From the NCBI GenBank assembly GCA_000004985.1, contig GG738856.1: a DNA stretch of 64,000 nucleotides; one strand, given 5' to 3'. Positions 1 to 64,000 of the stretch are shown piece by piece. Within the stretch, counting starts at the first letter, position 1. Every line of letters begins with the position of its first letter. The notes beneath the pieces were generated by a model. That model was not told the origin of the DNA and made no database searches. It saw only the letters and a program-made list of their open reading frames with translations. The position numbers were made by a program, and so were the translations under genes. This stretch comes from Naegleria gruberi. Taxonomy: Eukaryota.

Positions 1-780
1 ATAACTTTTAACAAACATCCTGGAGGAAAGGAAGTTGTTGAGAGGGAAAATTTTCAAACATTCTTAAAGGTAAGTCACAATCAGGCCTAAATCGATTAAG
101 AGAATACCACAGGAATTGGTAGGTTGGGTATAATTCCTAATTATATTGAATATTTCATATAGAACATATTATTCGGATCAACTAAAATTGAGTCTGTTAT
201 CAAATATGAACCCAGTGATTGGGCTAAATATTTCAATTCAAAAACAGAGCACTCACAACTATTGCTGGAAACTTTAATTAGAATATCCAGATGTGCTTCG
301 AGAAGAACCAATTTCAATGGTCCATTATTGGATTTGGATCTTAATTCCTCGACAAGCTCTCAAATAATTGAAAGCACCCCTAAAAATCAGATGGAAAATT
401 TGAATGAAGAAAACACAAAACAAATAGAACCTACTTCTGAGTCTAGGAACAATCGTATCGACGATTATCATAATACCTCAACCATAAGAAACTTTCAAAC
501 AAAATTAAAACCAAACTCTAGAACTTTCAAGGAAACAGCACTATTCAGTTTAAGACAGTTATTGGATGATCTGGAACTTGAAGACGACGACTTTGAAGGA
601 ACTGATATGATACCAAAGCAGAAATTTGATACCATGTGCAGTGACTACGAATTACAATTGGAAAATCTGAGATTTATCATTCAAAAAAAGAATTTGCAAA
701 TTGAAAAGCTTCAACTGGAAAAGAAACAACTAATGAAAACATTAAGCATTACCCAAGTTGAAGTAAAATTCAATGATTAA
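1..780 (+). CDS. 3' part of a gene entering from upstream. A short exon (1..70) encodes ...NKHPGGKEVVERENFQTFLK with a cytochrome-b5-like HPGG motif, followed by a GTAAGT intron (about 71..162) and a terminal coiled-coil exon (about 163..780)
   Basis: The open frame at the window start ends at GTAAGT. An acceptor ...atatag at 162 restores an open frame that continues into ORF 262..780 (stop TAA 778..780). HPGG is the cytochrome b5 heme-ligand motif, but the downstream exon does not continue a b5 fold convincingly. Confidence 0.3.
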
Positions 781-1829
781 TTACCGTTTATTTCTTGATA
801 TTTCTTGGCTTTGTACTTTCTGTAGAAAATGACACCTCCAACAATACCGCCAACAATTACACCTACAGCAATGACAGCAAAGATTATGCCAAAAGCAATA
901 CCAACAGCATTTGAAGGTTGTTCATAATAGAATACGGATGGAAGGTAAGCAAATTCAGGCAATTCTGGAATATCTTCCTTATTGACCAAGATGTTAATAC
1001 TGTACAAGCCAGAATTCAAATCTGAAACAATTCCCTTATCCAATCTACATGTTGTAACGCCATTCAAATCAGTACAACCTTGCAAGTTGATTGGCTTATT
1101 TCTGCAACCACAGACAGAAGCAATGTTAGCAGTGGCAGAGTTTGGTGACATACAAGCAACATAAGCTGGGGTAGGAACAAGTTCATTCTTACAACCTCCT
1201 TCAGTTTCTGAAGCACAATAAGTTGGAGTGCTGAATGAGAGAGCTCTGTCATTAGGTAAAAAGTTCAATCCTCTATTGTCAGTTGTAATTAAATTAACTC
1301 TTCCAGCAATTTTAGTGGTATAACCAGATATTACAATTCTAGAAACAACACCCTTAGTAACTGGTGTAATGGCAATATAATAAGCAATTTGAGAGGTACA
1401 TTTAACATTTGGACCTCCTTGACAAATTCCTGTTGGATATTGGAAAGGAGCAGTTGGTTGAATAACAAATTGTCTATCATAATTAATTGCTGATGGAACC
1501 CATTTATCACTGAAATCACAAGGTGATTCTGGAGTAGCACTACATTCCTTAATAAAGATATTAGCTCTTCCGGAACAAACTTCAATAAAACCAGACAATA
1601 GAGTCATATTCATGGTAGCCTCAACTGATTCTAATTTGTAATAGACAACATCATCATCGTCATCAAAATTATAAGTAGCCTCCTCACCAGGATAAATAAT
1701 ATTAAAATCATCAGGATCAACACCCTTGACCACCATCACGCCAATGATGGTAAGCAACATCATCATCATCAAGAAGCGAACATTAAGGGAGAATTGTTTC
1801 ATTTTTTCGAGTGAGATTTTTTTAAGCAT
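777..1829 (-). CDS. Type I membrane glycoprotein-like protein of 350 aa: N-terminal hydrophobic signal (MMMMLLTIIGVMVV), Cys-rich ectodomain with N-glycosylation sequons, one C-terminal TM (GIAFGIIFAVIAVGVIVGGIVGGVIF) and a short basic tail
   Basis: Single long ORF with an ATG start. The hydrophobic N-terminus, the C-terminal TM segment followed by YRKYKAKKYQ, and many Cys in the ectodomain are all read directly from the sequence. No family assignment was possible. Confidence 0.5.
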   Translation of the reverse strand: MLKKISLEKMKQFSLNVRFLMMMMLLTIIGVMVVKGVDPDDFNIIYPGEEATYNFDDDDDVVYYKLESVEATMNMTLLSGFIEVCSGRANIFIKECSATPESPCDFSDKWVPSAINYDRQFVIQPTAPFQYPTGICQGGPNVKCTSQIAYYIAITPVTKGVVSRIVISGYTTKIAGRVNLITTDNRGLNFLPNDRALSFSTPTYCASETEGGCKNELVPTPAYVACMSPNSATANIASVCGCRNKPINLQGCTDLNGVTTCRLDKGIVSDLNSGLYSINILVNKEDIPELPEFAYLPSVFYYEQPSNAVGIAFGIIFAVIAVGVIVGGIVGGVIFYRKYKAKKYQEINGN

Positions 1830-2838
1830 TGTAGGGGCGTCCTTATATCAAATGGATACAGTAAAAAAATACCTCATTTCAAAAACCAGCGATCGCAACT
1901 CAGAAGCTCAGCAGTCAGCGCGCTAATTTTTTGAAAGCCTCAACTCTTTCTCACCTTACCAACACGAGAATCCTGCAACTCGTTATCTTGCTCTTTTTTA
2001 TTCATATGTGAACCGTAGATCGTACGTAGGTGGTAACCAGCTAATAATTCGTAGATGACATGATATTATCACTACTGTAGTGAGGATGTTTGGTTCTTTG
2101 TTACAATGTGCGAATTGACTTTTAGAGGAAAGTACTTCTATTGTGTGTTTAAAAATTTAAAATAGAATGTTAAACCAAAGTATCCATCAAGTGATTTCTC
2201 TCTCTCTTTACATGAACATCAAGTATTGGTTTTTATCATGCTTGATGTTGCCGTTGCAAAAGTAAAAAAAACAACAACACTTGAAACTGTGGTCATCATT
2301 ATAGACTCATGGACAGTCAAAAGCTTTCTTTAAATCGAGTACTATCCTACAAGTTTCATTCATGAAAATTTTTTAAATGAGCCTGTCAGTCATCATTAGT
2401 ACAAATTAGGTTTACTTGTTCGAAATAGTCCAAAAAACCGTTCGCGTTTAAGACGGTATTTTTTTTTGTACAAAAACAAAATAGGATGCCCAAATCGAAA
2501 GGTTTATTCACTGAAGAGGCACCATTAAAAACACGTATGTGGAAGATTTTCACTGTAATAAGGATGTTTCTCTTTCAGAAAAAAACATATTCCTTCCAAA
2601 TGGAAACTACCATGAATCATTTACAATGCATACATGAATTTAAATATGCAACTTTATATTGGAAATGGAAAGAAACGAAAGTATTCAGTGAACATTGACC
2701 CAGTTTATTATTAGATCTGTATAACAGTTTTTCCACTAATTGCCAGCTCTTAATTCATTTAAGAGTTAGCTGTTATTATTTAATTCTCACAAAAAAACAA
2801 AACAACAATAATCAATATATAACTAATCTGCATTCGAA

Positions 2839-3603
2839 ATGTACTTTACTAAACCTGAAGATTATGGCTTACTCGAGAGTGGTCCAACTATGAACTATTG
2901 GATTTGGGTACCAACATTCCTTACTATTGCCTCCATGATGATCTCTGTCATTTCACAATATTTCTCCTATTTGTGGCCTGCTGTAGAATATAAGAAACAA
3001 TTCAAGAATAAGACAACTCACTATGTGTTCCTTTCATATGCTGTTAACCATACACTTTCTGCTATACTGACCACATTCACAATTGCCTATGCTAGATACT
3101 ATGGTACTTGTTATGAATCTAACATTTTTGAGATGGGTGTTCTCGAGTTGATCAAGTATATCCTTACTGTGATATTATGTGCTGTTCAACAGGTGGTCAT
3201 CTATGACTTTTTAATTTACCTTTTCCACAGAAGTTGTCATGTTAATAAGTGGATGTATATTCATATTCACAAATGGCATCACGAGAATAATACTCCACGA
3301 GGAATCTGTGATGGAATTTATGGTGATGCCTTTGAGGGAACTTTGGTGGCTTACTTTGCTGTTGGTCAAATGATGTTTTTCTCATTGCCAGTCAGTTCAA
3401 TTTGTCTCTTCTTATTGTATATTAGTTTCTTTGTCCAATTGAATCACAGTGGAAGAAAGGTTAAGATTCCATATTTCTATACTTTCAAATCCCATGCCAT
3501 TCACCATCGTCATTTCAAATATAATTTCTCTGAACACATTCCTTTGTGGGATTATTTGTTTGGAACATTGAAGTTGGACGAAATCAGTGACAATCAATTC
3601 TAA
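2839..3603 (+). CDS. Fatty acid hydroxylase / sterol desaturase superfamily membrane protein (254 aa), tandem copy 1
   Basis: Histidine boxes HRSCH (HX3H), HKWHH and HAIHHRH (HX2HH) lie in a polytopic hydrophobic protein. ATG start. Confidence 0.75.
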   Translation: MYFTKPEDYGLLESGPTMNYWIWVPTFLTIASMMISVISQYFSYLWPAVEYKKQFKNKTTHYVFLSYAVNHTLSAILTTFTIAYARYYGTCYESNIFEMGVLELIKYILTVILCAVQQVVIYDFLIYLFHRSCHVNKWMYIHIHKWHHENNTPRGICDGIYGDAFEGTLVAYFAVGQMMFFSLPVSSICLFLLYISFFVQLNHSGRKVKIPYFYTFKSHAIHHRHFKYNFSEHIPLWDYLFGTLKLDEISDNQF

Positions 3604-4393
3604 ATTGCAACCTGTAGAAATACTGTACATTATAATATTATTCGAAACTCTAGAGGAAGGGCGAAAGACCTTTCAATCCGAATGAGGCCAAAGAGCCACT
3701 CAAATTGCAAAGGAAATTTAACACAAAGATCCACAAACAATGAATCATGAAATAAACTTCTCACATTTCCATTCTGAAAAACGAAACGAATTTTTATTCC
3801 AATCTTGGAGAGTGACCACCTAACATTGTCATTGCACCAAATATCAATTACACTTTTTAAACAGAAGTACAATACCAATTTGGTAATTTAAAAAAGAAAA
3901 AAGGATAGTGCTACTAGTATCAGATCCTCGTTTCTTCATGGTTTCGTTTAATTAACACGTAGTTTTACAATAAGAAATGAAATTAGATAATTAAATAGTA
4001 ATACTAGTTGTGAAATCCAATAGTGTTGAAATTTTTCATTTGTTGTCTATTTGAAATTCATTGAGATTCACCAAATATTTAGAAACATTATTTGCGTTGT
4101 GTCAACTCTTTATCTTTTTAGAAGTATCCCACAAAATATGTATAAAACTCTTCACAAAATCAAGTCCTGTTTTAGTCAACTACCGAATAGTTATTACCCG
4201 CACTAAAGCGACTTCCTTCAATGAATGGGTTTTTATTCGAAAGGGCATTTAATTTTCATCTAAGTTGTGTCCTGCCAAAACTGCATCATAATTCACAAGT
4301 GGCATATAATTCTCATGAATTGTTGACCAGTAATTTTGAAACATTTTATTAATAATACTGAAAAAAACAAACACAATTCAAAACTAATCTCAA

Positions 4394-5158
4394 ATGTACT
4401 TTACGAAACCTGAAGATTATGGCTTGTTAGAAAGTGGTCCAACTATGAACTATTGGATTTGGGTACCAACAGTGCTCTTCCTGGCTTCCATGGCTGTTTC
4501 CGTTCTTTCACAATGGTTTTCCTATTTGTGGCCTGCTGTAGAATATAAGAAACAATTCAAGAATAAGACAACTCATTACGTTCTCCTTTCATATGCTGTG
4601 AATCACTTCTTGAGCGCTCTGCTGACAACTTTTACAATTGCCTATGCTAGATACTATGGTTCTTGTTATGAATCCAATATATTCGAAATGAGTTTCTTGG
4701 AAATGTCCAAGTACATTATCACAGTTCTGTGGTGTGTTGCCCAGCAGGTACTTATCTATGACTTTTTAATCTATGTCTTCCATAGAAGTTGCCACGTTAA
4801 TAAGTGGATGTATATTCATATTCACAAGTGGCATCACGAGAATAATACACCAAGAGGAATCTGTGATGGAATTTATGGTGATGCCTTTGAGGGAACTTTG
4901 GTGGCTTACTTTGCTGTTGGTCAAATGATGTTCTTCTCATTGCCAGTCAGTTCAATTTGTCTCTTCTTATTGTATATTAGTTTCTTTGTTCAATTGAATC
5001 ACAGTGGAAGAAAGGTTAAGATTCCATATTTCTACTCGTTCAAGGCACACGCTGTCCATCATCGTCATTTCAAATATAATTTCTCTGAACACATTCCTTT
5101 GTGGGATTATTTGTTTGGTACCTTAAGATTGAGTGAAATCAGTGATGACCAATTCTAA
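4394..5158 (+). CDS. Fatty acid hydroxylase / sterol desaturase superfamily membrane protein (254 aa), tandem copy 2
   Basis: About 88% amino-acid identity to copy 1 with the same histidine boxes. The 3' half is nearly identical to copy 1 at nucleotide level. Confidence 0.75.
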   Translation: MYFTKPEDYGLLESGPTMNYWIWVPTVLFLASMAVSVLSQWFSYLWPAVEYKKQFKNKTTHYVLLSYAVNHFLSALLTTFTIAYARYYGSCYESNIFEMSFLEMSKYIITVLWCVAQQVLIYDFLIYVFHRSCHVNKWMYIHIHKWHHENNTPRGICDGIYGDAFEGTLVAYFAVGQMMFFSLPVSSICLFLLYISFFVQLNHSGRKVKIPYFYSFKAHAVHHRHFKYNFSEHIPLWDYLFGTLRLSEISDDQF

Positions 5159-5304
5159 ATTAATATTATTGGAGAATGTTATTCGAATCAATATTCTCTT
5201 TGAAACACATAAAAATCTCTAAATAAAATTGTTTAATTTATAAATATTAATATTTAACAGCCATTACAACACAAAATAGTCACTCTCTACAATTATGGAG
5301 ATAT

Positions 5305-7470
5305 TTACAATTCTTCAAAGCCAGCAAGTTGATTTGAGACAACTCTACTGACAGTGTCAGTGATACCTTCACCTCCAGAAACCAATTCTCTGATACCGCT
5401 ACTTTGTGCCCATTGATCTCCTAATCTATTGATATTTTCACTTGATTGTTCCAAAAGATGATTCAATCTTTGCAATCCATCAACCATGTAATTTTGCAAC
5501 ATGTCTTGTAATTGATCCTTAAGTCTTCTTCTAACATTATTCTGAATGTAACCAGATAAAACTCTCAACAGAATTTCGTGATGTTCTGCATGAGTGAATT
5601 TCAATTTCAAGTCATCAATATCGACAGTGATAGAGTTGTATTTGAACCATTCAGTATCACCAAGTTCATTAGTGGATGTATCAACATTAATCTTCAAGTG
5701 AATCATAACACCATCATCTCCAGTATCAATATTCAATAAACCTTCATCAGAGAGTTGTGGGAAAGAGAATCTCTTGAACCAAAATTGAACATCCTTAAAG
5801 TGGAATACTATTCCACTCAAGTGCAATACAAGGGTTGATTGAGTTCCTTGGAGACTATCAGCAAGCTTATCTTCACTATAATCAATGTCTGTAACAGAGT
5901 GACCAGACATTTTAACATGTGATGGTAACAAGTCAGATGCATTCATTCTCAAGCCCTTCAGTTCATATTCAACATTCTCATCAACATAATGAATATCCAA
6001 ATCTGTAAAAGATGATACAGTTTCCTTAATCATAGACACCATCATAACCTTCAATTCATTCAGANNNNNNNNNNNNNNNNNNNNNNNNNNNNNNNNNNNN
6101 NNNNNNNNNNNNNNNNNNNNNNNNNNNNNNNNNNNNNNNNNNNNNNNNNNNNNNNNNNNNNNNNNNNNNNNNNNNNNNNNNNNNNNNNNNNNNNNNNNNN
6201 NNNNNNNNNNNNNNNNNNNNNNNNNNNNNNNNAGTATCTACGAGTGTCCTTCTCAACTTGATCTAACAATTTGGAAAGCTCCTTGTCATTGCTGAATGCC
6301 TTATAGATATCTTGCAATGATTGTTCCATATCCTTGATGATCTTTTCATTACCAACCCATTGGATTAACAACTTTTCACCATTCTCTTTCATATTGATAA
6401 AGTACTTGTCATTTTGCATTTCCTTAACCAAATCGTTAACGTTACTCTCAATGTTATCATTGAAAATGAACTTGAGTTGATCGAACATGTTGGAGAATCC
6501 CAAAACTGCCTTTCTGTAAGATCTATTTGAAGAGAATTCCTTGATAAGTTCACTAAATCTATCATAAATTTGGTCTTCTAACTTTTCTTGCTTTAATTCA
6601 GCAGATTTGACATCTGACTTGGTAGGTTCTACTGATGCAGCAACAACCTTAGTCTTTTGCTTCTTGGAAGAAGATTCAACACTGGATGATTCTAAGAATG
6701 GCTTTTCCCAATCACTCTTATTCTTTGGAGTATCTTCAGTAACATCCATTTGATCCTTAACCTTCTCTTTCAACTCATCATCATCATCATCAAGATTATT
6801 GACAATTCTTTGAATGGCAGCTCTTGAGACCTTCGTTAGCTTGTACATGAATGTTAGTGAGGCTCTTATTTGACAATACTCTCAAATAGTTCAATGTATC
6901 AACCATTAAAAGTCTAAATGAGTTGGATCTAAACAGTTCAAAAATAAAATTGGAAAAGTTCTGAACTGATTCATAGAAAGACTTGGTTTCTTGATTGAGT
7001 TGGTCATTCACATCACTTGTGGTATCCTTAACTACATGTACAACTTTATCAGAGTACTTGTCAATGAACATGTTGGTATTGTAAATGAATTGTTGCAATA
7101 CCTGATCCTTATTCTTCTCTTCAATTAATTGTTTAACAATGTCTAACAGGTGAATAGCACGTTCTTGAATATTTTGACTTGATGTGACATATTGTGATGA
7201 TTTGTCAACAATATCTTTCACCTGTTCAACACCACTCAAAAGTTGTTCATTAGAAGGAATTTCACCCTTGGTAAGAGACTTTAATCCTTCAATGGTTTGA
7301 TCAATTGCCTTATTGTCAACTGTGACATTAACAATATTCTCTTGGATGTTTTCCTTTACCTCTTGAACAGTATCAGCAATTTTAGGAGTAATAGTTGTAG
7401 ATGAAGATGGATTCTTGATTTCTACCATTTCCAATGTTTTGTTGTTTTTTAATTGTTTTAATTTCTTCAC
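5305..7470 (-). CDS. Hypothetical conserved protein in a multi-exon gene that spans the assembly gap. It has an N-terminal coiled-coil region, an acidic DDDDDE stretch, and a C-terminal globular domain of unknown function
   Basis: ORFs 6796..7470, 6060..6848 and 5305..6054 share a strand. A 40-nt GTATTG...CAAG intron (about 6850..6889) joins the first two in frame as ...NYLR|LTKVSRAAIQ. The ORF is interrupted only by the N-run, which is in frame. Confidence 0.45.
6065..6232. other. Assembly gap (168 N)
   Basis: Run of n characters inside the coding region of the 5305..7470 gene. Confidence 0.99.
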
Positions 7471-7927
7471 AATATAAAATTATCAACTTAAATTAATTAA
7501 GTGAAAAGCTAATAAGAGTAATTTCCATATCCTAGTTTTGATTAATTAATACATTTACTATTTTTTAGTGTTATCCGAGTCTAGTCTATCCACTTGTACT
7601 TTTATGAAGTATTGTACAAAATTACAAGTGAATATGAGCCTACAAGGCACAATCTTGTCATCATGATAATTTTGTATTACTGTAAAATCCTATGGATCAT
7701 CTTCATTATCATCCAAACATTTTACTAGCAAGAACAAGATAATAAAACTATCATCATCATATGAATTTGACTCAATTTAAGATTTGAGTCATCATACTCA
7801 AGGTGGTTATCAAAATCTAATTGCTTGATGAAGGCTTTCAATCAATTTAGAGAATTTTTTAAAAATAAAAATTAAATTAAAAAAATAGACCAACAACAAC
7901 TTTCATCACACATTTTCCTCTATCAAA

Positions 7928-8221
7928 ATGAACAATCAATATAATCCTCAACAATTCAATCAAATGCAACAACAACAAATGATGCAAAATTATCAAAGAC
8001 AACAACAACAACAAATGATGCAAGAATTACAATTAAAGGAAGCTATGGAACTTTTCAATGAAATGGTTAGACACTGTGTTGATAAATGTGTTGAAGAACC
8101 AAAAGGAGACAAGTTAGATGATGTTGAAAAGGCTTGTATCACAAAATGTGGAGTTAAATATATTAAACACAATATGCGTGTTACGGAACGATTCCAAGCT
8201 GGTATGCAAAATCAAAAATAA
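7928..8221 (+). CDS. Small Tim (Tim9/Tim10 family) mitochondrial intermembrane-space chaperone with an N-terminal Q-rich extension
   Basis: Twin CX3C motif CVDKC-x14-CITKC. Small size of 97 aa. ATG start at 7928. Confidence 0.75.
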   Translation: MNNQYNPQQFNQMQQQQMMQNYQRQQQQQMMQELQLKEAMELFNEMVRHCVDKCVEEPKGDKLDDVEKACITKCGVKYIKHNMRVTERFQAGMQNQK

Positions 8222-8270
8222 ATTTAATCCAAATTTTGTTTTTAATTGATGAATCGGAAATGTCAAATGT

Positions 8271-8729
8271 TTAAACTTCAATGTTGAGTGGTTCTTCTGG
8301 TGGTTTGTATCCAGGTTGAGCAGGTAAATCTTTGAATGGTTGAACACCAACTTGTATTGGTATAAGATTCCAATCAATCTTTTCGGCTTCAACTCTTAAT
8401 TCCTTTGGAAGAGCTTCCAAAGCAGACTTTTTTAATTTAAGTCTTCTCTTGGCATCATTACGGGCTTTTTCTGTGATTCTCTTCTTTAATAAAGACCAAG
8501 AATTGGCCAACATTTCGTCCTTTTTAAATTGTTGTGGTGTTTTAGGAATTCTAGGTTTATCCACTGGACGAATATAGTCCTTTGCGGATTCTATTAAATA
8601 TGAAAGTTCTTGAGGTGTTGGGTTCTTTGGAATTGCGTAATTTCTAGTAGTTATTATTGATGATGAATTTATGGCCGAACATGATGAAACCTTCTTCACC
8701 AAAGAAGCCGATTTTGAAAGTGAGAGCAT
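8271..8729 (-). CDS. Mitochondrial ribosomal protein mL40-like (MRPL40 / yeast Mrpl28 family) with a presequence-like N-terminus
   Basis: The N-terminus MLSLSKSASLVKKVSS resembles a targeting peptide. The C-terminal pattern WSLLKKR...ALEALPKELRVEAEKIDWNLIPIQ...PGYKPPEEP parallels the mL40 pattern KKWSLYK...NLFPFE...YTPPIP.YQPPEG. Confidence 0.5.
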   Translation of the reverse strand: MLSLSKSASLVKKVSSCSAINSSSIITTRNYAIPKNPTPQELSYLIESAKDYIRPVDKPRIPKTPQQFKKDEMLANSWSLLKKRITEKARNDAKRRLKLKKSALEALPKELRVEAEKIDWNLIPIQVGVQPFKDLPAQPGYKPPEEPLNIEV

Positions 8730-8998
8730 TTTTTTAATTTTTTGAAAATTTAAAAATGAATTTTCTCTTCTTACTTGAATTTTGGCCTCAACAGGAGAGT
8801 GAAATTCTTGATATCATATGTATTTGTTAACAAGAAAAACTATTATTAAGAGTAACAAGTAGATTCAAGTTTGTTGTTGTGTGGATATTTTCCTTTTAAA
8901 AAAGTGAAAGAACATTGTACAATTATGGCGCCAAAAAAATATTAAAATTAATAAAAAAAACAACCAATTAGGATACCTAATACTTTAAATAAGACGGA

Positions 8999-9772
8999 AT
9001 GGATTTTTCGTTTGTGTCGATCGATCTTCCCATGATTGAAAAAGAATATAACAATCAAATGGCTAGTAAACAGGAAGAAATGCTTTCGGAGACAAATAAT
9101 ACAAATAATTCAGAGTATGAAATTAATGTTTCCTTAGAACTTTCTAGGGATGAGAATACAATTCAACAAGAATTACAAGAAAATAATCAACAGAGAAATT
9201 TTGAAAAGGAAGCTAGTGAATTGCTGGTATACGTGAAGGAATTATTGGGAAGAAATGAGGAACAACAGGCTTTAATTGAGGGGTTGAAACAAGATTTGGA
9301 AAAGGAACAAACTAGGAAAATACTAAATGATGTAAATTCCTGTGTTAGGCACAAGAAGGCAGTAAGCAGGTTAATTGATGATAGTTTACGAAAAGATAAG
9401 GAAATTTTACAATACAAGACTATATTTGCTCTTTTGAGGAATGCAAAGACTGAGGAAGAGGCACAGACAATTTTAAGGGATTTTGATGAGTCAGGAAAGA
9501 AAGAGCATAGGTCTCCAAACATGAATGCTAAAAGTCCTAAAAGTGTCACACCTTCCAGGTATTCCTCTCCTAAAAGCCCTCCAACAGATACCTCCCCAAA
9601 CACTAAGATTATTGAATTGAGGAAACAATTGGCAACATCAAGTTCAAGGAATAAGAAATTACAACAGGAAGTTGAAAAGTGGAAAAATTTAGCAAGTAGT
9701 TACGAGAAGATGTTTGGAATTGTAAAAGTTAGTGTATCTTTACCAAATGAAAATAATGAAACCAATGATTGA
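8999..9772 (+). CDS. Hypothetical coiled-coil protein with a C-terminal SP-rich segment (SPKSVTPSRYSSPKSPPTDTSP)
   Basis: ATG start, 257 aa, coiled-coil composition. The SPxx motifs look like phospho-sites. No family was recognised. Confidence 0.4.
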   Translation: MDFSFVSIDLPMIEKEYNNQMASKQEEMLSETNNTNNSEYEINVSLELSRDENTIQQELQENNQQRNFEKEASELLVYVKELLGRNEEQQALIEGLKQDLEKEQTRKILNDVNSCVRHKKAVSRLIDDSLRKDKEILQYKTIFALLRNAKTEEEAQTILRDFDESGKKEHRSPNMNAKSPKSVTPSRYSSPKSPPTDTSPNTKIIELRKQLATSSSRNKKLQQEVEKWKNLASSYEKMFGIVKVSVSLPNENNETND

Positions 9773-9779
9773 AATCAAA

Positions 9780-12700
9780 TTAGAAACGTCTTGTTCTTGT
9801 TCTAGTTGCTGTGGTAGTTGAACTTGTGGTCGGACTGGAGCTTGTAGCCGTGTTTGAAGAGGAAGCAGTACTAGAGGCAGTGCTGTTATTATTGGTATTA
9901 TTGTTACTTCTTGATGAGATAGTGCTAGTACTAGTGACCGTATTGTTGTTGTTTCTTGTATTGGCAGAACTGCTTGGTCTTTCGGTAGTTCTAGAAGAAA
10001 TGGAAGGACTCGAGTTATTGGAATATGGTGATGAGGTATCCTTGCCTTCATAAAAATCTTTAAAGAATTTGATTAATTGAGCAACAGAATCATTCTCCTG
10101 GGACAGCTTTTTAACAATGAGAGCAAAGTATGAATCTTCTTTGAGAACTGCAGAGCTTTCTATACCATTTAGAGCACAATATTTGGAAACCATCTTGGTT
10201 TTGAGAGTTTCACATCCTTTTCTCAAATTTTCATCCATGATTGGATTGCATACAATCTCAATGAAAACCAAATCCAATATCATGGAATTGAGTTGTAAAA
10301 CATTAATGGGATTTACCTTCAATTCAGGATCAATTTTCTTATTTTCCAGAAGATTCCAAAAGAATGGAATTTCCAACATGTGCTTGAAGTAAAGTTCCAA
10401 AAGTTTAGCTGCAATAGGTTGTTTTTGAAGTTGAGGGAAACTTTCAAACATGGATTGTGACTTTTTCACATATGATACAAACTTTGTGACAGATGAAGAA
10501 ACAACCAACTTTCCAAGATCTGTGCTTGAGAGACCTTCCGCAGTTGTGCTAGGAGAGTAGAGAGTATGAAGAGGATAATTCTTTGGTTCTCCCAATTTCA
10601 TTTGGTCCATTATAATGGCAATACGATTATCACAAAATCTCTCAATAATCTTTTGGTTAATATCGTGTGTACTCTTCAAGAAAAGAGAGAATTGAACCAT
10701 TTCAATACCAAATAATTGTTTCATCTTTTCGAAAAACTTTGGAAGTAGATGGTATCTAACACTGCTGAGGTTACAAATCATGCAACAGAATTGTTGATCA
10801 CTCAAGTGAGTATTAGCCATCTTGAAAATATCCAAAATGTATTCTTCCAGCATATCTTTGACAGGATTGACTGCTGCTTGATAAAGGAAAACATTAGCAA
10901 CTGGCTTTAAATACTCTACATATTCATTAGCAAACTTGTAGAGATATTTACCACTATCTGTTATAAATACAAGGCTACTATTGTTAGCAGAGCTTGATGT
11001 TGTTAAATTTGGTGAGTGTGAATCCCAAGCATAATTGAATCCTTTCCAACTTTCATTGGTCACTAGTTCGGTAAGATGTGAAGCCTTTAAATCCATAAAG
11101 TGTTGAATGGAAACTTCCAAGTCACGTCTAAAGAACTCTGTGAGTAAGTGTTGAACTGAGAGACCTTGAATATTCATTTTCTGTGAGTTTCTAAATGCTA
11201 TTGTGAGTGCTTGAGTCATTTTCTTGAAATCCATTTTCAAAACTGGTCCTATACCCTTTTTGAATTTCATGCAGAACTTTTCAATGGTTTGGGTGACTAC
11301 CCAATTGATGAAACCGCTGTTGTGTGCTCCGTGAGGAATATTCGAAAGGAGTTGAGCAGCCTTCTCACTCACTTTTGCTGTATTATTGGCTGTATTTCTG
11401 TGACGACTAGAAAGATTGCCAGGGTTTGATGAGGGTTCTTCTTCAACTGATTTGGAAGTTTCTTTCTTCAATCCATCTCCAAAAATGATGATATAGTTTT
11501 CGCAAACCTTGGCAACTGCATTGAAGAATCTTGCAGAAAGTTCTTCACTTAATGCCAGAGGGTCACCAATTGAAATGTGAGAAAGTACTTCATCAATCAT
11601 CTTACTTTGTGCATCCAAATAGACACTGATAGACTCCTCCTTATTGTTCAAAATGGTCAAATATTTTACAACAAGCTCACTATAGGAAGGGCTTCTAGAA
11701 TTTACAAGTTCAATAAGTAACACTTCAACAAATCGTTGAGCTGTTTGTTGGAATTTTTCAACAATTTCGACCTCAGATTCGGTATCATCTTCAATATCCT
11801 CTTTTGATTTTTTCATAGTTGGATCAGTCATGAATTGTTCAACAATATTTCTTCCAAGATCATATAATTGAATACTTGACTCAAAATCTCTGATTTGTAA
11901 GGCATTATAAAAGTCATTATTGATGTCTTTGATTTTAGTCATGACCTTATCCTTCAATTCTGATTCGCTTTGTGAACTATTTGTTGATTTTCCTTTAGAT
12001 TTGAACGAATTTGACAATTCTCCCATCAATGTTGATGTTGAATTTAAACTCACTAGCGCATCACCAACAGTACTCTTCATTTCATTCCACAAATTACCCA
12101 ACTCTACTAATTCTCCATCCATTTTTTCAATGTGTTTAGAGGTTTGAATAAAGAATCCATAGTGATTATATACATCTGTAATCAAATTGCTAGAGACAAC
12201 TTGTTCCATTTTACGAAGCACTTTTTCATTGTGACCAGAAATATTCTTACTAATTTTGGTGATTTTTTCTTGTTGAATCATTTGAAATTTCTTACCACTA
12301 ATAATAGTTTCAGCTTCATGACCAGCAACTGTTACTTCCTTTGCAATATTCTTTGTGGTTTGAACTGCCTTCTTTACAAGTTTCTTTCCAGGGTTTAAAA
12401 GTTGTTCTTTCAAATTATTATTCGAATTATTTTCCAAAAATTTACTATTTGCAGCTCCAACTATTTAAATGATATGAAATAATTTAATTCAATATTTAAA
12501 ATATTGAACAATAAGAAACAAACCTGCTGTAGGAGATGAGGGGGAAATTGGATCATCTAAATCATCATCGTCATTTAATTCATATTCTTGGTTATCCTTT
12601 TCTTGATTATCCTTTTCATTATTTGTAAATCTATTAAATACTCTCAAATTGGCCTTGTCAAAATTCAACAATTTCTTTTCCATTCTCTTGTCATATTTTG

Positions 12701-13010
12701 ATTTATCCAAAATTGTATTTACATAATAATGTGGATTAAATTCTTCGTGTGAAAATGGTTCTAATAATTCAATCATTTCATCAGTTGTTGGTGGTTCCTC
12801 TTCCGCTTTTAATTGTTTATCAATTTGAGTGACACGTGACAATGACAGAATATCCTCCAATGTTACAGTACCATCTGTATTGGCAAAGTTAAGTGCTGTA
12901 TCTTGTTTACCAACAATATTATCAACAGTATGAGTAACTGTCGATTTAATCGTTGAAATTAGTGTTTGTGGTTTGAATGACGTTCCGATATCATGTAATA
13001 ACGTTGCCAT
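9780..13010 (-). CDS. Large hypothetical helical protein (about 1050 aa) in two exons, possibly a vesicle-tethering (exocyst/CATCHR-like) subunit, with a C-terminal S/T/N-rich tail
   Basis: Exon 1 (12489..13010, ATG at 13010) ends ...SPSSPTAG and is followed by a GTTTGT...AAATAG intron of about 75 nt (about 12441..12515). This joins in frame to VGAANSKFLENNSNNN... of ORF 9780..12437, whose annotated 'M' is a TTG codon. The functional call is weak. Confidence 0.5.
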
Positions 13011-13497
13011 TTTTTTTAATAATATTGGCCATCAAACATCAATCGAATTGGCAGAGGTCAATATTCATTCATGTAATTTAATAATTATAAATTATTTAAA
13101 ACTGTCGAATTTAAATATCTGAAGAAAAGAAATTGAAGTTAACTTTTCATTCTCTTAATTCTTAATGTTTTTGTTGGGCATTTTGTTTTTGATGCACATA
13201 AAAAGACTGTTCTAAAAATACACTACAATTTCCAATAATTTTAAAAAAAATGGCCACCGTCCCACACTCAATTTTTTCATACAAAGGTTTTGATGTAGGT
13301 TTTTGAAGATTAATAATGGATGATTGTTTATACAATTGGTGGTGATGATAATGACAAATTATGATGAAATTTATTGTTTTTTGTGAATGATTATTGTTTG
13401 ATATTAAAATTTTGGATGATCGGATCAATGAATTATTAATATTATTATTATATACAATAATTATTAGATTGATATTGCATCAAAGAATGCTGGACCT

Positions 13498-13980
13498 ATG
13501 GTTTTATTCTTGGGTTCAACTCCGAATATGGATGAATTAAAGTCTTTTGTTTCATCACTTTATGGTGAATGTAAAATAGTACCATCTCCACAAGAAAGAA
13601 AGGCCTTGCAATCTTCATTGGAACATGCTGAACCTGAATTGATTCAAGGAGATGTAACCTTTGTGCCAAAGAAACCATGGGAAGGTTTAAAGTTCCCAGA
13701 ATTGAGACCATTAAATAAGACAGAACAAGAAAAGAAATTAGATGATATTGTTGCTGAAAAGGGATCATCTGATGAATTCAAAGATGCCTATAAGGTTCAA
13801 CTTATTAAGAAGGCTGAAATTGCTTTGTACAAATTGAATCTTGCCAATAAGAGACATCAAGCTTTGATGCTTAAGAATGAGCTTGACACTTATCGTACAG
13901 TTGCTCGTGAATATGGTGAAAATTCCAGAGCTCGTGTTGAACATCAATTGAGACTTGAATCTCGTTTGGTTGATCTCTAA
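13498..13980 (+). CDS. Hypothetical small basic coiled-coil protein (160 aa)
   Basis: ATG start and a single ORF. The lysine-rich helical C-terminal half is reminiscent of ribosome-biogenesis factors, but no firm match was found. Confidence 0.35.
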   Translation: MVLFLGSTPNMDELKSFVSSLYGECKIVPSPQERKALQSSLEHAEPELIQGDVTFVPKKPWEGLKFPELRPLNKTEQEKKLDDIVAEKGSSDEFKDAYKVQLIKKAEIALYKLNLANKRHQALMLKNELDTYRTVAREYGENSRARVEHQLRLESRLVDL

Positions 13981-14078
13981 ATCATGATCCTTTTGTATAA
14001 ATAATTGTAAATTTACCCAATATAATAATAGCACTATCTTTGCACTGATTATTTGATAAATTTTTCAATTTAAAAAAA

Positions 14079-14897
14079 ATGTTTTCAAATATTTCTCTCC
14101 CCAAACTTGCCAGTTCCGTACCTGTTCAATTACAATTCAATACAACAAACAACATTACATCATCAGCCGGCTCGGAAGAAGATAACATAAAATTGAGGAG
14201 AATTGTATTGATGAGCGATACTCATCAATTCTACGCTCGGCACATTGAACATTTGGAAAAGGCTTTGGAAGGATCCAACAAGGAGGAGAGAATTCTTCTT
14301 CATTGTGGTGATTTTGGTTTCTATGGAAAGGAACAACCTGTTCTTAATTTTAATCAAGAATTTTTGGCCAAGATCAAACATTTGTTTTCTTTCATTATTG
14401 TAATTATTGGAAATCATTCGAGTCCACTAATGGAGGCATTAGATTTCAATGTTGAAAAATTCAAAGAATTGTATCTTTCGAATGCTACTCATTTGTTATT
14501 TGATTCGAATGTAAAAATATGTGGTTTAACAATTCATGGAATATCATGGAAATCAAAGAAGGAAGACTCCTTTCAATTTTCCAAATTTCCAGCTTCTCAA
14601 CATCAAGCCCTTATTAACAAATTGAAAATGGAAAAGTATAACATGATTCCACAGGATGTAGATATCATTTTAAATCATGAGCCACCACAAGATATTTTCG
14701 ATGATGGATCTGGAAGCGCAGCATTCAGAAAATTCCTATTTGAAAAGGCAAATAATTTGAAAAATTTAAAATTTGTGGCATTCGGGCATGCTCACTCAAA
14801 GTATGGGCATGAGAATATTGATTTAGGAGAAGGGAAAGTCAAGTTTATTAATGCAGCTTTGAATAATACGAATGCTCCTTTCTATTTTGATTTATAA
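14079..14897 (+). CDS. Calcineurin-like metallophosphoesterase (MPPED-like)
   Basis: Metallophosphoesterase motif series D-x-H (MSDTHQ), GDFG, GNH (IIGNHS) and GHAH (FGHAHSKYGH). ATG start. Confidence 0.7.
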   Translation: MFSNISLPKLASSVPVQLQFNTTNNITSSAGSEEDNIKLRRIVLMSDTHQFYARHIEHLEKALEGSNKEERILLHCGDFGFYGKEQPVLNFNQEFLAKIKHLFSFIIVIIGNHSSPLMEALDFNVEKFKELYLSNATHLLFDSNVKICGLTIHGISWKSKKEDSFQFSKFPASQHQALINKLKMEKYNMIPQDVDIILNHEPPQDIFDDGSGSAAFRKFLFEKANNLKNLKFVAFGHAHSKYGHENIDLGEGKVKFINAALNNTNAPFYFDL

Positions 14898-15008
14898 AGG
14901 GTAAACTAATGAAATGGGAATTGAACTTTATGCTACTAAGTGAGAACTTGAGAAACTTTGTTGAACTTGGAACTTTATATTCACTGGAACCAAAGACAAA
15001 CAGAAAAA

Positions 15009-16514
15009 ATGGTTCAAAACGAAACCGTGTCTGATACTAGTTCTACAAAATCGCAATGCAAACAGAATGATTTTAATTTCATGGCGCTGGAGTTACTATT
15101 TGAAACTGCTATTAACTTTTTAAAAGTTAATGAAATTTTTAACTTAGCCATATCATGTAATCTATTCTATTCTTCAATATTTTGTAATCCCAATATGTGG
15201 ATAAAATTAGCAAAAAGAGAAGGAATGTATGAGGATGGAAATACTTCAATCGAGTGCAAAGATATGTTTCGTATTGGTAGGTGCATATCTGATTTCTTAG
15301 ACATTGTTATTAAAAACAAAAGCTGGCATTTATCTCATGAAGAGATCACAAATATTTTCAGAGAAACTTGTCCAAACACCAAACTTGTTCATTTGGCTTA
15401 TTTATTGAGAAGTGGCTATTCTGTTGAGAAGAGAAGATTGGTTATTGGATATGTATTACCTCTTTTTAGAACTTCAGAACACTATCGCGAAACATTGCAG
15501 AAAATATTTATTGATGCTTGTTTAATGGAGCCAAATAATTCCATCCTCTCATATTCATTCACTTCCTCATATTATCATGAATTGATGGAAACTAAGGAAG
15601 TTGATGCTGCGTTGTTTACTACTGCTCTCAGACGTAATGGCAGTTTACTTTGGTTAAACGAGTTTTTATGTACTTTGATGGTTAGAAGATTCGACAAAAA
15701 CAATTTAGAGGACAGTAACTATGAAATGGCTATTTACTTACTAAAACTGAAACACCAGCCACAAAACGGAGCTATTTCAACTGTTTATCAAATATTTCAA
15801 TTATTTTATAACAGAAAGCAAGATTATATGGAACATTTCAAAGAAATTCTTAGAAATCCTAGTTCATCCAAGCTGGTAATTGAAAATTTACAAATTTTCA
15901 ACCAAGTGTTTTTAGAAGAAGTCATTACAGCACCACATAATCTTTATGTTAGAAAGGAATATTGTAAAAAGTTCTTTACCACTAAGAGGGATTATGTTTT
16001 AAATAATGAATTGGAAGAAAAGGCATTCAATTTTTTTATTAATTATGAAGGATATTCATGGGAAATTGATTATTTGTTTTCCAATTTTATTCGACTAAAG
16101 GAAAGTGCTGGAGATGAATTTTACGAAAAACACAGACATCACTTTTATGAGATTTTCTTCACTCACTGGAAAGAAGCCATAGAAAAACAAGAAATGCTTA
16201 TTGAGCTTTCGAAAATTGATCTTAAGAGAACTGTTGATGAAATGCTAAACGCTGATCCACCCATTTATCTATCATGTATTTTTTCGAAATTGAAACAAGC
16301 AACTCAAATTATTGAGATATTTAAAACCTATTCGAATGAAATTGAAAAGAAGGAGCAAGAAATATTATTTTGCAACCTGACACATGCTTTGAAAAAAGTT
16401 CTAATCAAACATTATAATGAAAAGACAAAAAAGTTTCTGTTGGATATGATAGATTGGATGACACCAGTTTATCCCAAGGCAAATGAACTATGTCAAAAGA
16501 TCTTGCAGAACTAG
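15009..16514 (+). CDS. Hypothetical protein with an N-terminal F-box-like motif
   Basis: The ORF-track start at 14958 is a TTG. The first in-frame ATG is at about 15009 (MVQNETVSD). The F-box-like segment is LELLFETAINFLKVNEIFNLAISCNLF...NPNMW. Confidence 0.4.
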   Translation: MVQNETVSDTSSTKSQCKQNDFNFMALELLFETAINFLKVNEIFNLAISCNLFYSSIFCNPNMWIKLAKREGMYEDGNTSIECKDMFRIGRCISDFLDIVIKNKSWHLSHEEITNIFRETCPNTKLVHLAYLLRSGYSVEKRRLVIGYVLPLFRTSEHYRETLQKIFIDACLMEPNNSILSYSFTSSYYHELMETKEVDAALFTTALRRNGSLLWLNEFLCTLMVRRFDKNNLEDSNYEMAIYLLKLKHQPQNGAISTVYQIFQLFYNRKQDYMEHFKEILRNPSSSKLVIENLQIFNQVFLEEVITAPHNLYVRKEYCKKFFTTKRDYVLNNELEEKAFNFFINYEGYSWEIDYLFSNFIRLKESAGDEFYEKHRHHFYEIFFTHWKEAIEKQEMLIELSKIDLKRTVDEMLNADPPIYLSCIFSKLKQATQIIEIFKTYSNEIEKKEQEILFCNLTHALKKVLIKHYNEKTKKFLLDMIDWMTPVYPKANELCQKILQN

Positions 16515-16889
16515 TTCTGATAATGTTGTAAAAACCTTTCTTTGTAACAATAAGAAAATCTGTTGTTTCTTCTAGGTTGCGATTCTACTAGAAATTGACT
16601 CAATCAAGAGAGTGTTAGACAAGAAAATTGTGGTCAACAGCCCTCTAACTAATTAATTGGCTTAATCTTTTTGTTAACCCTCAGCACACTAAATTCATAA
16701 TTCAACAAGTGTTACATGACTCTGATTGAACTCCGATTGTTCTAGGAAAATCAAAACTCACAATAATTCAACCATCTTCATCTAATACATTCTCTTTCCC
16801 AATTAGAAAGCCATTTAGAAAAAAAATGTTTGCAAGTCGGTCAATCCACAATGATGGTTCGTTTTTTAATGCATTTTCTTCCGATTTAA

Positions 16890-16960
16890 TATTCAATCAA
16901 TATTATTGAATATGTTCAATATATTCAATATATTCAATATATCAATATATTAAATCATGA
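16890..16960. repeat. AT-rich microsatellite-like tandem repeat (attcaatat / tattgaata units)
   Basis: tattgaatatgttcaatatattcaatatattcaatatatcaatatatt lies in the intergenic region upstream of the GTPase gene. Confidence 0.6.
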
Positions 16961-16994
16961 TGAAATATAATTATCGGAAATCACAATATTAGAT

Positions 16995-17694
16995 ATGATC
17001 AGCAATGAAGTGGAAATGCTATTGAATGATCCTGATTTTAAAATCAAAATAGTAATGGTTGGATCTCCTAATAGTGGAAAAACATCATTAGCTACTCGAT
17101 TTGCTAAATGTGAATTTGATATGAATAAATCGTATGAACATTCTACAGATACGAGTATTCAGTTGGCTAAAATTGATGTCAATGATAAACAAGTTACAAC
17201 TGAAATTTGGGATTGTATCAGTGAATTGGGAGTTGCCCATGAGGAAAAGAGAAGATTACAATATTTGAATACTATGGCTTTTATAATTTGTGTGTCACTG
17301 ACTGATGAGTCAACTTTGGAGGATGCTCTTCATTATGTAAGTTTTTTTATTGGAAACCCAAGTTTCAAAACATGAATGGAAATTGGATTATCTCAATTTT
17401 AATTATATAGTGGATTCCTGAAATTAAGAAATATTCACCTGATACACCAATTGTCTTATGTGGATCTAAACTTGATCTTGTTAAGAATGATTCTTCAATT
17501 GGAACACAAAATCAAAATAGGTATACTACTTATGAACACATGGTTCATCAAGCTAAAAGAAGTAAATGTAAAACCTATGTGGAAACAACGTGCATATCAG
17601 ATGTGACAGTTGTTCAATTATTTGCAACAGCAATCCAATGTGCCTTAGGTCTTTACAAGGACGATGACTCTTCCAAAAAATGCTCTCTCATGTA
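16995..17694 (+). CDS. Divergent Rho-family small GTPase-like protein (probable pseudo-GTPase) with a C-terminal CaaX box, 2 exons
   Basis: Exon 1 is 16995..17337, followed by a GTAAGT...ATATAG intron of about 74 nt, then exon 2 about 17412..17694. It has a P-loop GSPNSGKT and a Rho signature WIPEIKKYSPDTPIVLCGSKLDL. Switch-II DTAGQ is replaced by DCISE. The C-terminal CSLM is a CaaX box. Confidence 0.6.
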
Positions 17695-17849
17695 AATTTC
17701 ATAAATCAATTGTAATTAATTATCCTTCTCCAAACATTCCTTGAATATTCACTTGAAATGTAATTAAGAATTAAAAATCTCTCAATCAATTTAACCCTCA
17801 ATAAAAATTTACAAACAATTTTTTTTAAGCTAAAATTAGATTTAAAAAA

Positions 17850-20393
17850 ATGCTTGGACAACAACAATCGGATTCGGAACGTAAATTTCTCTCTCGTTTG
17901 ATCAGCTCGCAAAAACAATCACAACAATATGTTGATGAGGGATTGAAAGCTAAAGCAAGAGCCTTGATTCCTGTGGATCAAATTCATGAACGAGCACAAG
18001 AAAAATACAAGATGAAAAAGGAGAATGATCCAAACTCTAATCCATTGTTGGAACGTTTCATCATTCAAGAGTTATTAAATTGGTTTAAGAGTGATTTTTT
18101 CAAGTGGGTTAATAATCCTCCTTGTGATCATTGTCAAGCAACAAATACAAACGGAATGGGAGGAGTTGCTCCTAATGCTTCGGAACAACAAAATTTAGCT
18201 GGTATTGTTGAATTGTATTCATGTCCAAATTGTAGACAAACTACCAGATTTCCTCGATATAATTATGTTGGAAAATTATTGGAAACTAGAAGAGGAAGAT
18301 GTGGTGAGTGGGCTCAATGTTTCACTTTAATGGCCTCAGCTATGGGATATGAAGCAAGATATGTTCTTGATTGGACTGATCACGTTTGGACTGAGGTTTA
18401 TTTGGATGGATGGTGTCATGCTGATTCATGTGAAGGAACACTGGATTCACCAATGATGTATGAAGCTGGATGGCAAAAGAAACTCTCTTATATTATTGCT
18501 TTCTCTGCAGAGGAAGTAATTGATGTCACAAAAAGATATACTCAAAATTTCTATTCTGACGACTTCCAACAAAGAAGAAGAGCTCAAGGCATTAGTGAAC
18601 CTTGGTTAGAAAGCACATTGAAAAACATTAATGAGCAATTGCATGTATTTATGCCACCTTACAGATCTACCTTCCTTAAAAATAGACAAACAAAGGAAAA
18701 AGATCAAATTGAACAAAAGCAAAAATCCTCGTCTGACCTCACATTGGAAGAACAAAGAGGAAGAATATCCGGCTCTGAAGAGTGGAAGAAGTCTCGAGGA
18801 GAAACAGGCAAAACATCTTGTGATGACGATAGCTGTCCTGTTCCTCAATATAAGTTAGAGCAATCTGTTGTGGATAGCCTTAAGCTCTATACCAACAAGA
18901 TTGAAGTGAATAAGAAAACAAATTCTCTATCTTGTCTAGGAAATTGTAGAGTTTTGAATGATAATTCAATCATAATTACAGAAAACAAGACTTCTCAATG
19001 CGGTTCAATAGTGTTTAATGATCAGTTGGATGTGCGTGATATGGTTATTGAATTCTCGTTCCAACTTACAAAGAATGGAACTGGAGCCGATGGGTTTGCC
19101 CTGATTATGCACTCCAATGATAATGCTGCACAAATGGGAGCTCCTGGTAGTGGAATGGGATATGAAGGAATACCAAACTCTATTGCAATCGAATTTGATA
19201 CTTACCAAACCTTCGATAGAACAAGAGATCCAGATTCAAACCATATCTCTATCCAAACAAGATATGACAAACCAAACTCTGCACATCACGACTATTCTCT
19301 CAAATGTACAACAAGTCTTCCTATTACTCTTTCAGATGGAAAAATTCACAACTGTCAACTTCTTATCCAAGGAGGGAAATTATCTATTATTTTAGAGAAG
19401 GAATATTTGATACTGAAGGATGTATCTGTTGATTTTGAGAGAGTATTTGGAAAGGGAAAGAAATTTAGAATTGGCTTAACTGCTTCAACAGGTGGTTTAT
19501 CAGAAGAACACAAAATTGTAAATTGGTCCATCCTCACAAAAACAACTAGTACTTCATATGTTCTCTTTGACCAAGTGAACATTGCAGGTGTTGAGAAAAA
19601 ACTCAAGGAATTGATTTCTCGTGAACCTAGTCCTACAATTACAGATATACAAGTTCAATCGCTTTTGAATGTGAGTGGTTGGAAAATTACAGAAATTTCC
19701 TTAGTGAATTCTATCCTCAGACAATGGAAATTCGAAAACCTCTTCCCAATTATTGACTTGTTGCGTATTGCCATTGTAAACAACAAGACTGTCTCAGATA
19801 CATTCTCCAAGCTTTTCATACAGAATCAAAAGGACCATTTATTATTGAATATCTTTAACAAGACTAGTGAGGCAACAGTTGAAAATTCGTACGCCTACTG
19901 CCTTGTATCTCTTAGACTTATTAACAATCTCTTTAAGGAAAGGTTAGGTAGAGTCTATGTTAACAAGTTCACAGACAAAATCTTGGAACAGTTGACAGAA
20001 AGCAAAATTTTCACCTTACAACCAACCTCAAAACCTGCATATAGACAAACGTACGGTGCTCTCCTTCACAATCTCTCACTATTATTTGTAAATGAGCTTC
20101 CAGATGAAGAAATGATGGTTAGGTTATTCTCCACCTCCTTTGAAATGTTGGAAAAAGAGATTTCAAGAGAAGACTTTGATGAAAGTGCTTGTCAATATGC
20201 TATCAAATCGTTAACAATACTTCTCAAGGTTGATTCAAAGGAACAACCAACCGATGAAGAGGACAGTATCATGCATGGTCTTGCCTTAAGTATGGACATT
20301 CATAGTTTAGTGTTGAAATTGAAGACAAGAAACCTTGCCAATGTGGATTTGTGTTCTCTTCTCAACTCATTAGAAAAACAGTTTGGAAATTAA
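17850..20393 (+). CDS. Peptide:N-glycanase (PNGase, transglutaminase-like core) with an internal legume-type (L-type) lectin domain and a C-terminal helical domain
   Basis: Zinc-binding CDHC...CPNC, then catalytic Cys/His/Asp context RGRCGEWAQCF, DWTDHVWTEVY and HADSCE. An L-type lectin-like segment follows: GADGFALIMHSNDNAAQMGAPGSGMGYEGIPNSIAIEFDTYQT. ATG at 17850, single exon. Confidence 0.8.
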   Translation: MLGQQQSDSERKFLSRLISSQKQSQQYVDEGLKAKARALIPVDQIHERAQEKYKMKKENDPNSNPLLERFIIQELLNWFKSDFFKWVNNPPCDHCQATNTNGMGGVAPNASEQQNLAGIVELYSCPNCRQTTRFPRYNYVGKLLETRRGRCGEWAQCFTLMASAMGYEARYVLDWTDHVWTEVYLDGWCHADSCEGTLDSPMMYEAGWQKKLSYIIAFSAEEVIDVTKRYTQNFYSDDFQQRRRAQGISEPWLESTLKNINEQLHVFMPPYRSTFLKNRQTKEKDQIEQKQKSSSDLTLEEQRGRISGSEEWKKSRGETGKTSCDDDSCPVPQYKLEQSVVDSLKLYTNKIEVNKKTNSLSCLGNCRVLNDNSIIITENKTSQCGSIVFNDQLDVRDMVIEFSFQLTKNGTGADGFALIMHSNDNAAQMGAPGSGMGYEGIPNSIAIEFDTYQTFDRTRDPDSNHISIQTRYDKPNSAHHDYSLKCTTSLPITLSDGKIHNCQLLIQGGKLSIILEKEYLILKDVSVDFERVFGKGKKFRIGLTASTGGLSEEHKIVNWSILTKTTSTSYVLFDQVNIAGVEKKLKELISREPSPTITDIQVQSLLNVSGWKITEISLVNSILRQWKFENLFPIIDLLRIAIVNNKTVSDTFSKLFIQNQKDHLLLNIFNKTSEATVENSYAYCLVSLRLINNLFKERLGRVYVNKFTDKILEQLTESKIFTLQPTSKPAYRQTYGALLHNLSLLFVNELPDEEMMVRLFSTSFEMLEKEISREDFDESACQYAIKSLTILLKVDSKEQPTDEEDSIMHGLALSMDIHSLVLKLKTRNLANVDLCSLLNSLEKQFGN

Positions 20394-20399
20394 AGTGGT

Positions 20400-22600
20400 T
20401 TAAAGTTTACTTGGGGTGTGAGTTCTATTATTGTTATTATTGTTGGTGTTCTGAATATTTCTTTGAGGTAAGGAAGGCAGAGGTGAGATTGGTTTAAAGG
20501 AGTATACCTCTTTAAGGGTCTGGTTTGGAGTATTGTAAATATTATTCAACTCCCTCTTAATGTCACATTTTACATTCAATATACATCTCAATAAAGGCTC
20601 CAATTGATCGATTGGGATTGAGAAATTAATGCTCGGAATTAAAAGTGGTTGCACATGACCTGATGTTCTGTCAGTAAGCTTGTACTTGACATTGCTTGTC
20701 ACTAGACCTACTAATTGTCCTTTAGCATTGAAGATTCCTCCTCCGCTATTTCCATCATGAACGTGGGCTGTTGTACAGACCATAGCTCTCTTATTTCCTA
20801 TATAAACAACCTTGGATACAATACCCTTAGTAATTGTACATTGTTTTATAGATCTTGAGGTATTCAATGGTTGCATCAATGGAAATCCAACAACATAAAC
20901 GTCCTCTCCCTCTTGAACATCACTAGAACATGGCAAAATTCCACTCGTTTCGATTAAGTTTGATTGCACTAATTGGCAAACACTTGATTCATGAATTTTC
21001 AGCAAAGCAACATCAAGCTTGATTTGGATTAACATAAGAATAGTGAAAATCAACTTACTGGACCAGAGCTGCAATAAAGAATCAAATCTGCCTGATGGAA
21101 TTTATGACTCTTTTCGTTATCCCTCAAATCATAATCCAATTGAACAACGATTGAAAGGTGATCAGGTAAGAAAAAGGTGCCATCCTCCTTCTGTTGCATG
21201 AAAGGTGCCATCACATGTGAATTAGTCATTATATCTACAAGACTATTGTTAAAATAAATGCATTAATCATACTTACAACCAGTATGGGTCAATAAGATTC
21301 CAGTTGCCCAAGTATTATTAATTATTATGAGTGCAATCTTATTTCTGGTAATATTGTAAATATCATTTGATTTATCCATAACTGGAAGAATAATATTAGG
21401 TGATGTTCCAATAAATTTTTCTCTCAATAGTTTTACAAAAGGATCAATGGAAATTACAATATTCAATCCATTACTCGAGGATATAGAACGAACAGGTAAG
21501 GTACAAAACTAGAATCATTTCCATCAAATGTAAATATTATATAATAAACTTACTCCTACACACTTGGTTTGTGTAATTACTCTCGCAAAGACTGGAGCTC
21601 CTTCACTTCCTGGATGTATCTGACAATCTGTAATGATGGCCAAATTTTGAGAATTATTATTGTTATTAATCTTGTTACAAATAATTCCTTTTGTTAAATG
21701 ATTGGAAAGGGAATGAGGTGAAAGTAATCCGAAAGGAGATGAAACAATGAATAAATCATCTCCCTGTGAAAGAAAATCTCCATTATATTCCACATCTGGT
21801 ATGGAAACTGCATAGTTTTTCAAACTTTCACAGTTTTTAATCTTGAAAACAGCCATAGTTGATGGTGTAATCAGTGAAGAAGGTATTTCCACAGAATTAT
21901 TTGGCATTTGTTGGTCATCAAATTTAGAATGAGGTTCCTTGAATGAGGATTTAAGAGTATGTCCAACATTCTGATTTCCCTTCCTCACCAATGGATGGCC
22001 CCAATACCAACCTTGTAATTGATTAGTCATTTGATGAATATATTTATCAGTAGTAGTATGTGAAAATAATCCCATTAATTGAATATCCGACTTGACAAAT
22101 GAGCTCACTGAATTATGAGACAGTTTAAGATTAGGCACTTTTCCAAATCGTTTCACTTGTGAAGGAAGAATTTCATTAAATAACATATCTCCATTTGGTA
22201 GAGTAATAGTCACTTTACAATTTAATTTTGGTATAATTTCCACAATACTTCCTTCTTCACTCTGTTTTGAAATATTAGAAATAAACGGAGACAATAATGT
22301 TCCACTCGTAATGACAAAATATGTATTTTCCTCCTTATTAGATTTAATTACAAATCCACTGGATGAATAACTCAAACTCTCTCCGCCAGCATCAGTCATA
22401 TCAGCAAGAAAGAAGGGAATTTGAAGATGTGATTTAGTAGAATTCGGAGCACATTGTCCAGTCATACAAATCATCACTGAATCTCCAAAGGATTTTTCTC
22501 TAATTAATTGTGAAGATCCTTCTTCTCCTCCCGATCCGAAATTATTGTGATGAATAAATAAATCCATGTTAGTACTATCACCCGAAGATCCATTAATCAT
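20400..22600 (-). CDS. Peroxisomal trypsin-like serine protease (TYSND1 / Deg15-like) with two protease-like domains and a C-terminal PTS1 (-SKL); multi-exon
   Basis: Exon ORFs are 21524..22600 (ATG at 22600, GSEGAPVF), about 21270..21466, and 20400 to about 21100 (HDGNSGGGIFNAKGQLVGLV, ending ...RTHTPSKL*). The GTAAGT donors and acceptors could be only partly resolved; one intron is about 190 nt. Confidence 0.55.
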
Positions 22601-22706
22601 TTTTTTTTAATTTTATTTTTAAATAATAAGAATAGTGTAATGTTTATTGTGTTAACAATGACCAATGACCTCATCAAAAGTGATGTGACCTATCATTAGG
22701 TATAGT

Positions 22707-24170
22707 TTAATTATTTTTGTTATCTTTTTGTACTTCAGAAATGTGTTTCATTAATTTTTTGTTGTTTTCAGCCATTGCTTCAATAATATATTTGTTATTT
22801 TCAGTTATTGCCTCAATAAGTACTTCTGTAATTTTGTCAATAATGTATTTGTTATTTTCAGCCAGCAAATTTCTGTGTTCCAAATTTTGATCCTCATCTC
22901 TTTCGACTGCCTTACTTGAAAATAAAACGCTTGAACTAGAAATAGATGTTGTATCATCTTCATGAGCGGTCTCTGTTGCTAGAAGAACATCTTGAATTTG
23001 ATTGGTGTTTGGATTTACAATTTTCAAACCTGTGAGAGCTACTTGAATTGAATGGATAACATCTGTATCTTGTCCTTGAGTTGGGTTAGTGTTTGGATTT
23101 GCAACTTGTTGACAAGGCAAGCATTCGGTATCTTCAAGGTTAGCACCTGGAATCTTTTGTTTAACAGGTGGTTGCTTCTTGATTTCCTTCTTGCTCTTCT
23201 TTGGTTCTGTTTTAAGAGGTGTGCTTTGTTCTTGAATTGGGTTGTTTGCAATAGAAACTTGAACAGTTGAAAGAGCCTTACATTGCTTAATGGTAGGTTG
23301 TTTCTTGCTCTTCTTTGGCCCATACAAGACCTTTGCGGCATCTTGAAATTCCTTTCTTTTTGCTTTCTTGGTGTCGACAACAATTCTCTTTACCTTTTCA
23401 AAATCATCTTCTCTCATGTTCAAAATATCTGACACTGTTTCAACACCCTTACATAAATCCTGTTGAATCTCTTGATGCAATTCAAAAGAGTAAAAATCAA
23501 GTTCTCTCCTAATCTTGTTAAATAATGTAATGGAAATATGAGCCTTATTGTTGCTCTCTAGGAAGCACTTGGTGATCTGTTCTTGCAATGAAGAATTAAT
23601 ATTCCAATTGAAGTACAATAGGGCTCTAACAAGACAATATCTGGAAGACTTTGAGTAGCCTAACTTTCTAAATATTTCGTCTAATTCATCATTCTTTAAA
23701 TCAACAGAAGGTTCTTCCTTTACTCTATCAGCCTTCATTGTTTCTCTAATGCAATCCATAATCACTTGTTGTTCAACACGATCAGAGCCTAATTTAATAT
23801 AATCAAGATAGTTTCCGTTATAATTGGTGATGACCTTTGTTACTACATGGTTAACCTTAGGGATGTTTGAAACCTTCTTTGGGATTATGTTAATAAGAAG
23901 ATCCTTGAGTGCTGTGCTATCAGAAAGATAATCCATTAAAATCATAACCAGTTGAGAATTACTTTTAAGCAATTCTTTCATGGTAGAAGGTTTCTTCTCC
24001 AAATTCAAATAACGTTTCCAATCTGATTGTATTTGTTGAACAGAAAGCAATATCAATACAAGTTCCTTTGGAGGAGCATAAACATTGGAGGTGGTAGTGA
24101 GGTGGTTTATAACAATTTGAAGAAGATTATTCATCTCCTCAACTCTTGAAGTGTCTTTTTGTGCTAACAT
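22707..24170 (-). CDS. Hypothetical protein (487 aa) with a lysine-rich central region and C-terminal ENNKYII repeats
   Basis: Single ORF, MLAQKDTS..., with an ATG start. No family was recognised. Confidence 0.4.
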   Translation of the reverse strand: MLAQKDTSRVEEMNNLLQIVINHLTTTSNVYAPPKELVLILLSVQQIQSDWKRYLNLEKKPSTMKELLKSNSQLVMILMDYLSDSTALKDLLINIIPKKVSNIPKVNHVVTKVITNYNGNYLDYIKLGSDRVEQQVIMDCIRETMKADRVKEEPSVDLKNDELDEIFRKLGYSKSSRYCLVRALLYFNWNINSSLQEQITKCFLESNNKAHISITLFNKIRRELDFYSFELHQEIQQDLCKGVETVSDILNMREDDFEKVKRIVVDTKKAKRKEFQDAAKVLYGPKKSKKQPTIKQCKALSTVQVSIANNPIQEQSTPLKTEPKKSKKEIKKQPPVKQKIPGANLEDTECLPCQQVANPNTNPTQGQDTDVIHSIQVALTGLKIVNPNTNQIQDVLLATETAHEDDTTSISSSSVLFSSKAVERDEDQNLEHRNLLAENNKYIIDKITEVLIEAITENNKYIIEAMAENNKKLMKHISEVQKDNKNN

Positions 24171-24342
24171 TTTTTTTAGAGTTTGATCGTAAACATATAA
24201 GCCTTCCCTTAAGCTGCTTTGTTTTCAAAGTAAGCTGATAGAGTAGGATCCATAATTACTTCTCTATTCAAGTGAGGAAGATAATCTGTAATTGGAGCAA
24301 TATAGAAATTAAATCTCATTAGTTATTAATAATTGACAAAAT

Positions 24343-26121
24343 TTATTGGGAAGCAGTTGCAGTAGGTGGGGGTGATGATTGGTTCTTTCTTTCCTCCATA
24401 AATTGAACAATCTTGGAATAAACTGCTTTGGAATAGATGGCGGCACGACGAACAATTTCAGATCTAATTCTTTGAGTTTCAACAGTAGATCCACTCAACA
24501 TATCTCCATTTTCAATGAGTCTTCTAGCCAAGTATGGCATAACATCAGTAACACTACCAAATGGAACATATTTTCCAACATTATATCCGTGATAAACCAA
24601 AGCATGAGATAAATTATCACCCATACCATAAAGTTGAGCAAACATAACACGTGGATCCTTCTTTTCAAATCCATACTTTTCAGTTAACAATCTACTACTC
24701 ATTCCCAAAGTGTCTTGGTTGTGTGAACAAATGAGGACACCAATATTTCCTTCACTATATAAATTATCGAGACAAAATTCAACTCCTCTAACATAGTTGA
24801 CGTGAGTTTCCAACAGTGTTTGTTGGAAAGGATATGGTATACCCATTTCGTTAGATCTAATTGTTTCAGATTTCATATAAGCACCTCTAACGAGCTTTGA
24901 ACCATGATGTAATCCGTTTTGAGTTAAAAAGTGATAATCGAATTGTAATCTATGGAGAGCATCCTTAAGATACATTTGATAGGTATTATAAACAACTGGT
25001 GTTTGTCTATTCTTCAAAATTTCCTTATTATTATACTTGATGCTCATCATCATGTACAATTGATCAATTGCAGCTTGATAATAAGTTTGTTCAGCATCAA
25101 CCAACAAACTCATTCCATTCTTGACGCAAGCATCACAGAGCATTGTGAGTCTTTGAATAACTCTACCCAATTTTGTTAATTCAACTTGAGAGAGAGGTTC
25201 CGGCGGTGTGTTTTCATTCAAGTTAAATGCAACAGTTCTAGGATATTGCTTGACAGTATATTCTTTCATTAAATCAAAAGTGCTGACATCAGAGGCAATA
25301 TCTCCAAAGAAATAAATATTAGTATTGAGCAATTTCTTGGCATGTTCAGATTCTGGGAATAATTGAACATAACATAAAATCTTACTCAATCTTTCCAAAA
25401 GGATACAACTAGAGATACCAGTAACTTTTACAACACCAAATGGACAAGGCAGTGGCTCATTAATACCATCTCTCTTCATGGCTCTATTTTGTTCTCCCAT
25501 AAATTCAATTGATTCAGCAATTACTTTGCAAATAGAATCTTCAACAACTTCTGAGCTATCTACATTAATAACAGAAGTTTCCAATGGTTGAACTGGACCT
25601 TCAACACTATAATCCAAGATACAATGCATTTTTTTGTTTTGAGTTACATCCACAATGGCCTTTTTGGTTTTTGGTAAAGTTTCACCTCCACAGAAATATT
25701 GGAAATAAGAATATTTAACAGCTTGAGAAACAACAGGTCCTCCTTTCTCAAGAATTTCAGCACCAATAGTTCTAACACCTGGCAATCTGCAACTTGTTAA
25801 AGCAGTATAGGTTTTCAATAATTGCCATGATGAAACTTGGTCATAATAAAGTTCAACTTTGGAAAAATCAATAGAAGTATTTCCACTAGTCCATTTCTTT
25901 TCTTGAGTAGCAATTCCTCCATCTTGTTGATTATTAACAATAGTACTTGTGGAAATATCCTCTGTTGTTGCTGATGATGAAGTTGCTTCTTGTTGTTGCA
26001 AATTTGTTCCTCTCATCATTGCCGAGCAACAGAAATTTCTACTTGTTTGAGTAGTAATAATAGAATTGGTTATCTTGTTGCTAACAGAGGCAACAACTCC
26101 TCTTGAACATTTAGTTAACAT
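24343..26121 (-). CDS. Proline dehydrogenase (proline oxidase), mitochondrial
   Basis: PRODH signatures KLVRGAYM and the C-terminal motif YVPFGSVTDVMPYLARRLIENGDM (matching Y.PYG...E..PYL.RR..EN). The N-terminus is presequence-like. ATG at 26121. Confidence 0.85.
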   Translation of the reverse strand: MLTKCSRGVVASVSNKITNSIITTQTSRNFCCSAMMRGTNLQQQEATSSSATTEDISTSTIVNNQQDGGIATQEKKWTSGNTSIDFSKVELYYDQVSSWQLLKTYTALTSCRLPGVRTIGAEILEKGGPVVSQAVKYSYFQYFCGGETLPKTKKAIVDVTQNKKMHCILDYSVEGPVQPLETSVINVDSSEVVEDSICKVIAESIEFMGEQNRAMKRDGINEPLPCPFGVVKVTGISSCILLERLSKILCYVQLFPESEHAKKLLNTNIYFFGDIASDVSTFDLMKEYTVKQYPRTVAFNLNENTPPEPLSQVELTKLGRVIQRLTMLCDACVKNGMSLLVDAEQTYYQAAIDQLYMMMSIKYNNKEILKNRQTPVVYNTYQMYLKDALHRLQFDYHFLTQNGLHHGSKLVRGAYMKSETIRSNEMGIPYPFQQTLLETHVNYVRGVEFCLDNLYSEGNIGVLICSHNQDTLGMSSRLLTEKYGFEKKDPRVMFAQLYGMGDNLSHALVYHGYNVGKYVPFGSVTDVMPYLARRLIENGDMLSGSTVETQRIRSEIVRRAAIYSKAVYSKIVQFMEERKNQSSPPPTATASQ

Positions 26122-26678
26122 TTTTTATTGTGTGGTATGTTCGGGTTCAGGTGCAGCTGAAGAGGATGACACACTTGGATTTTTCGTTGGAGGTGATAAT
26201 AGAGTTGGAGAAATTTGCTTGGGAAACGGTTTTCTTCTGTATGTTGGCAAGCAAAGGTTTGAAGACTATTTGGAGGCTGGTTGTTCGTGTTTGGCGAAAT
26301 TCGCGCAATTCCACCATACACAACCCGCACAATCCGGAGAACAAGATAATTGGAATGATGATTACAATGATGTTGTTTTGAGGTCTTTTAAGGAAGAGTA
26401 TTGTTTTACTTTATTTGAGAATGTGTGGTAAAAGGGAAATTATTGTTAAATGGAAAGAGAAACAATCTGGCAAAAGTTACCTCAAATGTGCAATTCTTAA
26501 TTCTTCTTTAAAAAAACAATTTCAAATAGATTAAGAAATTATTTTGGTTTCTCCCAGTTTAATTCTGATGCAAATCTCAATTGTCTTCATCATTCAATAA
26601 TTATTTTAATAATTTAAATATCATAATTATTTGCGGGAATGAAAAATACCACAAGAAGTTTTTTGATTTAAAAAAAAC

Positions 26679-27893
26679 ATGTTAACAATGCATCACTGTG
26701 TAGCACCAAAACTCGGTCGTTTGGTTTCCGATTCTAGAAATTCAATCAAATTGACATTCCGAACACTATCTCTTCTCCAACAACAACAACAACAAGGAAG
26801 AAGAAATTTTTCATCATCAATTTTGCTGAATAATAAGAGTTTTACTAATCAATTAATTATTCAAAAGATGGGTGCCATCACACCACAAATGAAAAACAAG
26901 ATGGCAAAAAAGACTAGAGTGAATAGGGAAAATCATGAATTAATTAGTGAAATGGATAATTTAGTATTGAAGGATGATTCACCTATTCTTGCTCAGTCGG
27001 ATGTTTTGAAAAAAGAATTGGTTGAATTTGTTGCAAATTCTCAAGTTAAAACAGGTTCCGAAATTATTGAACATACAGCCAATCGTCAACATTACTTTAC
27101 ACAACAAGAAATTGCCAAAATTCATGGCGTTTACAAGAATAGTGTGTTCTTCAAACATACTAAAATTAGTTTGGAAAAATACTTTTTAAATTATAATGTA
27201 CTTGTACACAAATCTAAGGAACAAAATGATTTATATTATATTGGACATCAATTATTGAAATATATACTTACTAAATATTTTAATGAAAACCTTTCGTTAG
27301 TTCAAGAATTGATGGCTGAAGGTAAAACTCTCAACATTATCAATGACAAGATTACAAAAGATTTCCAAATTAAGGAACATTTACTTGAATATTTCTTGAA
27401 TAATAATCAATTATTCTACATTTATATTCAACAAAATAACTTGAAGGAATTAGAGCCACTCTTAAAAGATATCAGTTTTACTTCGAACGATTTTATTAAC
27501 AAGTCTGCACACGAGAGAATATTCAAGGCGATTATTGGTAATATTTACATGAATATTGAATCTTTTGATATTATGATGAATCATGTTTTATATCCTTTCA
27601 TTGTTAAGGAATTTATACCTAGATTTACAGAGCTGACCGAAAGCAATCTAGCTCAAATTTCTACAAAGAAAGCGTTTGAGAAACAAATGACAATCGTTGA
27701 GCAATTTGAATACTTCCACATGAGACAATTTAAAACACTCCCAACCTATTCATCCTTAACAAACAGCTTTGAACAAACTCAAATGGTACAAATCTATTCC
27801 TCAGACCAACAACTTTTGTCAATTGGTTATGGAATTGATTACAAGACAGCTAAAGAAGATGCAGCAAGAAGAGCTATTTTACATTTTTGTTAA
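26679..27893 (+). CDS. Probable mitochondrial protein with a C-terminal dsRBD-like motif (possibly mL44 / RNase III-like mitoribosomal protein)
   Basis: The N-terminus MLTMHHCVAPKLGRLVSDSRNS resembles a targeting peptide. The C-terminal GYGIDYKTAKEDAARRAILHF matches the dsRBD helix-3 signature. Confidence 0.4.
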   Translation: MLTMHHCVAPKLGRLVSDSRNSIKLTFRTLSLLQQQQQQGRRNFSSSILLNNKSFTNQLIIQKMGAITPQMKNKMAKKTRVNRENHELISEMDNLVLKDDSPILAQSDVLKKELVEFVANSQVKTGSEIIEHTANRQHYFTQQEIAKIHGVYKNSVFFKHTKISLEKYFLNYNVLVHKSKEQNDLYYIGHQLLKYILTKYFNENLSLVQELMAEGKTLNIINDKITKDFQIKEHLLEYFLNNNQLFYIYIQQNNLKELEPLLKDISFTSNDFINKSAHERIFKAIIGNIYMNIESFDIMMNHVLYPFIVKEFIPRFTELTESNLAQISTKKAFEKQMTIVEQFEYFHMRQFKTLPTYSSLTNSFEQTQMVQIYSSDQQLLSIGYGIDYKTAKEDAARRAILHFC

Positions 27894-27923
27894 ATAAAAT
27901 TTAGTTGTGAAATATATATAAAG

Positions 27924-28887
27924 TTACAAGAAGTACATTGCCTTATTGGATGGTTGTATGTTATGGTCAATAGGAACTTCCTTAAAGCTCTTAAATTCTC
28001 TGCCCAAGTTATCATCAAAAGCTAAAATACTGGCCATGTTACCGCAACGATAACAATAGTTTGGAGCTGACCAAACTGTAACCAAGTTTTGTTCTGGGAA
28101 ATGATACTTGTATCCTTCTTGCACCAATTGATGCGCACGACAAATAAGTTCAAGATTGTTCAAATGATTGAATTCAGATGTGACACGACTTCCAAACAAC
28201 CAACCAGCACCACGAGGAGAAACAGCCCAAGTTTCAATATTTTCTGGATCAGACCACATGACATCACAGAATGGACCTTCATGTGGAATTTCTTGTCTAC
28301 GATCAATAGTTCTCATTTGATCCAAAGTACGAATATCGGGAGACAAACCTCCGTGAACACACAAAACTCTTCCATCAATAACAGCAGCAACATTGAAACA
28401 GTCAAAAACTTCACAACAATATTTCCAAGCGTTAGCATTACCATATTTACGTTGACATTCATCATAGAAACCATAGATTTGAGTAATTTGACGAGATTCG
28501 TGATTACCTATTAATAATAAGAAAACGGAATTAATATTCAAACAATATAAAATACATACCACGCAATAAAGTCATACGTTCTGGATATCTGGCCTTCAAG
28601 AGCATCAAATAAGTCAAAGTTTCCAAGCTGTTGTATCCTCTATCAACAAAATCTCCCATGAATATATATCTAGTATCTGGCAATTCACCACCTGTCTTGA
28701 ACAACTCTAACAAGTCGTGGAATTGACCGTGGATATCACCACATACTGTTACAGGGGATGAAACAGGTTGTACGTTAGATTCTTCAATCAAGATGGACTT
28801 GACCATATTACATAATTTCTTCAAATCTTGTTCAGGTAAATAATCGCACTTCTTTACCTTCTCTATCCATTGATCCAATTCAGCCAT
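27924..28887 (-). CDS. Serine/threonine protein phosphatase 6 catalytic subunit (PP6 / Sit4-type PPP), 2 exons
   Basis: Exon 1 is about 28560..28887 ([20 protein letters not shown]). A 52-nt GTATGT...AATAG intron lies at about 28508..28559. Exon 2 is 27924..28507 ([52 protein letters not shown]...YFL). The protein is closest to PP6 over PP2A or PP4, for example in the NVQPVS motif. Confidence 0.9.
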
Positions 28888-29437
28888 TTTATATATATAT
28901 TGTTGGAGAATCTAAATATTGAATATATTCAAACAATGATGATGAGAGAGCAATAACACAATACAAAGCGGTTAAAAATCAGCAAGAAAAAAAAAAGAAT
29001 ACGCACACTGAATGCTCGGTATTTTTTTCAACTATTTTTAAAAAAATATTAAAATCAAAAAGCTCCTTTGTATCATAACTGCAAAATAAAGCCTTTTGGG
29101 AGGCAATAATATTTGTTGTTTCGAAGAGTTATTTTGAGAGGAGAACTTGGATATCGATGATAATGAATATTATTAAGAATCTTACTTGAGGAGATTACGT
29201 GGAGAGTTGTAATTAATCTAAAAAGAAACTCTTTCTCAATCTTGATGTTTGTGGCGTGATATTCTCAACCAATTATCTTTGAGAAACACCGAGAGAAATA
29301 GTTGTACTGGTAACATTATTGTAATAGTGGTAGAATAAGCGTGTCCAACATACCATCGCTGATTTTTCACCAATCAAAAAAACGATCCAACATCTAATCA
29401 TCATTGCACTACTTGCAGTTATTTATTAACACAAAAC

Positions 29438-30330
29438 ATGAACAGGGAAAAGGTTGTGGTTCTTCTTGATGAAAAAAAGTTTATGCATCGTGATGATAGA
29501 TTGATCATTCTTTTACGTCATGTTTTGAGAACACCAACCTACTCATTGAAAGATATTATTGGGAATAGATTACCGAATGCATCTAATTTTTTCCAATATC
29601 CTTGTGATGTTGTTATTGATGAGAGGAGATCATTATTATTTGTTAGTGATTGTGGAGAGTTAAATATTCAAGTTTTTGATTTACACTCTAGGGAGTTAAT
29701 GTATAATATCAAAACAGTTGATAGACCAAGATTTATGGCAATGTATTGTGACTCCTTGATATTTAGTTCCGAAGACGGATTTGTTTATAGATTCGATCTA
29801 GAAACTCGTAGTGAAATTTGGAAATCTTCTGGAAAAATGTCAAATCCTTGTGGAGTTATTGTTGATGAAATGAGAGGATTAGTTTTTGTTTGTGAATGTG
29901 GAGGTAATACCATCCAAACTCTTTCGGCCGAAACCGGAAAAGTGAGATCAATACTTGTTCTGACTCCTAAAAGGCCTACTCTTTTCTACAATAATGATAA
30001 TATTCCTTCAGTGAGCAATCCCTATGGTATTGCATTCAGTTTGGATAGAAATTATTTTGTAGTTTCTTCAGTTGTTAATGCAAAAATTTACTTGGTTGAT
30101 AAAAAGGGAAAAATTGTGCATTCCTTTGGAGAACACGGCTCAAAACCAAATCAATTCAATTTTCCATCCAGCTTGGAGGTTTCCTTAAATCATTTGGAAA
30201 CCAAGCTCCTCTATACAGCAAAGAAGCACTTTACCAGCCAAGAGGATTGTCTATCGATCATGCAACTGGTGATCTTTACGTAACTGATTATGGACAGGAT
30301 AGAATTTGTGTTTACTCTCAATTCAACTGA
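29438..30330 (+). CDS. NHL-repeat beta-propeller protein. The last blade is in a different frame from 29438..30283, so there is a frame break, an unresolved tiny intron, or a pseudogene
   Basis: Repeated blade motifs (FQYPCDVVIDERRSLLFVSDCGELNIQVFD; SNPYGIAFSLDRNYFVV). The final canonical blade LYQPRGLSIDHATGDLYVTDYGQDRICVYS is encoded in the +2 frame at 30229..30330. Confidence 0.5.
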
Positions 30331-30633
30331 GTTTCTGCATGGCATTTATTACTTGTTGATATTTCATAAAAGCGATTAAGATTCAACAAAGAGTCTACCA
30401 AATCAATGAGTTATTGAGAATAGTATTTAAGTAGGAAATTGTGAAACTCAGTAAGGCAATTGTTTAGTTGTACATCATACTATTAAATACACTTCTTTTA
30501 TAGAGTTGACACACGTTGATTGAATGGAGTACAATGCTAATAGCACAACAAGTATCTCTAATGTTTTGTCAAAGCTTGTCATACTATTTTAGAAGTATTC
30601 TGCTTTAGCTTCAAATTTGCTTTAATAAAAAGA

Positions 30634-31876
30634 ATGTCATCATTAGCAAGATTAATTTCAGACCATGTAAACTTGATAGAAAGTCTTTCATCATCGAATT
30701 TATCTTTATTGGATTTTGAGAATACTGATACGAATATCACCCTTGCAGAGTTGGACCCTCTTTATCAATCAATTGTTGGAATAGTACTTTCGTCCATTTT
30801 CTTTGTTTTTTTCAATATCTTGATAATAATTGTTTCGACCACGTTAATTAGACCAAAAGCAAGAAACGAAATGAAACGAAACCAATTCATTATGGTTGCA
30901 ATGGTCTCTGTCTTATCCCTAATTCAATGTTCAGGAATTATTTCAAGGATTTTTTGTGACCTCCTAAATATTATAATCGTTTCTCAATACCAGGACTTTG
31001 TGTCAGCAAATTATTTGCCAGAATCTCAAGAGTTTATTGACACTTTTCAAAACATTAATTGCTCACTGACAACAACACAGACTGGGATTAAATTCTCTTA
31101 CCTCATCTCAATGCATGTCTTTGATTCTTTCGAATGTTTCTTCATTGGAATGAATTTATTGATGATGGTTCTGATAATGAGCTTTGTTGGAAATGTTTTC
31201 CTTGAAACTGTAAAGCAAGCTGGGAGTAGGAAGGACTGGAATTTACGTTCCACAAGATGGTTGATGATAATTCTCAATTCCTTCACATGTTTGTTTTGTG
31301 GTTCGTTTGGGGCAATTATTATGGCAGTGTCTGTTATTTATTTCTTCATCAAGATGGGAATGTTGGAGAATTTTGAGTTTATTCTATTTCTAATAGGATA
31401 TATTATTTACTTTCTTCAAATTTTTATTCACACAATTATTTCAATTGTAAGTTTCTAATTCAGTTATTCTAATCCTTTGACATTTGCAATAGATTGTTGC
31501 ATTTAAGGTTTTACAAACAATCAAAACTCAAACATCTCAACAAAACAAGCAACAAACCCAACGACCAATCATTAAGATCATTTCTCTTCAAATTGCATTA
31601 ATAGCTGCAGCTTTATCTCAAATCATTGCCTTGGCATGTATAACGGTTGTGGATTATTGGAGTTACATGTCTATATTTTACAATTTCAGCAATTCTATTG
31701 GAATTTTCTTATTTGGAATTGTCACCATTCTACTCTATCATCCAATTTTCACAGATTCTGTAAAATTTGTGAATGATTTGCCCAATTCTATTCAACCAAT
31801 TGGTTCAAGAGTGAAAAGAAATAGTCTCTTTAAAAAACAACCACAAATTATTGACAATTCATCCATTGTTGTTTAA
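30634..31876 (+). CDS. Polytopic (about 7-TM) serpentine-receptor-like membrane protein, 2 exons
   Basis: Exon 1 is 30634..31446, followed by a 46-nt GTAAGT...CAATAG intron (31447..31492), then exon 2 31493..31876. Multiple hydrophobic helices. No strong family signature. Confidence 0.5.
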
Positions 31877-31975
31877 ATATTTAATTACTTTTCAAAATAG
31901 TTCCAAGAAAGTAATTTTTAATTTACTTTCTAAAAATAGGCAAATTAATTTTCTTAACTTTTTAATCAAAAAAAA

Positions 31976-32948
31976 ATGCAAGACTTGAAAATTGGTACTT
32001 CTTCCGATAACCATCATCAGGATGGAAATGATCAATCAAAGCTTCGATCACCATCATCACCAACTCACTCAACCTCCTCATCAAGTGTATTCAGCACAAC
32101 TTCATCGATCATGCCTACGGAATTATATCCTGCTGGAACAAGCAATGCGGAACGATTGGATCCATTCAGATTAACTCATGATACAGTCAAGATGACTAGT
32201 AAAATTGTTGATGATGTATTTCTTCCACCTACAGCGTATTATATTCCTAATTTTTTGACTGAAGAAAAGGAAAAGGATTTACTTCAGAATATTTATGCTG
32301 TTAATTCGCAACAATGGCATAGATTGAGTAATAGAAGATTGCAGAGGTGGGGAGGAAATCCAAATGATAAGTTAATGTTTGAGGAGAAATTACCTACTTG
32401 GTTGAGTGGACAAAATCTTGGATTGAATGATTTGCATACTTTTCCAGGAAATAGATCAATTAATCATGTTTTAATTAATGAATATGAGGTTAATCAAGGT
32501 ATTAATTCTCATAAGGATGGTCCAGTTTATTTTCCAATGGTTTTCATTTTGAGTTTGGAATCTACAGTAATGCTTAATTTTACATTATGTGAAAAGGATG
32601 AGGATTATGTGGAACAATGTCCATACATAAGAAGCTTTTCAGTAATTGCTGAGCCTAGATCACTACTCGTTTTCACTGAAGATATCTATCATTGTAAGTG
32701 TTTTAAATTTCTCCAACCAATATAATTTACTTTTATTTACTAATATGTTACTAGACTATATGCATGGAATTGAAGAATGTGAAAAGTATGAAATCAATGA
32801 TGATATGGTTATTGCCAATGCAGGTCTTTTACACAATAAGGAGCTGGCTGAAACAGGTCACGTTATTGAGAGATCGAAAAGAGTTTCATTGACCTGCAGA
32901 TGTGTCAGAAAAGTAGCCAAGAAAAATCTATTCTTCCTTAAGAAATAA
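31976..32948 (+). CDS. AlkB homolog 6-type 2-oxoglutarate/Fe(II) dioxygenase (ALKBH6), 2 exons
   Basis: YYIPNFLTEEKEKDLL...RRLQRWGG...NHVLINEYEVNQGINSHKDGPVYFPMV...SL and a C-terminal RVSLTCR align with ALKBH6 ([48 protein letters not shown]). A 61-nt GTAAGT...ACTAG intron lies at about 32694..32754. Confidence 0.8.
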
Positions 32949-33521
32949 TAAATTCAAAACCACTAAAGAGTAGGTTTCAAAGTTAGCTCTATTGGACAAT
33001 TCCATAACTTGGATGCATGTGTAAATTGAACTTTCATAATTGCTGTTTCTATTCAATTCAAGTGAGTATTTTCTTGGAAATTGATGTAAATCTTTTCTAG
33101 TACAACAAATTAATTTTAACAACAAAAGATATCAAAGCATAATGACAAGAAATCTATTAATGACTTGTGAGATCTATCATAAAACTATTGAAAGCTTAAC
33201 ACCAAATCAAGATGTAATTTTAGAATTTATGAATTGGTCTCAAGATGGAACTAATTTATTTATTAAATCAAGTGAGGGATAAATTTTTAATATTTTACAT
33301 GTATTGTGATAAGGATGAATATTATGATATGATTGAGGAGATTTTATGGATTGAATTGAACATTGTTATGATTAATTTTAAAATGAAGCTTTTCAACATT
33401 TCCAAAATTCCAAAATTTACAGATATACTTATTGAATAATTCTACTAAAATAACATTAATTACTCTTGTAAAATAATTTACAAATAATTTAAAATTACTG
33501 CTTTAATGTAGTGAGCTTGAT

Positions 33522-34309
33522 TTAATTTGAGCTGCTACCTCCACCACACCTATAGAATGATGGGAAACCACATGAAAACCAAATAATCAAGAAAATTACA
33601 ATCAAAATAATAATAGCAATCACTGACACAATGATGATATTTCTCTTTAACATGTTGTTTTTCAATTTCTTACTCTTTGTCTTGTAAAGTTCAGCAGATT
33701 CAACTAAGTCACCAGTTCTGTTGACAAGAATGTCAATCTTTTCTCCTCTTGCTAAAACCTTGTCGATATTGTCAATCATAATATCCTTAACTTCATTAAT
33801 TTGTCCTTTAACTTTTTGAATACGATCGTTTTGTCTTGGATTGTTAAAGAATTTAGTTTGTTGTTTAAGAATTTGTCCAAACTCTCTGTTAAGTCCATTT
33901 GGTTGAATTCTTTTAGATTGTTCTCCAGGATAACTGCTCAAAAATCGTTCCTTTACATCATCAAGGAAATTGAATGGTATTCTTGAACCAAAATCCTTTC
34001 CACTCATACAGAAGAAGATCAACCCATATTCTCCAACAACCATAATATGGAACATATATTGATCATACACATAGGAGACTATTATGATCATTAAGTTAAT
34101 TTTCTTTCAAAACTCTACAACATACCTTTTGTAGATTTGTTACTTGGGATCTTTTCCAAAATTTGTTTAGAAATTTGTTGGAAATTTCCTTTACTTTCAG
34201 TATATTCACACAATATCGTGGCACCTCTTGCAACCAAAGAATAAATAATTCCGGTTTCGGTTGGGCCTACACCACCACCATCATCATCACCAATACTTCC
34301 ATAACTCAT
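33522..34309 (-). CDS. VAMP7-type longin R-SNARE, 2 exons
   Basis: Exon 1 is about 34127..34309 (MSYGS...IIYSLVARGATIL...QILEKIPS). A 47-nt GTATGT...ATAATAG intron lies at about 34080..34126. Exon 2 is 33522..34079, carrying the rest of the longin domain, the R-SNARE motif (KVKGQINEVKDIMIDNIDKVLARGEKIDILVNRTGDLVESA) and a C-terminal TM. Confidence 0.75.
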
Positions 34310-34522
34310 TTTTTTAAAGATTTTTTTTTAAATGATTATTTAATCTTTCGGAGTTTATAAGGTGATGCACGTTTATTGTTTTTAATTGGAAACAGATTAG
34401 AGTTTGGAAATGTACTTGTTTTATTGTTGTGAAATATTATTGTAAAGTTGTATAAATAATAATAGGTTTAGACTCTTTGAATTGAATTTCACTGTTCTTG
34501 CTCACGATGAACTTAAAAAAAA

Positions 34523-35718
34523 ATGTCTGAAAATCAAGTGCCAGAAATTCAGTTGAAGGATGGTGAAGAAAAAGAGATACAAGATCATATGGATCATAAC
34601 GATCATGGAGAACAAACTCTGCCTGTACTCAACGGAGGAAATATAAAATATTTGGATATGGTAGAATTTGATAATCGATTCAATGATGATATATTCCGAT
34701 TGGTTTTGTCTTTTCTTGCTATTCGTGATTTGGGAAGATTGGAAAGAGTGAGTAAACATCTAAGATTGAGCCAATTGTGTGGCGAAGATTCAGAAATATG
34801 GAGGAAAGCTTATGAAAAAAAAGTTACTGAATTACATGAAATTTTGAAAAAATCTGGGGCTATTTATGAAAATCCAATTCTGCCCTTTTTGGGTAAGATA
34901 TCAGATTTTAAATCAAGTATTTGTGGTGCATTGAAAGTGTTTGATACCCTAGTAGAGAAAAAGTCTTCAGTGAGAATGGAAGATATAGAAAGATCGATCA
35001 AGAACTATCCCACTACTGGTATTAAGAACATTTTTGTGCCAAAGGATGAGCTCTTAAAATTCGATGTATCCTCAGCTGTATATAAAAAGAAAGAGGAAGG
35101 TATTAAATTGCTTGCATTAGGTAGGTTTAGTTTAAGAATTATTGATTCATATTATAAGGGGATGGAGCTGTTGGAAAAACTTGTTTGATGCTAAGGTTAC
35201 TCACTGGAGAGTATCCAACCGAGTACGTTCCTACTGTGGTGGACAATTATATGAATAATTATCAACTCGACAATAATGTCTATAGAGTATGTTACTGGGA
35301 TACAGCAAGTTCAGATGATTATCCTAGGCTGAGAGTTTTGGCATATCCTCAAACAGATGTCTTTATGGCAATGTTTAGTTGTGTTCAAGAGTATTCTTTC
35401 AAAAATTTATTCGATGTTTGGATACCAGAAGTGAGACACCATGTTCCTGATGCTGCCACTGTTCTCGTTGCTACAAAGATAGATTTGAGAAGTGATATTG
35501 ATGTTCAGGCAAAACTGATTGAAAGATATTGTACCAGACCGTTCTCTTACAAAGATGGCGAAAAGGCAGCACAACTTTCCAATTGTTTCACCTATTTTGA
35601 GACAAGCTCACTGATGAATATTGGTATCAAAGATTTTACAGAAATAGCCTTAAAGGCACACTTTAAAAATTTGAGTTTGAGAGAAACTAAAGAAAAAAGG
35701 AAATGCATCTTACAATAA
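34523..35718 (+). CDS. Rac/Rho-like GTPase domain, lacking the switch-II Gly-Gln and ending in a CaaX box, fused to an N-terminal extension of about 200 aa with an F-box-like motif; 2 exons
   Basis: Exon 1 is 34523..35120 (F-box-like FNDDIFRLVLSFLAIRDLGRLERVSKHLRL). A 38-nt GTAGGT...TATAAG intron lies at 35121..35158. Exon 2 is 35159..35718 (GDGAVGKTC, YVPTVVDNY, WDTASSDDYPRLRVLAYPQTDVF, WIPEVRHHVP, VATKIDLR, C-terminal KEKRKCILQ). Identity to Rac1 is high throughout, except that DTAGQ is replaced by DTASS. Confidence 0.65.
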
Positions 35719-35800
35719 TTGCCAAACCTTTTTATTCAAACATAAACAAAGAAATGGCGGCTGATGGTACATTAAGGTTAATTAAGGATTGTGTAGCATA

Positions 35801-35873
35801 GCCCGTCTAGCTCAGTCGGTAGAGCGCAAGGCTCTTAACCTTGTGGTCGTGGGTTCGACCCCCACGGTGGGCG
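35801..35873 (+). tRNA. tRNA-Lys (anticodon CUU)
   Basis: gcccgtctagctcagtcggtagagcgcaaggctCTTaaccttgtggtcgtgggttcgacccccacggtgggcg has a 7-bp acceptor stem (with GU pairs), a D-arm AGCTCAGTCGGTAGAGC, a T-arm GTGGGTTCGACCCCCAC, and anticodon loop gctCTTaac. Confidence 0.9.
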
Positions 35874-36241
35874 ATTCATATTTTAATTTCTCTTTTTCAG
35901 CTAACTGTTCTCTTGGTTATTTATTTCCTAAAATGAAGTATTTCAAATAACTAATCCTTCTTTTTATTTTTCAAAAACAATTTAATTAAAAAACATTAGT
36001 CTGACTCCCAGATTTCACTCTCTGTTAGCTCATGCTCAGAGAACCATCACAGCTACCTCCCTACAGTAGCCCAGCTTGTCTGTAAAGAAAGATTTGCAAA
36101 GGTTGGAAGAGAAAATATTTTCTAGTCATTTATAAATGTGGTTTGATGAAATGAATATTTTCTCTCCTTTCAAGTTTGATGGTTGAAGGTGCCGCCAAAA
36201 TTTACTACAGAAAAATTACTGTCCAATAACAATTTAAAAAA

Positions 36242-37921
36242 ATGAGCAACAACAAGTACAGTCACAATGATGCCATCATGGAGATGCAGGATAAATTAAA
36301 CCTTCTGGATGGAGATCGTGATAGAAAAGCAACAATGGAAACAAAACAAAGAGCTTTGCAAAAGAATATCGATACATTAGAGATGGTTAAAAAGGAAAAC
36401 AATGAATTAAAGGAAACGTTAAAAAAGCTTCAAAAAGAAGTAGGAGGAAATAACGGAGAGAAATCATTCCAAGAAAAAGAATATGAAAGATTGGAAACAA
36501 TTCTTCATTTGAAAAGACAAGAATTTGATGAGCTTCAAGCTATTGCTAGAAATTTGCAAAAAACAATCCGAAAGAAGGAAGATAAGTTGGGTGATTTCAA
36601 TAAGGAAAAGGCACCAATCCTTACTGATGACTCGCCCTTGACGAGACAAATCAGAATTTTAGAAAACAGACTCGATAAGGCCATGATTAAGTACAATGAA
36701 GCTCAAAGTATTAAAAAGACATATGAACAAATTTTGGAAAGACTAAAGGAGGAAAGAATAGGGTTCGATAACCAACTTCAAGCAATTGAAAGAACTTTGA
36801 AAGCCAAGGATAAGGACTATATTGAATTGTTGAACATGTCCCGAGATGCTAATTATTTGAGAGAGCTTGCTAAAAATGAATTGACAACAGCAAAAGGTGA
36901 ATTCGAAGAATCTGTTAGGGATATGAGAAAGGAACTTGATGAAAAGAAGAAATATGTTGAAGCTAGAGTTAACTTGACAACTGACTTGGCAAAGAAGGAA
37001 GCAAATAGAAGAAGAAATCAAGATGAAGAAGGATCAAAGAAGTTCAGATCCTCCAGTGCATCTCAACAAAACAGCAGTGTAAATAAGACCCAAGTTGATG
37101 AAGAAAGAGATAGACTTCAAGGTTTAGAAGAAAAATGGAGAAAGATCAAGGAAGTAACTGGTGTAGATGATGTAAATGAAGTTATCCAGAAATTCCTTTC
37201 ATCTTCGGACACACACAAGAATTTGGAACAAATGACAAAGGAATCTCAAAAGAGAATAGAACACCTCACTGAAAAGAGAGCAGCTTTGAAAGCCAGACTT
37301 GAAGATCTTAAATATTCTCAATCATCTGGTTTGGGAAGCAGAAGAATTGTCGACGAATTCATTCAACAATTATCAGAAGCCCAATCAAAGAACGAAAGAC
37401 AAAAGCAACAATTCGAAAGAATTGCCAAAATACTGGTCAACGTTAAAGCTGGTACAGAACACTTGAATGATAAGATGGCCCCAGCTCTTGTTGATTTATC
37501 AATGGCAGAAAATCTTTCAAGGAAGTTTATTGAAGAAATTGCCAGAGGTGAAGATATTTCTCTTAATGCAGAATCAGCCAGGGATGAGAATGTTAGCATG
37601 TCTACAGTCTCACTAGGAACTCAAAGTAACGAAGAACGACATATTGTAAATTTATTAGCACAATGTTATGTCAATTTATCAGCTGTTTTAGAAAGTTTAC
37701 CATCAGAGGAAGAACTATTCCAAGAAACTTTGAAATCTACCGATTCATTTGATTTCAATCAAAGTAAGAATAATATTAGAATTAAGATCAATCATGAAGA
37801 TAATCAAGATTCTGAATCCGAAGATGATGATGATGATAAGGAAGCTGAGCTCATCAGTAGACTTAACGTTAAGAAAAAGGCTGAGAAACTCATGTCCAAA
37901 ACTAAGGTCGTTAAAAAATAA
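36242..37921 (+). CDS. Axonemal coiled-coil protein, probably an outer-dynein-arm docking-complex subunit (CCDC63/CCDC114/DC2-like, DUF4200 family)
   Basis: Coiled coil of 559 aa. The segment TRQIRILENRLDKAMIKYNEAQSIKK resembles the conserved ENRLDKA..KFNEA core of ODA-DC proteins. It sits in a window that also has DNAI2. Confidence 0.45.
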   Translation: MSNNKYSHNDAIMEMQDKLNLLDGDRDRKATMETKQRALQKNIDTLEMVKKENNELKETLKKLQKEVGGNNGEKSFQEKEYERLETILHLKRQEFDELQAIARNLQKTIRKKEDKLGDFNKEKAPILTDDSPLTRQIRILENRLDKAMIKYNEAQSIKKTYEQILERLKEERIGFDNQLQAIERTLKAKDKDYIELLNMSRDANYLRELAKNELTTAKGEFEESVRDMRKELDEKKKYVEARVNLTTDLAKKEANRRRNQDEEGSKKFRSSSASQQNSSVNKTQVDEERDRLQGLEEKWRKIKEVTGVDDVNEVIQKFLSSSDTHKNLEQMTKESQKRIEHLTEKRAALKARLEDLKYSQSSGLGSRRIVDEFIQQLSEAQSKNERQKQQFERIAKILVNVKAGTEHLNDKMAPALVDLSMAENLSRKFIEEIARGEDISLNAESARDENVSMSTVSLGTQSNEERHIVNLLAQCYVNLSAVLESLPSEEELFQETLKSTDSFDFNQSKNNIRIKINHEDNQDSESEDDDDDKEAELISRLNVKKKAEKLMSKTKVVKK

Positions 37922-37945
37922 AATGTAAAATTCAACTGTAAAAAA

Positions 37946-38797
37946 ATGTTAAATTCACCCGTCTCTCAAAAACCCCCACTTTCTCATGTAACGGTTAGTT
38001 TGGAAAATGTTCGATTATCACCAGCATCTCGACAAGGGCTTACATCAGTGAAAGATCTTTCTAAGGATAAGGCACCTCTTCTTCCTAGGAATGTGGTTAA
38101 TGTCTTGGAATTTGTTGGAGATTTAATTGAATCCAGTTCTGATGTAAATACAACCCCTATAAAAGATAGAATTGAATTGAGAAAGAAAGACCGAGAGGAA
38201 ATAATGAAAAGTACCCTTAATGATGATTTCGGATCTTTGTTACCTGAAACTACTCCTGATATTAATTCAAATTTAGCTCAAAAGAAACCTAATAATACAG
38301 ACTCTGACGATTCTGAAGAAGATGAAGAAGATGATAATGGAACAATAGGAATTGGAAAACAAATTTCTCTCTACACTAAATTACCTCCACCTAATGTACA
38401 AATACTCCCTTTCAATTTTCTCACAAAGAAGGCTGAAATTGAAGGAGAACAAAATAGTGAAAACCTTGGTGATGAATTAGATAATCTCATCACAAATATT
38501 CAAACAAGAGAAGACTTTGAAAATCTCAAATCTAGAACCAATGACTATTTGGATCGTTTGATTAATCTTGTTGATAATCTGTATGGACAAAATCAGAATG
38601 AATATGTAGTTTACCATTCCAGCAGATCAAAGAAGGGTAACAAGGTCAAGAAGGATCAAGCTAAAGAACAACCGACCACCATTCAATTCCTGAAAGCTTT
38701 GGATAAGGCAAACAATATCATGGAGGAAGTTGATAGATCTCGTAGAGAAACTCAACTCAAAAAGAAGATTGGTATTACTCACTATCAAAAACTGTAA
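37946..38797 (+). CDS. Hypothetical acidic protein (283 aa)
   Basis: ATG lies 24 nt after the stop of the preceding same-strand gene. Acidic S/D/E-rich. No family was recognised. Confidence 0.35.
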   Translation: MLNSPVSQKPPLSHVTVSLENVRLSPASRQGLTSVKDLSKDKAPLLPRNVVNVLEFVGDLIESSSDVNTTPIKDRIELRKKDREEIMKSTLNDDFGSLLPETTPDINSNLAQKKPNNTDSDDSEEDEEDDNGTIGIGKQISLYTKLPPPNVQILPFNFLTKKAEIEGEQNSENLGDELDNLITNIQTREDFENLKSRTNDYLDRLINLVDNLYGQNQNEYVVYHSSRSKKGNKVKKDQAKEQPTTIQFLKALDKANNIMEEVDRSRRETQLKKKIGITHYQKL

Positions 38798-38880
38798 ATC
38801 ATTATATTCCGTGTACTTTACTACTTTCCAATTTTAATATTTAATAATAATAATTAAATAACATTAATTTAAATAAAAAA

Positions 38881-40233
38881 ATGAGTGGAAAACAATTGTG
38901 GGTCAAAAAGACAGTGGTCAATAATAACCAACAACAACAACCATCATCTCCCAATACAGCAACAACAAACAATAATACTCCAACAAGTAATACAACAACT
39001 CCGAATGTTACCTCAGGAAGTGATCAATCATCTTCAACCCAACCAAATAATCCTGCCAGCACATCACCATCTTCAACTCTAAAGATTACTTCAACACTCA
39101 AACACAATGCCACTCCATTTACTCCCCAAAACTTTGTACCCCTTACACAACCTCAACCTGTCCCAACACCACAACCAGTTCCTCCTGTACTAGTAGCTGA
39201 AAAACAACCACACCCTAAAAAGAATCACCCAAAGAAACAACATCAAAAGGCTAATCAAGGAAATAATAATCAACAAAATAATCAAGGAAATAATGTCGGA
39301 AATAGTAATACTAATAATAATAATAATGAACAACATTATGGAAGTCTTTTGAAGAACAAGACAAAAGTAATTATTAGAAATATTCCCTATAATTTTACAG
39401 AGCAGGATTTTATTGTGAAATGTGCTCCAAAGAGTTTTGTTACAGAGCAAGTAAAGCAGCAACAACCTCCTGTTGTAGCTAGTGCCACACCAACTTCGGA
39501 ACCTAGCACTCCAACCCTACCAGAAATTCCACACTTTATCTATGATCCTAAAAAGATCACATGGTCCGACTTTCATGTTGGACACAAGACCATGACTCAG
39601 GTATTTTCAAGTATTGCTTATTTGAATTTTGCAAGTGTTTCCTTGTTGCATCAGTTCAAAAATGAATTTTATGAGGAGTTGAAGAGCAAGCAATCAGTTG
39701 CTCTTTCTTCCTCTGTTCAAATCACGGATGATGATGTTGATGAAAGTCCAGTACCTACATTGGCAGCTACTAATACCTCAATATGGAGAGAAACACCAAT
39801 GACTATTGAATATTGTCCTCTACAAATGGTTCCAAAGCCAAAGAAGAAAGATCCAAGAGATGGAACAATTTTCAAGGATGAACATTATTTAAGATTTTTG
39901 GAACAACTAAAGCAACCTAAAGATCTCACATTACAACCTCTTAGTTTGGATAATAGTTCTACGACAAGTGGACTTGGTCTTGATGGCGGAGAAAGCTCTG
40001 ATGGAAGTACTTCAAGCAAAAAACTTGGTACAAATATTCCACTTGCTCTTGGAGGTGTTGGAGCTTCATCAAGTTATACTAAGAAAACTGACGAACCTAT
40101 TATTTCACCATTATTGAAGGAATTACTTGAAAAGAAAAATAAGAAGGGAGCTAATCAAAATAATGATCCAAACAAACCAAAGGGAAACAATCCTAAGAAG
40201 TCTGGAAAGCCTCAATACAAGAGAAAATACTAA
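38881..40233 (+). CDS. UPF3-like nonsense-mediated decay factor (Smg4/UPF3 RRM-like domain) with an N-terminal low-complexity T/N/Q/P region and a basic C-terminus
   Basis: KVIIRNIPYNFTEQDFIVKCAP...YLNFASVSLLHQFKNEFYE...MTIEYCPLQMVPKPKKKDPRDGTIFKDEHYLRFLEQLKQP parallels the UPF3 pattern KVVIRRLPP..L....F.....VF.D..G.EY.A.VE.APFQK..KKK.K.RD.K.GTI..D..Y..FLE. Confidence 0.65.
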   Translation: MSGKQLWVKKTVVNNNQQQQPSSPNTATTNNNTPTSNTTTPNVTSGSDQSSSTQPNNPASTSPSSTLKITSTLKHNATPFTPQNFVPLTQPQPVPTPQPVPPVLVAEKQPHPKKNHPKKQHQKANQGNNNQQNNQGNNVGNSNTNNNNNEQHYGSLLKNKTKVIIRNIPYNFTEQDFIVKCAPKSFVTEQVKQQQPPVVASATPTSEPSTPTLPEIPHFIYDPKKITWSDFHVGHKTMTQVFSSIAYLNFASVSLLHQFKNEFYEELKSKQSVALSSSVQITDDDVDESPVPTLAATNTSIWRETPMTIEYCPLQMVPKPKKKDPRDGTIFKDEHYLRFLEQLKQPKDLTLQPLSLDNSSTTSGLGLDGGESSDGSTSSKKLGTNIPLALGGVGASSSYTKKTDEPIISPLLKELLEKKNKKGANQNNDPNKPKGNNPKKSGKPQYKRKY

Positions 40234-40394
40234 TTTCCCAAAGGTACACCACTCAATTAGAATGAATTATTGGAATAATTGACATGAATTCAATGAGAAA
40301 GTCAAAGAACTCAAAGAATAAGGAACAACAAAATTGGCAACAATAAGCTAAGGATGTTGTAAAATAAAAAAGCATAAATAACTGATTTTTGTTA

Positions 40395-42820
40395 TTAGAA
40401 ATATAATGTTTTCACATCATTTGGATCATATCTCATACCGCACCTAGGACATTTTCTGTTTCTTATTTTGATATTCTTATCCAGACAAGTCTTACAAAAA
40501 CAGTGGAAGCATCTACTGATCACTGTATCAATATCGTTCTCATTACATTGAGAACATCTGAAAGAAGTGTCAGTGCTGCTACTTGCGGTAAGTGTCTTTT
40601 CCTTTTCTAAGAAACGTTGCTTCTCCGATTCCAGCTTTTTGATGGAAAGAGTTTGCTTGTGACATTCTGTCTCCTTCTTTTCAAGGTCCTGTAAAAGTTG
40701 ATTATTTTTAGCTTTGGATTGTTCCAGTTCTGTAGAAAGTGATTGCACTGATTGTTTGGAATTTTCCAAAACTTGTCTTTGGTGATCAATTATTCTCTTG
40801 TATTGAGTTTCTTCAAGCTTTCCCTTTTCAACAATTTCTGATAACATGGTCTTTTCGTTATTGAGTGTCACTATTTTTTCATCATATTGTTTCTTAATTT
40901 TCTCATGTTCTGTACAAACATCAGATAATCTTTTCATTTCTTCCTTCATTGATTCTACATTCTTTTCTAATTTAGCCTTTTCTTTCATGGACTCAAGTCT
41001 TTGTTCTTCTGCTCTATCAACTCTTTTGGCAATGTCCTCCTTTTCTTGGAGTAATTTTTCATAACATTGCGTTGTATCATTGAGAGAACTTTCAAACATT
41101 TCACTTTGTTCCTTCCATTTGATAATTTCTGCCTTGAGTAAAGAAATTTCCGTTTCTGGCTCCTTAGGTTGAGAAGAAGATTCTTTAGACTCCTTATGAT
41201 CGGCTGCTAATTTTGACAGCTCTTCATTTCTCTTCTTGTACATATTTAATTGTCTAACAATCTCTTCCTTATCTTGCTTGTAAACTCGCAATTCTTCAGC
41301 AGATGCTTTAGCTCTTTCATACCTAGCAACAAGTTTGTTGTACTTTTCTGTTTGCTCTTTTTTCTTTTGAAGCAATTGTTCATTCTGTTTGACAAGGTGG
41401 TGCTCAGACTTTTCCTTTGTCACCTTTTCAAGATTATCTTTGAGATTCTTGTTTTCCTTCTTCATTTCAAGTATATCTTGTTTAATCTTTTCCTTAAAAG
41501 TATTATAAGTTTCTTCAAGAGCCTTGATATTTGCCTTATTCTTTTCAACTTCCTGATTGTATTGATTGTAAAATTGTTCAACTCTTAATTTTTCCTTTTG
41601 AACATGATCCTTATAGTAATCTACTTCAGCAGTAACGTTTTTGATCTTTAACTCTAATTCCTCTATTTTGACTTTGTGTCGTTCATTAATGCCATATTCT
41701 TTAGAATATTTTTGAGCATATTCTTGTAACTCTTCTTCTCTTTTTAAAAGAGCTTGTCTGACATCATCTACTTGGGCATTTGCAGGTAAGCTGTCAAGAG
41801 CTGATGAAGAAAAAACTCGTGTTGGCGTACGGAAAGGTGATAATGGTGTAGAACAAGGAGATGCTGAACGTAATTCTTCATTTTCTAAAGAAATTCTTTC
41901 AACTTTTTTGTATGTGTCTACATATTCCTCCTGTTTCTCATCTAACTTTTGTTTTAATTCCTCTAATTTTTTGTTTGAGTCTTTAAGTTGTTCATGAAGA
42001 GAATTGTATTCATCCTTTATCTCTCTATATTCAATATTTAAAGCTTTGAGTTTCTCTTCCAATTGTTTCTCATTACTACTCGTTTTCCCATCTTTTACGC
42101 TGTTAACTGATTGTATGATTTTTGAAAGTATACTCTTCAACCTTTCGAACAGTTGGTTAATTGAGTCATCATCTGTTTTGCCATTGTAAACTTTGCTAAT
42201 AAAATCCAAACCTACCACTCCATTTGGAACTGAAGGTAATCTTGATAACTGTATTGAAATGTCTTCTATCATCTAACAAGGTTATTATAGGAAATGTATT
42301 TGAAATGAAACATACATGATTAAATTGTCTAACAAGTCTCATCATATTCGAAGAAGTATTATCTCTTTGTTTGGATGCTTCTTTAGCTTCATTAATAAGC
42401 TGTTGATTTAACATGTTTAACTCCTTATTTTTGAGTAATAATCTCTTCTTTTGCTCATTGACAAGTTTCAGGTCATGCTGAAATGGTCATTCAATAATTA
42501 ATTAAAATCAATCTACATACCACTTCTGAAGCGTTAAATTTAGTCTTCTTAGTTGGTGGAGAAAGAGGTTCAGATGATTGTGATTGTTGGGATGGTTCAA
42601 TTTTAGTTGGGGTAGATGGGAAAGAAGTTGTTGTGGAAATAGAGGAAGGTGTGGCTTGTGTAGGGGTAAAAGATCCAACTGCAGGACTTGGTGTATCTGG
42701 TATTGATTGAAGATTAGTAGTATTGATATGAAGATGACTTCCATTCAACTTTGGACTTCCTTGGTTGATTTCATCTTGTTTTCTCTTCCTAACCTCCTTA
42801 TCCTTCAGTTTGTGCAACAT
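40395..42820 (-). CDS. E3 ubiquitin-protein ligase BRE1 (RNF20/RNF40 family), with a long coiled coil and a C-terminal C3HC4 RING; 3 exons
   Basis: Exons are about 42522..42820 (ATG MLHKLKDKEV), 42306..42478 and 40395..42262. They are joined by two 43-nt GTATGT...CAG/TAG introns at about 42479..42521 and 42263..42305. The total is 2340 nt, in frame. The C-terminal CSQCNENDIDTVISRCFHCFCKTCLDKNIKIRNRKCPRCGMRYDPNDVKTLYF matches the BRE1 RING. Confidence 0.75.
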
Positions 42821-43424
42821 TGTTAAATCTATCTGTTGGGGTTTTTTGGTATTCTTGAAAATTACGTAATAGAATGTATGGTGAAATATTTGACGATGAT
42901 CCTGACACAACACACACAAAGGTTCTTTTGCAAAACCGTTTTCTTGTTGTTGTTTTTAGGGAGGTATATATTTCCAATTAATTAATTTAAATATACCAAG
43001 AAGATTTCGTCTAATAAACACTCTCCAATATATTATAAAATATAATCAATCACTCCCAGAGGGTTTGATGATAACTTTCTTGTATAAACGGTTCTACTAC
43101 ACTATCCACAAAATATGTGGTTTGTTGGACAATAATCAAGTGATGACGTTAAAATTTTTTTGCAAGATTTTAGAAGAAGCGCCAACTTGATATGATGACG
43201 ATCAAAATCTCCAACATCTTTTGCTACACGTTCTCTCGCACAAGGAAGTGAAACAAGTGAAGATAAAATTGTATTCAACTACTACGAGCACTAAGTTAAT
43301 ATTAGATTTAAAATTTTTATTAGTAGCATGTTGTATTGATATCCGCCTATGATGGCAATTTTAAAGGAATTTTCTCTTACCAGCAAGCTTTCTTCATCAT
43401 GATGGAAAAATACATTAAAAAAAA

Positions 43425-46400
43425 ATGGAGCCTCAACCAACATTTTCATTTCTCACGCTCATACATCATTTGGTAAAACAATCACACGATGAGTTGAAAA
43501 AATGTGTGTTGGAAATTAAAAAAGGAATGGATAATTCTAATGATCAATTTGAGAGGGAGGCTTCTACGAGGAAACAAATTTTATTTCAACATTTTCAGGA
43601 AACAAGAGAAAGATTTATCCGATTGCTTGTTCTTTTGAGATGGTCAAAGAAATCCAAGAAGACTCTCGACAAATTTAATCAAGTATCATCAGCTATGGAT
43701 TTAAAAGTTAATTCTTTTGATATGGCATCATTTACACTTTTTCATGCTGCAAGGATTTTGTCAAGATTAAGAGAACCTGTTTTTGATCTTCCAACAGCAA
43801 TTGATGTTTTGACAACAGGAACATATCCAAGACTTCCGCATATCATACAACAGGTTGGTATTAATTTCTTACATTAATTAATCGATTATTCTAGTCACGT
43901 GGAGATTTGCAAAATTCTGCAGATGATTTTACTACTCAAGATAAGGAACGTGCTATTTCAAAGCTTACAGATATTATCAGAATGAAATTACTTCAATGCA
44001 CCATTCCTCCAAACATGTTTGTAAATAAGCTTGAAAATGGTCAAGTCAATTTGATAGCTGAAAATGAATTTTCTATAATTATGACATTAAATCATAAACG
44101 TGAGGAGGGTGAATCTAACACTGACGAGCTTAAATATTATTGGCAAATAATTTATTTGGATTTATTGGTTAATGAGGACGGAATCAATGTGAGCCCAATT
44201 CATGATGATATTGTTCAAAGGCTCAGCACTGTGATACAAAAAAGATTATATTATCTTGATGAATCAGATACTATGGTGCCTTCCATGGTTGATATTTATA
44301 ATATCATCCATTTGGTAACTATTAGGATTGCTATGGATATTATTACAAAACAAGCAAAAACATTGAAGTGGCCAAATGAAATTGTTACTTGTGAAACATT
44401 TAATGAGAGCGTAGATCAAGATTTTTCATTATCACTTAAATATTGGCACAAAGCACCTCCTATGGTGTCATTTATCGAGAAAGTTATGGATGGTATTGAG
44501 GATGATGAAAAGAACTTCTTCCTCAAAGATAAAGGATCTAGGAATGAACTTAAAATTTTCATAGACAAATCAAAACAAATTGTCTTTGACATGCAACCAA
44601 AGCTTAGATGCAATTATACTCCAGCTATTAACCTATCAAGAATTAATCTCGGAAAGATTATTAGTGATTGTATTTTTTATCATTCTATTGAAAGACTGGA
44701 AAGTGTAAAAGTTTTCTTAAATAGAGAAAGATTGTTCCCTGATATCCAATTGATAACAGATGCTGAGTCTAATCAAGCTTACTTGTCTATTTCAGTATTC
44801 GAGGAATATATTCTCATTCTAGGTATTGACTGGAAAACAGGTCACTTCCAACTCCATCTTTCAGTTGACGGAGAAAAGCTAGATGTAGACTATTCAGAGT
44901 TTGTTACACGGATTAATAATATTGACGTGAGAAAGTCCAAATTCTCGGAACAACTTCTTTCCTCTCTGGAGGGTGCTAGAAAGAGAACAATTATTCATGC
45001 TTACAAAACAGCAGGTGCTCTTCTCGATTTGGATGTTCATTCAGCTCTATTCGAAGGAGATGGTCTTTCGGATGAAAATGTTTATTTCTCATTCCCAAAT
45101 GTCAGTACAGCATTTATCCAAATTAGAGTCACTCCATTTTCTTACGAAAGAAGAAAACCTTTGGTTTCTTCTAGAGTGGTAATTGAAAGAAGTCCAAAGA
45201 TTATTGATATCCCTATTCCTTCATCACTATTTTTGGATATTTATCAACCTGCCCCTGAGGAAGAAATTGATAGCTATGAGCCAACACAAAAGAGAGTTAA
45301 GAGAATGACATGCATGACTGCACTTCAGAAAACATTGGTTGCTTTCAGACATTTGAAACAAATTATTGCTGCATCAAAGCATAAAGTACTCTTTGGAACT
45401 ATGTTGAGACAAGTTCAAATCTCAAATAGATTCTCATATGATCTTACTGACCAAGAATATGAAATGATTATCCTTCCAAATGATAACTCTAATTTCTCCT
45501 TCCTTGACTTGGAATGCATTACACTTTCGATTGATGTGAATACTTATGAATGGGTCGCTACTGTATATGAAAGAAGACCTCTTCCAGTTATAATTCCTCA
45601 AAATAGCAAACAACACTACGTAAACGACAGACTCACTTTCAAGTATACTACAATGAGAAATTGTCAAAACCTTTTTGAAGAATTTTATCAAGATTTGCTA
45701 TCTATTGACAGAATGTATCCTTTGGCACTCCAAGTTATCCATCCAAGTCCTCACTTTGCTGGTATTCTTCAACAAGCTTGTACTGTAGAAATGGTATCAC
45801 ATACCAAGATTAGAATTGATTACGGAAATTGTGGATATAAATTAATAATCAAGAATGTAGATAAGAGATATAGAGTTATTTTATATCCAACAAATAGATT
45901 TGAAGCAGATCTAGAAGAATATTTTAACAAACACTCTAGAAATGATACATATGGCGAGGTTATGTGCAAGCTAGTTCAACTTCTTTTGAAGTCAACTGTT
46001 CCTCTCAACAAGCTAAAACAATTCTTGTCTGATCGTCATCCAACTTCATGGTATTTGATACCTAGAAGTATGTACAGTTTCAAAGTTGTACACAAGGGAA
46101 AAACAACTAGGGAATTCTTAGTGACATGTAGAGCATCTGGTCAAGTTGAATTCAAAGCCACAGATGATAGTTTCCATGTGATATCAGCACCATTTGGTGA
46201 GGAAATAGATAATGCTGTATTATCTTTAAAGAGATGTTGTACCTCTTCTACACTTCTAGAAAATATGTCACCACCCCTTCAAATTGCTTTAAGCGCTGAA
46301 AATATCAAACAACAAGACAACACCCTTTCATTCTCCTCTCCAACATATGAATATAGCTGTGAGTTCAACAATTATGAATTGAAGTTGACAAAGATTGTTC

Positions 46401-47008
46401 CTAGGAAGAACAGTATCTTGACTAAAGATGAAGAAGAATTTTTGAAAGAAGCTTTCACAAAGTATTACCTTAATTCAGCTTTAGAGGCTGGAGTATCTCT
46501 ATCAGGCAATTTCTTCTCTCATTCATTCCTTTTGATTTTATTCTTCCCAAATCCATTATTCAAGCATGTTGTTCAAGCATGGTACTTGTTGAAGGATAAG
46601 ATAGATCTCGTTTTCTTTAATCCATATCCAGTGCGTAATGCTCAAAGACGTACATATGATGAGTCTTTTGGTCTGGCAGAAGTTAAATTACCAACATCTC
46701 TTTCTGCATTACTTCCAGTCTTTAGTTCTGGAAAAATTATCGAAAAAAAGACATTGAATTCAGTCTATGTTATTACTCTTTTGGTTAGAGTTTACATTGG
46801 TGATGATTTTATTGATTTGCCTATTCAATATGGAGCTAATATGGAATTGAAATTTGGTGATCAAAAGCTCACATCTGAAGTAGCAACGAAGATAATTGGA
46901 GAATCACAAAGGCAAGAAGTTCCTGAAGAAGGATCTGATAATACTCTTCTCAAGTTGTTGACCTACATTACTGCAAACTGTACAATTCCTCAATTACTAG
47001 ATATTTAA
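43425..47008 (+). CDS. Mediator complex subunit 14 (MED14/Rgr1), at least 2 exons
   Basis: The N-terminus LVLLRWSKKSKKT...DVLTTGTYPRLPHIIQQ matches the MED14 pattern LLALVKWANNAGK...DVLTTGSYPRLP. A 41-nt GTTGGT...TCTAG intron lies at about 43854..43894. Exon 2 is 43895..47008. The total is 3543 nt, in frame. Confidence 0.75.
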
Positions 47009-47038
47009 ATAGGTTTATCTATACAATTAAATATTTAT

Positions 47039-48670
47039 TTACTTTTTCTTAATGGCCTGTAAAAACATGTCCTCATCTTCTTGCAATTCACTTTCGTTAA
47101 TTACCAGTGTGAAAGTTTTTGATGATTGCTCTCTTTGTTTCTTCTTTGCTTCAATTCTTCTTTGTGCTTGTTCAGATTCTTTTCTATTATCAATAAGTGC
47201 TCGTTCTCTCTTAGTTTCTCTTTCCAACATATTGTTAATAAATTCCTTTTCTTCCAAAACTTGTTGTTTTTCTTCTCCTCTCAATCCTTCACTCACTTCC
47301 AAAAGCCTAGTTGAACCATCTCTTCCACCAACAGCAATATATTTTCCATAAACACTCAAAGTGTGAAGTCCTTGATCTGACAATCTTAGAGACAACAATG
47401 GTTTGCTTTGCTTGTAGAGATAATCCCAAACATCAAGTGTGTCCAATCACCAACAGTCATAAAGTATTTTTGAAGGAATGGATTTCTTTGAATTGAATAA
47501 ATTGGACCATGGTGATGATGATGTCCATAGTAAACTTTATCAATGGCCGTACCCTTATTCTTTCTTCTCGTACAACTCAAAACAGCACCTTGTTCAGTAC
47601 CAATCATAAATTTGGTTGGCTGTGTAGTGTTAAAATTACTGAAATAATTTAGTTCAACTTACACTGTAAGAAACATCGTAATCAATAGATTCACCTCCCA
47701 ATAAACCTTGGAGTTTGCATTCACCATTTTTATCATCAGGAATTCTAAGCTCAAGAGTTTCAGAATCGACTGGATTTGAAAGGTTTCTTGTATCCCAAGT
47801 TAGTACTTGACCATCAGTTGAAGTTGAAATAAAGAATGTTGCACTCTTACTTTGAAGCCATTGAATATCATAAATTGGATCTCTGTGACTTGTTTTAAGG
47901 TCGGAAATGAGAACTTCCTCACCTCCTTTTCTTGTGTCAAATATACAAACAACACCATTGTAGCAACCTCCTGCCACTGTAGAGTTTTCCTTAGGGTTAT
48001 ATCTGATAGATGTTAAATGAGATGATGGAAGTAAAGTCACGTCTGGTTCATTGGCATTATTCACATCCCAAACGTATGCATTTGTCGGTATTTTCTTTGT
48101 TGAACTTTGAAAATCTAGGTTGGCATAAGCTACTGCCAGCTTTGAACCATCACTAGGAAGCCAAGAGATTTTGGTTGCTGTTCTCTTATCTTGGCAAGGA
48201 TCTTTGAACACCGACACAGTTTTAACCATAGATCTTTCACTTCCAAAGTCTTGTACAGTTTCCTTAAAGTAGCTACCAAATATATTGATCGCATTATTTT
48301 GTTGAATGTAATATTCAGCGTTATCTCTTAAAGAGATGAACGAATTCAAATCTTCAATATTATTTTCAATTTTCTTGATGTATCTTTCCTTGCTTGATAA
48401 TTTTGATGTATCGACATCCTTTGGCCAACCTCCTTCATTGTGCATCATTCCTTGTTCTTTTGTTTCATGGGTCTCCGTATTAGTAAAGTGTTCAGAAAAT
48501 TCGGCAACAGCTTGAGCTCCTACACTTCTGGGTTCCCTATTAATATATTTTTGCTTAAATTCCTCACTTGGTTTGATATCAACGATCATTTCGGGTTCAG
48601 TATCCACAAAATGACCACTATATCTACCAAATTGTTTCCTCAGCTTTTTGTATACTGTTACAATATCCAT
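47039..48670 (-). CDS. Axonemal outer-arm dynein intermediate chain 2 (DNAI2 / IC2 / ODA6 WD-repeat protein), multi-exon, with an apparent internal deletion and frameshift
   Basis: ATG at about 48670. The N-terminus MDIVTVYKKLRKQFGR...NEGGWPKDV matches DNAI2 MEIVYVYVKKRSEFG...VEGGWPKDV. A 43-nt GTAAGT...CACAG intron lies at about 47611..47653. Downstream are ...LSCTRRKNKG...HHHGPIYSIQRNPF..FMTVGDWT, and then DTLDVWDYLY...LLEVSEGL in another frame. Confidence 0.75.
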
Positions 48671-49174
48671 TTTGAGCACAATGTATAATTAATGTTACTG
48701 AGAGCTACAACGAGCGTGTTGTATTGCCAATTTTTTTTAGTGTTTTTTAAAAAGTTTCCCGCTTTTTTTGTAGTGGCTATTTGTGCCAAGCAAACAACAA
48801 CGACATCGTAAATTTAATTGTTCAATTATATTATTTCATCATCAAATTTATTATATCGGATCATGAAATTAAAAACTGTTTAAAACAGAGAAGGGTATTT
48901 ATTTACAGTTCGCCTAGTAAGTAATATTCACTAAATAATTTTCTATCTAATTCTCATAAAATGAATTAGTCCTTTTTCAGAGTCACCAAGTGTGGCCAAA
49001 ACCTTATCTTCAATCATTGAACTTTTTTGACCATTTGATGAAGAGGTAGACGAAGAAGAAGGTACAGATGTGGTGGAGGTTAGTAGAGCAGCTGCTGAGG
49101 AAGAGGCAAGAGCTGGTGAGTTTCTTTTGCTGCTGTTGCTGCTGCTACTGGTCAATCCTCTAATCTTATCATAG

Positions 49175-50537
49175 CTACTGGATCTGGCATGTCTTCTGTG
49201 TGGAATTGGTGATGAGTGAATAGTTGGTGAGTTGATAAGGGATTGGCATTTGGATGGATCTTGGACAAAATAGTTTAAAAATTGAATTCTGCAAAATGTT
49301 AAATTTGAGGCTGGTGAAATACTTACTTGGTGGTTGCATGTGAAGGTTGATAAGAGGCAGCTTCTTTACATTTTTGTCTAACATCAAACATAATCTTGGT
49401 CTTAATCATAAGCAAAAGTGGTGTAATTGATAGAATATGAGACATGATCAATGTTTGCAACAATAAATTCTTATCCATTGATTGTAAAAAGTCCCAATTC
49501 CATTCACCAATCACTGATTTGAAATACGATTCACTATTACAACAAAACATCATTCCCTTTCCCTCTAAATCAATCTGAATAAACTCCTTATTAGTGGAAT
49601 AATGTTCACACCACTCAAAGATCTGAACAAATACCTGGGATGAGAATACGACACAACCTTCCATTGTAACTTTTTGATTGTAACTTGTTACGAGTGAAGG
49701 AATGTCCTCTGGATAATCGATGGCAAAATGAAAACAAAAAGGAATTTGTAACTCTATGGTTTGGATCTTTCCCTCATCAATCTTACATGCAATGGATGGA
49801 ATGAGGAAGCAAGCATTCTCTGAGATGGTAAGAGTCGTGGATGTTTTCTTTGGAATTTCTTCATCAATCGAATAGTCATTGGAGAAACGAAACTCTACAT
49901 CAGAAAATTGTTTCCCACTTAAACACTTCTTCAATCTCTTGTGTATATACCTCTGTGTAATACAATCGTCAAAGACCCATTCGATTGTTATCGATTTGGG
50001 ATGTAATAATGGTTGTTGTGAAGTTTGTGCTTGAATTGACTCTTCTTGACTCAAATTACCTCTATAACATTGCACATTGAAATGTTTAGAATTAATTGGT
50101 ATGTTGTTTTGTTGATTATGATGTTGCTGTCTCATTGATGATGCTTGACTCCTTTCAGAATTTTGATTAGTAGAAACTGAATCACTTGGAAAGTAATCCT
50201 GACTATTTCCACTATAATTCTGACTCATTGAATTGTTGTTGTACTGAAGCTGCTGATTCAGAAAGCTTTGATGATAATACGAAGTTGGAGAGGCTCTAAA
50301 TGATTTTGATGAAATTTCCTCAATTAACGATTGAGTTGTTTCATCACTAATTTGATCCATCATAAAGGAGGTACTACTGTTTGTTCTGGTAACACTTGTT
50401 TGATGATTATCAGAAGCAGAATTGTGGGGAGTTTGTTGATCATCTTGTTCCTCCATTCTGTTGCTGTTATTTGGAATGCAATAGAGGAAGGATCGACGAA
50501 GCAGTTTTTTAAGTTGCATAAATCTTTTTTTTGGCAT
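49175..50537 (-). CDS. Hypothetical protein (about 450 aa) with an N/Q/S-rich N-terminal half and a conserved-looking C-terminal globular domain; the 3' structure is unresolved
   Basis: Probable ATG at about 50537 (MPKKRFMQLKK). A GTAAGT...TTGCAG intron after ...SHATTK joins a short terminal exon ending at 49175. The downstream Ser-rich ORF 48943..49155 may be an alternative exon or UTR. Confidence 0.35.
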
Positions 50538-50727
50538 TTGATCAACTGAAGATTCTTTGCTTTGGGTTTTAAAAGATGAGCAGCTATGGAATTGTGCTGT
50601 ATATATGGAATGAACATAATTGCAGATTACGTATATTACCATATTTGTTACCCTACAAAAATAACATATTTTCTAAAAATGGTAGATTGTTATATTTTTA
50701 CATTTTTTACATTTACAAATATAAATT

Positions 50728-52362
50728 TTATTCAAAGGATTCAGTGGCAACAATTGCTTGAACCTCTTTCTTATCACCGATGTAGGCACCTCTCAACAGA
50801 TAAGTCTTGAGATTAATGATATGTTTAGCATCAACTCCTGAAGCATGTGGATGAGTTTGAATTGTCTTGTGTAAAACTTCAATGGTATTAAATTTCCATT
50901 CTTTGGTCTCCTTATTAGGTTCTGTATTTCTATCGATAATGTAATCAAAGAATTCGCTATGTGCATTAACATGATTCTTCACAAGATTGATTCTTGAGCA
51001 CAAGCCTTTCAAAAAGTGATAGATGGCACATCTCACATCAGAGAATGGAGCTCTCAAATTATACATGGCATAGTTCATAATGTAACTGTTAGAAGGTTTT
51101 GTGATACTTGGTTCAATTCTCTTCTTTAACATGGACTCGAGTACGTTGACAATCTTTTCAGCTCTCTCATCGTCAATTCTAGGTGATTCGAGGATAGAGC
51201 CTAGTGAGTGGTAGAATGCTTGAGCAATTTGGTCGTTGATGGAATCGGCATAGAAAACCAGATATTTTGAAAGTTTTTCCTCATCTCCAAGGAGAATAAA
51301 GTCCAAATTCTTTACCGATGATTTACACAAAGCGCCAATTACTGAAATGGCTACTATTTGAGATTCCTTATTGAATGTATTCGAAAGATCTTCATTAAAG
51401 AGTTTCAAAATGATTGATGGTGGCACTGACAATTTGGATTCTTCTCCAAAGAATAAATTTTCTGCAGCATCTGAAATATCAGCAATCAAATTGAGAATAA
51501 ATGTATAGGTGAGTTGATCCTCTTGGTTGTCATTGAGAATAGCCATTAATAAATCAAATGATCCCTCTTCTTTCAAAGAATTGGCTCCTTGTTTCTTGAA
51601 GCTTTGAAGGCAAAGGGCTTTGAAAATTTCCAAAAAGTTTAAAATTGACAAAATATCATCCTTTGAATTCTTAAAATCGTTATTGAACAATTTGAAAAGA
51701 CCAATATTAGAAACAGCATCGAAAGCTTCTTGGGACAGTCCACATAAAGTTGTCATTAATTCATACACTCTAAATCTATTAATTTCATTTCCAGATTTTG
51801 GCAATTCACCCAATAATTTATCAACCAATAAAGCTTTGTGCTTGTAGAAAATTGCATCTATGCCATCCAATGTCGACGCAATGTTTGTGATGATTTTTAC
51901 AGCAACTTTTTCCACAGAAATTTCAGGATCCAACATTCCACTATACAAAATATCCAAAAACAATTCAGGATTAGCCATCAATGTTTGTAAAGTACATCTA
52001 GCAACTTGATTAATGGTCAATCGTCTAACAATTTCGAATGGATGCTTGTATCCCTGTGCAAGAAATTGTCCAACAATCGGATCAACCAACAAAGCTTGAT
52101 TAACATCGGTTTCTTCCATAATTTTCCCAAAAACAAATACTATCAATTGTAACTGTTCAAGTGATTTTGTGTCAAAACATGGCAAAAAGCTTTGAATCGG
52201 AATATTTGTTGTTAATGTTTGCACTCTTTCTCTAGCTGCTCTAGCATCACCTTGTTGAATCAAGTAAGCCTGAAGTGTCTCGAGGGCCTTGATGATATTA
52301 GCCTTCTTTCCACCCTCCAACCAAGTTTTCAATTGGACAAAGTCTGTTGTTGTAGCTGGCAT
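50728..52362 (-). CDS. 26S proteasome non-ATPase regulatory subunit 5-like (PSMD5 / S5b / Hsm3 assembly chaperone), ARM/HEAT-repeat protein
   Basis: ATG at 52362, 544 aa and all helical. The segment ...NEINRFRVYELMTTL... resembles PSMD5 ...DIVRYRVYELIIEI..., and the overall length and repeat nature are similar. Confidence 0.5.
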   Translation of the reverse strand: MPATTTDFVQLKTWLEGGKKANIIKALETLQAYLIQQGDARAARERVQTLTTNIPIQSFLPCFDTKSLEQLQLIVFVFGKIMEETDVNQALLVDPIVGQFLAQGYKHPFEIVRRLTINQVARCTLQTLMANPELFLDILYSGMLDPEISVEKVAVKIITNIASTLDGIDAIFYKHKALLVDKLLGELPKSGNEINRFRVYELMTTLCGLSQEAFDAVSNIGLFKLFNNDFKNSKDDILSILNFLEIFKALCLQSFKKQGANSLKEEGSFDLLMAILNDNQEDQLTYTFILNLIADISDAAENLFFGEESKLSVPPSIILKLFNEDLSNTFNKESQIVAISVIGALCKSSVKNLDFILLGDEEKLSKYLVFYADSINDQIAQAFYHSLGSILESPRIDDERAEKIVNVLESMLKKRIEPSITKPSNSYIMNYAMYNLRAPFSDVRCAIYHFLKGLCSRINLVKNHVNAHSEFFDYIIDRNTEPNKETKEWKFNTIEVLHKTIQTHPHASGVDAKHIINLKTYLLRGAYIGDKKEVQAIVATESFE

Positions 52363-52687
52363 TTGTTGATGTATTTTTTCGGAAGTGTTTTTGGAATCTT
52401 GAATTTAAAAATAGAAAATTTATTGACTCTTCTTGCGACATGAAAATTTTCATTTTTGCACTCACTTTGTTGTCAAGGAATTTGGACAATCCAGACAAAA
52501 TCTAACAAATTACTGGACATCTTCCATTATTGCTCAAGATTGATACAAGAGGCACTGAATGGCCAACTTGAACAATAAAAAAGATCAAAATTTTTGTTGT
52601 AATTTTATCGAGGTTGGTCAACCTTTGCAACCAAAACAAGTTACGTTCTGACTTTTTACTTGTTAAAAAAATTCACAACACATCAGT

Positions 52688-54226
52688 ATGCAACACGTTG
52701 ACACACTAAACGAACAACATGTTGACGACTTGCATCATAAAGCAGATATTGCACGAAGCAATGAACTTGAATTAACACCAGAAGAGCAACAACAACATGA
52801 AGTAAAAACACAAGTTGTCGAGCTACCACTAACAACAACAACAGACAAGACGGTACTCATGAACAATCATCAACCAATTCATTTAAATTTGAGAGGTACA
52901 ATCATGACAGTTTCGTTGAGTACATTCTATTCATGTAAAAGAGAATTGGAAGACAATTTTTTTATGAAAATGTTTTCTGGTGAGCAACCCATCTATAGAA
53001 CTAATTGTCAATCATCGAGTGAGCCAATTTATTTTATTGATTGTGATCCAATCGTATTTAAAAGTGTCCTTGATTGGTTACAATATGGTATTGTGAAAAA
53101 TAATGAACTATCAGGTGAATTGAAAAATGCTTGTAAATTATTCAAACTGTCAACTATTGTTAATATTTTAGAAAATAGAAAATTATCCTATTTAAATTTT
53201 TCAAATTGTGAATTTCAAAATTTAACTTTAAAAGGAATGTACTTGTGTAATTTTACAAATGCTAAATTTGTTAAGTGCTATTTGAAATTTAAAAGTAGAG
53301 ATTATTGTACAATTGATAAATGTGAATTTATTGATTGCGTTTTGAATAGCACATGCTTTACTAGAGATTTCTCAAAGACCAACTTGTCATTGAAAAATAA
53401 TAATACTTTTAATGGATGTAGATTTAAAGATTTAAATTTGACACGTTTAAAAAGTCTATCACAATTTAATGGATGTATATTCGAAAGTTGTTCATTTAGT
53501 TTTGAAAACTTTTCCGAAAAACAAATTGAAAACAGTACTTTTGAAAAAGTTGATTTTAAAAATCAAAATTTGAAAGGTTTTACATTTAAAAATGTTGAAT
53601 TGATTAATTGTTATAATTTTATAGGTCATTGTGAATGTGATTCTGAAGGTACTTTTCAATTTTGTAATTCAACTCTCATTCCAAATTCATTTATTTATTC
53701 TAAATTATTTACAAGTTGTAAAAGTAAATCAATTCCTAAATTGCTATACCGAGGTACCATAGATGGCTTTAAAGCAAAGAATTTTCATTCAAAATGTGAC
53801 AATGCTGGTCCAACATTGGTAATTATCAAATCTGAACATGATGAATTATTTGGTGGTTTCACAACCCAAAATTGGAAATCTCCAACTAATGATTACGCAT
53901 TTGGAAAGGACAATTCTGCATTTATTTTCAAAATTATTCCTGAGAATGAAAATTATCAATTTCAAAAGTTTGACATTTTAAAAAACAAGCAAAAACATGC
54001 AATTTATTTAGATAATAATTACTTGTCTTCATTTGGAGCGTATGGTTGTGATATTTGTATCAAGGACGATTGTAATTTAAATAGCCATTCTTTTTCCAAG
54101 TTTGGATGTAATTATGAATTACCTGATGGATTTAAAACTGACTCATTCGAAGCTCATTCTTATTTGGCTGGAAGTTACGAGTTCAGAGTTGTTGAAATTG
54201 AGGTTTTCAAAATAAGAAATCAATAA
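52688..54226 (+). CDS. BTB/POZ (potassium-channel T1-type, KCTD-like) + pentapeptide-repeat + C-terminal TLDc-like domain protein
   Basis: T1-type BTB IHLNLRGTIMTVSLSTFYS...PIYFIDCDPIVFKSVLDWLQYG. Pentapeptide-like repeats (NFSNCEFQNLTLKGMYLCNFTNAKFVKCYL...). TLDc-like segment LLYRGTIDGFKAKNFHSKCDNAGPTLVIIKSEHDELFGGFTTQNW. Confidence 0.6.
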   Translation: MQHVDTLNEQHVDDLHHKADIARSNELELTPEEQQQHEVKTQVVELPLTTTTDKTVLMNNHQPIHLNLRGTIMTVSLSTFYSCKRELEDNFFMKMFSGEQPIYRTNCQSSSEPIYFIDCDPIVFKSVLDWLQYGIVKNNELSGELKNACKLFKLSTIVNILENRKLSYLNFSNCEFQNLTLKGMYLCNFTNAKFVKCYLKFKSRDYCTIDKCEFIDCVLNSTCFTRDFSKTNLSLKNNNTFNGCRFKDLNLTRLKSLSQFNGCIFESCSFSFENFSEKQIENSTFEKVDFKNQNLKGFTFKNVELINCYNFIGHCECDSEGTFQFCNSTLIPNSFIYSKLFTSCKSKSIPKLLYRGTIDGFKAKNFHSKCDNAGPTLVIIKSEHDELFGGFTTQNWKSPTNDYAFGKDNSAFIFKIIPENENYQFQKFDILKNKQKHAIYLDNNYLSSFGAYGCDICIKDDCNLNSHSFSKFGCNYELPDGFKTDSFEAHSYLAGSYEFRVVEIEVFKIRNQ

Positions 54227-54978
54227 CTTTCAATCAACTTGGAACTAATTTTTAAATATAATATTCATTCACTTTCATCCTTAATAAAATCCTTAAAAAA
54301 AAAGAAACGAAAACTTTCGACACCTTGAAAACGAAGAGCCTTAAAACTTCACATGGATTTCTATCTCGCACCAAAGATACGATTCTAATGTGACCTTCTT
54401 GGTTGAGCTGAGCTTGGTTGAGAGTGGACGTGGTCATGCTATTGTTAATAGGAAAGAGAGTTTTCACACTTCATGTTTTGGATGAAAGTTATTGGAAAGG
54501 GCGAGAAAGTAACTGAAAATTGGAGAATTAAGAGAAGCGAAAGAAAGCTTGTTGCCCTTGTCAGATCAGTCAAAGTACATTGCAAATATCGTTTATCTTC
54601 TATTTTGCCAAAATGTTTAAATCGAAAGGACTTGTATTCGAAAGTATATTCGAATGCACTACGCTGTACTTGGATTCAGAACATTTGTAAAGTTTATCAA
54701 AATTCTTTAAATACACTTAGTCAGTAAACCATCAACCAAATAGATGCCTTGAACTCGTTATAACCAGATGGAATTTTATCTTAATTCTGCGGTCAACCAA
54801 CTAATGGATTTGGAAAAGAGCGCATGGAAGGTTGTCCATCCACACCTCTTCAACCATTGGTTGAAATTCAACTTTACAAAAACAAATTGATAAATAGTGG
54901 AAGCTTAAAGAGCTTTAAATTTCACTGTCAAACAGAGAATTTCATTAATCAAAAAAAAAAATTCACACAACCGAAATC

Positions 54979-55338
54979 ATGAAATCTGCCCTTCTTCTTA
55001 CTCTCACCATCTTGGTATCCCTAGCAATTGCCACAACTGCATTGAAATGTTACAGTGGCATTCAACAAACAGGCACTGGTACCATTACAACAATTATTGA
55101 AGTTAGTAACTCAACTCTAACCAATTATGTCTGTGCTCGTTATGAACAAAGTGTTTCATTTGTTACTCAAAAGGTTTTCACATATACTGACAAGGCAACA
55201 TGTGACAATTGGTTATCAATTACCACATTCCAAAAGGTTTATTGTTGTAATACTGATTTGTGTAATGGTGGAGAACATGTTGTTGGATCTGCATTGATGA
55301 TTGGTTTGGCTATCATTGCTTCTTTCATTCTTTTGTAA
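54979..55338 (+). CDS. Small secreted/GPI-anchored Ly6/uPAR (three-finger, LU domain)-like protein
   Basis: Signal peptide MKSALLLTLTILVSLAIATTA, the mature start LKCYSG, the hallmark CCNTDLCN motif near the C-terminus, and a hydrophobic GPI-signal-like tail GSALMIGLAIIASFILL. Only 6 Cys are present. Confidence 0.5.
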   Translation: MKSALLLTLTILVSLAIATTALKCYSGIQQTGTGTITTIIEVSNSTLTNYVCARYEQSVSFVTQKVFTYTDKATCDNWLSITTFQKVYCCNTDLCNGGEHVVGSALMIGLAIIASFILL

Positions 55339-55447
55339 TTATCAATGAAATACTCAGAATAAAAACTGAAAATGAAGTTAATATCAGAATTGAATGCAAT
55401 CTTTAGTTTCCGTTTTCCAAAAACATTTTTTATGAATTTTAAAAAAA

Positions 55448-56314
55448 ATGTCAGACCCAACATTGTGGGATTCTCTCATTCAAATTATTCAACTCGAGAA
55501 GGAATTGATCAATGTGATCATTTCTCATGAAAATCATCTTCAACAAACCGGAAGTGAACAAGTGGTTGAATATTATGAAAAATTAGTGGACGAATATTTG
55601 AGATTTATTAAAGATCATTTCATGATTAATAACAAATTCGGAAATGGAGTGGATTATTGTTCATCATTTCTTGAAAGATATTACAAAATTAAAAGAGGAG
55701 AATTATCCAATCAAGAGAAATATAATCAATTTCATGAATTGTTTCTAATGGTGAAGAGACAATCATCTGAAGAATTTATTAAACATGTATTAACAACAGA
55801 GGAAGAACATTCATCATTTATTACTACTGATTCGGAGGCATCAACCAATAATGTTGGATGGAATAAGAAATGTTTAGCATTTGAAAGTAAGATGAAGAAT
55901 AGAATTTTAACATTAGCCAATCAGCAATATTCAATGGTTTATGGAATTGCCTCTCATGAATGTCCTCTCTCTAATACTCAACAATCAAGGAAGGATCTTG
56001 ATGAGAGCTCCATACTAATGGCATGCATTTATGCTTGTATGATATTGCATGAGGAAAATTTGCCAATTCAATCTGATTCAATTTTGAAAATTGTTCAAGC
56101 TTCAAATATTGAGATACCCTCTGCGTATGCTTCACTGGTGGCCAAGTATTTAAAGAATCATTCATTGAAGGGTATTATTGATAATTTGCAAGAAGAGGAT
56201 ATCAATGTTGCACCATCTACACCACATGATAATCATCAATCAGTTCCATATGGTATAGAGCTTTCTGAATACGGAATAGATGAAAACATAGATATCTTTG
56301 GTGATATGTTTTAA
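55448..56314 (+). CDS. Protein of 288 aa whose C-terminal ~100 residues form a ribosomal acidic stalk protein P1/P2-like domain; the N-terminal ~190 aa are of unknown function
   Basis: The C-terminal ILMACIYACMILHEENLPIQSDSILKIVQASNIEIPSAYASLVAKYL...IDIFGDMF aligns with ribosomal P1 [46 protein letters not shown]...MGFGLFD. Confidence 0.5.
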   Translation: MSDPTLWDSLIQIIQLEKELINVIISHENHLQQTGSEQVVEYYEKLVDEYLRFIKDHFMINNKFGNGVDYCSSFLERYYKIKRGELSNQEKYNQFHELFLMVKRQSSEEFIKHVLTTEEEHSSFITTDSEASTNNVGWNKKCLAFESKMKNRILTLANQQYSMVYGIASHECPLSNTQQSRKDLDESSILMACIYACMILHEENLPIQSDSILKIVQASNIEIPSAYASLVAKYLKNHSLKGIIDNLQEEDINVAPSTPHDNHQSVPYGIELSEYGIDENIDIFGDMF

Positions 56315-56322
56315 CTTGTCAT

Positions 56323-57675
56323 TTATTTAAAAGAAAGAACACAAGTTTTAGATCTGGATGAGCAATACAATTCACCATTTTCACAATCCAAAGCAATATC
56401 AATTCCCTTTCCAGATGTACTAACATCAAAGAATTCATTATTATAGTCAACCCATTCTTGTCCTTCTTGATTCATTGAAACAATTCCATATTGAGTAGTA
56501 AATATTCTACCAGTTTCGTTTTCAATTACTAATCTTCCAGTTCTTCCACATGGAGTTTTCAATTCAACCTTTTTGAGAATCTTTCCCTTCTTATTACATA
56601 CAATCATTTCGTATTCTGAAAGTAAAACCAAATCATTATTGGAATTCAATGCAAGTGATGCAAAATCAGTATTTCCAAATATATTTTGACCTTGCAAGTT
56701 TTCCCTTAACGATTTAATGACCTTTCCAGTGTCAGGACACAAAAAGTCAATGCCGCCTCTTTGTAACAGGTAAATAGTGCCATCATGCTTATCAACTGCC
56801 ATGCTTCTAATGATTCCCATGTCTTCATCATTCTCCCAATAGGTCATTTTACCATCTCTTGAAATTTTCACAATAGTTGAGGCACAACATCTGTCAATTA
56901 CATAGACAAGAGCATCATCTCTCAAATCATAGCATGTATGATAGTGATCTCTATCTTGTGGTTCTTTAAAATGGTTGACCATCAATTTAGTTTTAGTATC
57001 AAATTCAAAAATAGTACTACGATCTGAAACAAATAGTTTTCCATGTTTGGAATCCAAACAAATAGCATTTGGACCAGTGAATTCAAAATTGAAATCTTCA
57101 TTTTCACCCAATTTCTTTTCATCTTCATATTCAAGACTGAACGGAACATTTCTTGCTACAGTGGTCAGCACCTTATGAGTATGAGAACTAGTCTTGGTTG
57201 ACTTGTTGTGTAACTTGAAATGATTTTCACACAAATTAACCTTACACTGCTCACACCAATATCCAGCAGCGATAGACTCACCATGTTCCTTCAAACATTT
57301 AGCACAATCACAAGTATTTTTCAAAGCAGGAATCTCAACAACAGATGAAGCATGTGATTTCGTCTTGTTTGAATTATTATGCAAATTGATGTGATTTTCA
57401 CAAAAGTTCATTGAGCAAGTTGGACATGAATGGGTAGCAATCACTTCTTCCTCTTCATCCTTCAAACATTTATCACAATACTTGATGGAAATCTCAACCT
57501 TTGGTGGAAGAAATGAAATTTCCTTGACATGGCTTGTATGTGATCTCGTCTTGTTGGAATTATTGTGTAATCCCAAATGGTTCTCACACATATTCATGTT
57601 ACATTCTGAACAATGGTGCGTGGCTTGAACTTCCTCTTCGTCATCCTTCCAACATTTATCACAATGAATCATCAT
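56323..57675 (-). CDS. RING-less TRIM-like protein with three tandem B-box zinc fingers followed by an NHL-repeat beta-propeller
   Basis: Three B-boxes of about 45 aa. The first two share the shape CDKC.KD.EEEV.ATH.C..C.MN.CENH..LHNNSNKT.SH; the third (CAKCLKEH...CEQCKVNLCENHFKLHNKSTKTSSH) is a more divergent copy. NHL-type blades follow (e.g. LFVSDRSTIFEFD, IYLLQRGGIDFLCP). ATG at 57675, single exon. Confidence 0.7.
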   Translation of the reverse strand: MMIHCDKCWKDDEEEVQATHHCSECNMNMCENHLGLHNNSNKTRSHTSHVKEISFLPPKVEISIKYCDKCLKDEEEEVIATHSCPTCSMNFCENHINLHNNSNKTKSHASSVVEIPALKNTCDCAKCLKEHGESIAAGYWCEQCKVNLCENHFKLHNKSTKTSSHTHKVLTTVARNVPFSLEYEDEKKLGENEDFNFEFTGPNAICLDSKHGKLFVSDRSTIFEFDTKTKLMVNHFKEPQDRDHYHTCYDLRDDALVYVIDRCCASTIVKISRDGKMTYWENDEDMGIIRSMAVDKHDGTIYLLQRGGIDFLCPDTGKVIKSLRENLQGQNIFGNTDFASLALNSNNDLVLLSEYEMIVCNKKGKILKKVELKTPCGRTGRLVIENETGRIFTTQYGIVSMNQEGQEWVDYNNEFFDVSTSGKGIDIALDCENGELYCSSRSKTCVLSFK

Positions 57676-58025
57676 TTGATTTGATTATTCTTAATTTTTT
57701 CTAAATATCTCTTAGAGAGATTTTATCAACAATGAAAGTGAGGAGTTTTGGGTGAATGTTCAATAACAAAGAGCTGTAATCTTACTATTGATTAGTACAG
57801 CGCACGAATCCTTGACCCAACATGTACAAATAGTCGGTGAACATACCATGAACACTAAAAGGAAATACTAATTAAGGCTTGCTCGAAAAGTACCTACCAT
57901 TAAATATGAACCTATTGGGATGTGTCGTAATCACTGAAATATATCACCTCGCTGCTAAACAGCGTCATCTTTTAGCCTCTCAATAATGTGTTGTTTGCTT
58001 ATTCAATTTGTCCACACAACAAAAA

Positions 58026-59039
58026 ATGTCCTCACAACTCTCTGTATTGAAAGAATGTCAATGGTGTTTACAGCATGATGATGAGCATTGTGTAGCTACT
58101 CATCAATGTGCTGATTGTAAGGTTGATTCACATGAATATTTATGTGAATTACATGCAAATATTCACAAACAAGTTACCAAGTATAAATCTCACAATATGC
58201 AATCGCTTTCCTTTGGACCTATTTGTGATTTGAAAATCAATCCTACTTTTAAATTGAGTGAATTCAAGTTTTATCAGCCAAGCAGTTGTGTAATCGCTCA
58301 ACAATCTTTATTCGTCACTGATCGTGATTCCATATTTGAGTTTAATTTGAAATCGGGTGAATTGGTACAACATTTTAATGAACCTCAAGAGAGATATCCA
58401 AGAAATTTATGTTATGATCCTTCTGATGATACTCTTGTTTATTGTATTGAAAGAGGATCTTCTTTTGATGTTGTTAAATTATCTAAAAATGGTAAAAGAA
58501 TTTTGTGGGAAATACAAGATCAATTACGAATTAGTGATATGTGTGTCGACAAGATGAATAATGGAAATGTCTACACCGTTCAAAAAGATGGTATTGTTGT
58601 CATCAATAAGGGAAAAGTTGTTAATACTTTGAGAGATGACTTGAACGGTGACAATATGTTCATCAATATTGCCTACGACTCATTGGTTGGTGTTGCAACT
58701 GATTGTAATGACCAATTGATCATTTCTACAAAGAGATGGATTTTGATTTGCGATAAAAAGGGAAAAATTCTCAAGAAGGGACAAAAGATTAGAGAAGGTG
58801 AAAGTTGTAGAATTCAAGTTGATCCAATTCAATCTGACAGAATTTATTATATTGGTGATGAATGTTTGGAATCATGTTTATTGAATGGAACCAAGAGATT
58901 GTTTCTGAAATATGATCCAAATTATGAAGAGAGGTTTGAAATTTATTGTGGAGCTGGTTTAGATTTTGTAATTGACTTTGAATCAAGACAATTAATTGTT
59001 GCTAATATTTGTAAAGGAAAGATTCAAGTATTCCACTAG
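58026..59039 (+). CDS. B-box zinc finger + NHL-like beta-propeller protein, paralog of 56323..57675
   Basis: The ORF-track start 58008 is a TTG. The ATG is at about 58026 (MSSQLSVLKECQWC). The B-box is CQWCLQHDDEHCVATHQCADCKVDSHEYLCELHANIHKQVTKYKSH. Propeller blades are collinear with the divergently transcribed neighbour (LFVTDRDSIFEFN, VYTVQKDGIVVI). Confidence 0.65.
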   Translation: MSSQLSVLKECQWCLQHDDEHCVATHQCADCKVDSHEYLCELHANIHKQVTKYKSHNMQSLSFGPICDLKINPTFKLSEFKFYQPSSCVIAQQSLFVTDRDSIFEFNLKSGELVQHFNEPQERYPRNLCYDPSDDTLVYCIERGSSFDVVKLSKNGKRILWEIQDQLRISDMCVDKMNNGNVYTVQKDGIVVINKGKVVNTLRDDLNGDNMFINIAYDSLVGVATDCNDQLIISTKRWILICDKKGKILKKGQKIREGESCRIQVDPIQSDRIYYIGDECLESCLLNGTKRLFLKYDPNYEERFEIYCGAGLDFVIDFESRQLIVANICKGKIQVFH

Positions 59040-59065
59040 AAGCAAGTAAGAATAAATTAAATAGT

Positions 59066-62000
59066 TTATTTTTCAATGCCTGGTCTAACTCTATTTAGAT
59101 CTAATTTCATAGATTGAGATCTCTTCATAGATCTAGCTGCTACTTGAGACTTGAATACAGCTTCCTTGGCTTTCTTGAATTGTAAAACAAATTCTGAAAT
59201 TAAAGCAAAGAATTCATCTTCTGCCAATTGCTTGTCGGTGGATTCAACAGGAACAAAGTGATAGAATTCATAACAGGCAGTGAATTCCTTTTGGAGTTTT
59301 TCAAATGATTCTTTGGTTGAAGGGAAGTCCTTTTGGCAGAGTTCATAAAATTCTTCTAACATTTTCTTGTAAGAATCAGTATAGGCTCCTCTTGGAATAT
59401 CTTGCTTGGATTTACAAATAAACTTGTACATTGATTCTAATTCAGAAAAATTCAACACAAGTCCAGGAACAGTAATTATGACACCATTATTACACACACC
59501 TGCCTCGTAGAGTTCTTCATCAAAGTTTCTTGTTTCTTCATCACATATTTTTACAAGATAGCTTATCAAAGTAGTACTCTTATCGACGGTTGATCTTGTA
59601 TCTTTAAGTTTAGTCAAAATTCTCAAATCAAATCCTTCACCTTCCAAACGCTTCTTACCTCTGTTCATAAAGCTACCAATGGCAAGGACATATGACAAAA
59701 GCTTGGCAAATGACTTGCAATTAACTATACACTCGATGGCTTTTCTCTTCTTTTCAATCTTTTCACTAACTTCTTTAAGTAAGATTGGGAATGATGACAT
59801 GTATCTCATCAATCTAAGCTTGGAGGCAACATCTTCAATAGCCAAAATATCCAAGAAGAAAATATCAGACTTTGGAAGTTCTTCGCGATCCAACCCCTTA
59901 AGTTTAGTCTTCATTGTTAAGGTATCACCACTACTTGTGAATTGTTCTAAATTCTCAATTTGTTGATTAGTGAGCTTTGTAATATCAAGATTATTGATAG
60001 CTTCAACAACAATTTCATTACTAATAGATTTAAATTGACTGTTAATAATAATTTCAATATTTCTAGCTGTCTTGTTATCAATAATACCTTCAGTTGCCAA
60101 TGATTTTTGTAAAGTTCTAGGAGAAGCTTTGGTACCGCCTCTTGGTGAGGTAAATCCTTGTCTTGGAGTGGCACCACCAGTGGCTGGTTCTGGTTCTTCT
60201 TCAGCCTTTGTTTGTTTAGCAAACAACATTTCAATTTTTTCCAAATCAATCATGTTAGGATCAACTTCAATCTTACTCCACACAGAATATTCCGAGTCAA
60301 CTTTCTTGATTGGCTTCCAATGCAATTGTTTGGTCTTACTGACCTCTTCTTCTTCAGTGTGTTGAATGTACTTCTTTTTAGTACCAAAAGAGATTGCGCC
60401 AGGTGGAGGTGGAACACCAGGTGGGAAAGGAATACCGCCAGGTGGGAGAGGGATTCCCATGCCTGGTGGAGGTGGAATGTTACCAAATGGAGGTGGAGGC
60501 GGAATGTTACTACCTGGAGGTGGAGGAATATTACTTCCACCAGGTGGAAGTGGAATATTGGAAGATGGTAAAGGAATATTACTATTTGGCACAGGAGAAT
60601 TATTTACAGATGTTGGTTGTGTTGTAGTACTTGGTTCAGGTTCCTTTTCTTCCTCTACTATATTCATATCAGCATAAGGTTTTGTCGAGATTAGATATCT
60701 GGCATGTTCAATTTCTGTTGTTCTAGATAAGAAATGAGGACACTTTTCAAGTGAACAAACTAATTCAGTCCAATAACTTGTTGAAAGATCAGCTGCATCT
60801 TCCTCACTTGCACAATCAATTTCTGAAAAGTTTAACTCTAGTTTAAAGTTTCCGGAGAAACTTGGTGAATTGTGAGCCCAATCGAGTTCACTCTTGTCTA
60901 CCACTACTACAGTGCTTGTTAAAAAAAGAGTATTAAAAGTAAATCTAAAGAGAGAAATAATGTTACCATCGTCAGCCATTGTAAAAGCAAGAAGAATAAA
61001 ATCTCCCATCAATGGTTTGCTTTCATTGAATGGTAATGTATAGTGGAACCATGTTTCAATTCTTGTAGAAGGTCTTTCTTCACCTCTTGGTGAACTCATA
61101 AATGTTTTTCTTCTCTCAACTCTTGGAGCATTATTAACAGAAGCTGTAGTAAATGTAGAAAACAAAATATCGGTTTGTTTTCTTACGACGAAATATAACT
61201 TTCTATATTGGAAAGAATTTAGACTGTCAGGAACTGTATCTTCATCATCACCTTTAATTGCAAGCCATTCATCTCTTTTAGGTGTTGTTCTAGATGGTTG
61301 CAAACTCATTCTTCTATCGCGTGATGTTGACTCAACCATTGATGTTGCCATATTATGATTAGAATGTTTTACACATAACCTAGAACTATTCATGGAAATG
61401 CATTGCAATCTAAATACTGAAGGTTTAAAGAAACCTTTAAATGTTGGGTTGACTGAAGGAGAAAATGTCAACATTGGAACATCGTGTACCATCAAAGTGA
61501 GTGGTCTTTGAAGTGAAATAAGGAATAAATTAGCATAACGATAAACTGATGGTTCAAGACTCTTCAAAAGAGTCATAGATTTTGGATTCAATTTCTTTTC
61601 TAATCTAGTATATACAATATCTCTTGCTTGGTTCAAAATCATCATGGTATTTAAAATTCTCTGACTATAATTTGTTGTTGTGGTGGTTGTTGTTTGGTTA
61701 CTTGTAGTAGAAACTGCATCAAGATCATTATTATTGAGAAGCACTTTTCCATCTTCTTCATCTGCTGTTGTAACTGTAATATTAACTTCATTATCTTGTG
61801 ATTGATTTGGTTCCACATTAGGTGAAACTTCTGTTGAATTTGATTGTGGTTGTTGCTGATCAGAAGTATCCAAATTTTCAAGAGAATTTACACTAACAGA
61901 GGCCAGATTAGATGATGAACCTCCTGCTCCATCTAAAACAACAGTTGTGACTGTTCTTTCTGGATGATGAGATTTGAGACTAGATTGTTCAATTCCGTAC

Positions 62001-62319
62001 ATATCCATATACATTTTAGAATCAGTATATGAAACAAATACAGCTGCTAATAAAAGTGCATAACAAGTTGTTTTTGTTGATGCAACAATAACAATACAAT
62101 AATCTTTGGAAGTTGAATAATTTAGGAGGAAATTATCAATCATGGATGAAAGGGAAAGAAGTACTGGAAGTTGTTCGAAATGTTCACTAATGACAGGAGT
62201 TGAACCAATTTCGAAACATGGTCTCGTCGTTACGGCAGGAAATGGTTTAGAAGTGAAATTGAATACAAAAACCTTGTCACTGTACTTATCAGTCAACATG
62301 GTTGATATTCTATTGTTCA
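59066..62319 (-). CDS. Formin (FH1 polyproline + FH2 domain) with an atypical N-terminal region
   Basis: Single exon of 1084 aa. The FH1 domain has repeated (N/G)IPPPPG tracts, encoded by the cca/cct-rich stretch at about 60370..60560. The FH2 lasso/knob is ...KQLHWKPIKK... with a long helical FH2 core. The N-terminal segment DYCIVIVASTKTTCYALLLAAVFV loosely resembles a degenerate PTEN phosphatase P-loop region. Confidence 0.8.
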
Positions 62320-63383
62320 TTTCATCAGTTCCATTGTCATTGTGAATATCTAGTAGTAGTAATAGTAATAGTATTGATGATGATATGGAGATGGTAAATA
62401 TTTAGAATATCACACAATCATAGCAGTGATAAGCAGAGATGATGAAAATTATTGATAGTAGTAGGGTGTTGGTGATTGGATGATATCATCACAAAGATTT
62501 TAATAGTAATATTCCATCATAAATGTTATAGTTTGTCATTATCGGAATAAACCAACAGCCATTTGAATAAATTACTTGACATTTTCATACACAAATCTAC
62601 TTACATTTCAGCCTCTCGTTTATATTAATATCTATAATATCATTATAGTTCCAATAGTTACGCAGAGCCTTGAACATTTTTCAAAATAGGAGAGAATAAT
62701 ACTATGTACACACTCTATACTCTCCAAATTAACGTTCTCGGATTTTTCTAAAAATCGGTGGTGTTGGTGTTCTTCTTCTTCTTGTCGTATCGATTTTCTA
62801 TTATAATCAAACACAATAATAACACCTCTCCAATTCGCTGATCGTTGTTGTTGTGATTTTTTTAAAATTTGTTGCTGTGAATGCAAACGTCTCGTTATTA
62901 ACGCACAAACGTGTAACCTAGAAAATATTTTATCACTCTCTCGGAGACTCTTTACACGGAAGAGGGAAAAGGAGTTTTGAAGAGGTTGATTGTACAATTG
63001 TTGGTGTTATTGAATGGTGAAATACGACTCTTCAACGGGATGGTTTTTTGATGCTGATTTGTCAAAGGTTCTTTGTTCAACAGTGAAAGTTGGTGAGCTG
63101 CTGGTTGTTGGAAACTAGACGAAAGAGTGAAGAATGTAAACTGTCTTGTTTTTTTCAAAGTGGAAAGTATTTTGATACAAGTGATGAAAGGAATGCTGTC
63201 ATGAAACACGCTCAATGAAGATCACCAGCAAGAAGGGCAATTTGGCAAGTTCCGAAAATAACAGACGTAAATATTTTGTCAACATTCATCAGCTTTTGTA
63301 TGAGGAAACCACGAAAGCAAGATCTCTCAAAATAACAACACAGTCAATCAACGAAAATGTGATCAAGATAAAAACAAAACTGT

Positions 63384-63992
63384 TTATTGCAATAATTTAT
63401 CAACCATAGAATCGTAACGATGATAAGTTTCGTCTGATTCAGTTCTTTCATGAACTGATTGATTTGAGGCAGTTTGTGATGCACCTGGTGTTGATGGTTT
63501 GTTTGGAGAGTTACCGACAAAATATGGACTTGAATTGCTCAAGTTATTGGCAGAGTTAGAAGTTAGATGAGAAGGAGATTGGCCAAACATAGAGAAAGTG
63601 GATGGTGGATATCCAATTGTGTTTTGAGTCATTGGACTTGCAAATGAACCCATTCCAAATGAGTTACTGTCCAAGAATGGAGAAAGAGTTCTTCCCAAAC
63701 CACTTGGATTTCCACTTTGTGATTGAGGATTAAAAATGGATTGATATGGAGGAGAGTAGAGTGAGAATAAATTTCCACTTTCCATCAATGAAGGTCCATT
63801 TGATAATAAATTTGAGGTGGAATTTCCCAATCCACCAAGAATACCTGGATCAGTGTATGCTCTCTTGTTGAGAGGAGCTTGGAAATTGGTTTTGATTTGA
63901 AGAGTTGGAGATGGTGGAGTTTGTGGACAAGTAGATGTTGAAATATCATTATCATTACTACCACTTGTACTAGTGGTGGTATTATTCGACAT
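63384..63992 (-). CDS. Hypothetical S/T/N/P-rich low-complexity protein (about 202 aa)
   Basis: ATG at about 63992 (MSNNTTTSTSG...). The composition-biased ORF ends at 63384. It could be an N-terminal exon of a longer gene. Confidence 0.3.
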   Translation of the reverse strand: MSNNTTTSTSGSNDNDISTSTCPQTPPSPTLQIKTNFQAPLNKRAYTDPGILGGLGNSTSNLLSNGPSLMESGNLFSLYSPPYQSIFNPQSQSGNPSGLGRTLSPFLDSNSFGMGSFASPMTQNTIGYPPSTFSMFGQSPSHLTSNSANNLSNSSPYFVGNSPNKPSTPGASQTASNQSVHERTESDETYHRYDSMVDKLLQ

Positions 63993-64000
63993 TTTTGGTG

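What the first reader, a model, noticed from the sequence alone, without database searches (positions are those of the whole stretch)
777..780. Convergent genes with overlapping or abutting stop codons, implying overlapping 3' UTRs throughout the window
The plus gene ending TAA at 778..780 and the minus gene whose stop codon is the complement of 777..779 share a single TTAA. Similar arrangements recur: stops 6 nt apart at 20391-20393 and 20400-20402 (PNGase and TYSND1-like), about 7 nt at 9772/9780, 8 nt at 56314/56323, and 26-30 nt at 27893/27924, 47008/47039 and 59039/59066. With essentially no room for non-overlapping 3' UTRs or terminators, mRNA 3' ends must overlap in antisense. This is an extreme compaction feature with consequences for polyadenylation signals and possible natural-antisense regulation.
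Basis: seen in the sequence. Interest (0 to 1): 0.5.

Follow-up and report, generated by a model that had tools for sequence, protein, structure and literature searches.

The report
Abutting convergent gene ends in Naegleria
In this very gene-dense stretch of the amoeba Naegleria gruberi, most genes that face each other tail-to-tail stop within 30 bases of one another (one pair shares a TTAA), so their mRNA ends almost certainly overlap; this is real but is an expected result of genome compaction and tiny 3' UTRs, not a new kind of system.

Summary
The window is Naegleria gruberi nuclear DNA, with about 41 genes in 64 kb and 83% of bases inside long ORFs. Eleven of the 14 stops were checked against deposited proteins, ortholog C-termini, a conserved C-terminal -SKL peroxisomal signal, or two independent strain contigs; three (9772+, 9780-, 56314+) rest on ORF length alone. 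Convergent gaps (median 30 nt) are shorter than tandem (154) and divergent (459) gaps. N. lovaniensis shows the same habit (-4 as a shared TTAG, then 7, 8, 40, 60, 63 nt), often at different gene pairs, so it is a property of the genome and not of particular pairs. Published nanopore data give N. gruberi a median 3' UTR of 39 nt, with AAUAAA 15-20 nt before cleavage. With the signals seen here, often embedded in the stop codon, mature mRNAs should overlap by roughly 10-40 nt. No transcript data could be reached, so overlap is inferred and antisense regulation is untested. This is a known kind of architecture (yeast, microsporidia, Giardia) in an unusually tight form.

The parts
1..780 (+). 3' part of a coiled-coil protein gene whose 5' end lies outside the window; stop TAA at 778-780
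   Evidence: The frame is open over 163-780. P0132 from a related strain is 97% identical and ends at the same ...VEVKFND.
777..1829 (-). Predicted membrane protein gene (N. gruberi 'predicted protein', P0121); its stop TAA is the complement of 777-779 and shares TTAA with the + gene
   Evidence: P0121 is 100% identical and ends ...EINGN, which is the ORF end. The same 4-nt overlap is called on the independent contig L007.
787..792 (-). AATAAA inside the last codons of the - gene, 12 nt before its stop; predicts a 3' UTR of about 0-9 nt lying entirely antisense to the + gene
8219..8273 (.). Tim10/DDP gene stop (8219-8221, embedded in AATAAA) facing the - ORF stop (8271-8273); 49-nt gap
   Evidence: Pfam zf-Tim10_DDP, E=2.8e-20; signal positions. 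The - partner (152 aa) is unverified.
9770..9782 (.). + stop TGA (9770-9772), a 7-nt spacer, and the - stop TAA (9780-9782) of the Exo84-like gene; no canonical hexamer on either side
   Evidence: Both stops are supported by ORF length only.
20389..20411 (.). PNGase stop TAA (20391-20393) embedded in ATTAAA (20389-20394), a 6-nt spacer, the stop of the trypsin-like protease (20400-20402), and its -SKL (PTS1) codons (20403-20411)
   Evidence: PNGase is 100% identical to the deposited protein. Trypsin_2 hit. -SKL* end in N. gruberi and N. lovaniensis. Signal.
27891..27926 (.). NAEGRDRAFT_65033 stop (27891-27893) overlapping AATAAA (27893-27898), a 30-nt spacer, and the PPP-phosphatase stop (27924-27926)
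   Evidence: Exact match to XP_002679729. Both C-termini are conserved to the last residue in N. lovaniensis, where the gap is 63 nt.
47006..47041 (.). MED14 stop (47006-47008), ATTAAA (47026-47031, + strand), AATAAA on the - strand (47034-47039) overlapping the WD40 gene stop (47039-47041); 30-nt spacer
   Evidence: Pfam Med14 and WD40 hits. The pair is conserved in Naegleria sp. contig L005 with a 32-nt gap. Signals.
56312..56327 (.). + stop TAA (56312-56314), an 8-nt spacer, and the NAEGRDRAFT_65049 stop (56323-25) embedded in AATAAA on the - strand (56322-56327)
   Evidence: Exact match to XP_002679868. The junction is identical in strain contig L006. The + stop is supported by its 292-codon ORF only.
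59037..59070 (.). B-box paralog stop TAG (59037-59039), AATAAA on the + strand (59051-59056), and AATAAA on the - strand (59065-59070) overlapping the formin stop (59066-59068); 26-nt spacer with two signals facing each other
   Evidence: Formin P0123 ends ...PGIEK, which is the ORF end. The junction is identical in L006, where the + gene is called as 337 aa. Signals.

Best explanation
This is ordinary Naegleria gruberi chromosomal DNA in a very gene-dense region. Spacers between tail-to-tail genes have shrunk almost to nothing because they carry no promoter and because Naegleria's 3'-end machinery needs very little sequence. An AAUAAA hexamer can sit on or just beside the stop codon, and cleavage follows 15-20 nt later. 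Since the spacers (-4 to 30 nt) are shorter than two such 3' UTRs, each mRNA ends inside its neighbour's 3' UTR, stop codon or last codons. Mature mRNAs of convergent neighbours should therefore be complementary over roughly 10-40 nt, and RNA polymerase II must terminate inside the neighbouring gene. Shown here: the geometry, the reality of 11 of the 14 gene ends, the position of the hexamers, and recurrence of the pattern in related genomes. Inferred: the actual cleavage sites and hence the transcript overlap. The tightness is most likely a passive outcome of deletion-driven compaction tolerated by a compact poly(A) signal, and not a device selected at particular pairs.
For: The organism is N. 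gruberi, with 100% identical deposited proteins. Density is high: 83% of bases lie in ORFs of >=100 aa and there are 41 genes. Gap medians are ordered convergent 30 < tandem 154 < divergent 459 nt. That is the same order as in yeasts (158/405/517; PMC6993858), but the convergent class is about 5 times tighter. AATAAA behaves as a selected signal: 82 copies lie antisense to ORFs against 12 in sense, and 8 of those 12 overlap or sit just before a stop (binomial p=6e-14). This matches the published scarcity of AAUAAA in N. gruberi CDS. Ten of 41 stops are embedded in AATAAA. In tight pairs every canonical hexamer starts at or before +18 from the stop (8/8, against 9/18 for other genes; Fisher one-sided p=0.016). 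Published UTR and cleavage parameters give the predicted overlaps. The pattern belongs to the genome and not to the pairs. N. lovaniensis has gaps of -4 (TTAG), 7, 8, 40, 60 and 63 nt. Two N. gruberi tight pairs are conserved as pairs with still-short gaps (63 and 32 nt). Others have different partners, and gene content between the formin and PSMD5 differs between species, yet the junctions there are equally tight.
Against: No transcript 3' ends were available, so overlap is a prediction. Six of the 14 tight gene ends have no AATAAA or ATTAAA within 150 nt downstream, so their cleavage sites cannot be predicted, although 12 of 27 other gene ends also lack one within 100 nt. The stops at 9772+, 9780- and 56314+ have no support beyond ORF length. 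The window is denser than the N. gruberi average as I recall it (about 58% coding), so it may overstate the genome-wide picture. Strain contigs show fewer substitutions within 100 nt of tight junctions than elsewhere in CDS (2 against about 7 expected, p=0.02). This could hint at extra constraint, but it is confounded by indel-rich low-complexity regions.
Confidence: 0.75

Rival explanations
1. Gene-model artefact: the ORFs run past the true stops (3'-terminal introns, pseudogenes, chance ORFs), so the real genes are further apart.
For: Several partners have no Pfam hit. Four ORFs from tight pairs were not found as exact deposited sequences. The stops at 9772+, 9780- and 56314+ have no independent support.
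Against: Eleven of the 14 ends are supported independently by deposited protein C-termini, ortholog conservation at or near the last residue, a C-terminal -SKL in two species, or gene calls on strain contigs. ORFs of 135-1084 codons are far beyond chance in 33% GC DNA. In N. lovaniensis the error ran the other way: the deposited model was clipped, and that hid a real TTAG overlap.
Confidence: 0.03
2. The DNA is abutting but mature mRNAs do not meaningfully overlap, either because these genes use ultrashort UTRs (signals inside their own last codons) or because partners are expressed at different times, such as amoeba versus flagellate stages.
For: The 777- gene has AATAAA 12 nt before its stop, predicting a UTR of about 0-9 nt. 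For 27893+, 47039- and 59066- the predicted cleavage falls short of the partner's stop. The window contains stage-specific genes such as ODAD1.
Against: At gaps of -4 to 8 nt, even a 10-nt UTR on one side enters the partner's stop or CDS. Apart from 777-, no tight-pair gene has AATAAA or ATTAAA starting between 45 and 5 nt upstream of its stop's end. The published median UTR is 39 nt, or 22 nt with a dual-use stop. Transcription must in any case continue past the cleavage site.
Confidence: 0.12
3. The tight tail-to-tail spacing is selected: the junctions act as compact bidirectional 3'-end or termination modules, or as sense-antisense regulatory pairs, as proposed for yeast convergent genes.
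For: Yeast mRNA duplexes form preferentially at short convergent spacers and convergent orientation is conserved (PMC6993858). Yeast 3'-UTR overlap mediates anti-regulation (PMC3900390). Two pairs keep short gaps across Naegleria species. Face-to-face AATAAA/TTTATT occurs at 59051-59070. Strain substitution density near junctions is slightly reduced.
Against: Partners differ between species while tightness persists. There is no consistent palindromic signal architecture across junctions. Dual-use stops are not enriched in tight pairs (4/14 against 6/27, p=0.71). Tandem gaps are also very short (down to 24 nt), which points to general compaction.
Confidence: 0.1

Closest known systems
Convergent yeast genes with overlapping 3' UTRs and mRNA duplexes (S. 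cerevisiae and other Saccharomycotina; PMC3900390, PMC6993858)
   Same: Tail-to-tail protein-coding neighbours in a compact genome have spacers shorter than the sum of their two 3' UTRs. Convergent is the shortest class of intergenic spacer.
   Different: The yeast convergent median is about 158 bp with much longer UTRs and overlaps. Here the median is 30 nt and stop codons can share bases. In yeast the overlap and its regulatory effects are shown experimentally, whereas here overlap is only inferred.
'Dual-use' stop codon / poly(A) signals and ultrashort 3' UTRs in Giardia and N. gruberi (PMC11529991)
   Same: AAUAAA overlaps the stop codon at 10 of 41 gene ends in this window, including 4 ends in tight pairs. 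This is the organism in which the paper measured a 22-nt median UTR for such sites.
   Different: That paper does not discuss neighbouring genes, convergent spacing or antisense overlap. The link between dual-use signals and abutting convergent genes is my inference.
Overlapping transcription in microsporidia and nucleomorphs (Williams et al. 2005 and Corradi et al. 2008, as cited in PMC3629993)
   Same: Compaction forces transcripts to begin or end inside neighbouring genes.
   Different: Those are highly reduced parasite or endosymbiont genomes, in some of which 3'-end control appears relaxed. Naegleria is a free-living amoeba with a roughly 41-Mb genome (my recollection), introns, and a canonical, strongly policed AAUAAA signal.
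Arabidopsis convergent pairs sharing a polyadenylation region (PMC3032780)
   Same: Sense and antisense transcripts of convergent genes are processed within one shared short region.
   Different: The plant cases are individual loci with long overlaps, whereas here it is the majority arrangement in the window. I did not read this paper beyond the abstract.

Membership tests
Convergent cis-natural-antisense gene pairs (3'-overlapping mRNAs) | Two protein-coding genes on opposite strands with their 3' ends facing each other | tested here: met
Convergent cis-natural-antisense gene pairs (3'-overlapping mRNAs) | Mature transcripts share complementary sequence | not testable with these tools
   No N. 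gruberi transcript contigs could be reached. Overlap of 10-36 nt is predicted from published cleavage distances.
Convergent cis-natural-antisense gene pairs (3'-overlapping mRNAs) | A regulatory consequence, such as anticorrelated expression, duplexes or small RNAs | not testable with these tools
   This needs expression or small-RNA data.
Dual-use stop codon / poly(A) signal | AAUAAA (or AUUAAA) shares bases with the stop codon | tested here: met
   AATAAA shares bases with the stops at 27893+, 47039-, 56323- and 59066-, and ATTAAA with the stop at 20393+. Across the window, 10 of 41 stops are embedded in AATAAA.
Dual-use stop codon / poly(A) signal | Cleavage about 15-20 nt downstream, giving a UTR of about 22 nt at those genes | not testable with these tools
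   This is published genome-wide, but per-gene data are not held.
Overlapping protein-coding genes (shared sense codons) | Sense codons of two genes occupy the same nucleotides | tested here: not met
   At TTAA (777-780) only the two stop codons overlap, and each stop shares one base with the partner's last sense codon. No sense-sense overlap occurs at any junction.
Kinetoplastid-type polycistronic gene clusters (the other Discoba architecture) | Long same-strand gene runs with rare strand switches | tested here: not met
   There are 11 convergent and 10 divergent junctions among 40. This agrees with about 2 genes per directon reported for Heterolobosea.

The most novel reading that the evidence does not exclude
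Across the genus Naegleria, near-zero tail-to-tail spacing is maintained by selection. In this reading, stop-embedded AAUAAA signals of facing genes form a roughly 30-nt bidirectional 3'-end module, and the resulting 10-40-nt complementary mRNA tails couple the expression or decay of neighbours genome-wide.
Probability: 0.1. Interest if true: 0.6.

Novelty: new member of a known kind. Interest (0 to 1): 0.3.

Why it matters
If the window is representative, a majority of convergent Naegleria gene pairs produce mRNAs with complementary 3' tails, and polymerases must terminate inside the neighbouring gene. This matters in three practical ways. Annotation pipelines that forbid overlap clip real C-termini, as with the N. 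lovaniensis peroxisomal protease that lost its -SKL signal. Unstranded RNA-seq will mis-assign reads at gene ends. Knock-ins or 3' tagging in the pathogen N. fowleri and its relatives may disrupt the neighbour's 3'-end formation. It also offers a free-living, intron-containing eukaryote with a canonical AAUAAA signal in which to study how 3'-end formation works with almost no intergenic DNA. Conceptually it extends a known compaction phenomenon and does not reveal a new one.

Tried and rejected
1. Direct transcript evidence could not be obtained. Exact-protein look-ups for N. gruberi genes found no contigs. Two metagenome scans with junction sequences found nothing. The nanopore paper's supplements are not held, and the 2010 genome paper is not held.

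2. Only one canonical hexamer lies in a partner CDS within 150 nt (AATAAA at +119 from the 59066- stop). Where present, signals sit on or near the gene's own stop.

3. Dual-use stops are not enriched in tight pairs: 4/14 against 6/27, p=0.71.

4. There is no common palindromic 'bidirectional terminator' motif. Face-to-face AATAAA/TTTATT occurs at 59051-59070 and ATTAAA/TTTATT at 47026-47039, but not at the other junctions.

5. The wide convergent gaps (146, 161 and 573 nt) are not explained by ncRNA genes. The only tRNA or Rfam hit is tRNA-Lys at 35801-35873.

6. The absence of a canonical hexamer at six tight ends is not special, because 12 of 27 other gene ends also lack one within 100 nt.

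7. Extra sequence constraint at junctions between strains is only weakly supported (p=0.02) and is confounded by indels elsewhere.

8. Literature searches found no Naegleria-specific description of overlapping convergent gene ends.

Full report
**Identity and observation.** The window is nuclear DNA of the heterolobosean amoeba Naegleria gruberi. The 847-aa ORF at 17850-20393 is 100% identical to the deposited N. gruberi peptide N-glycanase on a 602-kb scaffold. The next best hits are N. lovaniensis (58%) and Willaertia magna (50%). The + ORF stops at 778-780 and the - ORF stop is the complement of 777-779, a shared TTAA. The other gaps are 6 nt (20393/20400), 7 nt (9772/9780), 8 nt (56314/56323), 30 nt (27893/27924 and 47008/47039) and 26 nt (59039/59066). 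I added one more short junction, where the Tim10/DDP gene ending at 8221 faces a - ORF ending at 8271, a 49-nt gap.

**Are the gene ends real?** Three-prime ends of ORFs are unambiguous unless a terminal intron exists, so I checked them independently.
- Deposited N. gruberi proteins end exactly at the ORF stops for 777- (P0121...EINGN), 20393+ (PNGase, full length), 27893+ (NAEGRDRAFT_65033, exact), 56323- (NAEGRDRAFT_65049, exact) and 59066- (formin...PGIEK).
- The 27893+/27924- C-termini align to the last residue in N. lovaniensis. The 47039- C-terminus does so in a Logan-assembled Naegleria contig, where the 47008+ ortholog runs about six codons further.
- The + member of the flagship pair, whose 5' end is outside the window, matches a 97%-identical protein from a related strain that ends at the same ...VEVKFND.
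- The trypsin-like protease ends in -SKL*, a canonical C-terminal peroxisomal signal that must be terminal.
- The 59039+ gene is called as a 337-aa protein on strain contig L006.
- The stops at 9772+, 9780- and 56314+ have no support beyond ORFs of 259-894 codons.
- Two independent metagenome contigs (ERZ929261), 97-98.5% identical to the window, carry the TTAA, 8-nt and 26-nt junctions base for base. An independent gene caller reported the same 4-nt overlap there.

Mis-assembly and mis-annotation are therefore excluded for the junctions and ends that could be checked.

**Is it more than chance?** A curated map gives 41 genes in 64 kb, and 83% of bases lie in ORFs of at least 100 aa.

| Junction class | n | Gaps (nt) | Median (nt) |
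|---|---|---|---|
| Convergent | 11 | -4, 6, 7, 8, 26, 30, 30, 49, 146, 161, 573 | 30 |
| Tandem (stop to ATG) | 19 | 24 to 790, plus one -43 that is a modelling artefact | 154 |
| Divergent | 10 | 269 to 1009 | 459 |

Convergent gaps are shorter than tandem gaps (Mann-Whitney p=0.008) and divergent gaps (p=0.0007). Seven of 11 gaps at or below 30 nt has p=5e-5 under an exponential model with the window's mean spacer of 261 nt. The ordering is the one known from yeasts (158/405/517 bp; PMC6993858), but the convergent class is about five times tighter.

**Three-prime-end signals.** Nanopore direct-RNA work on N. gruberi (PMC11529991) established several points. AAUAAA is the poly(A) signal and lies about 15-20 nt upstream of cleavage. 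The median 3' UTR is 39 nt. About 11-13% of stops overlap AAUAAA ('dual use'), and those genes have a median UTR of 22 nt. AAUAAA is rare in coding sequence, at 1,238 copies genome-wide.

The window shows this directly:
- AATAAA occurs 82 times antisense to ORFs but only 12 times in sense, and 8 of those 12 overlap or immediately precede a stop codon (binomial p=6e-14).
- Ten of 41 stops are embedded in AATAAA.
- Eight of the 14 tight gene ends have a canonical hexamer, always at or before +18 from the stop: 777- at -15, 20393+ (ATTAAA on the stop), 27893+, 47039-, 56323- and 59066- on the stop, 47008+ at +18 and 59039+ at +12.
- Among other genes with a canonical hexamer, only 9 of 18 are that close (Fisher one-sided p=0.016).
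- Six tight ends have no canonical hexamer within 150 nt. This is not unusual, because 12 of 27 other ends lack one within 100 nt.
Only one canonical hexamer lies in a partner's CDS (119 nt past the 59066- stop). It is the predicted cleavage sites, not the signals, that fall in the partner.

**Predicted overlap (inference).** I placed cleavage 15-25 nt after the start of each hexamer.
- The PNGase mRNA alone should run 4-14 nt into the protease's stop and -SKL codons.
- The 56323- mRNA should run 2-12 nt into its partner.
- The 777- mRNA should run 4-13 nt into its partner.
- The pairs 47008/47039 and 59039/59066 should overlap by 16-36 nt and 10-30 nt.
- At 27893/27924, overlap requires only a UTR of more than 6-16 nt on the phosphatase side.
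- At 9772/9780, any two UTRs summing to more than 7 nt overlap.

Overlap of mature mRNAs is thus very likely at most junctions, but it is short. Polymerase II must in any case terminate inside the neighbouring gene.

**Comparative evidence.** The window is syntenic with one N. lovaniensis contig. That species shows tail-to-tail gaps of 7, 8, 40, 60 and 63 nt in its deposited models.

It also shows a sixth junction that the annotation hid. The trypsin-like ORF continues, with homology to N. gruberi, past the called end (14220) to a stop at 14144-14146, and it ends ...ASKL*. That stop shares TTAG with the + ORF stop at 14145-14147.

Two N. gruberi tight pairs are conserved as pairs with still-short gaps (27893/27924 at 63 nt; 47008/47039 at 32 nt in L005). 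The flagship pair and the PNGase/protease pair have different partners in N. lovaniensis. The gene content between the formin and PSMD5 differs between the two species, yet the new junctions are just as tight. The few Willaertia junctions sampled are looser (97, 108 and 651 nt).

Tightness is therefore a property of Naegleria genomes that re-forms at new junctions, and not a conserved feature of particular pairs. Tandem spacers as short as 24 nt (ODAD1 to the next gene) show that compaction is general.

**Mechanism.** The best-supported account is passive. Deletion-driven compaction removes convergent spacers because they contain no promoter. The organism tolerates this because its poly(A) signal is a single strong hexamer that can be written into the stop codon or the last codons and is policed by depletion from sense coding sequence. 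The consequence is short complementary mRNA tails and termination within the neighbour. I give this about 0.75.

The rivals are:
- Gene-model artefact (0.03), which is contradicted by the C-terminal checks.
- Abutting DNA without real mRNA overlap, through ultrashort UTRs or mutually exclusive expression (0.12).
- Selected bidirectional or regulatory modules as proposed in yeast (0.10). This is weakly hinted at by lower strain divergence near junctions (2 substitutions against about 7 expected, p=0.02, confounded by indels). It is disfavoured by partner turnover, by the lack of a common motif architecture, and by the lack of enrichment of dual-use stops in tight pairs (p=0.71).

**Comparison with known systems.** Functionally this is the convergent 3'-overlap architecture known from yeast (PMC3900390, PMC6993858), from individual Arabidopsis loci (PMC3032780), and from the overlapping transcription of compacted microsporidian and nucleomorph genomes (cited in PMC3629993). 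It is combined with the dual-use stop/poly(A) signals already described for Giardia and N. gruberi (PMC11529991).

It is not gene overlap in the coding sense, because only stop codons share bases. It is also not the polycistronic architecture of other Discoba, given 21 strand switches among 40 junctions and about 2 genes per directon for Heterolobosea. I found no paper describing convergent-gene overlap in Naegleria, and the nanopore paper does not mention neighbours.

**Verdict.** The kind of feature is known, so this is a new and unusually tight instance of a known architecture. It is of modest interest (0.3), mainly for annotation practice, for read assignment at gene ends, and as a system for studying minimal 3'-end formation. 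The decisive test already exists as public data (GSE260731) but could not be reached with these tools.

Noticed in passing
L001:14144-14230 (N. lovaniensis PYSW02000010.1): The deposited N. lovaniensis model of the trypsin-like protease ends at 14220. The ORF, with homology to N. gruberi, continues to 14144 and ends ...ASKL*, so the public model lacks the peroxisomal targeting signal. It was probably clipped to avoid overlap with the neighbouring gene.
   Followed up: yes
window 37917-37948: The ODAD1 (outer dynein arm docking) gene stops at 37919-37921 inside AAATAAA, and the next ORF (283 aa, no Pfam hit) starts at an ATG at 37946. That start is only 24 nt downstream and in the same reading frame. 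The promoter and 5' UTR of the downstream gene would have to lie inside ODAD1, unless this is read-through or a single gene.
   Followed up: partly
window, whole: AATAAA shows extreme strand asymmetry: 82 copies antisense to ORFs, and 12 in sense of which 8 are at stops. ATTAAA shows none (41 sense, 38 antisense). This is a strong annotation-free indicator of gene strand and gene ends in this genome.
   Followed up: yes
window 2839-3603 and 4394-5158: There is a tandem duplicate pair of 254-aa C-5 sterol desaturase genes, whose proteins fall in the same 90% cluster (XP_002679721 and XP_002679722). An unverified 85-aa antisense ORF (3630-3887) starts 26 nt after the first copy's stop.
   Followed up: partly
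window 56323-57675 (-) and 58026-59039 (+): Two paralogous B-box proteins with related C-terminal regions sit head to head across a 350-nt divergent spacer. That spacer is the most variable segment between strains (7% divergence), including a 19-nt indel at 58010 just upstream of the ATG.
   Followed up: partly
window 50728-59039 versus L004:13829-20203 and L005:13421-16536: Gene content between the formin and PSMD5 differs among Naegleria species. N. gruberi has two B-box genes, a 288-aa gene, a CD59-like gene and a BTB/TLDc gene. N. lovaniensis has a 515-aa gene, an FMN_bind_2 gene and an F-box gene. This is a local hotspot of gene turnover within otherwise conserved synteny.
   Followed up: partly
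window 35801-35873 (+): tRNA-Lys(CTT) lies 82 nt downstream of the stop of the F-box/Ras-like gene. It is the only tRNA or Rfam hit in the 64 kb.
   Followed up: no
window 8219-8221, 24343-24345, 37919-37921, 50728-50730, 56323-56325, 59066-59068, 63384-63386: Seven genes share the same AA-TAA-A dual-use layout. This forces the last sense codon to end in AA, so it encodes Lys, Glu or Gln (for example formin ...IEK and B-box ...SFK). The poly(A) signal may therefore constrain the C-terminal residue.
   Followed up: no
window 26051-26431 (+) versus 24343-26124 (-): A 121-127-codon + ORF overlaps the 5' end of the proline dehydrogenase ORF by about 74 nt in a divergent arrangement. It is unclear whether this is a real small gene or an upstream or shadow ORF.
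   Followed up: no

What the first reader, a model, noticed from the sequence alone, without database searches (positions are those of the whole stretch)
16995..17694. Second Rho-family pseudo-GTPase candidate with a degenerate G3 motif and a CaaX box
The P-loop (GSPNSGKT) and the Rho-specific WxPEI..P..P..LCGSKLDL segment are conserved. The DxxGQ switch-II motif is DCISE, with no Gly and no Gln. The protein ends in CSLM, a CaaX box. Two independent Rho-like genes in 64 kb both lack the catalytic Gln and both keep prenylation signals. That suggests a lineage-specific family of GTP-locked or non-catalytic Rho paralogs rather than sequencing error.
Basis: partly seen in the sequence, partly recalled or inferred. 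Interest (0 to 1): 0.5.

Follow-up and report, generated by a model that had tools for sequence, protein, structure and literature searches.

The report
Atypical farnesylated Rho GTPase in Naegleria
This is a real, conserved gene of a Naegleria amoeba for a membrane-anchored Rho-type switch protein that keeps its nucleotide-binding parts but has lost the residues needed to switch itself off, an independent protist counterpart of the animal Rnd/RhoH proteins.

Summary
The gene model needs correcting. The 74-nt intron is 17337..17410, not 17338..17411. The stop codon is 17693..17695. Comparative evidence adds a 5' exon (16826..16856, MFASRSIHND) and a 136-nt intron, giving a 219-aa protein.

The window comes from a Naegleria, probably the N. 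gruberi group (33% GC). The protein is clearly Rho-family: every top PDB sequence hit is Rho, with Rnd3 and Rac1 best.

It is neither a sequencing error nor a pseudogene:
- An independent metagenome contig encodes the identical protein, with only synonymous differences in the coding sequence.
- Orthologs exist in Willaertia magna and three environmental heteroloboseans.
- They share the HY|W intron position, the N-terminal MF.S.S...LL.DPDF extension and the KKCaaX tail.
- Non-synonymous change is far below saturated synonymous change (pN about 0.35, pS about 0.75).

No member has Gly12 (Pro or Ser instead) or Gln61, and Gly60 survives in only 2 of 5. The nucleotide-binding residues are kept: GK(T/S), Phe28, a switch-I Ser/Thr, Asp57, (T/S)KxD and G5.

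Best reading: a GTPase-deficient, farnesylated atypical Rho that works like Rnd/RhoH but arose independently. Its biochemistry is untested. The second Rho gene in the window is an unrelated F-box-Rho fusion, so the two genes do not form one family.

The parts
16826..16856 (+). Exon 1 (31 nt, phase 1): start codon and MFASRSIHND(+G).
   Evidence: The same MF.S.S start is present in all four orthologs. The first 14 nt of the coding sequence (ATGTTTGCAAGTCG) are identical in the window and L002, and both are preceded by an A-run. The intron that follows has the same phase as in L002, L004 and L005. This rests on comparison only; no transcript data were available.
16857..16992 (+). Intron 1 (136 nt, GTTCGT...ATTAG). 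It contains a 9-bp tandem repeat, TCAATATAT x6.6, at 16897..16955.
   Evidence: Reading through runs into an in-frame stop, so splicing is required to join exon 1 to exon 2. The donor GTTCGT is weaker than the GTAAGT/GTGAGT donors of the other introns.
16993..17336 (+). Exon 2: the N-terminal extension, G1, switch I, G3 and switch II.
   Evidence: A metagenome gene call (P0001) covers this exon at 100% identity.
17013..17039 (+). Family-specific N-terminal motif EMLLNDPDF (consensus [EQ]x[LM]LxDPxF), placed just before strand beta-1.
   Evidence: L21, D23, P24 and F26 are invariant in alignment A1. The equivalent residues 13-22 form a helix in the AlphaFold model of the Willaertia ortholog.
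17061..17084 (+). G1 / P-loop GSPNSGKT. The GxxxxGKT frame is intact, but the Ras Gly12-equivalent residue is Pro.
   Evidence: The orthologs have P, P, S and S at this position and never Gly.
17142..17156 (+). Switch I / G2 region STDTS. A hydroxyl residue is kept at the Thr35-equivalent position. The canonical Rho effector loop YxPTVFDNY is replaced.
   Evidence: T64 is invariant in the family, and the preceding S/T column is conserved. HMMER aligns the family P-S to P-T37 of Rnd3. Which of the two residues is the true G2 residue is not resolved.
17211..17225 (+). G3 DCISE in place of DTAGQ. Asp57 is kept; Gly60 is Ser and Gln61 is Glu.
   Evidence: The orthologs read DIVGI, DFIGE, DCFSD and DVLSK.
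17244..17264 (+). Remodelled switch II / helix alpha-2 motif EKRRLQY (family consensus EKRKLQY, against the canonical DRLRPLSY). It follows a 2-residue insertion.
17337..17410 (+). Intron 2 (74 nt, GTAAGT...TATAG, phase 0), lying between HY and WIPE.
   Evidence: The intron sits at the same position and in the same phase in L002, L003 (Willaertia) and L004. It is also present in the independent contig L001.
17411..17695 (+). Exon 3: WIPEI, G4, the Rho insert, G5, CaaX and the stop codon (TAA at 17693..17695).
17465..17476 (+). G4 SKLD, in the Rho-type (T/N)KxD frame; the orthologs have TKxD.
17480..17527 (+). Rho-insert region VKNDSSIGTQNQNRYT. It is about 11 residues longer than H-Ras at this point and 3 shorter than Rac1.
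   Evidence: Alignment. In the Willaertia model this segment has low confidence (pLDDT about 60) and is not helical.
17585..17596 (+). G5 TTCI, against SAK in the three full-length orthologs and SAL in Rac1. This is a species-specific, mostly conservative change.
17675..17692 (+). C-terminal KKCSLM: a short basic patch followed by a CaaX box with X = Met. Met at X predicts farnesylation.
   Evidence: The orthologs end in KKCLLM, KKCLIM and KKCLIQ. The rule linking X to the type of prenyl group is established knowledge and was not tested here.
34523..35718 (+). Context only: the other Rho-like gene of the window (exons 34523..35120 and 35159..35718, 385 aa). It is an F-box-like + Rho fusion with G3 DTASS and C-terminus CILQ.
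   Evidence: It is not a close relative of the gene under study.

Best explanation
The locus is an intact three-exon gene (16826..16856, 16993..17336, 17411..17695) in a Naegleria genome. It encodes a 219-aa Rho-family small G protein. The protein belongs to a small clade conserved among heteroloboseans: Naegleria, Willaertia and environmental relatives.

The clade keeps what is needed to hold a guanine nucleotide and Mg2+:
- the P-loop GK(T/S);
- the Phe28 equivalent;
- a switch-I Ser/Thr;
- Asp57;
- (T/S)KxD;
- G5.

It has lost what is needed to hydrolyse GTP in the canonical way and to respond to an arginine-finger RhoGAP. Gly12 is Pro or Ser. Gln61 is Glu, Ile, Asp or Lys. In this species Gly60 is also Ser.

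The inferred mechanism is as follows. The protein is farnesylated at Cys216 (CSLM). Together with the adjacent Lys-Lys, this places it on a membrane. It stays permanently loaded with nucleotide instead of cycling. It signals or scaffolds through clade-specific surfaces: the remodelled switch I, the EKRKLQY switch II and the N-terminal helix. Control would come from synthesis, localisation or turnover rather than from GEFs and GAPs.

This is how animal Rnd1-3 and RhoH work (class ii pseudoGTPases), but here the state was reached independently.

Shown: the gene structure, conservation, purifying selection, Rho-family affinity, and the pattern of kept and lost residues. Inferred: nucleotide loading, absence of hydrolysis, farnesylation and the mode of regulation.
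For: Gene and family:
- The spliced ORF is intact.
- Pfam Ras E=1.4e-20.
- The top 60 PDB sequences are all Rho-family, both for the single protein (Rac1 9e-17, RhoE 8e-16) and for the family profile (RhoE/Rnd3 105 bits, Rac1 102, RhoA 94).
- Non-Rho references score 38-57 bits against 76-101 bits for Rho references.
- The AlphaFold model of the Willaertia ortholog has pLDDT 83. Its best Foldseek PDB matches are Rnd3, RhoG, Rac1 and Cdc42.

Real and constrained:
- An independent contig, L001, differs at 5 of 814 nt. Two differences lie in the CDS and both are synonymous.
- An exhaustive phmmer search of 1.8 billion representatives found four relatives at 43-47% identity, followed by a sharp drop in score.
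- The relatives share the HY|W intron, the MF.S.S start, the DPDF motif and the KKCaaX tail.
- pN is 0.32-0.38 against pS 0.69-0.82.

Residue pattern:
- G34, G39, K40, F52, T64, W83 and D84 are invariant.
- Position 12 is never Gly and position 61 is never Gln.

Known precedent:
- Rnd proteins and RhoH lack Gly12, RhoH also has an altered G3/switch II, and all are constitutively GTP-bound and GAP-insensitive (PMC13236570).
- The Rnd family is the class ii pseudoGTPase example (PMC5593906).
Against: - No biochemistry, structure or expression data exist for this protein.
- Gly60 normally couples switch II to the gamma-phosphate. Without it, as in the window protein, Willaertia and L005, the protein may not adopt a GTP-specific 'on' conformation at all.
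- Glu at the Gln61 position could still support hydrolysis. From memory, Ras Q61E is reported to hydrolyse GTP faster than wild type.
- The 2-residue insertion makes the switch II alignment uncertain.
- The window protein's G5 (TCI) differs from the SAK of its orthologs and could weaken nucleotide affinity.
- The structure model is of the Willaertia ortholog, not of the window protein.
- The Rho-insert helix is not predicted in that model.
Confidence: 0.55

Rival explanations
1. It still works as a GTPase through a non-canonical mechanism (class iii pseudoGTPase, like the RGK proteins or Rap). The catalytic residue would come from Glu88 or another cis residue, or from a dedicated GAP acting in trans. 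The protein would then still cycle, only slowly or with unusual regulators.
For: All nucleotide-binding motifs are retained. RGK proteins have DXWE in place of DXXG yet can hydrolyse GTP (PMC4081519, PMC5593906). The window protein and L004 carry Glu at the Gln61 position. Naegleria encodes large sets of Rho regulators (PMC5499878).
Against: The residue at position 61 is not conserved in the clade (E, I, E, D, K), so no shared cis-catalytic residue is apparent. Position 12 is Pro or Ser in every member, which in Ras and Rho blocks arginine-finger GAPs (PMC13236570).
Confidence: 0.2
2. It is a nucleotide-independent scaffold (class i pseudoGTPase). Only the G-domain fold and the lipid anchor matter, and nucleotide binding has been lost.
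For: In the window protein three motifs are non-canonical at once: G1 position 12 Pro, G3 DCISE and G5 TCI. Switch I and switch II are completely remodelled.
Against: GxxxxGK(T/S), the Phe28 equivalent, Asp57 and (T/S)KxD are invariant or nearly so across sequences only 43-52% identical overall. That conservation is hard to explain if the pocket is unused. Known class i pseudoGTPases lack these motifs (PMC5593906, PMC12490416).
Confidence: 0.15
3. It is an artefact: a sequencing or assembly error, a decaying pseudogene, or a wrong gene model that hides a canonical DTAGQ.
For: The 5' exon donor (GTTCGT) is weak. No annotated ortholog was found in N. fowleri or N. lovaniensis, and none lies at the syntenic position in N. 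lovaniensis.
Against: An independent contig encodes the identical protein. Four orthologs have intact ORFs and a shared intron position. pN is well below pS. No DxxG[QHNT] exon exists in any frame within 15500..19000.
Confidence: 0.02
4. One reading: the two Rho-like genes of the window belong to one expanded lineage-specific family of Gln-less Rho paralogs.
For: Both genes lack Gly60 and Gln61, and both end in a CaaX box. A further degenerate Rho-like protein (P0251, DCHAM) turned up in the searches.
Against: The two genes share 26% identity. The family profile scores the other gene lower than it scores human Rho proteins. The architectures differ: one is an F-box fusion, the other has a short N-terminal helix. 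An N. lovaniensis homolog of the F-box-Rho gene is canonical DTAGQ.
Confidence: 0.05

Closest known systems
Rnd1-3 / RhoE (animal atypical Rho GTPases; class ii pseudoGTPases)
   Same: Both have the Rho fold. The family profile's best PDB hit and the model's best structural hit are both RhoE/Rnd3. Both have a non-Gly residue at position 12 and a non-Gln residue at position 61. Both have a CaaM-type tail that predicts farnesylation, and both have an N-terminal extension. Both are expected to be GAP-insensitive and constitutively loaded (PMC13236570, PMC5593906).
   Different: Rnd proteins keep Gly60 (DTSGS) and the canonical Rho switch I (YVPTVFENY). The window protein has neither. The score margin over Rac1 is only 3-5 bits, so there is no evidence of orthology. 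From memory, Rnd is restricted to animals, so the resemblance is best read as convergence. Switch II carries a 2-residue insertion and the motif EKRKLQY.
RhoH (haematopoietic, GTPase-deficient Rho)
   Same: It lacks Gly12 and has an altered G3/switch II. It is constitutively active, and its output is set by expression level and turnover (PMC13236570). It has a CaaX tail.
   Different: RhoH retains the DxxG glycine (from memory, DTAGN). It has no family-specific N-terminal helix. It is vertebrate-specific.
RGK family (Rad, Gem, Rem1/2; class iii pseudoGTPases)
   Same: RGK is the best-known Ras-superfamily group in which the G3 glycine itself is replaced (DXWE in place of DXXG). Switch I is not conserved, while G4 and G5 are (PMC4081519).
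   Different: RGK proteins are Ras-like rather than Rho-like. They have no Rho insert and no CaaX box, and they carry long calmodulin-binding and 14-3-3-binding extensions. No DXWE motif is present here.
Canonical Naegleria / amoebozoan Rac-Rho expansion
   Same: N. gruberi is reported to encode at least 23 Rho GTPases together with many Dbl and DOCK GEFs (PMC8305917, PMC5499878). This gene is part of that expansion and has the WxPE motif, an insert of Rho-like length and a CaaX box.
   Different: It is 25-30% identical to canonical Rac/Rho and has non-canonical G1 position 12, G2 context, G3 and switch II. It is restricted to a small heterolobosean clade.

Membership tests
Ras superfamily small GTPase fold | G-domain recognised by profile models, with a Ras-like alpha/beta fold | tested here: met
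   Pfam PF00071 Ras E=1.4e-20 over residues 18-190 of the 208-aa model. The AlphaFold model of the ortholog has pLDDT 83 and matches Rho structures with a target-normalised TM-score of 0.8-0.9.
Rho family | Closer in sequence to Rho/Rac/Cdc42 than to the Ras, Rab, Ran or Arf families | tested here: met
   The top 60 PDB sequences are all Rho-family. No formal phylogeny was made.
Rho family | Rho insert (10-15 aa) between strand beta-5 and helix alpha-4 | tested here: inconclusive
   An insertion of about 11 residues relative to H-Ras lies at the correct position (the 10-15 aa criterion is from PMC8305917). Its sequence is unrelated to the canonical insert. In the Willaertia model it has low confidence and is not helical.
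Rho family | C-terminal CaaX prenylation signal with an adjacent basic residue patch | tested here: met
   KKCSLM in the window protein; KKCLLM, KKCLIM and KKCLIQ in the orthologs. Actual prenylation was not tested.
Rho family (canonical, cycling) | G3 DTAGQ with Gly60 and catalytic Gln61, plus Gly12 in the P-loop | tested here: not met
   The window protein has DCISE and GSPNSGKT. No clade member has Gly12 or Gln61.
Rho family (canonical, cycling) | Conserved effector loop Y(V/I)PTVF(D/E)NY in switch I | tested here: not met
   It is replaced by SYEHSTDTSIQ in the window protein and by SPS(T/N)(D/E)T in the orthologs.
Rnd subfamily | Orthology to animal Rnd1-3 (DTSGS G3, canonical switch I, animal distribution) | tested here: not met
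   Rnd3 is the best profile hit, but only by 3-5 bits over Rac1. G3 and switch I both differ. The clade was found only in heteroloboseans.
Class ii pseudoGTPase (binds nucleotide, no catalysis) | Stable GTP binding without hydrolysis | not testable with these tools
   This is inferred from retained G1, G4, G5 and Asp57 together with lost Gly12 and Gln61. The definition is from PMC5593906. Testing it needs recombinant protein.
RGK family | DXWE G3 signature, no CaaX box, and a C-terminal extension that binds calmodulin and the calcium-channel beta subunit | tested here: not met
   There is no DXWE motif, a CaaX box is present, and the protein is Rho-like rather than Ras-like. The criterion is from PMC4081519.

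The most novel reading that the evidence does not exclude
The clade could be an independently evolved protist 'broken-switch' Rho whose members have given up gamma-phosphate sensing altogether, having lost Gly60 in the window protein, Willaertia and L005. It would act as a doubly anchored adaptor. One anchor would be the farnesylated C-terminus. The other would be the invariant Met-Phe N-terminus with its conserved helix, which could be a NatC-type acetylated targeting signal like that of Arl3p/Arl8. That parallel is recalled from memory and is speculative. This would be a mode of Rho action not described in any organism.
Probability: 0.1. Interest if true: 0.6.

Novelty: new member of a known kind. 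Interest (0 to 1): 0.3.

Why it matters
GTPase-deficient 'atypical' Rho proteins such as Rnd, RhoH and RhoBTB have been studied almost only in animals. A conserved, independently derived counterpart in Heterolobosea suggests that permanently loaded Rho proteins recur whenever the Rho family expands. It would also give Naegleria cell biologists a defined candidate for motility, phagocytosis and amoeba-flagellate studies.

The practical value is more modest. It consists of a corrected three-exon gene model and a defined five-member clade with a clear residue signature. The finding does not open a long-standing question, and its biochemical state is still a prediction.

Tried and rejected
1. They were replaced by 17337..17410.

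2. I first guessed a dictyostelid origin, from the AT-rich sequence and poly-N/Q proteins, and read the Dictyostelium Rac literature. I dropped this when the proline dehydrogenase ORF hit N. lovaniensis at 68% and Willaertia at 60%.

3. The word-indexed search with the 208-aa protein found only its own metagenome fragment.

I therefore searched with exon 1 only and modelled the Willaertia ortholog instead.

5. The metagenome contig scan with the family alignment returned 465 pattern matches, none confirmed.

6. The window's flanking genes have no match in L002, L003 or L004. Synteny with N. lovaniensis holds up to the PNGase gene and breaks exactly where this gene sits. That locus therefore says nothing about presence or absence elsewhere in the N. 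lovaniensis genome.

7. No alternative G3-encoding exon was found.

8. Literature searches found no description of atypical Rho proteins in Naegleria.

9. Paralogs could not be counted genome-wide, because only the window is available and the source proteome appears to be absent from the protein databases.

Full report
**Observation**

The region 16500..18200 was read directly. With 17337..17410 (74 nt, GTAAGT...TATAG) the two ORF pieces join cleanly into a 208-aa protein starting at the ATG at 16995.

- GSPNSGKT at 17061..17084;
- DCISE at 17211..17225;
- WIPEIKKYSPDTPIVLCGSKLDL from 17411;
- CSLM at 17681..17692, followed by TAA at 17693..17695.

No frame between 15500 and 19000 encodes a DxxG[QHNT] peptide that could act as an alternative G3 exon.

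**Organism**

The window is 33% GC and gene-dense, with short GT-AG introns. The proline dehydrogenase ORF (24343..26121, minus strand) is 68% identical to the protein of Naegleria lovaniensis. N. fowleri falls in the same 90% cluster. Identity to Willaertia magna is 60%.

Gene order around it is shared with N. lovaniensis contig PYSW02000010: the ORF at 26679..27893, ProDH, the trypsin-like genes and PNGase. The window is therefore a Naegleria that is distinct from the fowleri/lovaniensis pair. By GC content it is most likely the N. gruberi group. Its own annotated proteome seems to be absent from the protein databases searched.

**What the protein is**

- Pfam assigns it to the Ras family at E=1.4e-20.
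- Against all PDB sequences, the top 60 distinct hits are all Rho-family. Rac1 scores 9e-17, RhoE/Rnd3 8e-16 and RhoB 1.4e-15.
- Aligned with human Rac1, RhoA, Cdc42, Rnd3 and H-Ras, it has the Rho-type WxPE motif and the (T/S)KxD G4.
- At the Rho-insert position it carries an insertion of about 11 residues relative to H-Ras.
- It ends in a CaaX tail.

**Relatives**

The word-indexed search found only a 126-aa metagenome gene call identical to exon 2 (P0001).

Apart from itself, four proteins stand out at 43-47% identity (62-96 bits). After these the hits fall into generic Ras-superfamily matches. The four are:
- a full-length Willaertia magna protein, KAL9641611.1 (P0123), with an identical second copy, KAL9643207.1;
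- three fragments from environmental assemblies: JGI 3300002220, ENA ERZ27237410 and Logan SRR29240419.

Their contigs were fetched and gene models were built by hand.

**Corrected gene model**

All four full-length genes have an intron at exactly the same place and phase as the window's 74-nt intron, between (H/D/Q)Y and W(I/L)PE.

All five proteins begin with MF.S.S and then [EQ]x[LM]LxDPxF. In L002, L004 and L005 this start lies on a tiny 5' exon, followed by a phase-1 intron.

The window has the same sequence, ATGTTTGCAAGTCGG, at 16826, preceded by an A-run. A GT follows at 16857 and an AG at 16991..16992. At that Met the orthologs have Gly, Leu or Val, so it is not a conserved start.

The best model is therefore 16826..16856 + 16993..17336 + 17411..17695, giving 219 aa. 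The caveat is the weak donor (GTTCGT), and the support is comparative only. I put this 5' exon at about 0.8.

**Not an error, not a pseudogene**

Contig L001, from an unrelated metagenome project (PRJEB11402), matches window 16958..17771 at 99.4%. It has five mismatches. Two fall in the CDS and both are synonymous. Three lie 3' of the stop codon. DCISE is therefore reproduced independently.

Between the four full-length genes, synonymous sites are saturated (pS 0.69-0.82) while pN is 0.32-0.38. Where dS can be computed, dN/dS is at most 0.15-0.28. All the ORFs are intact.

**Residue pattern**

Kept in every member:
- the P-loop frame, G34 and G39-K40 followed by T or S;
- the Phe28 equivalent (F52);
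- a hydroxyl residue in switch I: an invariant T64 and, three residues before it, a conserved S/T that HMMER aligns to the G2 Thr of Rnd3;
- W83-D84, the Asp57 equivalent;
- (T/S)KxD.

G5 is SAK in the three full-length orthologs. In the window protein it is TCI, which is conservative relative to Rac1's SAL.

Lost in every member:
- Gly12, replaced by Pro in three members and Ser in two;
- Gln61, replaced by E, I, E, D and K.

Gly60 is kept in two members (DIVGI, DFIGE) and is Ser in three: DCISE in the window, DCFSD in Willaertia and DVLSK in L005.

Switch II has a 2-residue insertion and a clade-specific EKRKLQY motif. The Rho effector loop YxPTVFDNY is gone.

The tails are KKCSLM, KKCLLM, KKCLIM and KKCLIQ. 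By the established CaaX rule, X = M or Q predicts farnesyl rather than geranylgeranyl.

**Profile and structure**

The five-sequence profile hits RhoE/Rnd3 best (105 bits, 3.9e-29), then Rac1 (102) and RhoA (94). Again all 60 listed hits are Rho-family.

Against a small reference panel, Rho proteins score 76-101 bits and Ran, Rap, Rab and Ras score 38-57 bits.

The spliced window protein could not be submitted for structure prediction, so the Willaertia ortholog was modelled with a 46-sequence alignment. The model has pLDDT 83 and pTM 0.82, with a Ras-like fold and an extra N-terminal helix at residues 13-22. The insert region has low confidence and is not helical.

Foldseek against the PDB ranks RhoE/Rnd3 (1gwn) first, then RhoG, Rac1, Cdc42 and RhoA.

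**Mechanism**

The combination found here has three parts:
- intact nucleotide-binding motifs;
- a non-Gly residue at position 12 and a non-Gln residue at position 61;
- a farnesyl-type CaaX tail.

This is the signature of the animal atypical Rho proteins Rnd1-3 and RhoH. Those proteins are GTP-loaded on synthesis, insensitive to GAPs, and controlled by expression, localisation and degradation (PMC13236570). Rnd proteins are the textbook class ii pseudoGTPases (PMC5593906).

I therefore commit to a constitutively nucleotide-loaded, non-hydrolysing, farnesyl-anchored adaptor that signals through clade-specific surfaces. Confidence is about 0.55 for the whole statement. It is about 0.9 for 'real, conserved, atypical Rho gene'.

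Loss of the DxxG glycine goes beyond Rnd and RhoH. The best-known precedent is the RGK family (DXWE), which still hydrolyses GTP (PMC4081519, PMC5593906). Two rivals therefore stay open:
- class iii behaviour, perhaps using Glu88;
- class i behaviour, with no nucleotide bound.

An artefact is essentially excluded.

The other Rho-like gene (34523..35120 + 35159..35718, 385 aa) has DTASS and CILQ as stated. It is an F-box-like + Rho fusion and is 45% identical to Rac1 in the G domain. It is only 26% identical to the gene studied here.

The clade profile scores it lower (58 bits) than it scores human Rho proteins. An N. lovaniensis protein with the same F-box-Rho architecture has a canonical DTAGQ.

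The two genes therefore lost their catalytic residues independently. The 'lineage-specific family' exists, but it contains only the first of them.

**Distribution**

No annotated N. fowleri or N. lovaniensis protein belongs to the clade. In N. lovaniensis the syntenic block ends exactly at the 5' end of the PNGase gene, where this gene sits in the window. The neighbour there matches window ~30700..31800 instead.

Absence from those species is therefore possible but not shown. A metagenome contig scan added nothing.

**Known or new**

N. gruberi is already known to have a large Rho repertoire, at least 23 genes, and many RhoGEFs (PMC8305917, PMC5499878). Atypical GTPase-deficient Rho proteins are a well-known kind.

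I found no paper that describes this clade or any atypical Rho in Naegleria.

Verdict: a new member of a known kind that arose independently in Heterolobosea. It has some unusual details: loss of Gly60, a conserved N-terminal extension and a remodelled switch II. It is moderately interesting to specialists and is not a surprise. Interest 0.3.

Noticed in passing
window 34523..35718 (exons 34523..35120 and 35159..35718): This gene encodes a 385-aa protein that joins an N-terminal F-box-like domain (Pfam PF12937, E=0.002, below the curated cut-off) to a Rac-like GTPase with G3 DTASS and tail CILQ. N. lovaniensis XP_044555926.1 has the same F-box + Rho architecture at 29% identity, but with a canonical DTAGQ. 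An F-box-Rho fusion recalls RhoBTB-type links between Rho proteins and cullin ligases.
   Followed up: partly
window 35801..35873: A tRNA-Lys(CTT) gene lies 83 bp downstream of the stop codon of the F-box-Rho gene.
   Followed up: no
window 16897..16955: A 9-bp tandem repeat (TCAATATAT, 6.6 copies) sits inside the inferred first intron of the gene under study.
   Followed up: no
window 17850..20393; L006 15611..18274: The downstream neighbour is a PNGase-like protein with an unusual domain string: transglutaminase core + Rad4 + L-type (legume) lectin + PUL. It has no clear PAW domain. The same architecture is present in N. lovaniensis.
   Followed up: no
window ~16500..17850, compared with L006 18274..19913: Synteny with N. 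lovaniensis breaks exactly at the 5' end of the PNGase gene. In N. lovaniensis the next gene matches window ~30700..31800, so a rearrangement breakpoint adjoins the atypical Rho gene. The upstream ORF 14958..16514 (518 aa) has no Pfam hit and no match in any fetched locus.
   Followed up: partly
L002 5867..5989; L005 from 829; L003 8001..8381: Intron positions vary within the clade. L002 has an extra intron inside the P-loop codons (GSPSTG|KT). L005 has one inside switch II. Willaertia lacks the 5' intron. Only the HY|W intron is universal.
   Followed up: partly
protein P0251 (NCBI/JGI metagenome, 307 aa): This is another N-terminally extended Rho-like protein with a degenerate G3 (YDCHAME), LCGSKID and tail CRIT. 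It suggests that further Gln-less Rho lineages exist in related protists.
   Followed up: no
window as a whole: Neither the Rho protein nor the ProDH of the window has an identical annotated protein in the databases searched. Only a prokaryote-style gene call from a metagenome (ERZ929261) matches. The annotated proteome of the source genome therefore appears to be missing from those collections.
   Followed up: no

Follow-up and report, generated by a model that had tools for sequence, protein, structure and literature searches.

The IC2 gene and its surroundings

The window (the whole 64-kb stretch of Naegleria gruberi DNA that was analysed) is gene-dense, with a G+C content of about 33% and few, short introns. 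On its minus strand, a gene spanning 48670..47039 gave a conceptual translation whose best database match was the 'hypothetical protein' NAEGRDRAFT_60431 of N. gruberi (98% identity; accessions EFC47121.1, XP_002679865.1 and UniRef100_D2V864), located on a 602-kb scaffold. The matches that followed were, in order, those of N. fowleri, Willaertia magna, an environmental Naegleria and Acrasis, and beyond the latter came hundreds of matches named dynein axonemal intermediate chain 2, with IC2/DNAI2 found throughout. When the Willaertia orthologue, 74% identical to the protein of the window, was used as the phmmer query against PDB chains, DNAI2 and Chlamydomonas IC70 were retrieved with E-values of about 1e-155 to 1e-146, compared to 8e-33 for IC140 and 2e-26 for DNAI1. 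Judged by these matches, the gene is the orthologue of the outer-arm dynein intermediate chain IC2 (DNAI2, Chlamydomonas IC70-ODA6, Tetrahymena DIC3), because the solved structures of DNAI2/IC70 were matched far more strongly than those of IC140 or DNAI1. Moreover, a convergent Med14 gene lies directly downstream of IC2 in the window, in N. fowleri, in N. lovaniensis and in the environmental Naegleria, and the gene in the window is therefore the syntenic IC2 orthologue and no stray copy. The top database matches included no further IC2 from N. gruberi. The identification as DNAI2/IC2 given in the preliminary description of this DNA was thus borne out by phmmer, by the database matches and by synteny.

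The intact Naegleria IC2 is 572 aa long. UniRef lists these 572-aa Naegleria orthologues under the mistaken name 'Guanine nucleotide-binding protein subunit beta-like protein', and in one N. fowleri entry, CAG4717438.1 (526 aa), the C-terminus is aberrant, probably because the 3′ end was mis-modelled. The gene in the window, as written, comprises the following parts:

48670..47663, minus strand: IC2 exon 1, open frame of 336 codons from the ATG at 48670, covering the N-terminal region and WD blades 1-4
47662..47620, minus strand: intron of 43 nt (GTAAGT...TTTTAAC...CAG), genuine spliceosomal
47619..47441, minus strand: exon 2 as far as the break (PTKFMIG...FMTVGDWT), with strand B of the fifth WD group as its last element
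47451..47431, minus strand: deletion junction, GGTGATTGGAC joined to ACACTTGATG, with the break between 47441 and 47440 (placement +/-1-2 nt)
47440..47386, minus strand: out-of-frame tail HLMFGIISTSKANHCCL and premature TAA (47388..47386), from the translation of the spliced sequence
47440..47039, minus strand: stranded 3′ coding part (TLDVWDYLYKQS...KKK) in the other frame, 133 codons and stop, with the last WD strands/blades and the C-terminal helices
47431..47406, minus strand: 'intron' of the NAEGRDRAFT_60431 model, 26 nt, GT..AG with donor GTTTGG, bridging the frameshift

Excision of the 43-nt intron fuses ..DYDVSYS to PTKFMIG.. in frame, and an intron occupies the same position in the contig of the environmental Naegleria. 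A run of five histidines (GHHHHHG; 47509..47523, minus strand) occurs in the IC2 of Naegleria and Willaertia, which reads GQHHHHG in N. fowleri and G-HHG in Acrasis and other eukaryotes, representing a small lineage-specific insertion.

Elsewhere in the window, a single tRNA-Lys(CTT) gene (35801..35873, plus strand) was found just before an intact ORF of 559 aa (36242..37921, plus strand) matching the coiled coil of the outer-arm docking-complex protein ODAD1 (CCDC114/DC2; Pfam PF21773, E = 3e-19). Furthermore, an ORF of 625 aa (40395..42272, minus strand) matched IFT57 weakly, its 25 bits falling short of the cut-off of 40, which probably reflects coiled-coil similarity only.

A 130-nt segment is missing from exon 2

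Using the N. fowleri IC2 as tblastn query, three segments were matched at this locus, namely residues 1-336 by exon 1 (89% identical), residues 337-396 by exon 2 before the break (95%) and residues 440-509 by the stranded 3′ part (91%), while residues 397-439 had no match anywhere in the 64-kb window. At the DNA level, the locus was aligned with those of four relatives (the environmental Naegleria, Willaertia, N. fowleri and N. lovaniensis), and a single gap of exactly 130 nt was found, with GGTGATTGGAC on one side (last base 47441) and ACACTTGATG on the other (first base 47440). In the gap region, the four relatives did not differ in length, and each encoded it in a single uninterrupted open frame. 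The missing 130 nt correspond to 43 codons plus 1 nt (396 + 43 + 133 = 572) and are expected to encode IKIWNEDISNDPIIST..KMDG; as 130 is not a multiple of three, the frame shifts. In consequence of the premature TAA, the product as written has 413 aa, of which 396 are native and 17 aberrant, compared to about 572 normally.

The second frame is open over 47446..47039, where it reads LDTLDVWDYLYKQSKPLLSLRL..., encodes TLDVWDYLYKQSKPLLSLRL... from 47440 onwards and finishes with the conserved C-terminus ...FLQAIKKK and the stop codon, the bases GGTGATTGGACACACTTGATG (47451..47431) belonging to both reading frames. Judged from the sequence, chance can be excluded as the source of this open and conserved 3′ frame, because the stranded piece matched the orthologues at E = 3.6e-37 (tblastn) and has 135 codons without a stop. 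In the two off-frames of exon 1, by comparison, 13 and 44 stops were counted per 335 codons (one every 8-26 codons), and no stretch stayed open for more than 70 and 30 codons, respectively. A location of the missing segment elsewhere in the window, as in a split gene or by trans-splicing, was also considered and rejected, residues 397-439 being unmatched there and the junction having no splice signals.

The preliminary description had proposed a deletion of about 45 codons plus a frameshift. Both were confirmed by the four alignments and by tblastn, the size being corrected to 43 1/3 codons. Its further observations, that the same nucleotides are read in two frames around the junction and that the residues between two conserved blocks are absent, also stood, and the comparison with the DNAI2 of related species that it had suggested gave an intact gene, in a single frame and 130 nt longer, in all four of them.

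Consequences for the protein

For the intact Willaertia orthologue, the AlphaFold model (mean pLDDT 78, and >90 across the propeller) had seven four-stranded beta groups, with long helices C-terminal to them. What the window lacks is equivalent to residues 395-437 of the Willaertia protein, a stretch that contains high-confidence strands at 395-399 (IKIWN), 417-422 and 429-434, with a further strand region after the first of these; the first strand kept after the deletion is 438-443 (TLDVWD). Hence, strands C and D of group 5 and strands A and B of group 6 are lost. The breakpoints, ..G-D-W-T/IKIW.. and ..M-D-G/T-L-D-V-W.., fall at equivalent positions in two consecutive WD repeats, and exactly one WD-repeat period (43 residues) has therefore been removed.

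A complete seven-bladed WD40 propeller in one reading frame is thus absent from the IC2 of the window, with 43 residues gone and the rest out of frame. According to the model, the propeller ring of the 413-aa product could not close, because the frameshift also costs the remaining blades, and the C-terminal helices would be lost. By analogy with the Chlamydomonas IC2 null oda6, such a product would not be able to support outer-arm assembly. Regarding the transcript, the premature stop lies about 350 nt upstream of the normal one. The window also encodes a homologue of the nonsense-mediated-decay factor UPF3 (450-aa ORF, 38881..40233, plus strand; Smg4/UPF3 domain, E = 9e-17), so that decay of the IC2 mRNA by this pathway is plausible.

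Age and origin of the lesion

Selective constraint was estimated by pairwise dN/dS against the environmental Naegleria, a comparison in which synonymous sites are near saturation. Exon 1 gave a value of 0.03. Exon 2 gave 0.105 up to the break and was equally constrained beyond it, at 0.118 (0.079 in the first 85 codons), and no further stop or frameshift was found in about 530 codons. Regarding the marks of a decayed pseudogene, a disabling lesion is present (130 nt, frameshift and TAA at 47388..47386), while relaxed constraint and additional lesions are absent. Because dN/dS is low on both sides and no second lesion accompanies it, the lesion would be evolutionarily very recent, or not fixed, or not real.

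On balance, a genuine and recent 130-bp deletion allele in the sequenced DNA, possibly heterozygous, is the most likely reading. The presence of the deletion in the organism, and not in the assembly alone, is what we infer, together with its zygosity and phenotype. The 130 bp could have been lost from exon 2 by end-joining or replication slippage at a microhomology of 1-2 nt; the join GATTGGAC/ACACTT would need just that, which is typical of either process. An imperfect direct repeat, GAT(T)GG.AC, is present in the flanks and has its source in the WD-repeat motif D-W-T / D-G-T; the product is out of frame because of the one-base offset between TGG and GG. Deletions by microhomology or slippage are known from tandem-repeat proteins (WD40, ankyrin, LRR), which the IC2 case resembles in having its endpoints at equivalent codons and in losing one repeat period. 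However, it differs from them in the minimal DNA similarity between the repeats (at most 6 nt of exact identity) and in a join that is out of frame, with no shortened functional repeat array as a result.

The strain NEG-M, whose assembly is the source of NAEGRDRAFT_60431, is described as heterozygous in PMC9928731, which cites Fritz-Laylin 2010 for it. It was derived from NEG as an axenic strain and is propagated clonally (PMC9081340), and it forms flagellates readily (bioRxiv 10.1101/2024.01.08.573270). In a heterozygous clonal strain, a loss-of-function allele of IC2, a gene needed only in the optional flagellate stage, is therefore plausible, and an assembler would pick one of the two alleles. 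The deletion allele might accordingly represent one haplotype of the laboratory strain or, alternatively, might have reached fixation in the axenic strain, in which selection would not act on the flagellate stage. The ready flagellation of NEG-M fits heterozygosity, and flagellates that swim slowly for want of outer arms would agree with it as well.

A possible explanation that is less likely than a genuine allele, while keeping a sizeable share of the probability, is that the gene of the organism is intact, and that the 130-nt gap arose from a deletion of a cloned insert in E. coli or from a low-coverage draft consensus, passing afterwards into the public assembly and the gene model. The assembly is indeed a draft with N-gaps, the sequence around the lesion shows full purifying constraint on both sides and no other damage, exactly as expected of an intact gene, and the species possesses outer arms and produces flagellates that swim. 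Moreover, no independent confirmation of the deletion was obtained among the sequences searched. In exact-protein look-ups, the exon-1 ORF, the 73-aa exon-2 ORF and the public model were unmatched, as was the ORF of an intronless neighbour used as a control. A protein-guided scan of JGI metagenomes found no close relative, a 21-mer metagenome scan gave three chance matches, all without IC2, and a homology search with the reconstructed intact exon 2 retrieved only the ORF of the environmental Naegleria and distant IC2s. No independent N. gruberi sequence having been found, the deletion is therefore attested by one gapped, draft Sanger-era consensus only. The IC2 gene was unlisted in the supplements of the 2024 RNA-seq preprint, and neither NAEGRDRAFT_60431 nor a defect of Naegleria IC2 was mentioned in the literature searched.

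Against an artefact stands, in the first place, the sequence at the junction. To collapse two segments, an assembler that works by overlaps requires tens of identical bases, while the breakpoint contexts (+/-40 nt) shared at most 5-6 identical bases in each of the four relatives. The junction itself is contiguous, with no N and no low-complexity sequence, the only N-gap of the window (168 N) lying 41 kb away. In addition, a single deleted clone should presumably be outvoted at several-fold coverage. With 6 nt at most in common between the breakpoints, a collapse driven by repeats is therefore unlikely, and the collapse between similar WD motifs contemplated in the preliminary description was set aside. 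Its second suggestion, a very recent pseudogenisation, fared better, since a recent deletion allele fits best and decay is absent, although a sequence artefact of another kind continues to compete with it.

It is unlikely that the deletion is both genuine and present in all copies of the gene in NEG-M. In that case, the strain would be a spontaneous IC2 null, comparable to oda6 or to primary ciliary dyskinesia, with flagellates swimming without outer dynein arms. Loss-of-function alleles of human DNAI2 cause primary ciliary dyskinesia, and the Naegleria lesion resembles them and the Chlamydomonas oda6 mutation in that the orthologous gene is hit and the WD propeller disabled. Unlike those alleles, it is known solely from the reference assembly of a laboratory strain of wild-type appearance. 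The Chlamydomonas IC2 null oda6 has flagella without outer arms (PMC4361367). Given the flagellates and the outer arms visible in electron micrographs of N. gruberi axonemes (PMC4415241), a homozygous IC2 null in NEG-M would be somewhat unexpected, even though mutants lacking outer arms do swim. Still less likely would be that NEG-M builds its arms with a six-bladed IC2 produced by unconventional splicing or frameshifting.

Very improbable is an older, species-wide pseudogenisation, by which N. gruberi would have lost functional IC2 and would be losing its outer arms. It is true that the gene put out of action is the syntenic one and the sole IC2 that could be detected, with no second copy among the top matches, but a gene abandoned for long is not what the remaining sequence looks like, dN/dS staying at 0.03-0.12 throughout, the stranded 3′ part included, and the roughly 530 codons carrying no second lesion. 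Furthermore, the ODAD1-like ORF is intact, and a second outer-arm gene, 10 kb from the broken IC2, is therefore undamaged. A long-standing loss of outer arms is not supported and conflicts with the arms seen in the micrographs (PMC4415241) and with the finding that differentiating cells induce their outer-arm dynein genes (bioRxiv 10.1101/2024.01.08.573270).

Public gene model, splicing and recoding

The public JGI model of the gene (XP_002679865.1, UniProt D2V864; 520 aa) reads ..GDWTHLI/KPLLSLRL.., fitting the removal of 47431..47406. The credible introns found in the window, one of 43 nt (GTAAGT..TTTTAAC..CAG) and one of 40 nt (GTATTG..CACTAAC..AG), agree with a Naegleria-type intron having a GTA(A/T)(G/T)(T/G) donor, a CTAAC-like branch site and a length of at least about 40 nt, from all of which 47431..47406 departs. 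The 26-nt gap has no CTAAC-type branch site and throws out the conserved DVWDYLYKQS. As an intron it is implausible, and it appears rather as an annotation fix that conceals the break. Because of the 130-nt loss behind this patch, the 520-aa protein is 52 residues shorter than its 572-aa orthologues, and 17 nearly invariant columns of the IC2 alignment are missing from it. Its AlphaFold prediction had pLDDT <50 at residues 396-407 and a pTM of 0.57, compared to 0.68 for the intact orthologue. Frame-fixing pseudo-introns are found in automated models of draft genomes, to which the 26-nt GT..AG gap of NAEGRDRAFT_60431 is alike in keeping the ORF open; however, they usually mask a single-base indel, while in Naegleria IC2 a 130-nt loss of a WD repeat is masked.

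The 40-nt intron belongs to a HAM1-like gene (5305..7470, minus strand), split into three ORFs and enclosing the 168-N gap (6065..6232). A frame change in this gene at about 6.85 kb, at first sight like that of IC2, proved to be due to that ordinary intron (6879..6840). This locus confirms the draft status of the assembly and illustrates a real Naegleria intron.

A total of 141 GT..AG pairs able to restore an ORF across the IC2 break were enumerated, none of which had a canonical donor, and all of which removed conserved sequence. The earlier statement that no GT-AG intron can reconcile the overlapping codons therefore holds as far as the conserved blocks are concerned, which are never restored, but not formally, as the pair 47431..47406 does restore an ORF. 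With respect to recoding, no slippery heptamer of the form X XXY YYZ was found in the zero frame of exon 2, the sole XXXYYYZ (TTTGGGA at 47430) being in the wrong register. No stable RNA structure was detected downstream (minimum free energy of -16.4 kcal/mol against a shuffled mean of -18.9; z = +0.76), and the two-frame arrangement was conserved in none of the four relatives, all of which encode the region in a single frame. Programmed frameshifting or recoding, in the absence of a slippery site, an unusual RNA structure and a canonical splice signal, was thus rejected, and with it the 'programmed or unusual recoding' entertained earlier. Moreover, a recoding event of any kind could not supply the 43 missing conserved residues.

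Finally, a functional IC2 with a six-bladed propeller, obtained through the 26-nt micro-intron, another non-canonical splice or frameshifting in the 58-nt overlap, is hardly credible: the deletion equals exactly one WD-repeat period, so that an in-frame join would keep the blade register, and ORF-restoring GT..AG pairs exist, but the candidate donors come without the GTAAGT/GTATTG and CTAAC signals, every splice option drops conserved residues, 17 nearly invariant positions fall in the missing part, the 520-aa model is disordered at the junction, and neither an in-frame heptamer nor the folding downstream nor the plain single frame of all the relatives speaks for it.

Implications

The gene at this locus is a well-known one that stands disabled in a public draft genome behind an annotation patch, either as a loss-of-function allele or through an assembly lesion, and no new mechanism is involved. 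N. gruberi NEG-M provides the reference genome for studies of how basal bodies and flagella form de novo and for reconstructing which ciliary genes the last eukaryotic common ancestor had. With a WD blade and 17 near-invariant positions missing, the database entry for IC2 may therefore mislead alignments, structure predictions and presence/absence profiles. If the lesion is an artefact, a concrete correction of the assembly follows. If the deletion is true, work on motility and on the axoneme carried out in NEG-M, rather than in NEG, would be dealing with a strain in which one or all copies of IC2 are null.

What the first reader, a model, noticed from the sequence alone, without database searches (positions are those of the whole stretch)
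56323..59039. Head-to-head pair of RING-less B-box + NHL propeller genes, one with a tandemly triplicated B-box
Two paralogous genes (56323..57675 minus; 58026..59039 plus) are transcribed divergently from a shared spacer of about 350 bp. Both have B-box zinc fingers followed by NHL-type blades. Neither has the RING or coiled coil expected in TRIM-NHL proteins such as LIN-41 or BRAT. The minus-strand gene contains three B-boxes of about 45 aa with a repeated CDKC.KD.EEEV.ATH.C..C.MN.CENH..LHNNSNKT.SH shape, an internal domain triplication. A third NHL-propeller gene lies at 29438..30330. This looks like a lineage-specific expanding family of B-box/NHL proteins, possibly RNA-binding or E3-adaptor-like.
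Basis: partly seen in the sequence, partly recalled or inferred. Interest (0 to 1): 0.6.

Follow-up and report, generated by a model that had tools for sequence, protein, structure and literature searches.

The report
Naegleria RING-less B-box–NHL divergent gene pair
Two neighbouring, back-to-back genes of the amoeba Naegleria gruberi encode stripped-down relatives of animal TRIM-NHL proteins (zinc-binding B-boxes plus a six-bladed NHL propeller, with no RING and no coiled coil), and the genome holds three copies of the pair, a modestly interesting uncharacterised family outside animals.

The parts
56323..57675 (-). Gene A CDS (450 aa), identical to N. gruberi NAEGRDRAFT_65049 / XP_002679868.1: three B-boxes plus an NHL-type propeller
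   Evidence: ORF; exact identity to P0052; cluster names
57538..57663 (-). Gene A B-box unit 1 (aa 5-46)
   Evidence: Eight-ligand pattern; beta-beta-alpha fold at pLDDT about 85
57352..57477 (-). Gene A B-box unit 2 (aa 67-108). It carries the 'SCPxC...SHASSVV' signature shared with unit 2 of paralogue 81762.
   Evidence: 81% identity to P0002 unit 2
57175..57306 (-). Gene A B-box unit 3 (aa 124-167), the most divergent unit, with all eight ligands kept
56326..57120 (-). Gene A six-bladed NHL-type beta-propeller (aa ~186-450). It includes the conserved loop HFKEPQDR (aa 235-242, window 56950-56973).
57676..58025 (.). 350-bp shared spacer between the divergent genes, the presumed bidirectional promoter. 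It has no ORF and no Cys/His-rich frame.
   Evidence: Six-frame translation; 5 mismatches plus indels against the strain contig L001; largely unalignable with the spacers of the paralogous pairs
57838..57864 (.). 27-nt block TGAACATACCATGAACACTAAAAGGAA, shared 21/27 with the spacer of pair 2. Marginal significance.
   Evidence: 2% of shuffles reach the score, uncorrected for six comparisons
58026..59039 (+). Gene B CDS (337 aa): one B-box plus an NHL-type propeller. Its exact product is not in the protein collection, so it is probably missing from the reference annotation.
58056..58193 (+). Gene B B-box (aa 11-56), with a 4-residue insertion (SHEY) before the fifth Cys
58263..59036 (+). Gene B six-bladed NHL-type propeller (aa ~80-337)
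29438..30330 (+). Gene C (NAEGRDRAFT_65035): an NHL propeller without a B-box and a distant relative. It is frameshifted relative to the strain copy P0055.

Best explanation
The locus is one of three copies of a divergently transcribed two-gene module found in Naegleria gruberi (this reference genome plus contigs of a closely related strain). Each module encodes an 'A' protein with two or three B-box-1 zinc fingers plus an NHL propeller, and a 'B' protein with one B-box plus an NHL propeller.

Shown here:
- the domain identities;
- the absence of a RING and a coiled coil;
- paralogy of A and B;
- one inverted duplication followed by two duplications of the pair as a unit;
- a three-B-box state that predates those duplications;
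- membership of a heterolobosean B-box-NHL family whose longer members have a Brat-like layout (B-box1, B-box2, coiled coil, NHL).

Inferred:
- Without a RING the proteins are not E3 ligases in their own right.
- The B-boxes act as weak homo- or hetero-typic association modules, as B-box 1 does in KAP1/TRIM28. In that case A, with three units, would be multivalent and B monovalent.
- The propeller binds a ligand on its top face. Two loops invariant in the four-sequence alignment A2 (A, B, P0002, P0003), HFxEPQxR and LRxxxxGxNxF, map there in the model.
- A and B are co-expressed from the shared 350-bp spacer and probably work together as non-catalytic adaptors or scaffolds.
For: Organism and gene identity.

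B-box: the ligand pattern and invariant columns, a TIF1-beta (TRIM28/KAP1) hit at E=5e-5, and the modelled fold.

No RING or coiled coil.

Three pairs: L001, L002 and L003. In the tree, the A clade, the B clade and A+B each have 100% bootstrap support. Both clades show the topology (p1,(p2,p3)), at 92% and 98%. The flanks of pairs 2 and 3 are not homologous to the window.

Intact ORFs in two strains, with pN/pS of 0.48 and 0.33 from very few substitutions.

B-box 1 drives weak dimerisation and higher-order assembly in KAP1 (PMC6660772).

Invariant loop residues H235 F236 E238 P239 Q240 R242 and R324 G329 N331 F333 fall between strands D1/A2 and D3/A4 of the model.
Against: There is no expression, interaction or localisation data. 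Co-regulation and A-B co-assembly are inferences from gene arrangement alone.

En-bloc duplication copies neighbours regardless of function, so retention of both genes in three copies is suggestive, not proof.

The spacers of the three pairs are almost unalignable.

Pfam's curated NHL and B-box thresholds are not reached by A or B themselves.

The top-face assignment of the conserved loops rests on an AF2 model built from 4-5 sequences and on the usual blade convention.
Confidence: 0.55

Rival explanations
1. The proteins are sequence-specific RNA-binding post-transcriptional regulators. Their NHL propeller would contact RNA on its top face as in Brat, LIN-41/TRIM71 and Mei-P26.
Against: All six paired propellers are net acidic (pI 5.1-6.4, net charge -2 to -11). 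From general knowledge, RNA-binding NHL domains present a strongly basic top face. The conserved loops contain E, P, Q and N as well as R. No surface electrostatics could be computed. TRIM2, TRIM3 and TRIM32 NHL domains, which score equally well, are not established RNA binders.
Confidence: 0.2
2. They belong to a ubiquitin or SUMO pathway after all. Either the B-boxes supply weak E3-like activity or E2 recruitment, or the proteins act as substrate receptors for a separate RING E3.
For: B-boxes are structurally RING-like cross-brace zinc fingers, and the modelled fold is beta-beta-alpha. The closest homologues of both domains are in TRIM E3 ligases.
Against: No RING was found in A, B or any of the 41 profile hits. 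There is no coiled coil to build the antiparallel TRIM dimer. No partner E3 is encoded next to the pair; the flanking genes are a formin and an uncharacterised ORF.
Confidence: 0.12
3. The propeller is an enzyme of the six-bladed hydrolase, lyase or lactonase type (PAL, SGL, strictosidine-synthase-like), and the B-boxes are accessory.
Against: The sequence profile ranks TRIM-NHL domains four or more orders of magnitude ahead of any enzyme. No curated enzyme family is hit above threshold. No conserved His/Asp/Glu metal-site pattern is evident among the invariant columns, though this was not tested formally.
Confidence: 0.05
4. They are ordinary TRIM-NHL genes whose RING and coiled-coil exons were missed.
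For: None found.
Against: The spacer has stops in all six frames and no Cys/His-rich frame. Upstream of each gene lies the other gene. The A-type paralogues begin MMIHCDKC, MKVVNCDKC and MVNCDKC, 3-5 residues before the first B-box. The linker from B-box to propeller is only about 20-35 disordered residues. The ORFs are continuous in two strains.
Confidence: 0.02

Closest known systems
Drosophila Brat / C. elegans NCL-1 (RING-less TRIM-NHL proteins)
   Different: From general knowledge, Brat has B-box1 plus B-box2 and a long coiled coil. Genes A and B have only B-box-1-type units (one or three), no B-box 2 and no coiled coil. They are about half the size, have acidic propellers, and come from a heterolobosean rather than an animal.
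Class VII TRIM-NHL E3 ligases (TRIM2, TRIM3, TRIM32/Thin, TRIM71/LIN-41, Mei-P26)
   Same: The NHL propeller is the closest solved homologue (Thin E=1.6e-12, TRIM2 1.6e-10, TRIM3 2.3e-8). There is a B-box N-terminal to the NHL domain.
   Different: No RING, no coiled coil and no filamin domain. Marin 2012 (PMC3503706, Table 1) lists this subfamily's range as 'Animals'.
KAP1/TRIM28 B-box 1
   Same: It is the best solved match to the zinc-finger units (6o5k, E=5e-5), with ligands aligned in register. B-box 1 mediates weak dimerisation and higher-order assembly (PMC6660772).
   Different: In KAP1 the domain sits inside a RING-B1-B2-coiled-coil array. Here it stands alone or in tandem triplicate, directly before a propeller.
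Long heterolobosean B-box-NHL proteins (N. fowleri FDP41_007119 = P0042; Willaertia magna ABK040_005426 = P0023)
   Same: They have the same N-terminal B-box-1-like unit and an NHL propeller, come from the same taxonomic group, and were recovered by the family profile.
   Different: They also carry a Pfam-significant B-box (zf-B_box 33.1 bits) and a Pro/Gly-free, heptad-periodic region of 117-174 residues. Their NHL repeats are canonical (81 bits). P0042 residues 107-268 also align to a TRIM3 chain that is not the NHL construct (8amr, E=3.8e-6). The window genes look like pared-down derivatives of this form.
Plant BBX proteins (tandem B-boxes, RING-less)
   Same: They are RING-less proteins with one or two tandem B-box-1-like zinc fingers used for protein-protein interaction (general knowledge).
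   Different: BBX proteins carry a CCT domain or nothing C-terminally, never an NHL propeller.

Membership tests
B-box zinc finger, type 1 | Eight Zn ligands with C-x2-C-x7-17-C-x2-C-x4-8-C-x2-3-[CH]-x3-4-H-x4-10-H spacing (consensus quoted from general knowledge) | tested here: met
   All four units in A and B, and 23 of 23 family units, keep C,C,C,C,C,H,H. The eighth ligand (H) is nearly invariant.
B-box zinc finger, type 1 | Significant sequence similarity to an established B-box | tested here: met
   The unit profile hits the TIF1-beta (TRIM28/KAP1) chain 6o5k at E=5e-5; that this chain is B-box 1 is from memory. With a single sequence, Pfam PF22586 scores 26.4 bits against a cutoff of 27, which is borderline.
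B-box zinc finger, type 1 | Beta-beta-alpha cross-brace fold that binds two zinc ions | tested here: inconclusive
   AF2 predicts two short strands plus helices per unit, at pLDDT about 80-85 for units 1 and 2 and 53-70 for unit 3. Zinc binding cannot be tested here.
NHL-repeat beta-propeller | Six four-stranded blades | tested here: met
NHL-repeat beta-propeller | Matches the curated NHL repeat model (Pfam PF01436) above threshold | tested here: not met
   A and B have no NHL hit at E<=1. Family relatives do pass: P0008 73.6 bits, P0015 27.2, P0011 20.7, P0059 56.2.
NHL-repeat beta-propeller | Profile-level homology to solved NHL domains, ahead of other propeller classes | tested here: met
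   The top eight PDB hits are all NHL domains (E=1.6e-12 to 5e-8). The first non-NHL hit is at 1.8e-6.
TRIM / RBCC family | N-terminal RING finger | tested here: not met
   No C3HC4 pattern in A, B, the spacer or any family hit. The N-termini are conserved among paralogues.
TRIM / RBCC family | Coiled coil after the B-box(es) | tested here: not met
   No helix outside the B-boxes in the AF2 models. No heptad-periodic, Pro/Gly-poor window, whereas P0042 and P0023 have one.
TRIM-NHL subfamily C (Marin 2012) | Descent from the animal TRIM-NHL clade (a phylogenetic criterion; reported range is Animals) | not tested
   No joint phylogeny with animal TRIM-NHL sequences was built. The similarity ranking is compatible with shared ancestry, transfer or convergence.
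Bidirectional-promoter gene pair | Head-to-head genes less than 1 kb apart | tested here: met
   350-bp spacer in the window, and 334 and 323 bp in the paralogous pairs.
Bidirectional-promoter gene pair | Co-expression of the two genes | not testable with these tools
   No expression data could be reached.

The most novel reading that the evidence does not exclude
Heterolobosea carry a genuine TRIM-NHL lineage. N. fowleri and Willaertia have B-box1, B-box2, a coiled coil and an NHL domain, aligning to TRIM3 beyond the propeller. That would put the origin of the B-box-NHL module before or outside animals, or reveal an ancient transfer. In N. gruberi this was pared down to a two-gene, bidirectionally transcribed A/B module. 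Its products would co-assemble through B-boxes into a multivalent propeller scaffold, and the module was amplified as a unit, a 'two-component' TRIM-like system.
Probability: 0.2. Interest if true: 0.65.

Novelty: new variant of a known kind. Interest (0 to 1): 0.45.

Why it matters
TRIM-NHL proteins (Brat, LIN-41/TRIM71, TRIM2/3/32) are major regulators of animal development. The TRIM evolution survey read here lists their subfamily as animal-specific (PMC3503706). A family in a discoban amoeba that joins the same two domains is therefore informative. Its short forms lack both a RING and a coiled coil, and its long forms look Brat-like.

- It offers a natural 'minimal' B-box-NHL protein for asking what these two domains do without E3 activity or the TRIM dimer scaffold.
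- It bears on when the B-box-NHL combination arose.
- The thrice-copied divergent A/B pair is a neat, testable case of a gene pair duplicated and kept as a unit.

The window genes themselves are existing 'predicted protein' models in a published genome (gene B apparently unannotated). The advance is characterisation rather than discovery of a new kind of system.

Tried and rejected
1. I first read L002 (P0002/P0003) as an orthologous pair from a second species. Cluster look-ups showed the window is N. gruberi itself and that these are paralogues, so I corrected this.

3. The afdb50 fold library was unavailable, so I have no structural survey of other eukaryotes.

4. The word-indexed search with a broader alignment (A8) returned almost nothing useful.

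5. Scans of JGI metagenome contigs and IMG/VR viral contigs found no relatives, so there is no support for a giant-virus origin.

6. Literature searches for the gene IDs and for Naegleria with B-box or NHL found no relevant paper. A Naegleria differentiation paper holds no supplementary tables.

7. The reference N. gruberi loci for P0003 and P0006 were not retrievable. The pair arrangements come from contigs of a 98-99% identical strain in one ENA metagenome.

8. Conservation between spacers gave only one marginal 27-nt block.

9. NCBIfam gave nothing meaningful, and Tandem Repeats Finder found no DNA-level repeat.

10. The hidden-RING-exon hypothesis is rejected.
Full report
**Observation.** ORF listing confirms gene A at 56323..57675 (-), 450 aa, and gene B at 58026..59039 (+), 337 aa from its ATG. 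They are separated by a 350-bp spacer. BLASTP shows they are paralogues: 33% identity over 342 residues, E=7e-46. Each of A's first two zinc-finger units also aligns to B's single unit. A regular-expression scan finds three units in A (aa 5-46, 67-108, 124-167) and one in B (aa 11-56). All have the spacing C-x2-C-x13-C-x2-C-x4-C-x2-H-x3-H-x8-H; B has a 4-residue insertion. A's units are 50-74% identical in protein and 63-71% in DNA. Tandem Repeats Finder sees nothing, so the triplication is old.

**Organism.** The window has about 33% GC. Gene A's product is identical to XP_002679868.1 (NAEGRDRAFT_65049), and the product of the ORF at 29438..30283 is identical to XP_002679730.1 (NAEGRDRAFT_65035). 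Both lie on one 602-kb Naegleria gruberi scaffold. An ENA metagenome (ERZ929261) holds contigs of a 98-99% identical strain. I first mistook its paralogous contigs for another species and corrected that. Gene B's exact product is absent from the 15-billion-protein collection, and its only cluster mate at 90% identity is the ENA strain copy. Gene B is therefore probably missing from the reference annotation.

**Domain identity, B-box.**
- Pfam gives only ANCHR-like_BBOX at 26.4 bits (cutoff 27), in three stretches.
- In a profile of 23 units from the family, the seven Cys/His ligands C,C,C,C,C,H,H and one Ala are invariant, and the eighth ligand (His) is nearly invariant.
- The best PDB hit of that profile is the TIF1-beta (TRIM28/KAP1) chain 6o5k, at E=5e-5 with ligands in register. 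That this chain is the isolated B-box 1 is from memory.
- The ligand pattern fits the B-box-1 consensus C5(C/H)H2 (general knowledge).
- AlphaFold2 models each unit as two short strands plus helices, at pLDDT about 80-85 for units 1 and 2.

**Domain identity, propeller.**
- Pfam's NHL model does not hit A or B.
- A single-sequence PDB search gives only a weak TRIM2 NHL hit (E=0.056).
- A 10-sequence family profile has as its top eight PDB hits the NHL domains of Thin/TRIM32 (1.6e-12), TRIM2 (1.6e-10), TRIM3 (2.3e-8) and Brat (5e-8). The first non-NHL propeller is at 1.8e-6.
- The AF2 models (propeller pLDDT 80-90 over most of the domain) show 24 strands in A and 23 in B, which I group into six blades. 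There is no long helix, and a low-confidence linker of about 20-35 residues follows the last B-box.
- Foldseek could not separate NHL from WD40.
- Close relatives pass Pfam NHL outright, for example N. lovaniensis P0008 at 73.6 bits.

A and B are therefore divergent but genuine NHL-type propellers.

**No RING, no coiled coil.** All six frames of the spacer are full of stops and none is Cys/His-rich. The only RING-like pattern in the 64-kb window is at 40440-40556 (-), in another gene. None of the 41 profile hits has one. The A-type paralogues start 3-5 residues before the first B-box. A heptad-periodicity and Pro/Gly scan finds no coiled-coil-like window in A or B, but does find one in the long N. 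fowleri and Willaertia relatives.

**Family and evolution.** HMMER against 1.84 billion representatives finds only 44 proteins at E<=1e-3 and 13 at E<=1e-10. Cluster look-ups place the close ones in Naegleria gruberi, N. lovaniensis and N. fowleri; a more distant hit (P0023, E=9e-6) is from Willaertia magna.

N. gruberi has at least 10 B-box+propeller members: 65049, gene B, 81762, 53360, 47029, 78767, 68017, 81014, 51768 and 71727. It also has propeller-only relatives: 49274, 47031 and 65035. This count is a lower bound, because the library collapses sequences above 50% identity.

The strain contigs show two further head-to-head pairs. One is 81762 (three B-boxes) with 53360 (one B-box), 334-bp spacer, on L002. 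The other is 47029 (two B-boxes) with 78767 (one B-box), 323-bp spacer, on L003.

A neighbour-joining tree of the propeller (287 columns, 200 bootstraps) gives 100% support for the A clade, the B clade and A+B together. Both clades have the same topology, (pair1,(pair2,pair3)), at 92% and 98%. This implies one inverted duplication followed by two duplications of the pair as a unit. The flanks of pairs 2 and 3 have no homology to the window, so the conserved unit is the pair. A's unit 2 and 81762's unit 2 share a specific signature and 81% identity. The three-B-box state therefore predates the first pair duplication, and 47029 most parsimoniously lost unit 2. P0009, a singleton relative, has an unrelated ARM-repeat gene as its divergent neighbour. 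Between strains both genes have pN/pS below 1 (0.48 and 0.33), from very few substitutions.

**Wider context.** N. fowleri FDP41_007119 (P0042) and Willaertia ABK040_005426 (P0023) have four elements:
- the same B-box-1-like unit;
- a Pfam zf-B_box (33.1 bits in P0042, above the 24.1-bit cutoff; 24.0 bits in P0023, just below it);
- a Pro/Gly-free, heptad-periodic region of 117-174 residues;
- canonical NHL repeats (81 and 62 bits).

P0042's NHL domain hits Thin at 2e-33 and TRIM71 at 5e-31. Its residues 107-268 align to the TRIM3 chain 8amr, which is not the NHL construct, at E=3.8e-6. From memory of TRIM3's domain map, that region is B-box 2 plus coiled coil. This is a Brat-like, RING-less TRIM-NHL layout in Heterolobosea. 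Marin 2012 lists the TRIM-NHL subfamily's range as 'Animals' (PMC3503706). No paper linking Naegleria with B-box or NHL families, or naming these genes, was found. Scans of viral and JGI metagenome contigs were negative.

**Mechanism (inference).** Without a RING the proteins cannot be autonomous RING E3 ligases. Without a coiled coil they cannot form the antiparallel TRIM dimer. B-box 1 of KAP1 drives weak dimerisation and higher-order assembly (PMC6660772). Tandem B-boxes would make A multivalent and B monovalent.

The columns invariant in A, B, P0002 and P0003 include two loops. One is HFxEPQxR (A residues 235-242). The other is LRxxxxGxNxF (A residues 323-333). In the model they lie between strands D1/A2 and D3/A4, which by the usual propeller convention is the top, ligand-binding face.

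The propellers are acidic (pI 5.1-6.4). That weakly disfavours Brat-like RNA binding and favours a protein or other ligand.

My best reading is that A and B are co-expressed, B-box-assembled, non-catalytic adaptors or scaffolds. Confidence is about 0.9 in the anatomy and evolutionary history and about 0.4 in the mechanism.

**Verdict.** The genes are existing, uncharacterised gene models of a published genome, with gene B apparently unannotated. The architecture is a new variant of the TRIM-NHL theme, not a new kind of system. Interest is moderate. It comes mainly from the non-animal occurrence of B-box-NHL proteins and from the thrice-copied divergent pair.

Noticed in passing
window 29438-30330 (+): Gene C (NAEGRDRAFT_65035, annotated as 281 aa ending at 30283) is frameshifted. 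The strain copy P0055 (322 aa, one continuous ORF) matches 29438-30193 in one frame and 30175-30327 in another. About 19 codons, including an NHL motif, are missing in the reference. This is either a pseudogene or an assembly error. The intact P0055 passes Pfam NHL at 54.4 bits.
   Followed up: partly
window 58026-59039 (+): Gene B's exact product is absent from the 15-billion-protein collection, and its only cluster mate at 90% identity or above is from an ENA metagenome. The gene appears to be missing from the N. gruberi reference annotation.
   Followed up: partly
P0042 (N. fowleri FDP41_007119) and P0023 (Willaertia magna ABK040_005426); not in the window: These are RING-less proteins with a B-box-1-like unit, a Pfam B-box, a long coiled-coil-like region and canonical NHL repeats. 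P0042 also aligns to a TRIM3 chain that is not the NHL construct. This is a Brat-like TRIM-NHL layout outside animals, whereas PMC3503706 lists that subfamily as animal-only.
   Followed up: partly
L003:573-1568 (-) and L003:1892-3070 (+): Reference gene models of paralogues look wrong. NAEGRDRAFT_78767 (283 aa) lacks about 48 residues that are present in the continuous 331-aa ORF, probably a false intron. NAEGRDRAFT_47029 (603 aa) seems to fuse the 392-aa gene to unrelated downstream sequence.
   Followed up: no
window 54979-55338 (+): A 119-aa ORF has hydrophobic stretches at both ends (signal-peptide-like at the N-terminus, GPI-signal-like at the C-terminus), several Cys residues and weak Pfam hits to CD59 (E=0.001) and the activin-receptor three-finger domain (E=0.004). 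It may be a Ly6/uPAR/CD59-like protein in Naegleria.
   Followed up: no
window 59066-62320 (-): A 1084-aa formin with an FH1 poly-proline tract, an FH2 domain (E=1e-52) and a PTEN-type C2 domain (E=1e-8). It is convergent with gene B, with 26 bp between the stop codons.
   Followed up: no
window 40440-40556 (-): The only C3HC4 RING-like pattern in the window (CSQCNENDIDTVISRCFHCFCKTCLDKNIKIRNRKCPRC). It belongs to an unrelated gene about 16 kb from the pair.
   Followed up: no
window 57838-57864: A 27-nt block in the spacer (TGAACATACCATGAACACTAAAAGGAA) matches the spacer of paralogous pair 2 at 21/27 in the same orientation. 2% of shuffles reach this score, uncorrected for six comparisons. 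It is not seen in pair 3.
   Followed up: partly
window 27924-28887 (-): Two adjacent minus-strand ORFs (27924-28562 and 28531-28887) whose translations look like the two halves of a serine/threonine protein phosphatase catalytic subunit. They are presumably split by a short intron or a frame change. The phosphatase identification is from reading the sequence and was not checked against Pfam.
   Followed up: no
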